This document shows positions 1 through 32,000 of a DNA stretch of 32,000 bases, one piece after another. This DNA is from Arthrobacter sp. UC242_113 (GTDB lineage: Bacteria; Actinomycetota; Actinomycetes; Actinomycetales; Micrococcaceae): contig NZ_CP171968.1 of the NCBI RefSeq assembly GCF_044054585.1, forward strand, positions 4,484,740-4,516,739. Reading direction: 5' to 3'. The notes beneath the pieces were generated by a model that made no database searches, was not told the origin of the DNA, and saw nothing but the letters and a program-made list of their open reading frames with translations. The translations under genes were made by a program, and so were the position numbers. Numbering within the stretch: the stretch's first letter is position 1; the number at the start of each line of letters is the position of its first letter.

Positions 1-920
1 CACCAGCGCACGATGGTGCCCAGGTTCTCCTTCTCGAGGGCACCGCCGATCCCGTAGCCGTCGAAGGCCATGGCACCGAGGTCGCGGCAGGCCTTGCGGC
101 GCAGGTCCTCGTACTGGGCGCCTTGGATTACGCCGAACAGCGCCTGGTACGGCTTGCCCAGGCGTTCGTCAGTGAGCCGGAAGTGCTCCTCGATGCACCG
201 CAAAGCCCAGCGCCGGGTGCGCTCCAGCGATTCCTCCTGGTAGCCCCGCGAGTTCTGCAGCGTGGTGAGCTCGTCGAAGGCGAACATGATGTCTGCGCCG
301 ATCTGATGCTGGACCTGCATGGAGATCTCGGGCGAGAAGCGGTGGCGGTCCCCGTTGAGGTGGCTCTTGAACCACACGCCGTCCTCGTCCACATGGGCCA
401 GCCGCTCCTTGCCCGGCGCCACAGCGTCGTCGGGGACGGCGGTATCCGCCACCGGCACCGTCTTCATGTCGATGACCTTCTTGAACCCCGAGCCAAGGCT
501 CATCACCTGGAAGCCGCCGGAATCCGTGAAGGTGGGACCGCGCCAGTTCATGAAGGCGCCCAGGCCGCCGGCTTCGTCCAGGATTTCGGGGCCGGGCTGC
601 AGGTACAGGTGGTAGGCGTTGGCCAGCAGGGCCTGGGCGCCGAGTTCGGCCATGGACTCGGGAAGCACGGATTTCACTGTGGCTTTGGTGCCGACGGCGA
701 TGAAGGCCGGCGTCTGGATCTCCCCGTGCGGGGTGGTGATGGTGCCGGTCCGGCCCAGGAACCCGCCTCCGTTGGCGCTCTCCTGTTCCGGGGCGGGGCT
801 GCATGTTTCAGTGAGCCGCTTGCCCACCCGGAAGGAGAACTCCGACTGGCGGGCGGCCGGCACCGGTGCAGAGGGGGAAAGCGGTGCAGGCGGAAGGGAC
901 GGTTCAGGATTGGCTGGCAC
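1..920 (-). CDS. tgt: tRNA-guanine transglycosylase (queuine tRNA-ribosyltransferase), 3' end off the window
   Basis: This frame is absent from the ORF track because it runs off the left edge. My minus-strand translation reads ...EFSFRVGKRLTETCSPAPEQESANGGGFLGRTGTITTPHGEIQTPAFIAVGTKATVKSV...FTDSGGFQVMSLG...IGADIMFAFDELT...FGVIQGAQYEDLRRKACRDLGAMAFDGYGIGGALEKENLGTIVRW. It carries the TGT hallmarks DSGGFQ and GYGIGG. An in-frame stop lies just upstream of GTG 920. The start is GTG 920 or GTG 863, undecided. Confidence 0.85.
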   Translation of the reverse strand, partial: MPANPEPSLPPAPLSPSAPVPAARQSEFSFRVGKRLTETCSPAPEQESANGGGFLGRTGTITTPHGEIQTPAFIAVGTKATVKSVLPESMAELGAQALLANAYHLYLQPGPEILDEAGGLGAFMNWRGPTFTDSGGFQVMSLGSGFKKVIDMKTVPVADTAVPDDAVAPGKERLAHVDEDGVWFKSHLNGDRHRFSPEISMQVQHQIGADIMFAFDELTTLQNSRGYQEESLERTRRWALRCIEEHFRLTDERLGKPYQALFGVIQGAQYEDLRRKACRDLGAMAFDGYGIGGALEKENLGTIVRW

Positions 921-953
921 TGTTCAAGTGTCCCAGCTAGCAGCCGGGGACTC

Positions 954-1679
954 TTACTGGAGGGGTTCTGATGTGGGGTAGTTCTCAGAGCGCCAGTCGT
1001 CCCACAGCGAGCGGATGGTCTCCATGCTGTTCGCGCCGAGATCGTACAGCGAGAGGATCACCAGCGATCCGCCGTCGGGCCTTTTCTCGGGAATCACGGG
1101 CTGGTCGGCCACGATCAGCAGGCCCTCACCGTGCTCGGCGTAACTGTGTACGGTGAGCCCCACCTGGTGGTTGGTCTTGTGCCAGACCCTGCCCGAGACT
1201 TCCTCGCCGGTGCCCAGGGTCAGGGAATACTCTTCGCCGGGCGCGGGGATGTCCTTGAGCCCGAGTTTCTCGATGGCGGACCCGCCGCTGCCGGGGACGG
1301 AGAAATAGCAGGTCCGGCGCTTGCCGTGGGGATGGCGCTCCAGCGCAAACCTCAGCTGCTGCAGGAAGATGAGCCATCCTTGGGTGATGTCCTCGTCCCA
1401 CGCGGCCCATTCCGAGTTGTGGTCCACGCCTGCGCGGGTGACACTGACCTCTGTCCCGGTGGGCACGGGTTTCAGCGTGAAGACGTCGCCGCCGTCGACC
1501 GTCAGTGCGGTGTGGTCCGGGCCCTCGACCACATTTTTGCCGAAGTAGATTTCATTGATTTCCGCCGCCAATTCATCAGCTTCCCAGCCATGCCACTGCG
1601 CGATTTTCGAGGGTTCGCGCAGCATCGTCCAAACCTGCGGCGCGTCCGAATTGATCACAACGCTGAGATTGTTCGTCAT
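954..1679 (-). CDS. SRPBCC/AHSA1-like domain protein (function unknown)
   Basis: 241-aa track ORF with coding-like composition. The N-terminal region (VINSDAPQVWTMLREPSKIAQWHGWEADEL) resembles SRPBCC ligand-binding folds. The assignment is from memory only. Confidence 0.55.
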   Translation of the reverse strand: MTNNLSVVINSDAPQVWTMLREPSKIAQWHGWEADELAAEINEIYFGKNVVEGPDHTALTVDGGDVFTLKPVPTGTEVSVTRAGVDHNSEWAAWDEDITQGWLIFLQQLRFALERHPHGKRRTCYFSVPGSGGSAIEKLGLKDIPAPGEEYSLTLGTGEEVSGRVWHKTNHQVGLTVHSYAEHGEGLLIVADQPVIPEKRPDGGSLVILSLYDLGANSMETIRSLWDDWRSENYPTSEPLQ

Positions 1680-1770
1680 GGCCTGAATCTACAACTTGGG
1701 GTGCAACCCGGGCTAGAGGAAATGCGGGTCGAAAACGGGTTCAGTCGTCCCCGGGCAGGCCCGGAGCTGC

Positions 1771-2889
1771 TTAGGCCCGCACGGACTCCAGCTCGTTCGC
1801 AATCCGCCGCTCCAGTTCTGATCCGCTGATGGTCTGCGATCCGCCGTGGGCGCGCAGGAACAGCAGCGATTCCAGGCGCAGCAGCCGCCACTCGCGCTCC
1901 GCCTCATGGTTGGAGTTGTCGATGGAGCGGAAGATCTCTTTGTCGTACAGGTTCGGCTCGTTGAGTGAGCGCTGGCGCACCCTGGCCTGCATCCGCGCCT
2001 TGAACGGGTCCGTCTCCTGGTTGTCCGGTGCCCGGAGCAGCTTCTCATACACGGCGGCGCGGTCCTTCTGCCCCGTCTGGCGGCACACGTAGCTGGACAG
2101 CGCGAGCGACGCCTCCACCGACCCCCAGCGGCCCGGGTTGCCGTCGAAGGGCAGCACGTTCAGCAGGTCGGCGACCGCCAGCGCGGCTTCGGCGTCCTTG
2201 AGCATGACGAACAGCTCATGCGCGAGGTCGCTCAGGTCCTTCAGGCAACTGCCGGACTTGGTGTTGATGCCCTTGACCAGCTTGTCGGCCAGCAGTTGCA
2301 CCCCGCTGGAGTCCGGATGGGCCTCCGCCACGGCTTCCACCACGGATTCAGGCGTTCCGGAGGGCTCCGGGATGAGGGCAAGATCGTCGGCGCTGGGGCC
2401 GATCACCACCGGAGTGGTGGACGGCAGTGGGGGCACGACGACGGCGGCAGGCGCCGTGCGCGCAGGCTCGCCGGCTGCTTGGTTCCCCGCTACGGAGTCC
2501 CCGACTACGGAAAGGGGAGTGCCGGCGTCGGATGCTTGGGCGCTCGCCGTTTGGGCGGCACCGTCCGCCGTTGCAGCGCCGTCTGCGGTGGCGGCACGAT
2601 CGACGACGGCAGCGGTCTTTGCAGCGTCATTCACGGCGTCTTCCGGGGCGGGGAAGCCGTCATCCGCGGGTTCAGGGATCCGCACGGACGAGCCGGCAGC
2701 GATGCGCAGCGTGCCGCCGCCGGTGAGGGTCGCAAGGATAATGGCGGGGCTGCCGAAATCATCGGTTTCGACTTCCACGCTGTGGATTTCCGCGGACCGC
2801 TCGCCATCCGGCAGGAGCAGGTGGTCGCCCGCCCGCAGAGAGCCCGCCTGCTGTTCACGGAAGGTCTTGGCAGCTGCAGGGTGGTTCAT
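1771..2889 (-). CDS. hypothetical protein with a central Ala/Pro-rich low-complexity linker
   Basis: 372-aa ORF made of a globular N-terminal segment, an ATADGAATADGAAQTASAQAS linker and a helical C-terminal domain. I recognise no catalytic motif. Confidence 0.55.
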   Translation of the reverse strand: MNHPAAAKTFREQQAGSLRAGDHLLLPDGERSAEIHSVEVETDDFGSPAIILATLTGGGTLRIAAGSSVRIPEPADDGFPAPEDAVNDAAKTAAVVDRAATADGAATADGAAQTASAQASDAGTPLSVVGDSVAGNQAAGEPARTAPAAVVVPPLPSTTPVVIGPSADDLALIPEPSGTPESVVEAVAEAHPDSSGVQLLADKLVKGINTKSGSCLKDLSDLAHELFVMLKDAEAALAVADLLNVLPFDGNPGRWGSVEASLALSSYVCRQTGQKDRAAVYEKLLRAPDNQETDPFKARMQARVRQRSLNEPNLYDKEIFRSIDNSNHEAEREWRLLRLESLLFLRAHGGSQTISGSELERRIANELESVRA

Positions 2890-2974
2890 CGGGAGTCCTT
2901 AAGTTCTCTTGCGGTCCGCCCAACAGTCTACAAAGGCGAGGGTGCGAAGTCGGGGAGGCGCGGGCGCCCGGGCG

Positions 2975-3514
2975 TCAGCTGCCGACGCCGGCGTAGGCCA
3001 GGGCCTGCTTCACCAGGGCGCCGCGGCCGCCGGCAAACTCGAGCTGCACGCCGTCGCTGAGCACTTCCTGGGGTGTCATCCAGGTCAGCTCCAGTGCGTC
3101 CTGGCGGGGGTCGCATTCGCCGGTGACGGGGATGATGTAGGCGAGTGACACGGCGTGCTGGCGGTCGTCGGTGAAGCCGGTGTGGGACGGTGCGGGGAAG
3201 TATTCGGCCACGGTGAAGGGCACCGGGCTGATGGGGAGCTGGGGGAATGCCAGCGGGCCGAGGTCCTTTTCCATGTGCCGCAGCAGGGCGGCGCGGATGG
3301 TCTCGCGGTAGAGCACCCGGCCGGAGACGAGAGACCGGACCATGGTGCCGTCCTCGTCCGCCTGCAGGAGCGTGCCCACCTCATTCACGAACCCGAGTGG
3401 ATCCAGCCGGACCGGCACCGCCTCCACGTAGACCATCGGAAGCCTGCCTCGGGCTTCGAAGAGATCTTCGTCCGAGAGCCAGCCGGGGTTGGGGTCAGGG
3501 GTGCGCACGTTCAT
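2975..3514 (-). CDS. NUDIX-fold-like protein (DUF4916-like)
   Basis: 179-aa ORF. GWLSDEDLFEARGRLPMVYVEAVPVRLD...VGTLLQADEDG resembles actinobacterial DUF4916/NUDIX-related proteins. I did not see a canonical GX5EX7REUXEEXGU box. Confidence 0.5.
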   Translation of the reverse strand: MNVRTPDPNPGWLSDEDLFEARGRLPMVYVEAVPVRLDPLGFVNEVGTLLQADEDGTMVRSLVSGRVLYRETIRAALLRHMEKDLGPLAFPQLPISPVPFTVAEYFPAPSHTGFTDDRQHAVSLAYIIPVTGECDPRQDALELTWMTPQEVLSDGVQLEFAGGRGALVKQALAYAGVGS

Positions 3515-3617
3515 GAGTCATTTTTACCCCATTGCCACAGGTCCGGCCGCCGAGGCGTGAGATTCCACCGCTTAGAGGCGGCCAAAGCGACGAGATCTCA
3601 CCCCTCGATTTGCCGCC

Positions 3618-3673
3618 CTACGACGGGCGCCGGGCCGAGGGGAGCGGGGGGCTACGACGGGCGCCGGGCCGAG
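3618..3673. repeat. 22-bp direct repeat (34-bp period) straddling a stop codon
   Basis: CTACGACGGGCGCCGGGCCGAG occurs at 3618-3639 and 3652-3673. The second copy encodes the last 7 codons including the TAG stop of the VOC gene. Confidence 0.85.
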
Positions 3674-4380
3674 ATCCAGAGCGGTGCCCGCTGGGCTGCC
3701 GCGCCGCCGTTGTCCGGGTGCGGCACATGCAGGGTGCGTCCGAAGGCCTCCTCGGTCAGCGTAACGTCGTGTCCCGCGGCAGAGAGTCGGTCCTGCAGGG
3801 CGCTAAGGTCCCCGGTGTACTCGAACCCCAGCCCCGCGTGCGCCGCGCCGGTACCGGGCCGGGCCATCAGGACACCGCCGTTCTTGGCCGTGAAGTCGGC
3901 GGTTTCGTCGTCGTCCGGGACCGGCCGGAAACGCGCGCCGATGTCCCGCAGTGCCTGGGCGGCGGCGGTCACATCCTCGCTGAACCAGACCTCTACCACG
4001 GCGAGTGCCGGATCCGCATCCGCGCAGTTGGCCCCGTGGGCGGCCTTGTCCGCGAAGAAGCTGAAGCCGTCCGCACCCGTGATCCGGCAGGAGTCGCCGC
4101 GGTCCGCCCGGACGAGCTCGGCGGAGGAGGTGTCCGCTTCCGCGCCGGACTGGTTGGTCCGCCGGGCAAACTCCTCAAGGTCACCGACCTCCACGCCAAA
4201 GTGCGTGACGCCGTCCTCCGCCGTGCCCGGCTCGGCCTGGTGCAGCGCCAGCCGGCCCGCCCCGGCGTCGTACTCCCGCCAGGAGCCCTCATCGGTGGAC
4301 TTGATCATCCCCAGGTCGGTGAGGAGCCGCTCCCAGGGTTCAACCCGGGACGTAAAGTGGATGGGACGGACACGAAGCAT
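3652..4380 (-). CDS. two-domain VOC (glyoxalase/bleomycin-resistance-like) family protein
   Basis: This is the C-terminal 242 aa of track ORF 3652..5214. ATG 4380 is preceded by GAGGAGAGAGC, a strong SD. The upstream part of the track ORF is antisense to the YdeI-like gene and is Arg/Gly-rich noise. Sequence MLRVRPIHFTSRVEPWERLLTDLGM...THFGVEVGDLEEF is VOC-like. Confidence 0.55.
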   Translation of the reverse strand: MLRVRPIHFTSRVEPWERLLTDLGMIKSTDEGSWREYDAGAGRLALHQAEPGTAEDGVTHFGVEVGDLEEFARRTNQSGAEADTSSAELVRADRGDSCRITGADGFSFFADKAAHGANCADADPALAVVEVWFSEDVTAAAQALRDIGARFRPVPDDDETADFTAKNGGVLMARPGTGAAHAGLGFEYTGDLSALQDRLSAAGHDVTLTEEAFGRTLHVPHPDNGGAAAQRAPLWISARRPS

Positions 4381-4521
4381 GCTCTCTCCTCGAACTCGTA
4401 ACACCAGGATCTTCGAAAACGGCGCCGACATGGCCATGATGCCACGTCTTGAATCGCGAAACACCGGGTTAACCAGCGGGTGCCGGGTTGAATCGAGGGG
4501 CACTGCGGGCAGAATAGGCGC

Positions 4522-5130
4522 ATGGCTGTGGAACTCGAGGAACTGCTGATGCCCGACGCCGCCGCGTGGCGGACGTGGCTGGAATCCCACCACAGCGACA
4601 GCCCCGGCGTCTGGCTGGTCCTGCACAAAAAGGGCGGCAACGTCACCGAACTCGACTACGATGCCGCCCTGGACGAGGCGCTTTGCTTCGGCTGGATCGA
4701 CGGCCAGGTAAAGAAGCGCGACGGCGACAGCTACCTTCAGCGCATGACCCGCCGGGGTGCGAAGAGCCCCTGGTCGGAACGGAACGTCGGCCACGTGGCC
4801 CGGCTCGAGGCGGAAGGGAAGATGACAGGTCCGGGCCGTGCCGCCGTCGACGCCGCCAAAGCCGACGGCCGCTGGGAGGCCGCCTATGCGGGACCGGCGA
4901 CGGCGGAGGTTCCGGCGGATCTGGCTGCCGCGATCGCCGCCGTGCCCGAGGCGCAGGCCATGTTCGATGTGCTGACCTCGGTGAACCGGTACGCGCTGAT
5001 CTACCGGACCAATTCGGTCAAGCAGGCCTCCACCCGGGCGCGCAAGATCGCCGGGTTTGTCGAGATGCTGGCCCGCGGCGAGACGCCGTATCCGCAGAAG
5101 AAGCGCCCGGCGCAGAATCCCGCTGGTTGA
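4522..5130 (+). CDS. YdeI/OmpD-associated family protein
   Basis: 202-aa ORF. AWRTWLESHHSDSPGVWLVLHKKG...LDEALCFGWIDGQVKKRD...SPWSERN and the C-terminal FDVLTSVNRYALIYRTNSVKQASTRARKIAGFVEMLARGE are typical of the YdeI family. Confidence 0.75.
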   Translation: MAVELEELLMPDAAAWRTWLESHHSDSPGVWLVLHKKGGNVTELDYDAALDEALCFGWIDGQVKKRDGDSYLQRMTRRGAKSPWSERNVGHVARLEAEGKMTGPGRAAVDAAKADGRWEAAYAGPATAEVPADLAAAIAAVPEAQAMFDVLTSVNRYALIYRTNSVKQASTRARKIAGFVEMLARGETPYPQKKRPAQNPAG

Positions 5131-5161
5131 GCCTGGTGCTTCGTTCCGCTGGTTGAGCCTG
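5120..5161. repeat. 16-bp direct repeat (26-bp period) straddling a stop codon
   Basis: CCGCTGGTTGAGCCTG occurs at 5120-5135 and 5146-5161. The first copy contains the TGA stop (5128-5130) of the YdeI-like gene. Confidence 0.85.
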
Positions 5162-5235
5162 TCGAAACCCCGCAACCGGATCGAAAAGGCCGTCCGCGAT
5201 AAAATTGGTGCCAACTCCCAACACGAACGGCGAAC

Positions 5236-6930
5236 ATGCAGCGGTATTCCCTACTCACGCTGGGCCCGCGCGGGCGGTGGATTGCGGCGGCAGTGGTCCT
5301 GGCTCTGGTGCTGGCCGCGGCTGCGGTGATCGGTCTGGCCGGGCGTTCCGGCGACACTGGAACGCCCGGCGGCCCCGGATCCCAAAGCAGCGGCCCCCAA
5401 AGCGGCGGCGCCCAGGGTGAAGCCCCGAAGTCGTTCAGCAGGCCTGAGGGCGCGCAGTTCCGGCCCTCCTACCACCTCACTCCCGCCAAGGAGTGGATGA
5501 ACGATCCGCAGCGGCCGTTCCTGCTGGACGGGGTGTGGCACTACTACTACCTCTACAACGCGGACCACCCCGAGGGTAACGGCACCGAATGGTTCCACGT
5601 CACCAGCACCGACCTGGTGCACTGGAAGGACGAGGGCATTGCCATTGAGAAGTTCAAGAACGGCCTCGGGGACATTGAGACCGGCAGCGCCGTGGTGGAC
5701 CAGGACAACACCGCCGGCTTCGGCAAGGGCGCGGTCGTCGCCGTCATGACCCAGCAGGACAAGGGCGTGCAGCGGCAGTCCCTGTTCTACTCCACGGACA
5801 AGGGCTACACGTTTAAGGCCGCCGACGGGAACCCGGTCATGGAGAACCCCGGCGCGAAGCACTGGCGCGATCCCAAGATCATCCGTGACGAGGCCCGCGG
5901 ACAGTGGGTCATGGCGTTGGCCGAGGGGGAGAAGATCGGCATGTACTCCTCAAAGGACCTCAAGGACTGGCGCTACATATCCGGCTTCGAGCGCAAGGGC
6001 CTGGGGATCCTCGAATGCCCGGACCTCTTCCAGCTGGACCCCGACGGCGACCCCGCCAAGCGCACCTGGGTCCTCGCCGCAAGCGCGAACGGCACCGCGG
6101 AAGGCCGGACCGCCGGCGTGGCCTACTGGACCGGGACCTTTGACGGAACCGCGTTCACCCCGGTAGATGACAAACACCAGTGGCTCGACGCCGGCGCCGA
6201 CTTTTATGCCGCCGTCACCTGGGACGATCCCCGGCTGCCGGAAAACGAACGGATGGCGTCGCGCCACGCGATCGGCTGGATGAACAACTGGACCTACGCC
6301 CGTCAGCTGCCCACCACCGACTGGCAGGGCGGCGCCGACTCCATCGTGCGGGACATCCGGCTGAAGACCGTGCAGGGCCGGCCCACGCTCGTGTCCACGC
6401 CCACTCCGGCGCTGTCCGCGCTGGACGGCGAAGCCAAGACCGCCGGCAGCAGGGCGCTGACTCCGGAGGGCGCCGGCGAGCTTCCCGTGCCCGCAGGGGG
6501 CGCCTACCGGCTGGACGTGACCCTCGAACGTGCATCGGGCGACGACGGCACGGAGGGCCTGCTGAAGCTTGGCAGCGGCGGGGCGGACTATGCCACGGTG
6601 GGCTACAACTTCGAGGAAGGCACGGCATGGGTGAGCCGGGCTGCAGTGGTGCCCGGCGCGGAGGCACTGGGCCCGCTCTTCACCGACCGGAGGAGCGCCC
6701 AAAGCCCGCCCCGGAACGGCAGCTCGCAGGGCAGGGGCAGCGTGGACCTGACCATCTTCGTGGACTATTCCTCGGTGGAGGTCTTCGTGAACGGCGGGGA
6801 GCAGACCCTGACGTCGGTGGTGCTGCCTAAGCCCGGGCAGCCGGCGGTCAGCGCCGCCACCGCCGGCGGGAAGCTGACGCTGAAATCGTTCAAGTACACC
6901 CCGCTGGCCACCGTGCTGACGGCACGCTAA
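5236..6930 (+). CDS. glycoside hydrolase family 32 (beta-fructofuranosidase/levanase-type), N-terminal membrane anchor or signal
   Basis: All three GH32 catalytic motifs are present: WMNDPQ, WRDPKI (RDP) and ILECPDLF (EC). There is an N-terminal hydrophobic segment (WIAAAVVLALVLAAAAVIGLAG), then a Gly/Ser/Pro linker, and a C-terminal beta-sandwich-length extension. Confidence 0.9.
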   Translation: MQRYSLLTLGPRGRWIAAAVVLALVLAAAAVIGLAGRSGDTGTPGGPGSQSSGPQSGGAQGEAPKSFSRPEGAQFRPSYHLTPAKEWMNDPQRPFLLDGVWHYYYLYNADHPEGNGTEWFHVTSTDLVHWKDEGIAIEKFKNGLGDIETGSAVVDQDNTAGFGKGAVVAVMTQQDKGVQRQSLFYSTDKGYTFKAADGNPVMENPGAKHWRDPKIIRDEARGQWVMALAEGEKIGMYSSKDLKDWRYISGFERKGLGILECPDLFQLDPDGDPAKRTWVLAASANGTAEGRTAGVAYWTGTFDGTAFTPVDDKHQWLDAGADFYAAVTWDDPRLPENERMASRHAIGWMNNWTYARQLPTTDWQGGADSIVRDIRLKTVQGRPTLVSTPTPALSALDGEAKTAGSRALTPEGAGELPVPAGGAYRLDVTLERASGDDGTEGLLKLGSGGADYATVGYNFEEGTAWVSRAAVVPGAEALGPLFTDRRSAQSPPRNGSSQGRGSVDLTIFVDYSSVEVFVNGGEQTLTSVVLPKPGQPAVSAATAGGKLTLKSFKYTPLATVLTAR

Positions 6931-7015
6931 ACGAGCCGCCCGGAAGCAATTAGGCGCGGCGGCGCGCCACACCGAGCGGCGCGCCAGGCGGCGCCGGCCG
7001 AGCCTCAGCGAAACG

Positions 7016-8179
7016 TCAGGCGGACTCGAGCGGGAACGCCACGGCTTCGCCCACCACGCGCAGGCAGAGTTCCGTGCCGGGCTGCGCGATGGACGCGTTC
7101 CAGTGCCGGATGGTGATGACTTCGCCGCCGCCGGGGTAGCGGTGGTCGGGCATGGCACCGGCCAGCTTGGGCGGCACGGCGAGCTTGAGCCGCACGGTGG
7201 TCTCGGGTCCGAAATAGTCGGTGTCCACAACCACGCCGCGGATGGGCCCGTCTTCGGCAATGCGAATCTGCTCCGGACGCAGCATGAGCTGGACGCGGCC
7301 CTGTGCGGGCGGCCGCCGGACCGGGATCCCGCCCAGCGAGCAGGTGGCCAGCGACCCCTCCATCCACGCGTCGAGGATGACCGCATCGCCCAGGAACTCG
7401 GCCGTGGCTCGGTCCGCCGGCCGGGTGTACACCACGAACGGGTTGCCGATCTGTGCCAGCTTGCCGCCCCGCATCACCGCCACCTGGTCCGCGAAGGACA
7501 GCGCCTCGGCCTGGTCGTGGGTGACCAGGATGGTGGTCACCCCGGCCTCGCTGAGGACCTTGGCCACCGCCCGCCGCGTGGCGACCCGCAGCCCGGCGTC
7601 AAGGGCGGAGAACGGCTCGTCCAGCAGCATGAGTTCGGGTTCCCGGGCCAGCGCACGGGCCAGGGCGACGCGCTGCTGCTGGCCGCCGGAGAGCTGGTGC
7701 GGCCGGCGCTTGGCCATGGCCGTGTCCAGCGACACCATTTCGAGGAGTTCGTTGACCCGGGCGTTAACCGCGCGTCGGCCGCCGTCGAGCTTTGCCGCGC
7801 TGAGCCCGAACGCGATGTTCTGCCCCACGGTCAGGTGCGGGAACAGGGCGCCGTCCTGGGCCACATAGCCGACGTGGCGCTTGTGCGCCGGCTTCCACAC
7901 GCCGTCGCCCGCCACCGGGGAACCGTTCAGCGAGATGCTGCCGGTGCCCGGGTGTTCAAAGCCCGCGATCAGCCGGAGCAGGGTGGTCTTGCCGGAACCC
8001 GACGGGCCCACAATCGCGGTGGTTCCGCCCTTGGCCACGGACAGGTTCACGCCCTTGAGGACGGCCTGCGAGCCGAAGTTCTTGGTGACGGAGTCGATCT
8101 CCAGGTGGCTGTTGGTGCTTGGCGCCACGGACCGTGAGATCCGCGGTTCCGGAAGCCTGGACGGGGATTGTTCGGTCAC
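7016..8179 (-). CDS. ABC transporter ATP-binding protein, Fe(3+)/polyamine (FbpC/PotA) type
   Basis: Walker A GPSGSGKTT, signature LSGGQQQRVALARAL, Walker B LMLLDEPFSALD, plus a C-terminal TOBE-like extension. The start overlaps the permease stop by 4 nt. Confidence 0.9.
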   Translation of the reverse strand: MTEQSPSRLPEPRISRSVAPSTNSHLEIDSVTKNFGSQAVLKGVNLSVAKGGTTAIVGPSGSGKTTLLRLIAGFEHPGTGSISLNGSPVAGDGVWKPAHKRHVGYVAQDGALFPHLTVGQNIAFGLSAAKLDGGRRAVNARVNELLEMVSLDTAMAKRRPHQLSGGQQQRVALARALAREPELMLLDEPFSALDAGLRVATRRAVAKVLSEAGVTTILVTHDQAEALSFADQVAVMRGGKLAQIGNPFVVYTRPADRATAEFLGDAVILDAWMEGSLATCSLGGIPVRRPPAQGRVQLMLRPEQIRIAEDGPIRGVVVDTDYFGPETTVRLKLAVPPKLAGAMPDHRYPGGGEVITIRHWNASIAQPGTELCLRVVGEAVAFPLESA

Positions 8180-9768
8180 TGTCCCGCTACTTTCTTGGAC
8201 TGCTGGAAGAGCAAATAGGTCATGGGCGCCGAGATGACGATCATGAGCAGGGCGTACGGCGCGGCGCCGGCGTAGTCGATTTCGCTGCTCTTGCTCCAGA
8301 ACTCGGTGGCCAGGGTCCTCGTCCCGTTGGGGGAGAGCAGCAGTGTGGCGGTCAGTTCGTTGGCGATGCCGAGGAAGACCAGAGCCGCACCGCCGGCCGC
8401 AGCGGGGGCGGTGAGCCGGAGCGTCACACGGATGAAGGACAGCAGCGGAGGCGTTCCCAGGGCCTGGGCCGCCTCATCCAGCTCCTTGGGTGCCTGGGCC
8501 AGGCCGGCACGGATGTTGACCAGCGCGCGCGGCAGGAACAGGAGGATGTAGGCGGCCACCAGGACGCCGGCGGTCTGGTAGACGTTCGGAACCAGCCGGA
8601 TGCTGACGGTGACGAAGGCCAGGGCCACCACGATGCCCGGCATGGAGCTGGTGACGTAGTTGGACAGTTCGAGGGCCTTGCTGAACCAGCTGGCATGCCG
8701 AACGGCCAGGTACGCCATGGGGAAGGCAACCACGGTGGTGGCTCCGGCGCCGGCCAGCCCGTACAGCAGGGTCTGCCACAGCGCCGGAACGAATTCGTCA
8801 GCCGCCCAGATGTCAGCGCCGCCGGCAATGATCCAGCGCAGCACGAACAGCAGCGGCAGCCCGAAGGCAAGCAGGGTCAGGCCGAGCAGGGCCAGCTGGG
8901 CCGGTACCTGGTAGGCGTGCAGCGGCAGGCGCAGGGCCTTCGCCTGTGCGCCGGAGCCCACGCGGGCGTACCGTGCGGTGCCGCGGCTGCGCACCTCCAC
9001 CAGGAGCAGGAGGAGGCAGAAGAACACCAGCACGCTGGCCAGCATGGTGCCTGCGGCGCCGTTGAACGTGGACTGGTACTGCACCATGATGGCCGTGGTG
9101 AACGTGTCGAAGCGGATCATCGCGAAGGCGCCGTACTCTGCCAGCAGGTGCAGGGCCACCAGCAGCGAGCCGCCGGTCATCGCGATCCGGAGCTGCGGCA
9201 GGACCACACGGAAAAACGCCCGCCAGGCCCCCAGCCCGAGGGACGCAGCCGACTGCTCTACGGCGGGATCCAGCCGGCTCAGCGTCGCGGCGGCGGGAAT
9301 GTAGACCAGCGGGAAGTAGGAGAGCGTGGCAATCAGGACCCCGGAAAACAGCCCGTGCAGGGACGGCACAGCGGAAACCCACGCGTAGCTGTTGACGAAG
9401 GCAGGGATGGCCAGCGGCGCCGCGAGCAGCACGGCCCACACCTTCTGCCCGCGCAGCGTGGTGCGTTCCACGAGCCACGCGCCGCCCACGCCCAGGATGA
9501 GGCACAGCGGCACCGTGAGCACGATCAGGAGCACGGTGTTGAGCAGCAGCTCGCCGACGCGCGGGCGCACGATCAGTTCAATGGCGGTGTCCCAGCCCGT
9601 GGCCGCGGTCATCACCGCGACGTAGCCGAGGGGGACGAGGGCGAACAAGGCGATCAGCACCGCCATGACGCCTACCGCGGAAACGCCGAAAGGCGGGCGG
9701 GGGCGCTTGCCCCGGCCCGCCGCCGTCGTGCTTCCGGATGTCTCCGGTGCCGATACTTGCGTGGTCAC
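8176..9768 (-). CDS. iron(III) ABC transporter permease, duplicated-domain FbpB type
   Basis: 530-aa polytopic ORF with two repeated permease halves. It sits between the binding protein and ATPase genes. Confidence 0.85.
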   Translation of the reverse strand: MTTQVSAPETSGSTTAAGRGKRPRPPFGVSAVGVMAVLIALFALVPLGYVAVMTAATGWDTAIELIVRPRVGELLLNTVLLIVLTVPLCLILGVGGAWLVERTTLRGQKVWAVLLAAPLAIPAFVNSYAWVSAVPSLHGLFSGVLIATLSYFPLVYIPAAATLSRLDPAVEQSAASLGLGAWRAFFRVVLPQLRIAMTGGSLLVALHLLAEYGAFAMIRFDTFTTAIMVQYQSTFNGAAGTMLASVLVFFCLLLLLVEVRSRGTARYARVGSGAQAKALRLPLHAYQVPAQLALLGLTLLAFGLPLLFVLRWIIAGGADIWAADEFVPALWQTLLYGLAGAGATTVVAFPMAYLAVRHASWFSKALELSNYVTSSMPGIVVALAFVTVSIRLVPNVYQTAGVLVAAYILLFLPRALVNIRAGLAQAPKELDEAAQALGTPPLLSFIRVTLRLTAPAAAGGAALVFLGIANELTATLLLSPNGTRTLATEFWSKSSEIDYAGAAPYALLMIVISAPMTYLLFQQSKKVAGQ

Positions 9769-9772
9769 AGAA

Positions 9773-10819
9773 TTAGAGCAGTCCTGCCTTGGTCATCAGC
9801 TCCGTGACCTTCTCGGAATTCAGCTTGGCGGGGTCCACGGTGGGAGCCTGAAGTTCCTTGATGGGAACCAGCTTCTCGCTGGCCGGGACGCCCGAAGCGA
9901 TGGCGTACTCGAAGGACGTGCCCTTCTGCAGGACTTCCTGGCCCTTCTTGCCGGTGATGAACTTCAGGAAGGCCTGGGCGTTCTCGGCGTTCTTCGAGGA
10001 CTTCAGCACGCCGCCGCCGGAGACGGACAGGAACGCGCCCGGGTCCTGGTTCTTGAAGTAGTACGGCGTGACGTTCTTGGAGTTCTCGCCCGTCTTCGCC
10101 TGGTCGCCGTAGTAGTAGTAGTGGTAGATCAGCGCGGCATCAACCTCGCCGGCGTTCACTGCCTTCATGGCGGTGCTGTTGCCCTTGTAGGCGGTGAAGT
10201 TTTCCTTCATGCCCTTCAGCCACGCTTCGGCAGCGGCCTCGCCCTTGAGCTCAACAAGGGCGGAGACGATGGCCTGGAAGTCGGCGCCGCTCGGGGAGGC
10301 TGCCCACTTGCCCTTCCACTCCGGCTTGGCCAGGTCCAGCATGGACTTCGGCAGCTTGTCCTCGGAGATCTTGTTCTTGTCGTAGACCAGGACGGTGGAG
10401 CGGGCGGCGATGCCGGTCCACTTGTTGGTGCTGGGGCGGAACTCGGCCGGGACCTGGGCAACCGTGTCCTTGTCAACGTCGGCGAACAGGCCGGCGTTCT
10501 CCACCTGCGCCATTGCGGGGGAGTTCTCCGTGAGGAAGACGTCCGCCGGTGAGGCTGCGCCTTCCTGGACGATCTGGTTGGACATCTCGGTGTCGTCACC
10601 CTGGCGGAGCGTCACCTTGATGCCGGTTTCCGCGGTAAACGCGTCCGCCCATTCCTTGGTGAGGCTTTCGTGCTGGGCGTTGTAGACCGTGATCTCGCCC
10701 TTGGAGGCGTCAGCCGAGGACGAGGCAGCTGGGGAGGTGCCGGAGCCGCAGGCCGAGAGGCCAAGGGCTGCGGTGGCGGCGATCGCGATGCCGGCCAGCG
10801 CGTTAATGCGGATCTTCAT
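9773..10819 (-). CDS. Fe(3+) ABC transporter substrate-binding lipoprotein (FbpA/AfuA-like)
   Basis: Lipoprotein signal MKIRINALAGIAIAATAALGLSACGS. The body is FbpA-like (ITVYNAQHESLTKEWADAFTAETGIKVTLRQGDD...LTENSPAM). It is the first gene of a three-gene operon. Confidence 0.85.
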   Translation of the reverse strand: MKIRINALAGIAIAATAALGLSACGSGTSPAASSSADASKGEITVYNAQHESLTKEWADAFTAETGIKVTLRQGDDTEMSNQIVQEGAASPADVFLTENSPAMAQVENAGLFADVDKDTVAQVPAEFRPSTNKWTGIAARSTVLVYDKNKISEDKLPKSMLDLAKPEWKGKWAASPSGADFQAIVSALVELKGEAAAEAWLKGMKENFTAYKGNSTAMKAVNAGEVDAALIYHYYYYGDQAKTGENSKNVTPYYFKNQDPGAFLSVSGGGVLKSSKNAENAQAFLKFITGKKGQEVLQKGTSFEYAIASGVPASEKLVPIKELQAPTVDPAKLNSEKVTELMTKAGLL

Positions 10820-10897
10820 CGGGGTGCTTCTTTCTGCAAAAGTCTCGTGGGCCAGGCCCGCGTGAGCTGGGGAAGTTAGGTGAAGCTCACTCGAAAA

Positions 10898-10926
10898 ACT
10901 GTAGGTTAGCCAAACCTAAGCACCAA
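10898..10926 (-). promoter_or_regulatory. candidate promoter with embedded IdeR/DtxR iron box
   Basis: The minus strand reads TTGGTG-(17 nt)-TACAGT. The spacer and -10 region contain TTAGGTTTGGCTAACCTAC (plus-strand 10901-10919). This matches the 19-bp IdeR/DtxR consensus TWAGGTWAGSCTWACCTWA at 17/19 positions. It lies about 80-100 nt upstream of ATG 10819. Confidence 0.6.
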
Positions 10927-10981
10927 GCGACAAAGGCCTTAAGTGATGAGGATCACATCAATTACGACACTGTTGCGTGTC

Positions 10982-12262
10982 CTAATTGGTCCCTGACTTG
11001 GAGTCCGCTGCTGCTGACGCGGCCGCCACTGACGCCACTGCCTCCAGGGCCATCCAGGCCTGAAGCTGGGTGGAAAGTTCAACGGCGGCGCCCGGCGGGT
11101 AAGTATCGCTCGCCGGCCGCCGGGGTTCGAAGGAGAACACCGGTTCGCCGGCGCGCCCGTGTCGGCCCAGCGGTTCGCCTGCGGCGATCAGCCGGCGGCC
11201 GGCCCAGAGGGCCCCGGCAGTGCCGGTGACCAGTCCGGCCGCGGTGGTCCGCACGTCCTGCGGCAGCCGTTCGTCGTTGGCGGCCAGCGCCAGGTAGCGG
11301 GTGAGGATGCCGGTGAACAGCCCGCCGTCGCCGGTGCCGTCGCAGCGGAGGAGCAGGCTGGGCGTGGGGTCGCTGGCCGGGTCTGCGCTGTTGCCGGTCT
11401 TCCTTCCGCCGGCATCCGGCAGGGTGAGGTGCTCCGCCACTGCGCGCACCACGGTGGACGCGCGTCCCAGATTGTCGGGGCCGCCCAGCTCCAGCAGGGC
11501 GCCGAGGACGGGCCCCTGGTTGTAGGTGTAAATCGCCTCCTCCAGCACCGTCTCCCCGGTGCTGCGGATCCGGATGCCGTCCAGGTAGAGCCCGCGGGCG
11601 GGGTCGAACAGCCGCGCATCCAGCCAGTCGAGCAGCGCCTGCGCCTTGGCGGTGTTGCCCGTGCGTGCATAGTAGAGCGCCACCGGTGCCGTGGCCGGCG
11701 TGTTCTTAAAGTCCCGCTTGGTGCTCCAGAACGTGCCGCCGCCCAGGTCGTGAGTGGAGGCCGAGTCGAACTGCAAAGTCAGGCTCTTGCGGATCCTCTC
11801 CTGCCGCCGGGGGCTGGGACGCCGGCTCTCCTCGGCCAGCCGCTCCAGGCGGAGGGTGGACAGGGCCAGCCAGGCCATGTCGTCGTAGTAGTGGTTGACG
11901 AACGTCAGGAAATTTCGCAGCCGGATGCCGGTGACCAGCCGCGAGGCGAGCTGGCCGGCGCTGGGGCGGGCGGCGCCGTCGAACTTTTCCGGCGGCCGCA
12001 CCGCCTTCCCGAGTTCGCGAAAGCCCGCGTCCACGAGGCAGTCCAGGTAATGCGCCTGCCACCAGTAGTGCCAGGGGCGGCGGAGGTTCTCGATGTGGCC
12101 GGAGGGGCGGGCTGTGGCTGCGATGTGCGTCCCGGGCAGGAAGAACAGACGCTGGCCGAACAGGTGCGTTACCGACCGCGCCGCCTCGTCGGCCCGCTCT
12201 GCCCAGGCCGTTGCGGGGTCGGGGATGGCATCCGGGGCGGCGTCAGCATCTGGCTGGATCAT
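10982..12262 (-). CDS. glycoside hydrolase family 76-like protein (alpha-1,6-mannanase family)
   Basis: 426-aa ORF. VNHYYDDMAWLAL contains the GH76 catalytic Asp-Asp context. WHYWWQAHYLDCLVDA and IYTYNQGPVLGALLELG fit an (alpha/alpha)6 fold. Confidence 0.65.
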   Translation of the reverse strand: MIQPDADAAPDAIPDPATAWAERADEAARSVTHLFGQRLFFLPGTHIAATARPSGHIENLRRPWHYWWQAHYLDCLVDAGFRELGKAVRPPEKFDGAARPSAGQLASRLVTGIRLRNFLTFVNHYYDDMAWLALSTLRLERLAEESRRPSPRRQERIRKSLTLQFDSASTHDLGGGTFWSTKRDFKNTPATAPVALYYARTGNTAKAQALLDWLDARLFDPARGLYLDGIRIRSTGETVLEEAIYTYNQGPVLGALLELGGPDNLGRASTVVRAVAEHLTLPDAGGRKTGNSADPASDPTPSLLLRCDGTGDGGLFTGILTRYLALAANDERLPQDVRTTAAGLVTGTAGALWAGRRLIAAGEPLGRHGRAGEPVFSFEPRRPASDTYPPGAAVELSTQLQAWMALEAVASVAAASAAADSKSGTN

Positions 12263-12432
12263 TCGGCCAGCCTAGCGAACCGACGCCGGCGACCCGTCAG
12301 CGGGGCGGCGCGGTCGCCGAAAACGGGGCGGCGCGGGGTGCATCCGCCGCCCGTTTCAGTTAACATTCACTAACTAACGTTCGCGGCCGGGATCCGGATC
12401 CGCATCGACCTGTTCCGCATCAAGGAGGATGT

Positions 12433-13263
12433 ATGGAAATCGAGGGTTCCGTCGCGCTCATCACGGGAGGTGCATCCGGTCTGGGCGCCGCCACGGCCCG
12501 GCGGCTGTTCGATGCCGGCGCCTCTGTGGTTCTCGCCGACCTCGCCACCTCGGCCGGTGCCGCGTACGCCGGCGAGCTGAATGCGGCCGGCCCGCAGAAC
12601 CTTGGGGGCACTGCTTCAGGCCGTGAGGTGGCAGTCCCCAAAGCGGTCTTCGTTCCCGCGGACGTGACCAGCGAGGAAGAGGTGCAGGCCGCTGTGGACG
12701 CCGCCGTCGGGCTGGGACCGCTGCGGATAGTGGTGAACTGCGCCGGCATCGCCACGCCGGGCAAGGTCCTGGGGCGCGACGGCGTGCTGCCGCTGGAAAC
12801 CTTCCAGCGCGTCATCCAGATCAACCTGGTTGGGACCTTCAATGTGGTCCGGCTGGCCGCCGCAGCAATGGCCACCACCGAGCCTGCTGTCACCGAGCTC
12901 GGCGGAGAGGAACGCGGCGTGCTCATCAACACCGCCTCGGTAGCCGCGTTCGACGGGCAGATCGGCCAGCCTGCCTACGCTGCATCCAAGGGCGGCGTGG
13001 CAGCCATGACCCTGCCGCTGGCCCGCGAACTTGCCCGCTCCCTCATCCGCGTGGTGACCATCGCGCCCGGCATCTTCGAGACCCCGATGATGGCCGGGCT
13101 GCCGCAGGAGGCACAGGAGTCACTGGGCCGGCAGGTGCCCCACCCGTCCCGCCTGGGCCGGCCCGCCGAGTACGCCAACCTCGCCGCGCACATCGTCGAG
13201 AACGCGATGCTGAACGGCGAAACCATCCGCCTCGACGGCGCCATCCGGATGGGGCCGAAGTGA
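12433..13263 (+). CDS. SDR family oxidoreductase (3-hydroxyacyl-CoA dehydrogenase type-2-like)
   Basis: TGGASGLG Rossmann motif, NCAG, and catalytic YAASKGGV (YxxxK). AAGGAGG SD lies 6 nt upstream of ATG 12433. Confidence 0.85.
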
Positions 13264-14522
13264 CCGGCACCGAAGTGGGCGGGGCAGCCCTGGGCGCCGC
13301 CAAGCTTGACGGGGCCGCCCGGGCGATATCCGCCGTCGACACCCTGCCCACGGCTGATTTTTTCGGCTACGAATCCCTGCTCAGCGCCTCCGAGCAGCGG
13401 AAGCTGGGCGAACTGCGGGAGTTCCTGGGCGCGGAAATCGCGCCGTTCGCCGGGGACTGGTGGAACAAGGCCGAGTTTCCGGCGCACATCCTCCCAAAGC
13501 TGGCCGCCCTGGAGCTCAGCACGCCCGCCCAGCGCGGCTACAGCCATCTGTTCGCGGGGCTGGTGATTGCGGAGATGACGCGCGTGGACACGTCGATCGC
13601 CACGTTTTTCCTGGTCCACCACGACCTCTTCGTCGAGTCGCTCTACCGGTTCGGCTCCGAGGACCAGCGCAGCCGGTACCTCGAGGATGCCTCGAACCTG
13701 AGAACCACGGGTGCGTTTGCCCTGACCGAGCCGGACCACGGCTCGGACGTCGCCGGCGGCATGGAGACGCGGGCGCGCCGCATATCGAGCATTACCGGAG
13801 AGGCCGACGGCGGCGGGGACTGCTGGGTGCTGAACGGCGCCAAGCGGTGGATCGGCAACGGGACGTTCTGCGACTACATGCTGGTGTGGGCGCGGGACGA
13901 GGCCGACGGCGCGGTCCGCGGCTTCATCGTGGACGCCGGCCTGCCCGGAGTGAGCCGCAGCCGGATCGAGAACAAGATCGCGCTGCGCACCGTGCAGAAC
14001 GCAGACATCGTATTCGAGGACGTGCGCGTTGCCGAGGCAGACCGCTTTGCGGGCATCAGGACTTTCGAGGACACCAACGAACTGCTCCGCGGCTCACGCA
14101 TCATGGTCGCGTGGCAGGCCCTGGGGCAGCAGCTGGCGGCGTTCGACGTCGCCCGTCAGTACGCCGTCGAACGCCAGCAGTTCGGCCGTCCGCTGGCGAG
14201 GTTCCAGCTCATCCAGCAGCAGCTGGTGACCATGCTGGGCAACGCCGTGGCGAGCATGGGCATGATGGCCCGGATCGCGCAGCTGCAGGAGCAGGGCGTC
14301 GGCATGGCGCAGGTGGCGCTGGCCAAGTCCTACACGTCGGCGAGGATGCGCGAAACAGTGGCGATGGGCCGGTCAATCTTGGGCGGGAACGGCATCGTCA
14401 CGGACTACCGGATGGCCAAGATCTTCGCCGACGCCGAGGCCATCTACACCTACGAGGGCTCGTACGAGATCAACACGCTGATCGTGGGCCGCGCTGTCAC
14501 CGGGGTCTCCGCGATCGCCTGA
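13260..14522 (+). CDS. acyl-CoA dehydrogenase family protein (glutaryl-CoA dehydrogenase-like)
   Basis: [31 protein letters not shown] and the C-terminal [20 protein letters not shown] catalytic-base region are present. The GTG start overlaps the SDR stop (GTGA). Confidence 0.88.
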
Positions 14523-14545
14523 CGGTCCTCCGGCCCCAGAGCGAA

Positions 14546-14608
14546 GCGCGAACTGGCAGCTAATGACCCCAAATCTCCGTTTTGAGGGCGTTACCTGCCA
14601 GTTCGCGC
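14546..14608. terminator. candidate bidirectional terminator / long hairpin between convergent genes
   Basis: Perfect 14-bp inverted repeat GCGCGAACTGGCAG (14546-14559) / CTGCCAGTTCGCGC (14595-14608). The 35-nt loop contains a smaller imperfect hairpin. There is no clear U-tract. Confidence 0.35.
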
Positions 14609-14623
14609 GTGGGTGCGGGGGCC

Positions 14624-15442
14624 TCAGGAGGCGGGCTGCTTTTCCCCGGCTTCGATCCGCGCGTCCAGGCTGTTGTTCCGCACCGGCATGGGGCACGTGC
14701 CGTAGGGCGTGAAGGCGCTGGGGTAGTTGATGGCGCGGTTGAAGTCCAGCACCACGGAGCCGTCCGGCCGCGGGCGCGCGGTGGACACCTTCCGCCATTC
14801 GTCCGTCGTGTCGCCGTTTGTCTCGTCGTGGAACGTGACTGTCAGGGCGCCGAGCTTCTCCGCCTCGGCATGGAGCCGGTACTCGTGGTCTTTGCCGGGC
14901 AGCCGGAACACCAGTTCGCCGACGCTGCGGTGCACCCCGTCCACCAGCGGATTGGCCGTGGAAATGGGCACGTCCACAGGCTCCGGGTAGGCCTCGAACC
15001 TGGCCTCCACCGCAAGGTCGGGCCGGTAATCGAAGGTGGGCACGCCGTCGAACCCGGTGAACACCGGCGAGGCGGAATCCCGGGTGCGGACCGCATACCT
15101 GTCCGCGCGCATCGCCAGTTCCACCACAACCTGCCGGCCGTCCGCGCCGCCGAACTGCACCCACATCAACGACTCCTCATTGGCGAGCCGCGCACTGAGC
15201 GTCCCGTCCACCGGCTCCCCGGTCTCCACGAGCGTCAGCCCGTCGGACGCCGCGGCGGTGAGCGTCGCCGTCGTGCCATCCGCTGACCACAGTCCGGGAA
15301 CGAGGTCGACGGCGGCGGGCTGGCTTTCCAGCCACTGGAACGATGTGAGCGTGAGCCAGCCGTGTTCGGCCGCGAGTGCGGTGTTGCGGCCTTTGCGGAA
15401 GCGGCGCCAGCGCTCCAGCTGGGGGTCTGCTGCGGTGCTCAT
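14624..15442 (-). CDS. DUF1684 domain-containing protein
   Basis: This is the C-terminal 272 aa of track ORF 14624..15886. ATG 15442 is preceded by GGAGGACAC. LTLTSFQWL...VLDFNRAINYPSAFTPYGTCPMPVRNNSLD is the DUF1684 signature as I recall it. The upstream extension is Arg/Pro-rich and non-coding-like. Confidence 0.75.
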   Translation of the reverse strand: MSTAADPQLERWRRFRKGRNTALAAEHGWLTLTSFQWLESQPAAVDLVPGLWSADGTTATLTAAASDGLTLVETGEPVDGTLSARLANEESLMWVQFGGADGRQVVVELAMRADRYAVRTRDSASPVFTGFDGVPTFDYRPDLAVEARFEAYPEPVDVPISTANPLVDGVHRSVGELVFRLPGKDHEYRLHAEAEKLGALTVTFHDETNGDTTDEWRKVSTARPRPDGSVVLDFNRAINYPSAFTPYGTCPMPVRNNSLDARIEAGEKQPAS

Positions 15443-15516
15443 GTGTCCTCCAACGGTGTATGCCTCTGGCCAGCTTAGGGGGCAACGCCGGGCCGCGGCA
15501 GGCGTAGCCTTGGGAT

Positions 15517-15849
15517 ATGGCCCTGGACGTTGTTCTGACGGTGCTCGTTTGCGTTGCCATTGTGCTGGCGCTGACCCTCGCGGGGATGGCTGTGCAGAAG
15601 CGGGGCGTCGATCCGAAAGGTGCCGCGGGGACGCTGGGCAGTGCCCTGGCAGGCTTCGATCCGGCCACCGGCACCCCGGCGCATTCGGAGGCGCTGGCGG
15701 TCCGCGAGGAACAGAAACGAAAGCGGCATGAAGCGCCCAGCGCGGGTCCCGGACCTGAATTGAACGGTCCGTATTCGGGCCGGATCCGGTTGCCCGCGGC
15801 CCCTTTACAGGCACCGGCCGTGCCAGTTCAAGGGCCCGACAGCATCTGA
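15517..15849 (+). CDS. hypothetical small membrane protein (one N-terminal TM helix, disordered tail)
   Basis: 110-aa ORF in the gap between DUF1684 and ppc. It has a hydrophobic N-terminus (LDVVLTVLVCVAIVLALTLAGMAV) and GC3-biased codons. The RBS is weak and I recognise no homology. Confidence 0.4.
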   Translation: MALDVVLTVLVCVAIVLALTLAGMAVQKRGVDPKGAAGTLGSALAGFDPATGTPAHSEALAVREEQKRKRHEAPSAGPGPELNGPYSGRIRLPAAPLQAPAVPVQGPDSI

Positions 15850-15964
15850 GACATATTCCCGCGCTCCGGCCGGCTGCGGGTAACATCCCATAGGAACAGT
15901 AACCGGGCTCACAGTATCCAGCGCAGTGTACGAGCCAAAGTCGAACACTCGAAAGATAGTTTCC

Positions 15965-18775
15965 ATGGCTGACACTGCAATGAATTCAGAAACAGATCTC
16001 GCCGCCGAACTCCGCGCCGACGTACGCCGGGTCTCCACCCTGCTGGGCGAATCACTGGTCCGCCAGCACGGCCCCGAACTCCTCGACCTGGTGGAGCAGG
16101 TGCGCCTGCTCACCAAGGAATCCAAGGAGGCCGCCCGGGGCGGCGCGGAGGCCACCGGCCCCTGGAGCGCGCACGACGTCGTTGCCCAGGTCCGCGAGCT
16201 GCTCGCCTCCCTGCCGCTAGAGCAGGCGACCGACCTGGTCCGCGCCTTCGCCTTCTACTTCCACCTCGCCAACGCCGCCGAACAGGTCCACCGCGTCCGC
16301 GGGCTGCGCACCCGGCAGGAGAAGGACGGCTGGCTGGCCAAAGCCGTCGAGGACATCGCGGGGCAGGCCGGCCCGGCGGTGCTGCAGGAAGTGGTCAACG
16401 AGCTGGATGTGCGCCCAATCTTCACCGCGCACCCCACCGAGGCTTCCCGCCGCTCCGTGCTGGACAAGATCCGAAAGCTCTCGGACGTGCTGGCCCAGCC
16501 CACCGAGGAGGGCACCAGCGCCCGGCGCCGGCAGGACCGGCAATTGTCCGAAATGATCGACCAGATGTGGCAGACGGACGAACTGCGCCAGGTGCGGCCC
16601 ACTCCCGTGGACGAGGCCCGCAACGCCATCTACTACCTCGACAGCATCCTGACGGACGCGCTGCCGGAGATGCTGACGGATTTCTCGGAACTCCTCAGCG
16701 AGCACGGCGTCGCGCTGCCGGCCCAGAACGCACCGATCCGGTTCGGCTCCTGGATCGGCGGTGACCGCGACGGTAACCCCAACGTCACGGCAGCCGTCAC
16801 GCACGAGATCCTGCAGCTGCAGAACCAGCATGCGGTCAGGATCAGCATTGCCATGATCGACGAACTCATCTCCGTCCTGTCCAACTCCACGGCCCTCGCC
16901 GGTGCCGACCAGGCGCTCCTCGATTCGATCGACGCCGACCTCGCGAAGCTGCCCGGCCTGGACCGCCGCATTCTGGAACTCAATGCCCAGGAGCCCTACC
17001 GGCTGAAGCTGACCTGCATCAAGGCCAAGCTCATCAACACCGGCAAGCGGGTGGCCGCGGGGTCCAAGCACCAGCCGGGGCGTGACTACACCTCCACCGA
17101 GGAGCTCATCGCCGAACTCGAACTGCTGGAACTGTCCCTGCGCAACCACTCGGCGTCCCTTGCCGCGGACGGGGCGCTGGCACGTGTCCGCCGCGCCATC
17201 GCCTCCTTCGGCCTCCACCTGGCCACCCTCGACATCCGCGAGCACGCCGACCACCACCACGACGCCGTCGGCCAGCTCATGGACCGCCTCGGCGGTCCCG
17301 GCATCCGCTATGCAGAACTGACCCGCGACGAGCGCCTCGAGGTCCTGAGCGCCGAGCTCGCCTCCCGCCGTCCGCTCTCCGGCCACCCGATCAAGCTCGA
17401 CGGCGCCGCTGACGGCACGTACGACGTCTTCCGTGAGATCCGCCGCGCCCTGCGCACGTACGGCCCGGACGTCATCGAAACCTACATCATCTCCATGACC
17501 CGCGGCGCTGACGACGTCCTGGCCGCGGCCGTCCTGGCGCGCGAGGCCGGCCTGGTCAGCATCTTCGGCGACGCCCCGTACGCCAAGATCGGTTTTGCGC
17601 CGCTGCTGGAGACCGTCGAGGAGCTGCGTGCCTCGGCGGAGATCGTGGACCAGCTGCTGTCCGACCCGTCCTACCGCGAGCTGGTCCGGCTGCGCGGGGA
17701 CGTCCAGGAAGTCATGCTCGGATACTCGGACTCCAACAAGGAATCCGGCGTGATGACCAGCCAGTGGGAAATCCACAAGACCCAGAGGAAGCTGCGCGAC
17801 ATCGCCTCCAAGCACGGCGTCCGCGTGCGCCTGTTCCACGGCCGCGGCGGTTCCGTGGGCCGCGGCGGCGGACCCACCTACGACGCCATCATGGCGCAGC
17901 CGAACGGCGTCCTCGAGGGTGAAATCAAGTTCACCGAACAGGGCGAGGTCATCTCGGACAAGTACTCCCTGCCGGAACTTGCCCGCGAAAACCTGGAGCT
18001 GTCCCTCGCTGCAGTGCTGCAGGGATCTGCGCTGCACCGCACGCCGCGCACGTCGGACGACCAGCGCGAGCGGTTCGGGCATGTCATGGAGACAATCTCC
18101 GACGCCGCGTTCGCCCGCTACCGCAGCCTCATCGACCACCCCGACCTGCCGGCGTACTTCCTGGCCTCGACGCCGGTGGAGCAGCTCGGTTCGCTGAACA
18201 TCGGTTCCCGCCCGTCCAAGCGCCCGGATTCCGGTGCCGGGCTGGGCGGCCTGCGTGCCATCCCGTGGGTGTTCGGCTGGACCCAGTCACGGCAGATTGT
18301 TCCCGGCTGGTTCGGCGTCGGCTCCGGGCTGAAGGCGGCACGGGAAGCCGGAAACTCTGCCCAGCTCGTGGAGATGATGCACGGCTGGCACTTCTTCCGC
18401 TCCGTGCTGTCCAACGTGGAGATGACCCTCGCCAAGACGGACATGGAGATCGCCGGATACTACGTGGACACCCTGGTCCCGGCGGAGCTGCACCACCTCT
18501 TCCGCGCCATCCGCGAGGAGTACGAACTCACTGTCTCCGAGATCCAGAACCTCACCGGCGAGAACCTGCTGCTGGACGCCCAGCCCACGCTCAAGCGGTC
18601 CCTGGAAATCCGTGACCAGTACCTCGACCCGATCAGCTACCTCCAGGTGGAACTGCTCCGCCGCGTGCGGGCAGAAGGTGCCAGCATTTCCGCAGGCGAG
18701 ATCGACGAGCGTCTGCAGCGGGCCATGCTCATCACCGTCAACGGCGTGGCAGCAGGCCTCCGCAACACAGGGTAA
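15965..18775 (+). CDS. ppc: phosphoenolpyruvate carboxylase
   Basis: Canonical motifs are present: VFTAHPTE-like [38 protein letters not shown], and the C-terminal GLRNTG. The track start GTG 15926 is possible. ATG 15965 ([17 protein letters not shown]) is my preferred start. Confidence 0.95.
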
Positions 18776-18790
18776 CCCGAACTGCCCCAG

Positions 18791-18866
18791 ACGCTTCCTC
18801 ACTTTTCGTCGGTTCGTTCCAAACGCGTCCTCACTTTTCGTCGGTTCGTTCCAAACGCGTCCTCAC
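18791..18866. repeat. 32-bp tandem repeat array A (2.4 copies)
   Basis: ACGCTTCCTCACTTTTCGTCGGTTCGTTCCAA (18791-18822), ACGCGTCCTCACTTTTCGTCGGTTCGTTCCAA (18823-18854), and partial ACGCGTCCTCAC (18855-18866). The array starts 16 nt after the ppc stop. Confidence 0.9.
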
Positions 18867-18890
18867 CGCAGCGGGAGGGTTTGGCGTGAC

Positions 18891-19018
18891 GCGACAGGAT
18901 GTGAGGACGCGTCAGGCGTGAGGCGACGGGATGTGAGGAAGCGTCAGGCCTGAGGCGACGGGATGTGAGGAAGCGTCAGGCGGGAGGCGACGGGATGTGA
19001 GGACGCGTCAGGCGCCGT
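18891..19018. repeat. 32-bp tandem repeat array B (4 copies), inverted relative to array A
   Basis: Units begin at 18891, 18923, 18955 and 18987: GCGACRGGATGTGAGGAMGCGTCAGGCNNGAG. The core CGACGGGATGTGAGGACGCGT is the reverse complement of the array A core ACGCGTCCTCAC(TTTT)CGTCG. The last unit contains the stop codon of the ABC ATPase gene (19008-19010). Confidence 0.9.
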
Positions 19019-19766
19019 AGTGCACCACGATGGTCCGGCGGGGCGTCGTGCTGGGGACACCGTCGCCGTCGTCAGAATAGGCCACCGTGCTCACGCGCAC
19101 GCCGTACAGGGCTGACAGTTCGGCGTCCGTCAGGAGTTCCGCCGCGTGTCCGGTCCGCACACCCGAGCGGCCCAGCAGGACCACGCGGTCGGCAAGGTGC
19201 AGGGCGTGGTCGGGATGGTGGGTGCTCAGGAGCAGGGCCATGCCGTCGGCCATCAGTTCCCGCAGCAGTGTCAGGACACGTGCCTGGTTCTTGAGGTCCA
19301 GGCCGGTGGCGGGCTCGTCGAGCACCAGGATGGGTGAGCCGGCGGCGATGGCCCGGGCGATCAGTATCAGCTGCTGTTCGCCTCCGCTGAGGGTGGGGAA
19401 ACGCCGGTCCCGCAGCCCTGCCGCGCCCACCCGCTCCATCGCCTTCAGGGCCGCGTCGTGGTCGGATGCCCCGGGTGTCCGGAACACCCCAACGTGCCGC
19501 GCCCGCCCCATCAGGACCATGTCCAGCGCCCGGTAGGCGAAGGCGCTGCCGTGGGCCTGCGGGACGTAGCCGGCGCTCTCACTGCGCCGGACCGTTCCTT
19601 CCTGCGGGTCCAGCAACCCGGCGGCACAGCGGACCAGCGTGGTCTTGCCGCTGCCGTTGGGGCCCAACACGGCGGTGGCGGTCCCCGGCGGCACCCGGAA
19701 GCTGACGCCGCGGAACACCCAGTCGCGGGGCGAGTAGCCGAAGCCCACGCCGTCGAGTTCAAGCAC
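19008..19766 (-). CDS. ABC transporter ATP-binding protein, FecE/BtuD (iron-chelate/cobalamin) type
   Basis: Walker A GPNGSGKTT, signature LSGGEQQLILIARAI, Walker B ILVLDEPATGLD. It overlaps the permease stop by 8 nt. Confidence 0.9.
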   Translation of the reverse strand: MLELDGVGFGYSPRDWVFRGVSFRVPPGTATAVLGPNGSGKTTLVRCAAGLLDPQEGTVRRSESAGYVPQAHGSAFAYRALDMVLMGRARHVGVFRTPGASDHDAALKAMERVGAAGLRDRRFPTLSGGEQQLILIARAIAAGSPILVLDEPATGLDLKNQARVLTLLRELMADGMALLLSTHHPDHALHLADRVVLLGRSGVRTGHAAELLTDAELSALYGVRVSTVAYSDDGDGVPSTTPRRTIVVHYGA

Positions 19767-20946
19767 TGTCCCAGACCTTCTCCCGGTTCCGGCGCAGGAG
19801 CAGGAAGAACACGGGCGCGCCGATCAGGGCCGTGAGGACGCCGAGCGGGATCTCCCCGGCGGTGGCGGTGCGGGCGATGGTGTCCACCAGAACGATGTAG
19901 GCGCCGCCGAGCAGGAAGGAGACGGGCAGGAGGACACGGTGGTCAGGCCCCACCCACATCCGTGCAAGGTGCGGGATCACCAGGCCCACCCAGCTCACGG
20001 CGCCGCTGACGGCCACCGCGCCGGCCACGATCAGTGCCACCGCCACGAGCACCACCCAGCGGAGCGGGCGCGGGCGCACACCCAGGGCGGCGGCGTCCTC
20101 GTCGCCGAGCGACAGCACGTTGATCCGCCAGCGCAGGGCCACCAAGGCGGCGGCCCCGCCAAGGACAGGGATCAGGGCCACCGCCACTTTGGCAAAGGTT
20201 GCTGTGGATACGCTGCCCAGCAGCCAAAAGACGATGGCGGGCAGCGTGGTGTTGGGATCGGCAATGTAGGTCACCAAAGCCACCAGGGCGGAGAAGAAGG
20301 ACCCGGTGACCACGCCGCCGAGCACGATCATGAGCATCGGCGTCCCGGCGCGGCCCGAGGTGATCAGGAACAGGGTCCCGAGTGCCAGCAGCCCGCACAC
20401 GAAGGAGCCGCCCACCAGGAGCAGCGGACCCAGTCCGAGCAGCAGCGCCAGGGCTCCGCCGAAGGATGCGCCGGCAGACACGCCGATGATCTCGGGGCTG
20501 ACCAGGGGGTTGCGGAAAATGGCCTGCAGGGCTGCGCCGCCAATCGCCAGGCCGCCGCCCACCAGCAACGCGAGCAGGACCCGGGGCAGCCGGACCAGCA
20601 GGACCACATTCTGTTCGGTGCCGCTGGTTTGAACCGGGACCGGCGCAAGTTGGCCGCCGAGGATCTGGACCACGTGGTCCAGCGGCACGCCGTACCGCCC
20701 CACCGCCAGTGCCAGCACCGCCACCGCGGCAAGGAAGCAGGCACTTAAGGCGACGGGAACGACGACGGCGGCTTCCCGCCGTCGTTCTCCCGACTCCCGT
20801 TTCCCCAGCGTGTGCGCCCGTGCCTGCCGTTCTACAGCGCCGCCCGGGCCGGCAGCCGGGCCCGCCCGTGGCAGTGGCGGCTGCGCCGGCCCCAGGCCGC
20901 CGGGCCGCCGCCTGCCCAGCCGCGGGGAGCCTGCCTCATCAAGCAT
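19759..20946 (-). CDS. FecCD-family ABC permease (iron-chelate/B12 type)
   Basis: The body is a typical FecCD permease (RLPRVLLALLVGGGLAIGGAALQAIFRNPLVSPEIIGVSAGASFG...). The start is ambiguous. ATG 20946 overlaps the upstream binding-protein stop (ATGCTTGA) and gives a ~60-aa Arg/Pro/Gly-rich leader. An internal GTG just before the first TM helix is also possible. Track start 21009 is unlikely. Confidence 0.8.
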   Translation of the reverse strand: MLDEAGSPRLGRRRPGGLGPAQPPLPRAGPAAGPGGAVERQARAHTLGKRESGERRREAAVVVPVALSACFLAAVAVLALAVGRYGVPLDHVVQILGGQLAPVPVQTSGTEQNVVLLVRLPRVLLALLVGGGLAIGGAALQAIFRNPLVSPEIIGVSAGASFGGALALLLGLGPLLLVGGSFVCGLLALGTLFLITSGRAGTPMLMIVLGGVVTGSFFSALVALVTYIADPNTTLPAIVFWLLGSVSTATFAKVAVALIPVLGGAAALVALRWRINVLSLGDEDAAALGVRPRPLRWVVLVAVALIVAGAVAVSGAVSWVGLVIPHLARMWVGPDHRVLLPVSFLLGGAYIVLVDTIARTATAGEIPLGVLTALIGAPVFFLLLRRNREKVWDSA

Positions 20947-22075
20947 TGAACTGCCGGTAGCTGGCGGACTGCCCGTTCTCCGCGGTCCGGAGAATCTTGT
21001 CCAGCTCACCCTGCGTAAGTTCGTGGTTGTACAGGAACCTGAAGTATTCGGAAGCCTTGCTCCGCACCGCCGACCTCTGCTGGGGGAAGGCGATATCGCC
21101 CAGCCAGTGCCACATCAGGGCCGACTCCTGCCCGGGCGGATCCCAGCGGTAGCCGCCCAGCGGTACCCTGTACACGCGCTTCGAGCGGACTGCGGCCACG
21201 TTCTGCCACACGGGGTCCGAGTAGATGTCCTGCGGCATGGCGGCGTCGAAGTTGCCCAGCAGGATGACCTCAGGGTCCCAGCGCAGGACCTGCTCTACGT
21301 CCACGCCTACCATCCCGGAACCGGTCAGCGGGTCCTTGCCGGTTGGCGGATTGGAGCCTCCCACCAGCTTGATGTAGAAGTCGTTGTAGGTGTTGGCGCC
21401 GGCGACCTTGAGCCCACCCGTGAAGCGGTTGAAGTACAGGATGCTCGGGCCCTTGGACGCGCGCCCGGCCGCCAGGGACTTGACCTCGGCAAGCTCCCGG
21501 TCGCTCCGGGTCTTGAGCTCGGTGGCACGTTCGGGCTTGCCGAGCATGGCCGCGAACATGGCGACCCACGCGTCCACGTCCTCCTGCGTGCCGGAGTTCT
21601 TCAGCCCCAGAACCTGAAGCCCCGCCTTCTCCAGGGGCTCGATGAGCTGCGCGTCCGACCATTGGACCACCACGTCCGGGTTGAGGGCCCGGATGCTCTC
21701 AACGTTGGCGGTGAAGTCCTGCGTGGCGATGTCGTGCGGGAGGTCCAGGGTGGCGGGAAACATGGAGCCCATGATGCCGTCGTGCATGGCCACCCAGGAG
21801 GCGTTGTGCATGGCCGCGAGATGGTCGGCGCTGCGGTCGACGGCGACCAGCAGGGACGCCGACGGCATCGGGATGGTCACCACCCGGGCCACCGGCCGGT
21901 CAAAGGTCAGAGTCCGGCCGCGCTGGTCCGTGATGCTGATGCTGTTGGTGCTGCCCGCAGGGGACGACGGCGGCGCGGTGCCGGATGCGCCGCATCCGGC
22001 CAGCAAGGCGGCGGAGCCGCCCGCAACAAACACCTGTAGGGCGGCGCGGCGGTTTAGGTCTGCAGCTGTCATCAT
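20939..22075 (-). CDS. ABC substrate-binding lipoprotein, class III (FecB/BtuF-like) periplasmic binding protein, Tat-type signal
   Basis: N-terminus MMTAADLNRRAALQVFVAGGSAALLAGCGAS combines a twin-Arg-like motif with a lipobox. The size and position as first gene of the FecBCD-type operon fit this call. The ligand cannot be determined from sequence. Confidence 0.8.
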   Translation of the reverse strand: MMTAADLNRRAALQVFVAGGSAALLAGCGASGTAPPSSPAGSTNSISITDQRGRTLTFDRPVARVVTIPMPSASLLVAVDRSADHLAAMHNASWVAMHDGIMGSMFPATLDLPHDIATQDFTANVESIRALNPDVVVQWSDAQLIEPLEKAGLQVLGLKNSGTQEDVDAWVAMFAAMLGKPERATELKTRSDRELAEVKSLAAGRASKGPSILYFNRFTGGLKVAGANTYNDFYIKLVGGSNPPTGKDPLTGSGMVGVDVEQVLRWDPEVILLGNFDAAMPQDIYSDPVWQNVAAVRSKRVYRVPLGGYRWDPPGQESALMWHWLGDIAFPQQRSAVRSKASEYFRFLYNHELTQGELDKILRTAENGQSASYRQFNA

Positions 22076-22100
22076 TGACTCCCTGCGCGTGGGTCTTCAC

Positions 22101-22129
22101 AGCATCCGCTTCAGGGGCAGAGCTGTCAA
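22101..22129 (-). promoter_or_regulatory. candidate sigma-70-type promoter for the FecBCD-type operon
   Basis: The minus strand reads TTGACA (22129-22124), a 17-nt spacer, then GATGCT (22106-22101). This implies a leader of only about 20 nt before ATG 22075. Confidence 0.3.
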
Positions 22130-22275
22130 CGCTTTGTCCTGCGTTCGGCGAGGGGCGGGTCTCGCTGCCCGGACCTGGCCGCACGCCGCCGGTCCCTTGT
22201 CGGCGCCATGTTCCCTTGTCCGGGTCAGGGGCCCGGTGCTACTTTCAGAGGACGCTCGCAGAAGGTGGCCACGGG

Positions 22276-23049
22276 ATGGTTATCGATGGTGCCCAGTTGT
22301 TCGTCCGCTATGCCTATCCGCCCAATTCACGGGGCAGCTGCGGCCCGCCGGACAGCGACGCCCTGCTCCACTACGGGCAATCCGGCGTCACGGACCAGGG
22401 GCTCCGCGAACTGGCCAAGGGTTTTGCCGGCGCCTGGCCCTACCTCGAACTGATCGCCGGATCGCACGGCATCACGGACCCGCTGGACGCCCGCGTGGTG
22501 GAGGCCTACTGGGTGGGCAACAGCCTCCTGGATACCGTCGGCATCACCAACCTCGGCAACTCCATGGAGGACAGGTTCCGGGCGCGCACTGGGCGGCAGT
22601 TCCCGCATCTGGTGGAAGGCGTCCTGGCGGGCGGGGTCCCGCACCACAGCTTCCACGTGTTCGAAATCTACCCGTGGCTCGGCCTGCTCCGCGACGAACG
22701 CCGGCACGCCACCGCGCTGAACGTGCTGGACAGGTGCCGGATCCGCTGGGGGCAGGTGCTCGCGATCTCCGGGGACGACGCCGTCGTGCGGTCCCGGCCG
22801 CTGGTCTGGGACGGCACGGCGCTGGACGTCGGCGAACCCGTGGTGGAATCGGCCAAGTTTGCCGTTAACGGGACCGGTTTCGTGGCCGGGCTGGCCTTGG
22901 GTGACGTCGTCTCGTTGCACTGGGACTGGGTGTGCGACCGCCTCTCCACCCACCAGCTGCAGCAGCTCAAGCACTTTACGGCGCGGCACCTCCGGATTGC
23001 CAACAGCGGCGTCGAACACCGCGGCGCAGCCATAGCGCTCGAACACTAG
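22276..23049 (+). CDS. conserved hypothetical protein (I recall similar proteins annotated DUF6390; unverified)
   Basis: This is the C-terminal 257 aa of track ORF 21985..23049. ATG 22276 is preceded by GAAGGTGG. Sequence MVIDGAQLFVRYAYPPNSRGSCGPPD...VEAYWVGNSLLD... It is divergent from the ABC operon and convergent with the hydrogenase operon. Confidence 0.6.
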   Translation: MVIDGAQLFVRYAYPPNSRGSCGPPDSDALLHYGQSGVTDQGLRELAKGFAGAWPYLELIAGSHGITDPLDARVVEAYWVGNSLLDTVGITNLGNSMEDRFRARTGRQFPHLVEGVLAGGVPHHSFHVFEIYPWLGLLRDERRHATALNVLDRCRIRWGQVLAISGDDAVVRSRPLVWDGTALDVGEPVVESAKFAVNGTGFVAGLALGDVVSLHWDWVCDRLSTHQLQQLKHFTARHLRIANSGVEHRGAAIALEH

Positions 23050-23086
23050 CGCCGGCCACCAGCGCCGGCCAGCAGCGCCGGCCACC
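23048..23086. repeat. 13-bp tandem repeat x3 starting inside a stop codon
   Basis: AGCGCCGGCCACC / AGCGCCGGCCAGC / AGCGCCGGCCACC. The first AG is the last two bases of the TAG stop (23047-23049). Confidence 0.85.
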
Positions 23087-23112
23087 AACCTGCGAACAGC
23101 AAAAGCGGCCGG

Positions 23113-23144
23113 CTACGGTGACTGCGGCTTACGGTGACTGCGGC
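23113..23144. repeat. 16-bp tandem duplication straddling a stop codon
   Basis: CTACGGTGACTGCGGC (23113-23128) and TTACGGTGACTGCGGC (23129-23144). The second copy holds the last four codons plus the TAA of the minus-strand gene ending at 23129. The first copy is a downstream duplicate with TAG. Confidence 0.85.
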
Positions 23145-23515
23145 GCCGCGCTGTCGGGATGCTCGGGGGTCTTGACGGCCGTCGCGTCGCGGGCGGACGA
23201 CTCGCCGGTTGGCCGGCCGGCGGGCGAATCCTCAGTTCCCGTGTGCTCGCGTCCCGGTTCGGTGCCCTCCTCCTTGATGACGTCCTCGCCCCTGCGGGTG
23301 GTGCTGACGCCGACGTCAGCCGGAGCGGGTGCCGCGTCTTCAGGGGTTTCGTCCGCTCCGGGCTGGGCCGGTTCCTTTAGCGGTGGTTCGCTGCCGAAGG
23401 CCCGGGCTGTCCCCGGTGCGGTGCCCTCTGCGGCGCCCTTTGCGGCGGTTTGCTCGGTTTCCTCGGCCGCGCGCGTTTCCTCGCCGGCGGGGTCAGGCTG
23501 GTTCGTGGGCGACAT
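23129..23515 (-). CDS. acidic, Pro/Glu/Ala-rich intrinsically disordered protein, last gene of the hydrogenase operon
   Basis: 128-aa ORF. A strong SD (AAGGAGAGCAGC) lies immediately upstream of ATG 23515. The start is embedded in the 3' end of hypC with a 23-nt overlap. Composition is low complexity and no motif was recognised. Confidence 0.5.
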   Translation of the reverse strand: MSPTNQPDPAGEETRAAEETEQTAAKGAAEGTAPGTARAFGSEPPLKEPAQPGADETPEDAAPAPADVGVSTTRRGEDVIKEEGTEPGREHTGTEDSPAGRPTGESSARDATAVKTPEHPDSAAPQSP

Positions 23516-23798
23516 GCTGCTCTCCTTGTGGTTGTTGTGCCGGCTGGGATCCGGGGCCGGTGTCCGCCGGGCGGCCCATTAGCTCCAGTCCGTCCATGGC
23601 CTGTTCCGCGCCCGCGGCGTCCACGCGTTCCAGCGCGAAGCCCATGTGGATCAGGACCCAGGTGCCGGGTTCCAGGGGCCCCTCATCCAGCAGCCCGATG
23701 TTGATTTTCCGCTGCACTCCGGCCACATCGACGAGTGCGAGCTGGCCGCCGTACCCCTCGAGGAGTTCAACGACCCTGCCGGGTATTCCGAGGCACAT
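23493..23798 (-). CDS. hypC: HypC/HybG/HupF-family [NiFe]-hydrogenase assembly chaperone
   Basis: It begins with the invariant MCLGIPGRVVEL motif, followed by ...ALVDVAGVQRKINIGLL...PGTWVLIHMGFA. The 101-aa length includes a ~25-aa Pro/Gln-rich C-terminal tail. Confidence 0.88.
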   Translation of the reverse strand: MCLGIPGRVVELLEGYGGQLALVDVAGVQRKINIGLLDEGPLEPGTWVLIHMGFALERVDAAGAEQAMDGLELMGRPADTGPGSQPAQQPQGEQHVAHEPA

Positions 23799-23812
23799 GT
23801 ACAGGCACCGCC

Positions 23813-24320
23813 CTACTTTGACGTGGAAAACAGGTTTGGAGTGGAAGAGTGCGGGCCGAGCAGGGACCCGACGGCGGCGACGGCCTTGGGCACCGCAGCG
23901 GCCACCGCCGGCGAGAGGCCGATCCCTTCGGACAGGTCCGCGGGGACACAGCCCACCACGTACGTGGCCGGCAGGCTGCCACCCATGGACCGAAGCCGGC
24001 CCAGCACTGCCGCCGGGTCCATGCCGTGGGGATCCAGCATGGCCCTGCCGTCCAGGTCCGCCGCGCTGACCCGGAGCACGCGGATGCTGCCCGGAGCCGA
24101 GTTCCCGTCCGCAGGCACAGTGTCCACGAGGACCAGGGTGTCCACGCCGGCGAGGAGATCGTAGGCGAGATGCATGCCCGCGGATGCCGTAGTCCACCAC
24201 GCGGACGCCGGGGGCGAGCGGCTGCGGATGGCCGGCGAGGTGCCGTGCCACCTCGGGGCCGAAGCCGTCGTCGTGCAGGAACAGGTTCCCGACGCCTGCC
24301 ACGAGGACGCCGGCGGTCAC
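23813..24320 (-). pseudogene. hupD: hydrogenase maturation endopeptidase (HupD/HyaD/HycI family) interrupted by a +1 nt frameshift
   Basis: The N-terminal 47 codons (GTG 24320; VTAGVLVAGVGNLFLHDDGFGPEVARHLAG...VRVVDYGIRG) are in one frame. The remainder (MHLAYDLLAGVDTLVLVDTV...LDPHGMDP..., track ORF 23813..24175) is in another frame. The junction reads atc cgc ggG c atg cat. Removing one G restores ...VVDYGIRGMHLAYDLL..., which aligns without gaps to E. coli HyaD ...[15 protein letters not shown].... Confidence 0.8.
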
Positions 24321-24436
24321 ATCCGCCGCACTTTCATGTACCGCCGGATGTCCGGAACTGAGCGGATTCCGACGTAGATGCCCCAGAGGGCCATCGCTGC
24401 CAGCACGGAAACAGTGGCCATTCCTATTGCCTTCAT
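24317..24436 (-). CDS. 39-aa single-pass membrane microprotein
   Basis: MKAIGMATVSVLAAMALWGIYVGIRSVPDIRRYMKVRRM has one TM helix and a basic tail. Its ATG overlaps the upstream stop (ATGA). Its TGA overlaps the downstream hupD GTG (GTGA). The track only shows it hidden in the tail of a spurious 271-aa ORF. Confidence 0.55.
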   Translation of the reverse strand: MKAIGMATVSVLAAMALWGIYVGIRSVPDIRRYMKVRRM

Positions 24437-25833
24437 TGCGGGTTTTCCTTTCCCTCCAGCGGCTCCAGTTCGTCGGGTGCGTAGTAGAAGGACCGGCCGT
24501 AGCCCTCGTGGAGATCGGCCGCCGGATCCTGCTCGAGGACGAGCCCGACGTGGGTGCTGCCGTCGACGTCGAAGTGCACGCTGGTGACCCGCCCGGTCTG
24601 TCCGCCGAAGAACAGGTCCTGGGCGTCGGCGCGCCGGCTCGGGTGCACACGCACCCGGCTGCCGCGCGCCACTGAGACGCCGTTGATCACGACGGCGTCC
24701 TGGTCCGGCCGGACACGGGCCTCCGCCTCCGGATTCCACCAGGGAACGTCCTGCCCGGCCGTGTTCCACGATTCGGCCGGGGCGAACTCGTCGGGATCCG
24801 CGGCGAACGCGTGCGGGTTCCGCAGGGCGCCATGCAGCTGCTGGAGGTCCTCCGGCGACATCGCCTCGCAGCGGTCGATGACGGCGGCGGCCCGCGGGTC
24901 CGTCGCCCGCGCCTCGGCCTTTTCCTCGTCGGTCAGCGTCAGCACCCGCAGGGTGAGGATCTCGTCGATCTCCGTGGAGTCGAACAGCGCCACCGAACTT
25001 TCCGGGGCCACGGCAGGGTGGTCGTAGAGAATGATGGGTGAGACCAGCAGCACGTCGGTCTGGCCTTCGGGGCCGGCCAGCACCGGCCAACAGCGGTGCT
25101 GGGAACACCGCCCTGCTGCCTGCTCTGCCCACGCCGGCGGGTCCAGCAGCGAGACGAAGTCCCCGTCCCGCACGCCGAGCAGCACGTGGGCCCCGATGAA
25201 GGAGGCCGCGGTGGCGTCCTGCCGGTTCCCGGCCGGCAGGGGATGAGCCGAAAGTGGATTAGCCGTGTTGGCCGCGGTGACGCTGAGCCGCAGCAGCGCG
25301 CCGGACTCTTCGGCGGCATTAAGCCGCAGTTCGCCGCGGAGAGCACGACGGCGGCGCACCAGCCGGCCGGCCGGCCTCCCGGCGTCGTCCTTGAGTTCCT
25401 CGACGTCGAGTCCCTCGGGGACCTCCACGGGCAGGACCTGTCCGGCCCGGAGCTGGGCCACGGAGAACGGCCCGAACGCCGTTTCCTGTTCAACGGCCTC
25501 GTCCCAGCTCAGCCAGTTCGCACCGCCCACGGTGAGGCTGTCTACGGGAGTGAACCCGCCGCCGTCGTCCGCTTTTTCTGCCGTGCGCGTCTGCAGCTGC
25601 AGGAAGCGGAAATGGATTTCAAGCCCGGCCTCGGCGCCGGGGGCAAGCAGGCAGTCGGCGGACAGGGACGGTTCCTCCCCGCTGCCGTCCTCCGCGGCGC
25701 CCGGCGGACCCAGGATCCCGAACTGCCAGCGGACCCGGTTCTTCTGGGCGGAGGCGCGGTAGGGGTAGAGCAGGTAGCCCTCGTAGAGGACTGCGTCGGC
25801 GACGGCCCGGGCAAGGGCCAGGCTGGTGTTCAT
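24433..25833 (-). CDS. conserved hypothetical protein of the hydrogenase operon (466 aa)
   Basis: ATG 25833 overlaps the upstream stop (ATGA), and the track ORF extension to 25965 is rejected. Sequence MNTSLALARAVADAVLYEGYLLYPYRASAQKNRVRWQFGILGP... has coding-like composition throughout. No motif was recognised. Confidence 0.7.
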   Translation of the reverse strand: MNTSLALARAVADAVLYEGYLLYPYRASAQKNRVRWQFGILGPPGAAEDGSGEEPSLSADCLLAPGAEAGLEIHFRFLQLQTRTAEKADDGGGFTPVDSLTVGGANWLSWDEAVEQETAFGPFSVAQLRAGQVLPVEVPEGLDVEELKDDAGRPAGRLVRRRRALRGELRLNAAEESGALLRLSVTAANTANPLSAHPLPAGNRQDATAASFIGAHVLLGVRDGDFVSLLDPPAWAEQAAGRCSQHRCWPVLAGPEGQTDVLLVSPIILYDHPAVAPESSVALFDSTEIDEILTLRVLTLTDEEKAEARATDPRAAAVIDRCEAMSPEDLQQLHGALRNPHAFAADPDEFAPAESWNTAGQDVPWWNPEAEARVRPDQDAVVINGVSVARGSRVRVHPSRRADAQDLFFGGQTGRVTSVHFDVDGSTHVGLVLEQDPAADLHEGYGRSFYYAPDELEPLEGKENPQ

Positions 25834-26483
25834 GGCCGTTCCCCTGACACATCGGCCGCAGCCTGGGCCAGGAGTTGCTCCACCGTGGCTTCCCACGACG
25901 TGAGGCCCGCGGCGGACTTGTACCGGGTGAGTGCTGCCAGGACGTCGCGGTCCAAGCGGATCCATCCGGCGTTGGGGAAGTACTGGTCCATCAGGCTCCG
26001 CCAGGCGGCGACCGGCAGCTTATACGACGCTTCGCGGTCCCACGGCACCTGTTCCACGGTGAACCCGGTCTGCCCTTTAGTGAACACGGTGCCGGAAAAC
26101 AGCAGCTCCAGCGGTATCTCGCCGTCGCGCAGGGCATGCAGGTATTTGGCGGCGGCCACATCGAAATCAAACGTGCAGGGCAGCGGGAGGTCCGCCTCGG
26201 TGCTGCCCGTGAAACCCTGCACCATGGTGCTGCACTGCATCCAGACGAACGACTTGAGCGTGGTGGGCCAGCGGCCGCGGCCGCCGAAGAGGTCCAGCAG
26301 GCCCGCCTCCTCCTCGGGCGCGTAGCCGCGGCGCTGCGGCAGGATCCTGACCTGGCAGCGCAGCGCCACGGCGTGCACCGTGGCCCCGGTGCTTTCCGTG
26401 AGCTGCAACCTGGCCGTCAGCTGCGGGGCGGCGGCGTAGGGTTCGGGCCGGATCTCCAGCACGGCGAAGGAAAGCTCAGTCAC
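25830..26483 (-). CDS. conserved hypothetical protein of the hydrogenase operon (217 aa; I recall DUF6084-type annotation, unverified)
   Basis: The GTG start overlaps the upstream stop (GTGA). Sequence MTELSFAVLEIRPEPYAAAPQLTARLQL...VALRCQVRILPQRRGY... has no recognisable catalytic or cofactor motif. Confidence 0.7.
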   Translation of the reverse strand: MTELSFAVLEIRPEPYAAAPQLTARLQLTESTGATVHAVALRCQVRILPQRRGYAPEEEAGLLDLFGGRGRWPTTLKSFVWMQCSTMVQGFTGSTEADLPLPCTFDFDVAAAKYLHALRDGEIPLELLFSGTVFTKGQTGFTVEQVPWDREASYKLPVAAWRSLMDQYFPNAGWIRLDRDVLAALTRYKSAAGLTSWEATVEQLLAQAAADVSGERP

Positions 26484-27280
26484 CGGGGGCCTCCCGTACC
26501 GGACGTATTGATGCCGGACGCCGTGCTGCCCGGTGCTGTGCGGCCCGGTGCTGTGGGGCCCGATGCCGCGCTCGCGGATGCCGGGCTGGCGGAATCTGCC
26601 GGAGCCGGAACGCTGCGCCGGGAGATCCGGTCGAAGAAGGCGGCGAGCTCATCGCGCGCCTCTTGGCCGCCGTCGAACCCCCGCCAGAGGCGGCGCAGCC
26701 GGCCAACAAGCTCGTAGCAGGCGTCCACGGGAACGAGGTGGCAGTCCGCGGCGGCCCTGCCCGGACCCGGGCCGCGGATCAGCAGCGCCTCGGTGTCCGG
26801 CGCCGCGAGGCCGAGGGCCGGGTTGTGGGCCAGCACGCCGTCCCAGGCGGCGAGAGGCAGTTCCGATTCCGTGGCCCCGGCCGGACCCGGGTAGAACGCC
26901 ACCGTGCGGCCGAGTTGGGAACTGCGGAAGAAGAACGCCAGACCCACCGGAATTTCCAGTTCGTCCCACTGCCCAGGGCCGAGATCGAAGCCGGGGAAGG
27001 AGAGGTATCGGTCCGGCACCGAGCGGTAGCGCAGATGGGCCGTCGCATCGGTGAAGAGGAGGTAGCAGGGCCGGCAGGTGCACATCATCGCGTGGCTCCC
27101 CAAGTCCACCACGTGCTGGTGTGCATCGGAAATCGGTTCGCCGCACATCTCGCAGCATTCCCCGGCGGCGGGAGCAGGCCGGTTCGCCGAAATTCGCCGC
27201 AATAAGGCCACCGGCAAGGCGCCGTTGGCCTGGCCGCTTTCCGAGCCGCGCCCTGTACCTCCTCCGTTCTCCATGTCCAT
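26480..27280 (-). CDS. conserved hypothetical Cys/His-rich protein of the hydrogenase operon (266 aa; I recall DUF5947-type annotation, unverified)
   Basis: ATG lies 1 nt after the hhyE-like stop (TGAgATG). It contains CCEMCGEPISDAHQHVVDLGSHAMMCTCRPC. It has a Ser/Ala/Pro/Thr-rich C-terminal tail. Confidence 0.7.
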   Translation of the reverse strand: MDMENGGGTGRGSESGQANGALPVALLRRISANRPAPAAGECCEMCGEPISDAHQHVVDLGSHAMMCTCRPCYLLFTDATAHLRYRSVPDRYLSFPGFDLGPGQWDELEIPVGLAFFFRSSQLGRTVAFYPGPAGATESELPLAAWDGVLAHNPALGLAAPDTEALLIRGPGPGRAAADCHLVPVDACYELVGRLRRLWRGFDGGQEARDELAAFFDRISRRSVPAPADSASPASASAASGPTAPGRTAPGSTASGINTSGTGGPR

Positions 27281-27281
27281 C

Positions 27282-28538
27282 TCAGCGGTCCTGTCCGCCG
27301 GCTGCCTGCAGTTCCGGGGCCATGCCGGGCGTCGGCGTCGGCGTGGGCTCGGCCGCCTCAGCCGCAGGTGCCGACTGCACGGACACCGCAGGCGGCACGG
27401 ACACGGCGGGCACGGGCACCGCTGCGGACACGGGCACCGCCGCAGACACTGGGGCCGGCTCCGCCGGTTCCGGTCCAGGTGCAGCGGGGACGGGTTCCAG
27501 CCCGGCCGGTGTCACCAGCGGGATTGCCTGCACCGGCGTCACGGCTGCCGGGGTTGCCGGCGGTACCGGGGCAATGGCAACCGGCAGCGGCCCGGACTGC
27601 ACGGACACCGTCGGGACCGCCACGGACATCACTCCGTTCCGGACCAGCAGCGGAAGCGGTTCCAGGTGCAGGTCCTTGTCCTCGAGGCAGGTGCCCGCCC
27701 GCCGCACGTCAAAGTGGCCGCGGCAGGTGGGGCAAGTGAGCAGGCCTCCGCCAGCCGGTGCCGCGAGGGCGCGCTGCAGCACGGCGCCGGCCATCGAACC
27801 TGTGCAGCGCGGGCAGTAGTCGCGGTACGCGTAGATGTCCTGCCCGGTCCGGCAGGCCAGCACCGCGTAGCCCCCGACCAGGAAGCCCGCCACCTCGCCG
27901 GGTTCGAGCCCGGCGATCTCCGGAACCGGTTCCCACGTGCCGCCGGACATGTCGTGCCAGGATTCTGCTGGCATGCCGCCGGCCGGATTGTTCACCCGGA
28001 CCAGCAACGAGTCCACCGGAATCAGCGCCGGGGCGCCCGGCTGCTTTTCAGCTTCGACAACGTCGATGGCCGTCACCTCGGGGGCGGCGTTCTGGATGGC
28101 CTCCTCGACGGCGTACTTGAGGGTGACGGACGACGACGGGCACCCCTGGCAGGTGCCGAGCAGCTTGAGCCGCACCACGCCGTCGGGACTGATGCCTTCG
28201 AGCTCCACGTCGCCGCCGTGGGAGCCAAGGTAGGGCCGGACACTGTCCAGCGCCGCGGCCACCCGTGCCTCCAGCGAATGGGGGTGCAGCCCGTGGATCA
28301 CCAGGAGGCCGGCCACCAGGCTGTCAGCGGTCAGCGCTTCAAGCGTGACGTCGTCGAGCTTTCCATGGGACTGCAGGATCTCCATGATCCGCTGCAGTCC
28401 CGCACCGTAAAGGTCTGTCACCTGCCGGACCAGGTCCTCGGCACGGCCGCGGGCCACCGCCCCGCCGGCGCCGAGGGCGTCAAGGAGTGTGCCGATTTGG
28501 TCGCCGTTCTGTAGTGGCGGCCGGTCCCCGGCGAGCAT
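27282..28538 (-). CDS. hhyE: NifU-like / Cys4 (Rieske-fold-like) putative iron-sulfur protein, HhyE-like, with a long Pro/Ala/Val-rich tail
   Basis: The central Nfu-type domain reads LDSVRPYLGSHGGDVELEGISPDGVVRLKLLGTCQGCPSSSVTLKYAVEEAI. A second domain has paired knuckles YCPRC...LTCPTCRGH. About 120 C-terminal residues are P/A/V low complexity. ATG lies 3 nt after the hhyL stop. The symbol follows the mycobacterial HhyE naming and is tentative. Confidence 0.75.
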   Translation of the reverse strand: MLAGDRPPLQNGDQIGTLLDALGAGGAVARGRAEDLVRQVTDLYGAGLQRIMEILQSHGKLDDVTLEALTADSLVAGLLVIHGLHPHSLEARVAAALDSVRPYLGSHGGDVELEGISPDGVVRLKLLGTCQGCPSSSVTLKYAVEEAIQNAAPEVTAIDVVEAEKQPGAPALIPVDSLLVRVNNPAGGMPAESWHDMSGGTWEPVPEIAGLEPGEVAGFLVGGYAVLACRTGQDIYAYRDYCPRCTGSMAGAVLQRALAAPAGGGLLTCPTCRGHFDVRRAGTCLEDKDLHLEPLPLLVRNGVMSVAVPTVSVQSGPLPVAIAPVPPATPAAVTPVQAIPLVTPAGLEPVPAAPGPEPAEPAPVSAAVPVSAAVPVPAVSVPPAVSVQSAPAAEAAEPTPTPTPGMAPELQAAGGQDR

Positions 28539-28541
28539 GGC

Positions 28542-30335
28542 CTACTCGCCGGTCAGGGTTTGGGTGGGGGAATGGAGCATGTCCAGCGTCTGCCCGTTGC
28601 CCAGGTACATGTGGACACCGCACGGAAGGCAGGGATCGAAGCTGCGGACGGTGCGCATGATGTCGATGCCCTTGAAGTGCTCCCGGTCGTTCTCCTCAAA
28701 GATCGGCTGCCCCTGGACCGCGTCCTCGTAGGGGCCGGAAACGCCGTTGGAGTCGGTGGGGCTGGCATTCCACGGGGTGGGCGGGTAGGGGTGGTAGTTG
28801 GCGATCTTGCCGTCGCGGATCACCATGTGGTGGGACAGGACGCCGCGGACCGCCTCGGTGAAGCCGCAGCCGATGCCTTCATCCGGGACCTCGAAGGTTT
28901 CCCACGTCTTGGTGCGTCCGGCCCGGATCTCCTCGAGGGCCTTTTCCGCGAAGTGCAGCGCAGCAGCCGCGGCGTAGGCCTGGAAGTAGGTGCGGGCGCG
29001 GTTGCGTTCGAGCGTGTTGCTCCACTGCGGGATGTTCCACTCGAATGTGACGGGCCCCTTCAGTGCGGTCTTGGGCAGGTTGAGCTGGACGCTCCTGCCG
29101 GTGGCCTTGACGTAACCGATGTCCACGAGCCCGGCGAGGGCCGTGGCCCAGAGCCGTGCGAGCGGGCCGCCGCCGGTGTCCAGGGCGAGGTTGTCCTGGC
29201 CGTCGAACCAGCGCGGGGACATGACCCAGCTGTACTTGTCTGCAAGGTCGCGCTTCTGCGGCCGCGGGTTGGTGTGCTGGTTCCACGGATGCCTGCGGTC
29301 CACCGGGTTGCCCAGCGGATCGTGGGTGACGAACATTTCCTGGTCTTCCCAGTCCTCGTAGTACGAGGAGCCGAGCATGATCCGCAGGCCCAGGTTGATG
29401 CGCACCAGGTCGGTGGTGACCAGTTTGCCGTCCACCACCACGCCCGGGGTGACGAACATCTTCCGGCCCCACTCGGTCATGTCCTTGTATTCGAAGTTGC
29501 AGTAGTCCGGGTCCTGCAGCGACCCCCAGCAGCCCAGCAGCGTCCGCCGGAGCCCCACCTGCTCATAGCCCGGCAGTGCCTCGTAGAAGAAATCGAACAG
29601 GTCGTCGTGCATCGGGACGACCTTCTTCATGAACTCGACGTAGCGCATGAGCCGGGTGAGGTAATCCGTCATCAGCTGGATTGTCGCCACCGTCCCCACA
29701 CCACCCGGATAAAGCGTGGAGGGGTGCACGTGGCGGCCCTCCATCAGGCAGAACATCTCACGGGTGGCCCGGCTGACCTGCAGGGCCTCGCGGTAGAACT
29801 CGCCGGTGAAGGGGTTCAGCGAGCGCATGATGTCGGCGATGGTCCGGTAGCCGTGGTCGGCCTCATGGGGCGCCCGGGTGTTTTCAGCCTTGGCGAGGAC
29901 ACCGGGGTTGGTCTCGGAGACCATCTTTTCGCAGTAGTCCACACCGACGAGGTTTTCCTGGAAGATGTTGTGGTCGAACATGTACTCGGCGGCTTCGCCC
30001 AGGTTGACGATCCATTCGCCGAGGTTCGGGGGCTTGACGCCGTAAGCCATGTTTTGCGTATAGCAGGAACAGGTGGCGTGGTTGTCGCCGCAGATCCCGC
30101 AGATGCGGCTGGTGATGAAGTGGGCGTCCCTTGGGTCCTTGCCTTTCATGAAGAGGGAGTAGCCACGGAAGATCGAGGAGGTGCTCTTGCATTCCACGAC
30201 CTGGTTGTTCTCGAAGTCGATCTTTGTGTAGATGCCGAGGCTGCCGACGATCCTGGTGATGGGATCCCAGTTCATTTCCACCAGGTTGTTGTTACCCGTT
30301 CCGCTTCCGGAACCCATGGGAATTGTGGACGTCAT
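28542..30335 (-). CDS. hhyL: [NiFe]-hydrogenase large subunit, group 1h/5 (high-affinity Hhy type)
   Basis: L1 motif TSRICGICGDNH and L2 motif SFDPCLPCGVH are present, followed by a 22-aa C-terminal extension (MYLGNGQTLDMLHSPTQTLTGE) expected to be removed by the endopeptidase. ATG 30335 (MTSTIPMGSGSG...) is preferred. The track extension to 30521 overlaps hhyS and is Pro/Ser-rich noise. Confidence 0.95.
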   Translation of the reverse strand: MTSTIPMGSGSGTGNNNLVEMNWDPITRIVGSLGIYTKIDFENNQVVECKSTSSIFRGYSLFMKGKDPRDAHFITSRICGICGDNHATCSCYTQNMAYGVKPPNLGEWIVNLGEAAEYMFDHNIFQENLVGVDYCEKMVSETNPGVLAKAENTRAPHEADHGYRTIADIMRSLNPFTGEFYREALQVSRATREMFCLMEGRHVHPSTLYPGGVGTVATIQLMTDYLTRLMRYVEFMKKVVPMHDDLFDFFYEALPGYEQVGLRRTLLGCWGSLQDPDYCNFEYKDMTEWGRKMFVTPGVVVDGKLVTTDLVRINLGLRIMLGSSYYEDWEDQEMFVTHDPLGNPVDRRHPWNQHTNPRPQKRDLADKYSWVMSPRWFDGQDNLALDTGGGPLARLWATALAGLVDIGYVKATGRSVQLNLPKTALKGPVTFEWNIPQWSNTLERNRARTYFQAYAAAAALHFAEKALEEIRAGRTKTWETFEVPDEGIGCGFTEAVRGVLSHHMVIRDGKIANYHPYPPTPWNASPTDSNGVSGPYEDAVQGQPIFEENDREHFKGIDIMRTVRSFDPCLPCGVHMYLGNGQTLDMLHSPTQTLTGE

Positions 30336-30363
30336 TGTCTTTGCCTGTCTGGAATTGGGTGGG

Positions 30364-31422
30364 TTACCAGGTGCGCCGGGCCCCGGTGAGGAGCTCGGGT
30401 CCGGGCCGGCGCCACTTGGGCTCCTGGTCCAGGGTGTGCGTCGTGATGCCCCGCAGGGTCCGGATGGCGGAGCCGTAGGGCCGGATGGTGCTGGTGGAAA
30501 GCTTGCCGCCGGGAGGCTCATCCATGAAGGGCATGAACTTGTCCGGGAAGCCGGGCATGGTGCAGCCGATGCAGATGCCGCCGACGTTGGGGCAGCCGCC
30601 GATGCCGTTCATCCAGCCGCGCTTGGGCACGTTGCACTTCACCACGGGGCCCCAGCAGCCGAGCTTGACGATGCACTTGGGGGACCCGTACTCGGTGGCG
30701 AAGTCGCCTTGCTCGTAGTAGCCGGCCCGGTCGCAGCCTTCATGGACCGTCTTGCCGAACAGCCACGTGGGTCGCAGTGCCTCATCCAGCGGAATCATCG
30801 GTGCCTGGCCGGTGGCCTGATAGAGCAGGTACGTCATGGTTTCGGAGAGGTTGTCAGGCTGGATCGGGCATCCGGGAACGCAGACGATGGGGATGCCGGC
30901 CTTGGACTTCCAGTCGTAGCCGAGGTAGTCCGGCACGCCCATGGCGCCGGTCGGGTTGCCGGCCATGGCGTGGATGCCGCCGTAGGTTGCGCAGGTTCCG
31001 GCGGCGATGATCGCGGTGGCCTTGGGTGCCAGGCGGTCCAGCCACTCGCTGGTGGTGATGGGCTGGCCGGTCTCGAGGTCGTTGCCGAACCCGCACCAGT
31101 AGCCGCCGGGGTCATGGAGTTTCTCGTTGGGAATGGATCCCTCGACCACCAGCACGAACGGTTCAAGTTCCCCCCGGTCCGCCTTGCGGAACCATTCCAG
31201 GAAATCGTCGGCCCCTTCCTGCGGGCCGCATTCGAAGTCGATCAGTGGCCAGTGCATGGCGATCTTCGGCAGGCCGGGCAGCGCCCCGAGGGCGATTTCT
31301 TCGACGCTCGGCTGGCTGGCCGCGGTCAGGGCGACCGAGTCGCCGTCACAACTGAGCCCTGCGTTGATCCACAGCACGTGGATGAGGGCTTCTTCGGCCT
31401 TGAGGGAAGTTTCCGTAGGCAT
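30364..31422 (-). CDS. hhyS: [NiFe]-hydrogenase small subunit, group 1h/5, no Tat signal peptide
   Basis: Fe-S ligand regions are present: LSCDGDS, GTCATYGG, CVPGCP, and KLGCWGPVVKCNVPKRGWMNGIGGCPNVGGICIGCTMPGFPD. The N-terminus MPTETSLKAEEALIHVLW lacks an RRxFxK motif. AAGAGG SD lies upstream of ATG 31422. Confidence 0.95.
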   Translation of the reverse strand: MPTETSLKAEEALIHVLWINAGLSCDGDSVALTAASQPSVEEIALGALPGLPKIAMHWPLIDFECGPQEGADDFLEWFRKADRGELEPFVLVVEGSIPNEKLHDPGGYWCGFGNDLETGQPITTSEWLDRLAPKATAIIAAGTCATYGGIHAMAGNPTGAMGVPDYLGYDWKSKAGIPIVCVPGCPIQPDNLSETMTYLLYQATGQAPMIPLDEALRPTWLFGKTVHEGCDRAGYYEQGDFATEYGSPKCIVKLGCWGPVVKCNVPKRGWMNGIGGCPNVGGICIGCTMPGFPDKFMPFMDEPPGGKLSTSTIRPYGSAIRTLRGITTHTLDQEPKWRRPGPELLTGARRTW

Positions 31423-31452
31423 CGTTGCCTCTTTCAGTGCCCCTGCCGGGGT

Positions 31453-32000
31453 TCAGTGTGCTTTTGTCAGGGCGCCGGTCAGGGGTTCTGACCCGGCTGC
31501 CCCGGAGGTTGGCGCCGCCGCTTGGGAGGTGGCGCCGTCGAGCCAGCCGTACCAGGCGGCGAGGCCTTCGCCGGTCGCGGCGGACAGCGTGAGGTATTCG
31601 GCCCGCCGATTGATCTGCCGGATGCGGCGCAGGCATTCTTCGACGTCGAAGTCGACGTAGGGGAGCAGGTCCGACTTGTTGACGATCACGAGGTCGGCTG
31701 CCATGAACATGTGCGGGTATTTCTGGGGTTTGTCATCACCTTCCGTTACCGAGACGATCACCACCTTGGCCGTTTCGCCGAGGTCAAAAAGCGCGGGGCA
31801 GACGAGGTTGCCCACATTTTCAATGAAGACCGTGGAGCCGGGCTCCGGGGCCAGCGCATCGAGGCCGTGCCGCAGCATGTCGGCATCGAGATGGCAGCCG
31901 GCTCCGGTATTGATCTGGATGACGGGGCGCCCGGTGGCGCGGATGCGGTCTGCGTCGAGGGACGTCTCCTGGTCCCCTTCGATGACACCCGCGTCCAGGC
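31453..32000 (-). CDS. hypB: hydrogenase nickel-incorporation GTPase HypB, 5' end off the window
   Basis: My translation to the right edge gives [49 protein letters not shown]...[19 protein letters not shown]...[19 protein letters not shown]...[10 protein letters not shown]. This includes the CH motif, ENVGNLVCP and NKxD. The track shows only the part from an internal Met. Confidence 0.9.

Follow-up and report, generated by a model that had tools for sequence, protein, structure and literature searches.

A [NiFe] hydrogenase operon in an Arthrobacter assembly (5.02 Mb, 66% G+C, six contigs) contains a gene for a HycI/HupD-type maturation endopeptidase that cannot be read in a single frame, which raises the question of whether this gene is broken in the organism or only in its deposited sequence. 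The operon lies on the minus strand of the 32,000-nucleotide stretch of DNA that was analysed (hereafter the window), is of the group-1h type and has the order hypB, hhyS, hhyL, a gene for a NifU/Rieske protein, DUF5947, DUF6084, a gene for a 466-aa unknown protein, a DUF6893 microprotein gene, the protease gene, hypC and a gene for a 128-aa acidic protein. A DUF6390 gene is found on the opposite strand, and hypA is located just outside the window. The features of the locus are as follows.

30364..31452, minus strand: hhyS, the small subunit, intact.
28542..30335, minus strand: hhyL, the [NiFe] large subunit, intact, with the L1 motif RICGICGDNH and the L2 motif DPCLPCGVH.
28545-28610, minus strand: the 22-residue C-terminal extension of HhyL after DPCLPCGVH, the presumed protease substrate.
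24317..24436, minus strand: the gene for the 39-aa DUF6893 microprotein, translationally coupled to hupD.
24177..24320, minus strand: the hupD N-terminal part (N-part), 48 codons, bearing the first metal-ligand motif HDDGFG.
24177..24179, minus strand: the GGG run with one surplus G (CCC on the plus strand), which is GG in all relatives (CGC/CGA GGC ATG).
23813..24175, minus strand: the hupD C-terminal part (C-part) in the other frame, 120 codons plus stop, with the ligand motifs LVDTV and DPHG.
23493..24176, minus strand: the continuation of the N-part frame, 126 out-of-frame codons followed by hypC in frame (101 codons), with no stop before 23493 (ORF 23493..24650).
23493..23798, minus strand: hypC (HupF/HypC family), intact.
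23129-23515: the gene for the 128-aa acidic protein.

The endopeptidase gene, hupD, spans positions 23813-24320 of the minus strand, and its frame is shifted by the GGG run at 24179-24177. The minus-strand letters at the junction are ...ggc atc cgc GGG (24179-24177) c (24176) ATG (24175-24173) cat ctc.... The first 48 codons start with the GTG at 24320, which shares the letters GTGA with the stop codon of the microprotein gene upstream, and encode VTAGVLVAGVGNLFLHDDGFG...VVDYGIRG, while the C-part (MHLAYDLLAGVDTLVLVDTV...DPHG...) is one base out of frame relative to the N-part and ends at the TAG stop at 23813-23815. The frame change by one G at 24176-24179 that had been claimed in a preliminary description of this DNA is thus confirmed, both by the minus-strand letters and by the ORFs in the two frames. 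With GG instead of GGG, hupD encodes a protein of 168 aa. As written, the frame of the N-part stays open for 227 codons past the junction and enters hypC in frame, and a ribosome starting at hupD would make a chimera of 275 aa (HupD N-terminus, junk sequence and HypC) rather than a neat half enzyme. The first ATG of the C-part corresponds to a conserved internal Met of the intact protein (GIRGMHLAYDLL in relatives; Leu in more distant ones).

The N-terminus of HupD varies in length among related genes. In A. ipis and several others the start is immediately followed by 25 additional codons (189-193-aa forms; window positions 24245-24320), and the short 168-aa form is common to this genome and to three of the other loci compared (L025, L030 and L032). 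A 75-nt difference from A. ipis after the start codon was considered as a second lesion and was rejected, as the short form is shared with the intact 168-aa genes of L025, L030 and L032; near its 5' end, hupD differs from the A. ipis gene by 75 nt and by 3 nt, both in frame and both also found in intact genes. A separate variation was noticed on L025, a metagenome contig of 593 kb, in which DUF6084 and the 466-aa unknown protein are called as one 683-aa product (positions 1953-4004), a natural fusion.

The sequence obtained by removing one G was compared with known maturation proteases. It matched TIGR00072 at positions 1-143 of 145 with 119 bits against a cut-off of 47, an end-to-end match above the curated cut-off, and Pfam HycI (PF01750) at positions 3-127 of 130, to which the C-part alone matched at positions 32-127. 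It was also colinear, in an alignment, with residues 3-145 of E. coli HybD (1CFZ), in agreement with the earlier claim of a contiguous reading colinear with an E. coli protease. The metal ligands of HybD (Glu/Asp16, Asp62 and His93 in HybD numbering) have their counterparts in D18 (HDDG), the D of LVDTV and the H of DPHG, which align at these three positions. In the alignment with HybD, the first ligand, D18, is on the N-part and the other two are on the C-part; as had been suggested, therefore, the ligands as written are on separate polypeptides. The large subunit encoded in the same operon has an extension after DPCxxCxxH, the substrate expected of a HycI/HupD protease, and the 22-aa C-terminal extension described earlier for HhyL is indeed present after DPCLPCGVH.

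These results support the assignment of the gene to the HybD/HyaD/HupD family. Like the members of this family, it shows a full profile match, colinearity and acidic/Asp/His residues at the three ligand positions, and it is located between the hydrogenase genes and hypC in an operon with a large subunit that has a C-terminal extension after DPCxxCxxH. It differs from them in that its frame, as assembled, is broken after codon 48; the uninterrupted reading frame that is characteristic of the HycI/HupD family is missing in this assembly and found in all relatives. The surroundings also differ from those of the enterobacterial Hya/Hyb operons, as the gene here is in an actinobacterial group-1h-type operon. 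Judged from its sequence, the gene is a regular member of the HybD/HyaD/HupD family except for the broken frame of this one assembly. In a search of the whole genome, including for the second hupD that the preliminary description had considered, no other HycI-family gene was found, and the split one is the only one.

Four explanations had been put forward in the preliminary description with no choice among them: a recent inactivation, an error of sequencing or assembly at a homopolymer, +1 recoding, and an enzyme that functions in two pieces. Comparison with orthologous loci, also proposed there, bears on all of them. The GGG at the hupD junction was absent from about 50 related sequences (six Arthrobacter genomes, some 25 metagenome contigs and 23 actinobacterial genomes), all of which have GG and an intact gene. 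The closest species genome, that of A. ipis, is 92% identical in this region and reads atccgc-ggcatgcat. In all six related Arthrobacter genomes with the gene, the junction is crossed by one open frame that reads DYG(I/V)RG(M/L)HLAYDLL. Similarly, 20 metagenome or Logan contigs (two sets of 10) with an identical upstream microprotein contain an intact HycI gene of 161-183 aa with CGCGGCATG or CGAGGCATG, including three 168-aa genes with the short N-terminus whose nucleotide identity is 94.6-97.6%. In a pattern scan that permitted either GG or GGG, 9 metagenome contigs and 23 genome contigs were matched, the latter from Arthrobacter, Streptomyces, Nocardia, Mycobacterium and a Propionibacteriales MAG, and every match was the 27-nt GG form. 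The extra G is present in the assembly and is unique to it. The split was found in no close relative, which had been named as the test of a real split gene, and that proposal is not sustained.

The 27-nt stretch itself, GGACTACGGCATCCGNGGCATGCATCT, which encodes DYGIRGMHL (window positions 24165-24191; loci L070-L092), is identical at the nucleotide level across Arthrobacter, Streptomyces, Nocardia, Mycobacterium and the Propionibacteriales MAG. This identity is an unusually strong DNA-level conservation for coding sequence.

The remainder of the gene shows no sign of decay. Compared with the intact 168-aa gene on L030, the two parts of hupD have 9 synonymous and 1 non-synonymous codon differences. 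Compared with A. ipis, the synonymous and non-synonymous differences are 58 and 5 in hhyL, 25 and 2 in hhyS, and 5 and 2 in hypC, respectively, and the same comparison revealed no frame-breaking gap in any other gene of the operon. The gene is otherwise under purifying selection. Given that non-synonymous differences are few and that the rest of the operon is unbroken, the frameshift is either extremely recent or not real.

The quality of the assembly was evaluated with the coding ORFs of the whole 1.1-Mb A. ipis contig that is syntenic with the region: among orthologs at least 80% identical, those for which tblastn gave a match split into two adjacent pieces in different frames were counted. 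Such frame-split orthologs numbered 7/315 and 20/478 in this genome, or 27/793 together (about 3%), compared to 7/807 in A. ipis in the reciprocal test (Fisher p = 4e-4). Comparison of the DNA showed that a clean gain or loss of one base in a mononucleotide run accounts for about 15 of the 27 splits, with changes in either direction (e.g., C5 to C6, G4 to G3, G5 to G4, C4 to C5 and A2 to A3), and that most of the others are single-base indels. The change from GG to GGG in hupD is an event of the same kind. The split genes include clpC (C1:4170987), in which C5 has become C6 and the protein flanks are 100% and 99.7% identical to those of A. ipis, with no close paralog of clpC found in this genome; ychF (2266591), in which G4 has become G3; and the genes for RNase J (rnj; 748955), dapF (760921) and argB (802075). 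Other frame-split sites in this genome are at 761590, 2870245, 1521449, 3518760 and more. The genuine loss of clpC, ychF, RNase J, dapF and argB together is implausible in a free-living soil bacterium. As the split genes include housekeeping genes that are not credibly all broken, the assembly evidently carries consensus indel errors on the order of a hundred.

It should be noted that two other ways of counting were set aside. A codon-usage scan for frame switches returned 759 weak and 68 strong candidates; it caught hupD and clpC, missed ychF and was too noisy for an error count. A first classification of indels at the DNA level blended gene-end and intergenic events, and the counts given above were taken from the tblastn split-frame test instead. 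The reverse case was also observed: a 440-aa ORF at window positions 3655-4974 (minus strand) is intact in this genome and split into two frames in A. ipis (G002 C11:152555-153875).

A further line of evidence comes from the Logan contig SRR30602143_984 (2,489 bp), on which the exact HypC protein is also encoded. This contig is the same as window positions 21690-24178 except for one missing G in the G4 run at 23414. It begins exactly with GGCATGCAT, inside the G run of hupD, and its other end is exactly ...ATCCGG, inside another GGG run (21690). Between these two ends, 88 G/C runs of three and a further 19 longer runs are traversed with no break. A contig would end in this way at a de Bruijn fork between cGGcatg and gGGcatg. 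As a de Bruijn contig breaks off at such a base when both words are frequent, the reads of that run appear to disagree on the length of the G run, and the intact GG form is probably present among them in substantial proportion. The contig end fits noisy long-read data from the same strain, with which we presumptively identify the run and its technology. Exact-product look-ups with the C-part (120 aa), the 466-aa neighbour, the 47-aa N-part, DUF6084 and a predicted partial ClpC returned no contig on the far side of the junction or at the clpC site, and a look-up with the 39-aa microprotein and a small flank returned other contigs, all with GG and none from SRR30602143.

At position 23414, in the gene for the 128-aa acidic protein, the Logan contig has GGG, compared to GGGG in the assembly and in the relatives, and the Logan version would truncate the ORF. 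This observation suggests that the reads of SRR30602143 are unreliable in G runs.

Taken together, these results favor a consensus indel error as the source of the third G at 24177-24179, in an assembly that is error-prone and probably built from long reads; the base would then be lacking in the DNA of the organism. We assign this view a probability of roughly 0.85. This view is favored because the base is unique, the gene is not decayed, lesions of the same kind are in excess and include housekeeping genes, and the Logan contig forks at this site. In the cell, the hupD/hybD-type maturation endopeptidase gene would then be ordinary and intact, in an Arthrobacter operon for a group-1h-like [NiFe] hydrogenase, and would read ...DYGIRGMHLAYDLL... 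as one 168-aa protein, which would trim the 22-residue C-terminal tail of HhyL after nickel insertion. Homopolymer and other single-base indel errors of long-read assemblies are a well-known source of false frameshifted pseudogenes. The hupD lesion resembles them in being a one-base change in a G run that is unique to the assembly, in having dozens of +1 and -1 equivalents, and in that the k-mer assembly of a nearly identical run forks there. It differs from them in that the run is short (2 to 3) and in that the sequencing technology is here deduced; that the technology was long-read, and that this particular base is one of the errors of the assembly, are what we infer from the pattern as a whole.

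Several observations speak against an artefact. At 2 to 3 bases the run is short, compared to runs of 4-6 for many of the more obvious errors. The hupD gene is dispensable for growth, so a real knock-out would be more tolerable in it than in clpC or dapF. The background of 7/807 in A. ipis means that a certain number of frame breaks or gene-end variants are genuine, or turn up in every assembly. Where the Logan contig forks at its other end (21690), the GGG of the assembly gives an intact gene, and a forked site is not necessarily miscalled. Of the four explanations offered earlier, the sequencing or assembly error is the one favored here, inactivation persists as a minority reading, and the recoded and split forms are left unsupported.

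The best surviving alternative, though an unlikely one, is that the insertion is real, very recent, and either fixed or segregating in the culture, and that it inactivates the sole maturation protease. HhyL would then keep its tail, no active hydrogenase would be formed, and ribosomes starting at hupD would run into hypC. Consistent with such an insertion are the presence of the G in the deposited assembly, the non-essential nature of hupD, and the fact that this is the sole HycI-family gene, so no paralog would mask its loss; the few frame breaks of A. ipis indicate that real ones exist, and the Logan fork would also fit a mixed population of GG and GGG. GGG is, however, found in no other sequence, and selection is not relaxed, with synonymous to non-synonymous ratios of 9:1 in hupD and 58:5 in hhyL. 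Lesions like it affect, moreover, about 27 per 800 genes here, housekeeping genes included, and by base rates (27/793 vs. 7/807) about three quarters of the assembly-specific frame breaks exceed the A. ipis background.

Much less probable is a strain-specific recoded or split enzyme, in which a genuine extra G would not prevent synthesis of the protease, because ribosomes slip by +1 at GGG-C or because two fragments cooperate. For two fragments, the N-terminal one and a C-terminal one restarting at the ATG at 24175 would have to assemble non-covalently. The position of this ATG right at the junction is suggestive of a restart; it is, however, the conserved internal Met (Leu in distant relatives) and no new start, and no ribosome-binding site is visible ahead of it. 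Read onward, the N-part frame continues for 227 codons with no stop and joins hypC, the split is found in no relative, and the three metal ligands would have to be shared out between two chains, all of which make a functional split enzyme highly improbable. Programmed +1 ribosomal frameshifting at GGG-C that restores the full-length protease is the least credible proposal of all. The slip of a glycine tRNA from GGG to GGC would yield exactly the conserved GIRGMHLA, but the shift site is in none of the about 50 relatives, while conservation is the rule for programmed sites. It is followed by CAT, which is neither a stop nor obviously rare, no upstream GGAGG or Shine-Dalgarno-like stimulator was seen by eye, and an assembly error explains the site fully. 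The site resembles that of prfB (RF2) in having one extra base at a codon where the P-site tRNA could re-pair in the +1 frame, and differs from it in that the site is not conserved and that no in-frame stop, hungry codon or upstream Shine-Dalgarno-like stimulator was seen by eye.

While the split of hupD most likely is an artefact of the assembly, analyses of the other maturation genes revealed a different peculiarity. The maturation genes present with the hydrogenase operon are hypA, hypB, hypC and that for the protease. HypD, HypE and HypF are regarded as universally required to assemble the Fe(CN)2CO portion of the active site. Searches of this genome, which is 100% complete, found neither HypD (PF01924, TIGR00075) nor HypF (zf-HYPF, TIGR00143), and no HypE above the cut-off (TIGR02124). 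Of 101 Arthrobacter species genomes in a single sample, 17 have the [NiFe] large subunit, while HypD, HypE and the HypF zinc finger were each found in none, and no HypD was found in any of 201 Micrococcaceae genomes. As a positive control, HypD was found in 46 of 151 genomes of the class, at about E = 1e-150, which demonstrates that the search works on high-G+C actinobacteria. Among the genomes that share the hupD 27-mer, HypD was identified in Streptomyces, Mycobacterium and Nocardia and not in Arthrobacter sp. AFG20 or A. ginsengisoli. Loci from one Mycobacterium and one Streptomyces genome have hupD and hypC, then hypF and hypE further on, with hypD also in the Streptomyces locus. Despite the absence of HypD, HypE and HypF, the Arthrobacter structural genes hhyL and hhyS are, from their substitution pattern, under strong purifying selection. 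A search of the literature on hydrogenase maturation in Arthrobacter, including the source of Fe(CN)2CO without HypD, HypE and HypF, returned nothing relevant.

In the class sample, HypD was found in 31 of the 40 genomes with a strong large-subunit match, and the nine genomes without it include the two of Arthrobacter and a pair of near-complete genomes from a different genus. A strong match to the [NiFe] large subunit with no match to HypD was seen in the actinobacterial genomes G278 and G307 (same genus, 95-97% complete), as well as in G302 and G358. The HypD-less state may therefore not be confined to Arthrobacter.

With regard to hupD, most likely nothing here is new biology, and the split gene is not a real feature. 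An annotation pipeline would nonetheless label hupD a pseudogene, and a trait predictor would score the strain as unable to mature its high-affinity hydrogenase; by the same token, clpC, dapF, argB, ychF and RNase J would also count as "lost" in this assembly. Polishing with short reads is needed, and any pseudogene call in this assembly is suspect. If the base were real, the strain would be a natural protease-null mutant for studies of HhyL processing, which would be of modest interest. What may matter more than the split of hupD itself is the lack of HypD, HypE and HypF, in the genomes searched, from Arthrobacter species with this well-conserved hydrogenase operon.

Follow-up and report, generated by a model that had tools for sequence, protein, structure and literature searches.

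A conserved gene trio of the group 1h [NiFe]-hydrogenase operon in Arthrobacter sp. UC242_113: orthology, genomic linkage and a possible role in enzyme assembly

Group 1h [NiFe]-hydrogenases are thought to account for most of the atmospheric H2 taken up by soils. How these enzymes are assembled in air, by which route they reach the membrane and how their electrons are transferred to the respiratory chain are questions touched by three genes of the operon, which are an obvious place to look because they are its only conserved members without an assigned role. This conserved hypothetical trio of the group 1h/5 operons has already been described (PMC5900883, PMC6776052, PMC4377017, PMC6883350). 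It has been named collectively hhaABC (PMC6776052), PHG066-069 and MSMEG_2717 have been listed (PMC4377017, PMC6883350), and it is up-regulated along with the hydrogenase in Thermomicrobium roseum and Cupriavidus necator (PMC6776052, PMC4377017). The original prediction had put the trio forward as a fresh candidate, a view that gives way to this prior literature.

Described orthologs and the locus in Arthrobacter

We analysed a stretch of 32,000 nucleotides of the Arthrobacter sp. UC242_113 genome (the window), in which the three genes are designated A, B and C (Table 1). By sequence comparison, the trio corresponds to the "three highly conserved hypothetical proteins" already reported for group 1h operons and known in C. 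necator as PHG067-069. In tblastn searches against the pHG1 genes the identities were 43.9% for A, 43.5% for B and 35.5% for C, and the pHG1 counterparts are annotated, in the same order, as DUF5947, DUF6084 and hypothetical, followed by a maturation protease. PHG067-069 and MSMEG_2717-2715 share with the window the order between hhyL plus a NifU-like gene and hupD; the Pfam families of A and B are identical to those of PHG067 and PHG068, and the overlaps of 4–8 nt are also alike. Nothing essential differs, so that the genes of the window are the Arthrobacter orthologs, and the window contributes no new kind of gene. In contrast to C. necator, the HhyE of the window is long and carries a Rieske domain, and the DUF6893 gene lies before the protease gene and not after it. 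The question is sharpened here by comparative evidence: natural fusions that join C to the protease or B to C, a microprotein invariably encoded next to the protease gene, eight invariant metal ligands in A and a domain common to C and DrmA.

Table 1. Genes of the group 1h hydrogenase locus in the window
Feature	Position	Strand	Length (aa)	Remarks
hhyS, group 1h [NiFe]-hydrogenase small subunit	30364..31422	minus	352	Pfam Oxidored_q6 and NiFe_hyd_SSU_C
hhyL, group 1h large subunit	28542..30335	minus	597	Pfam NiFeSe_Hases
hhyE-like	27282..28538	minus	418	Pfam NifU (1.4e-22), Rieske_2 (5.2e-6)
Gene A	26480..27280	minus	266	ATG start; DUF5947; PHG067/MSMEG_2717 ortholog
Gene B	25830..26483	minus	217	GTG start; DUF6084; PHG068 ortholog
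Gene C	24433..25833	minus	466	ATG start; without Pfam family; PHG069 ortholog
Gene S	24317..24436	minus	39	DUF6893 single-pass membrane microprotein; overlaps C (ATGA) and the protease gene (GTGA)
hupD/hycI-type large-subunit maturation endopeptidase	23813..24320	minus		Frame-corrected Pfam HycI, E 2.4e-13
hypC/hupF-type chaperone	23493..23798	minus	101	Pfam HupF_HypC (5.1e-21), TIGR00074

The coordinates, lengths and stop/start overlaps predicted for the trio were all confirmed on the minus strand, as was its position, with the NifU/Rieske protein HhyE on one side and the maturation genes on the other. Read directly from the sequence, the hhyE/A junction is TGA-g-ATG, the A/B junction GTGA and the B/C junction ATGA. 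The mechanical ORF of C is 510 aa long, from an upstream ATG; we preferred the 466-aa start because of the homologs and the conserved ATGA junction. Third-position G+C of the three ORFs is 0.81–0.87 (genome G+C, 68%), and each protein has thousands of homologs. From these two properties, together with the Pfam matches of A and B, we concluded that they are real genes and not chance ORFs.

The original prediction read stoichiometric co-production and a physical complex from the tight coupling. The coupling is real, but it is not specific to these three genes: it includes the hhyE gene and continues past C, by ATGA to the 39-aa gene and then by GTGA to the protease gene. Several unrelated same-strand pairs in the window overlap by 4–8 nt, and, as stop/start overlaps are frequent in this genome, an overlap by itself is little informative. 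The informative part is the conservation of the overlaps across phyla. Among 80 Actinomycetota loci, the 4-nt overlap was observed in 60/78 for A/B and in 68/77 for B/C, and 4-nt overlaps within the trio are likewise seen in C. necator pHG1.

The neighbouring genes encode a recognisable group 1h enzyme. HhyS is 85–99% identical across the 80 loci. HhyL has a 22-residue C-terminal extension beyond its DPCxxCxxH motif; its best PDB match, 5aa5_C (HofG of the Ralstonia eutropha actinobacterial-type hydrogenase), stops at the position of query His575, from which we concluded that the mature enzyme no longer carries the extension. The HhyE-like protein comprises an N-terminal helical region, a NifU domain with CxxC, a Rieske-like domain and a Pro/Ala-rich tail, and its PDB matches are confined to the NifU domain. 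In the window the reading frame of the protease gene is shifted by +1 at about 24179, where a run of G is one base too long as judged from the ORFs of relatives and a nucleotide alignment, and its HycI domain is whole only once this is corrected. The frameshift is either a sequencing error or the sign of a pseudogene; either may hold.

Linkage to group 1h hydrogenase genes

The trio had been proposed to be dedicated to group 1h, and phylogenetic profiling agreed with this. The order hhyS-hhyL-hhyE-A-B-C-...-hypC was found in 80/80 Actinomycetota loci, as far as the flanks reach, in a sample that was retrieved with the B profile and is biased towards close relatives. In a survey of 72,556 plasmids, where a large subunit >70% identical to HhyL was taken as 1h-type, A and C occurred in 13/13 records with a 1h-type HhyL (B in 11 of these) vs 0/117 with other [NiFe] large subunits. 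Plasmid pHG1 encodes three other hydrogenases, yet it has a single copy of the trio, adjoining the 1h genes. The gene order beside the 1h genes is constant across three bacterial classes, and a NifU-domain gene, in a long or a short form, always lies ahead of A. Streptantibioticus cattleyicolor has A and C, with B missing near its 1h genes.

The wider claim of a module of high-affinity hydrogenases in general is overstated. Methylacidiphilum fumariolicum SolV is reported to be without the trio while it keeps hupD and has an active high-affinity 1h enzyme (PMC7174314, PMC5364354). Since that enzyme functions, the trio is not a universal requirement of high-affinity hydrogenases.

Sequence and fold of the encoded proteins

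The trio had been described as without an assignable function, and this view stood: A and B carry Pfam DUF names only, C has none, and NCBIfam and PDB sequence searches came back empty. A belongs to DUF5947 (PF19372; full-length, model 2-176/177; score 241.7 bits, gathering cutoff 25, E 4.9e-72). The Cys/His cluster noticed at the outset in A consists of the N-terminal motif C43-x2-C46-x7-H54-x-H56-x10-C67-x-C69-x2-C72, with C188 further on; none of the six Cys and two His varies in the alignment, which spans three bacterial classes, from Actinomycetota to Alpha- and Betaproteobacteria. AF2 models were available for A and C, of moderate quality (pLDDT 67 and 69). That of A has a confident alpha/beta domain (86-229) and a Cys region of low confidence, and Foldseek found no significant PDB fold match for it. 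As a candidate rubredoxin-type maturation factor (HoxR/HupI), A was rejected: it has no match to Pfam rubredoxin (PF00301), and its knuckles are 20 residues apart vs about 30, with an extra HxH and CxC, in the region modelled at low confidence. As a candidate Fe-S electron-transfer protein, it has no ferredoxin, Rieske or CDGSH family or fold match; judged from the sequence, a redox cofactor would be an equally suitable partner for its eight invariant ligands.

B belongs to DUF6084 (PF19562; full-length, model 1-211/213; score 325.2 bits, gathering cutoff 25, E 2.1e-97), and its alignment has no invariant Cys or His. C, whose family comprises at least 4381 clusters at 50% identity, has one nearly invariant Cys in the family alignment. 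On these grounds, neither B nor C is able to hold an Fe-S cluster alone. After the conserved N-terminal motif YEGYxLYPYRxSxxKNxxRWxFG, C has a beta-rich core (about 56-301), an acidic helical segment, a disordered linker of variable length and an SH3-like barrel (about 380-460). The Foldseek comparison proposed with the original prediction returned for C fold matches to DrmA (7s9v_A) and PetP, and none to a known maturation factor.

The PADLOC DrmA model (PDLC02573) matched 51/100 C-family members (best E 1.8e-10); the match spans positions 77-320 of the 1018 in the model and ends before the helicase core. Two independent methods thus point to a distant homology between the core of C and the N-terminal "chassis" of DrmA, although the TM-score with DrmA (PDB 7S9V) is low (0.22), and a C-family profile search by sequence did not retrieve the Serratia DrmA. 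[quoted passage not shown] C itself is not a DrmA (DISARM SF2 helicase): it shares the chassis-like region only, lacks the tandem RecA helicase domains, and its neighbours are hydrogenase genes and not drmB, drmC or other DISARM genes; DrmB- or DrmC-like matches were found neither for A nor for B. At its C-terminal end, C can be superposed on PetP over 70-80 residues (TM 0.67-0.78, rmsd 2.0-2.3 Å), with just 14-21% identity to PetP and to other SH3-like small barrels such as the nitrile hydratase beta C-terminal domain. As SH3-like barrels are widespread as adaptors, this match is one of fold and not of function. A weak match to Phage_TAC_7 recurred in 12/100 C-family members (best E 0.0011), and a search for phage homologs of the trio found none.

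Gene S, absent from the original prediction, is a fourth coupled gene between C and the maturation protease. It belongs to DUF6893 (PF21833; 41.5 bits against a cutoff of 24.6, E 1.4e-10; NCBI name, 'DUF6893 family small protein'), and is present at exactly 39 aa in 75 loci. The consensus of 70 distinct sequences shows a single hydrophobic helix and, C-terminal to it, a basic motif. S adjoins the protease gene also in Streptomyces, Kitasatospora and C. necator.

Possible functions and relation to known systems

Natural fusions link some of these genes directly. C is fused to a HycI/HupD maturation protease in seven clusters, each <50% identical to the others, with a linker of 10-50 residues, and B is fused to C in one cluster (P0472) of 28 members on many independent contigs; several of the natural fusions lie on independent contigs from different sources. 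Because a single frameshift can fuse overlapping neighbours, the fusions prove that co-localisation is tolerated and not that the partners function jointly. A, B and C diverge 4–5 times faster than HhyS/HhyL, at a rate like that of HupD, HypC and HhyE. The mirror-tree partial correlations for B–C (0.40) and A–C (0.38) were just under that of the positive control HhyS–HhyL (0.46); those for HhyL–A and HhyE–C were 0.28 and 0.29, that for C–HupD was near zero (0.08), and none was elevated for HhyS against A, B and C (0.09, −0.12 and 0.13). Of the physical complex originally envisaged, the B–C link at least is backed by the B::C fusion and the co-evolution signals; the complex itself, its substrate and the metal we infer. 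No PDB chain matched A, B or C in single-sequence and profile searches, and the sole 1h structure found there, 5AA5, matched HhyL. The trio are, therefore, not stable subunits of the crystallised group 1h enzyme.

The original prediction left assembly, O2-protection and electron delivery unranked. We favour assembly/maturation over electron delivery, mainly because natural fusions join C to the maturation protease, and we give about an even chance to the reading that A, B, C and the DUF6893 microprotein are a group 1h accessory module for assembly/maturation that does not belong to the mature catalytic HhyS-HhyL dimer. Immediately downstream of the trio come hupD and hypC, with which it is translationally coupled.

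Electron delivery and membrane docking, by which a redox-active A and HhyE would take electrons from HhyS, B and C would be scaffolds and the microprotein would be the anchor for menaquinone reduction, appears unlikely to us. The invariant six Cys and two His of A and the HhyL–A and HhyE–C correlations are consistent with it, and an earlier proposal makes PHG067/MSMEG_2717 an electron acceptor (PMC6883350, citing Schafer 2013). Moreover, Hhy is membrane-associated, yet a transmembrane subunit has not been assigned to it (10.1101/769216, PMC7174314), and the coupled chain encodes a conserved single-pass membrane microprotein. However, B and C lack cofactor-binding residues, A matches none of the canonical ferredoxin, Rieske or rubredoxin families, the trio is missing from the solved 1h enzyme, and C is repeatedly fused to a protease that plays no part in the mature respiratory complex. 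Moreover, C. necator also has both the trio and the microprotein, although a cytoplasmic location and a low affinity are described for its 1h enzyme (PMC7174314). The loosely bound holoenzyme subunits of another reading, an oligomerisation or quinone-access scaffold like HucM of Huc that is lost during purification, would suit the strict co-occurrence with 1h and the scaffold-like build of C, in which a chassis-like core and a long, flexible linker precede an SH3-like adaptor similar to PetP, a peripheral cytochrome b6f subunit. We regard it as quite improbable, given the C–protease fusions, the divergence of the trio at 4–5 times that of the catalytic subunits and reports of a native Hhy of low molecular weight with only HhyL, HhyS and HhyE (10.1101/769216; PMC6883350).

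In the hox/hup operons of aerobic hydrogenases, isoenzyme-specific accessory genes between the structural and hyp genes are the rule. The placement of the trio fits this rule, and so it would also fit a role in supplying, protecting or repairing the Fe-S clusters of the small subunit. In air, HhyE and A would make or restore the three [4Fe-4S] clusters of HhyS, with B and C as small-subunit chaperones like HoxO/HoxQ/HoxR of the O2-tolerant membrane-bound hydrogenases. The NifU-domain gene that always precedes A, the tightly coupled hhyE/A junction and the invariant Cys and His of A point in the same direction; but the NifU-like protein of C. necator is without a CxxC motif, the C fusions point to the large-subunit protease and to no factor peculiar to the small subunit, the HhyS correlations are not elevated, and homology to HoxO, HoxQ, HoxR or HoxT was not found, so this role seems improbable. 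Finally, the distant relationship of the C core with a domain of a DISARM helicase and the weak Phage_TAC_7 matches could suggest a hitch-hiking or nucleic-acid/defence cassette unrelated to the hydrogenase. This is close to refuted by the missing helicase core of C, the lack of DrmB-/DrmC-like matches in A and B and of phage homologs, the synteny with the 1h genes, which is invariant across three bacterial classes, and the co-regulation with the hydrogenase (PMC6776052).

In the favoured assembly/maturation reading, C would be a multi-domain scaffold (DrmA-chassis-like core, flexible linker, SH3-like adaptor) to which B binds. Alongside HypC and the endopeptidase HupD, it may act on precursor HhyL that still bears its 22-residue extension, and would hold or present this precursor during NiFe cofactor insertion in air and cleavage of the extension. 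A would be a metal-binding partner, co-evolving with C and HhyL, that could supply or buffer metal or keep a site reduced, by analogy with HoxR, the rubredoxin-type factor of O2-tolerant hydrogenases. It is predicted that deletions of the trio would block the processing or stability of HhyL and not uncouple an intact enzyme, that A carries a defined metal and that the microprotein affects localisation. A bolder version, which seems unlikely to us, is that B, C, the microprotein and HupD make up a 1h-specific membrane-tethered maturation platform, in which C reuses the otherwise orphan 'chassis' domain of DrmA and A is the dedicated metal-handling partner. If true, the final proteolytic step would be coupled to membrane attachment of the atmospheric-H2 oxidiser, which would account for the membrane location of an enzyme without transmembrane subunits.

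Two known systems offer themselves for comparison. HucM of the group 2a hydrogenase Huc (PMC10017518) is an extra operon-encoded protein that explains oligomerisation and membrane contact without transmembrane subunits; it is small and helical, co-purifies with its enzyme, and resembles neither the trio nor the microprotein. For the maturation factors of the O2-tolerant group 1d enzymes (HoxL/O/Q/R/T/V of R. eutropha, HyaE/HyaF, HupG-K), a relationship to the trio by sequence or fold was not detected. The trio was rejected as HyaE/HoxO, HyaF/HoxQ/HupH or HybE/HoxT chaperones, as 100 C-family and 26 B-family members gave no match to these Pfam families even at E up to 1. Likewise, A, B and C did not match rubredoxin, HyaE, HupH/HyaF or HybE in Pfam, and no known maturation factor was tied to them by fold or family. 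The Tat-proofreading roles of the group 1d factors are inapplicable, because the 1h small subunits are without a Tat signal. The CxxCG...CxPC knuckles of A are, however, reminiscent of the HoxR rubredoxin, and the group 1d factors likewise lie between the structural and hyp genes, are likewise specific to one hydrogenase type and are believed to be required when the enzyme is assembled in air.

Gene calls and families of the trio

The hydrogenase operon stretch lies on the minus strand of the window, in an Arthrobacter genome of 68% G+C. The original prediction had described three adjoining genes of 266, 217 and 466 aa, here called A, B and C, joined by TGAgATG, GTGA and ATGA junctions; these lengths and junctions were found to be exact, with the genes on the minus strand. 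We take A, B and C to be real genes because their third-position G+C is 0.81–0.87 and because they match protein families. A belongs to Pfam DUF5947 (E 4.9e-72) and B to Pfam DUF6084 (E 2.1e-97).

Features of the hydrogenase operon stretch and its surroundings, in window positions
Feature	Position	Strand	Product length	Family or domains
hypB, cut by window end	31878..31453	-		
hhyS	31422..30364	-		
hhyL	30335..28542	-		
hhyE-like	28538..27282	-		NifU plus Rieske
A	27280..26480	-	266 aa	DUF5947
B	26483..25830	-	217 aa	DUF6084
C	25833..24433	-	466 aa	
S	24436..24317	-	39 aa	DUF6893
hupD/hycI-type protease	24320..23813	-		
hypC	23798..23493	-		
DUF6390 gene	21985..23049	+		DUF6390
ABC transporter genes	19008..22075	-		FecB-like, FecCD, ATPase

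No Pfam or NCBIfam family was found for C, whose own family is very large: at least 8000 proteins in a 90%-clustered collection, all named hypothetical, and at least 4381 clusters at 50% identity (profile search, E up to 1e-3). Roughly 1100 of the C-family matches are weak, with E between 1e-10 and 1e-3. The 90%-identity cluster of the 466-aa protein also contains many 217-aa DUF6084 proteins, probably an artefact of the clustering for which read-through or fused B::C sequences served as the bridge. B and C were unrelated by hhalign, and no relatives of B were detectable. Searches of NCBIfam and PHROGs returned nothing but one chance-level match to a DksA zinc finger. Nothing meaningful was obtained from the PDB with single sequences or profiles; no PDB chain matches A, B or C, and all three are absent from the only 1h enzyme with a solved structure. 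A weak Phage_TAC_7 match in C (12 of 100 members, best E 0.0011) was set aside, since homologous sequences share chance similarity, and a phage origin of the trio was rejected after tblastn of 50,697 phage records gave no match.

Some observations concern the neighbouring genes. Relative to all close relatives, the window's hupD/hycI gene has a +1 frameshift near 24179, caused by an extra G in a run of G (CGCGGGC versus CGCGGC), and it lacks a low-complexity N-terminal stretch of 78–93 nt that the relatives have. The frameshift is either a sequencing error or the mark of a pseudogene; if it is real, HhyL processing would be compromised in Arthrobacter sp. UC242_113. Just beyond hypC lie a convergent DUF6390 gene and, on the hydrogenase strand, an ABC transporter (FecB-like binding protein, FecCD permease and ATPase), which may be linked to metal supply. 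In four comparison loci (L081, L083, L085 and L086), the small subunit of group 1h, the hhyS product, goes under the RefSeq name 'hydrogenase expression protein HypE'. This label is a systematic misnomer, because the protein carries the Oxidored_q6 and NiFe small-subunit C-terminal domains.

Association with group 1h hydrogenases and the coupled gene chain

A profile of B, scanned against one genome per species, matched 593 stretches. We examined the best 80 loci, all from Actinomycetota and ranging from Micrococcaceae to Rhodococcus, Nocardioidaceae, Pseudonocardiales and Micromonosporaceae, and observed the order hhyS-hhyL-hhyE-A-B-C-...-hypC in every one of them wherever the contig was long enough. 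In a plasmid collection, 130 records held a [NiFe] large subunit. In 13 records the large subunit is 71–85% identical to HhyL, which places it in group 1h; the other 117 reached at most 29%. A and C occurred in exactly these 13 records. Plasmid pHG1 of C. necator has four hydrogenases and a single trio copy, which stands beside the 1h genes with the same overlaps, and Methylocystis parvus shows the same arrangement.

The strict co-occurrence with group 1h, proposed as a check in the original prediction, was seen for A and C in the plasmid records and in the synteny of the 80 loci, but not throughout. B was found in only 11 of the 13 plasmid records. In Streptantibioticus cattleyicolor (pSCAT 556000-572000) the cluster reads protease-hypA-hypB-C-hemerythrin-like gene-hhyS-hhyL-NifU-A, and there is no DUF6084 gene within 16 kb of it; the trio can thus be incomplete or broken up. 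According to PMC7174314, Methylacidiphilum fumariolicum SolV has none of the trio genes, yet makes an active high-affinity 1h enzyme.

Among the 80 loci, overlaps of 4 nt were observed at 60 of 78 A/B, 68 of 77 B/C, 54 of 75 C/S and 29 of 64 S/protease junctions, where S is the 39-aa gene following C; the remaining junctions were mostly overlaps of 1 or 8 nt. In the window, S overlaps both C (ATGA) and the protease gene (GTGA). The conservation of the latter two overlaps means that the coupled chain extends past the trio. A physical complex of the trio, which had been deduced from the overlaps, follows only weakly from them, because unrelated gene pairs in the window also often overlap.

The S product, a single-pass membrane microprotein named "DUF6893 family small protein" at NCBI, combines one hydrophobic helix with a basic motif at the C-terminus, RS(I/V)PD(I/V)xRY(L/M)KxRxM. 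Its length is exactly 39 residues in 75 loci (70 distinct sequences). DUF6893 genes of 33–38 aa, all above the Pfam threshold, directly follow the protease gene in Streptomyces fungicidicus, Kitasatospora and C. necator pHG1, in the last between PHG070 and hypF (about 10975-11076 of locus L081). As the gene lies on one or the other side of hupD across lineages, the microprotein always adjoins hupD. Since Hhy is reported to be membrane-associated with no transmembrane subunit (10.1101/769216, PMC7174314), the microprotein is a candidate membrane tether for Hhy. An unconfirmed 32-aa look-alike occupies the same place after the protease gene in Methylocystis.

Two forms of HhyE occur. The long one combines NifU with a Rieske-like domain; it was seen in the window, in 71 loci of Actinomycetota and in M. 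intracellulare, and the window protein has an extra Pro/Ala-rich tail of about 110 residues. The short form, NifU only, occurs in C. necator, Methylocystis, Streptomyces and Kitasatospora (compared at L081 7091-7669, L085 3054-3635 and L086 3135-3665); in C. necator even the CxxC is missing. We rejected the idea that the microprotein is an Actinomycetota-only anchor tracking the Rieske-containing HhyE, as it also lies by hupD in Streptomyces, Kitasatospora and C. necator, all with short HhyE.

Natural fusions and candidate functions

The most informative result on mechanism came from natural fusions, for which the C family was surveyed through its 150 best representatives. In seven clusters, which share less than 50% identity with one another, C runs through a linker of 10–50 residues into a complete HycI/HupD protease, and one cluster of 28 members has B followed by C. 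Sequencing error is unlikely, because several fusions come from independent contigs and different sources, one C::protease case belongs to a genome bin of Acidimicrobiaceae, and the B::C cluster numbers 28 members. To our knowledge, HupD-type proteases have a single job, the cutting of the large-subunit C-terminal extension after nickel is in place. The window's HhyL carries such an extension of 22 residues, and the crystallised HhyL ortholog (5AA5) terminates exactly at the conserved histidine.

In a mirror-tree analysis of 55 operons, a crude measure in which distances are not independent, the partial r values of B–C (0.40) and A–C (0.38) were just under that of the positive control HhyS–HhyL (0.46), and the value for C–protease was only 0.08. 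The evolutionary rates of A, B and C resemble those of HupD, HypC and HhyE and are 4–5 times those of the catalytic subunits.

The best-supported reading, to which we give about an even chance, is that the trio serves specifically the assembly and maturation of group 1h enzymes, as a module in which C would be the scaffold, B its partner, HupD its neighbour in action and A a metal-handling component. The alignment from Actinomycetota to Alpha- and Betaproteobacteria confirmed the predicted Cys/His cluster of A, with six Cys and two His invariant (C43, C46, H54, H56, C67, C69, C72 and C188), and by its sequence A is clearly a predicted metal protein; no invariant Cys or His was found in B. These eight ligands, together with the membrane microprotein, speak for a role of the trio in electron delivery and docking, and MSMEG_2717/PHG067, the orthologs of A, have been suggested as an electron acceptor (PMC6883350); we consider this role of the trio unlikely. 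Delivery or repair of Fe-S clusters together with the NifU-like HhyE appears quite improbable.

The trio is real and was correctly described, but it was already known as an open problem: Islam et al. 2019 named it hhaABC, and it is induced 5.5-fold in starved Thermomicrobium roseum (PMC6776052). It is thus the rediscovery of an acknowledged gap and not a new object, to which the window itself contributes only one more ortholog. In the literature searched, DUF5947 and DUF6893 were unmentioned, DUF6084 had a single mention in an unrelated paper on aurodox biosynthesis, and the searches turned up no native Hhy structure that includes extra subunits. MSMEG_2715-2718 are absent from the supplementary proteomics of 10.1101/769216.

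Structural comparison of C with DrmA

The Foldseek check proposed with the original prediction gave nothing significant for A, whose AF2 model (pLDDT 69) has a confident alpha/beta domain at 86–229 and a low-confidence Cys-rich segment; its best PDB match (E 0.18; Atp11, GAF and PCNA-like) was taken as noise. The AF2 model of C (pLDDT 67 overall, above 90 in the core) leaves an extremely conserved N-terminal motif unplaced. After this motif come a core rich in beta structure, an acidic helical stretch that is conserved (DATEIDEILTLR...TLTDEEK) and a disordered linker, whose length in homologs ranges from a few residues to about 170; the C-terminal part is an SH3-like barrel and can be superposed on PetP with TM 0.67–0.78. 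Against viral structures, Foldseek gave only generic SH3-like and long-beta-sheet matches.

Unexpectedly, the top PDB match of the whole C model was the DISARM helicase DrmA (7s9v_A; E 5e-5, probability 1.00, TM only 0.22). The PADLOC DrmA model matched residues 56–301 of the window protein (E 0.009) and, with E down to 1.8e-10, 51 of 100 diverse members of the family, over model positions 77–320 of 1018, upstream of the helicase core. This half of DrmA is described as a "structural chassis" without known relatives, which contacts the Zn-rich DrmB (Bravo et al., PMC9142583). A and B were considered as DrmB-like partners and rejected, neither being DrmB-like. The core of C and the N-terminal chassis of DrmA are remote homologs by two independent methods, Foldseek and PADLOC; we read this likeness as a scaffold domain common to both proteins and not as a sign of a role in defence.
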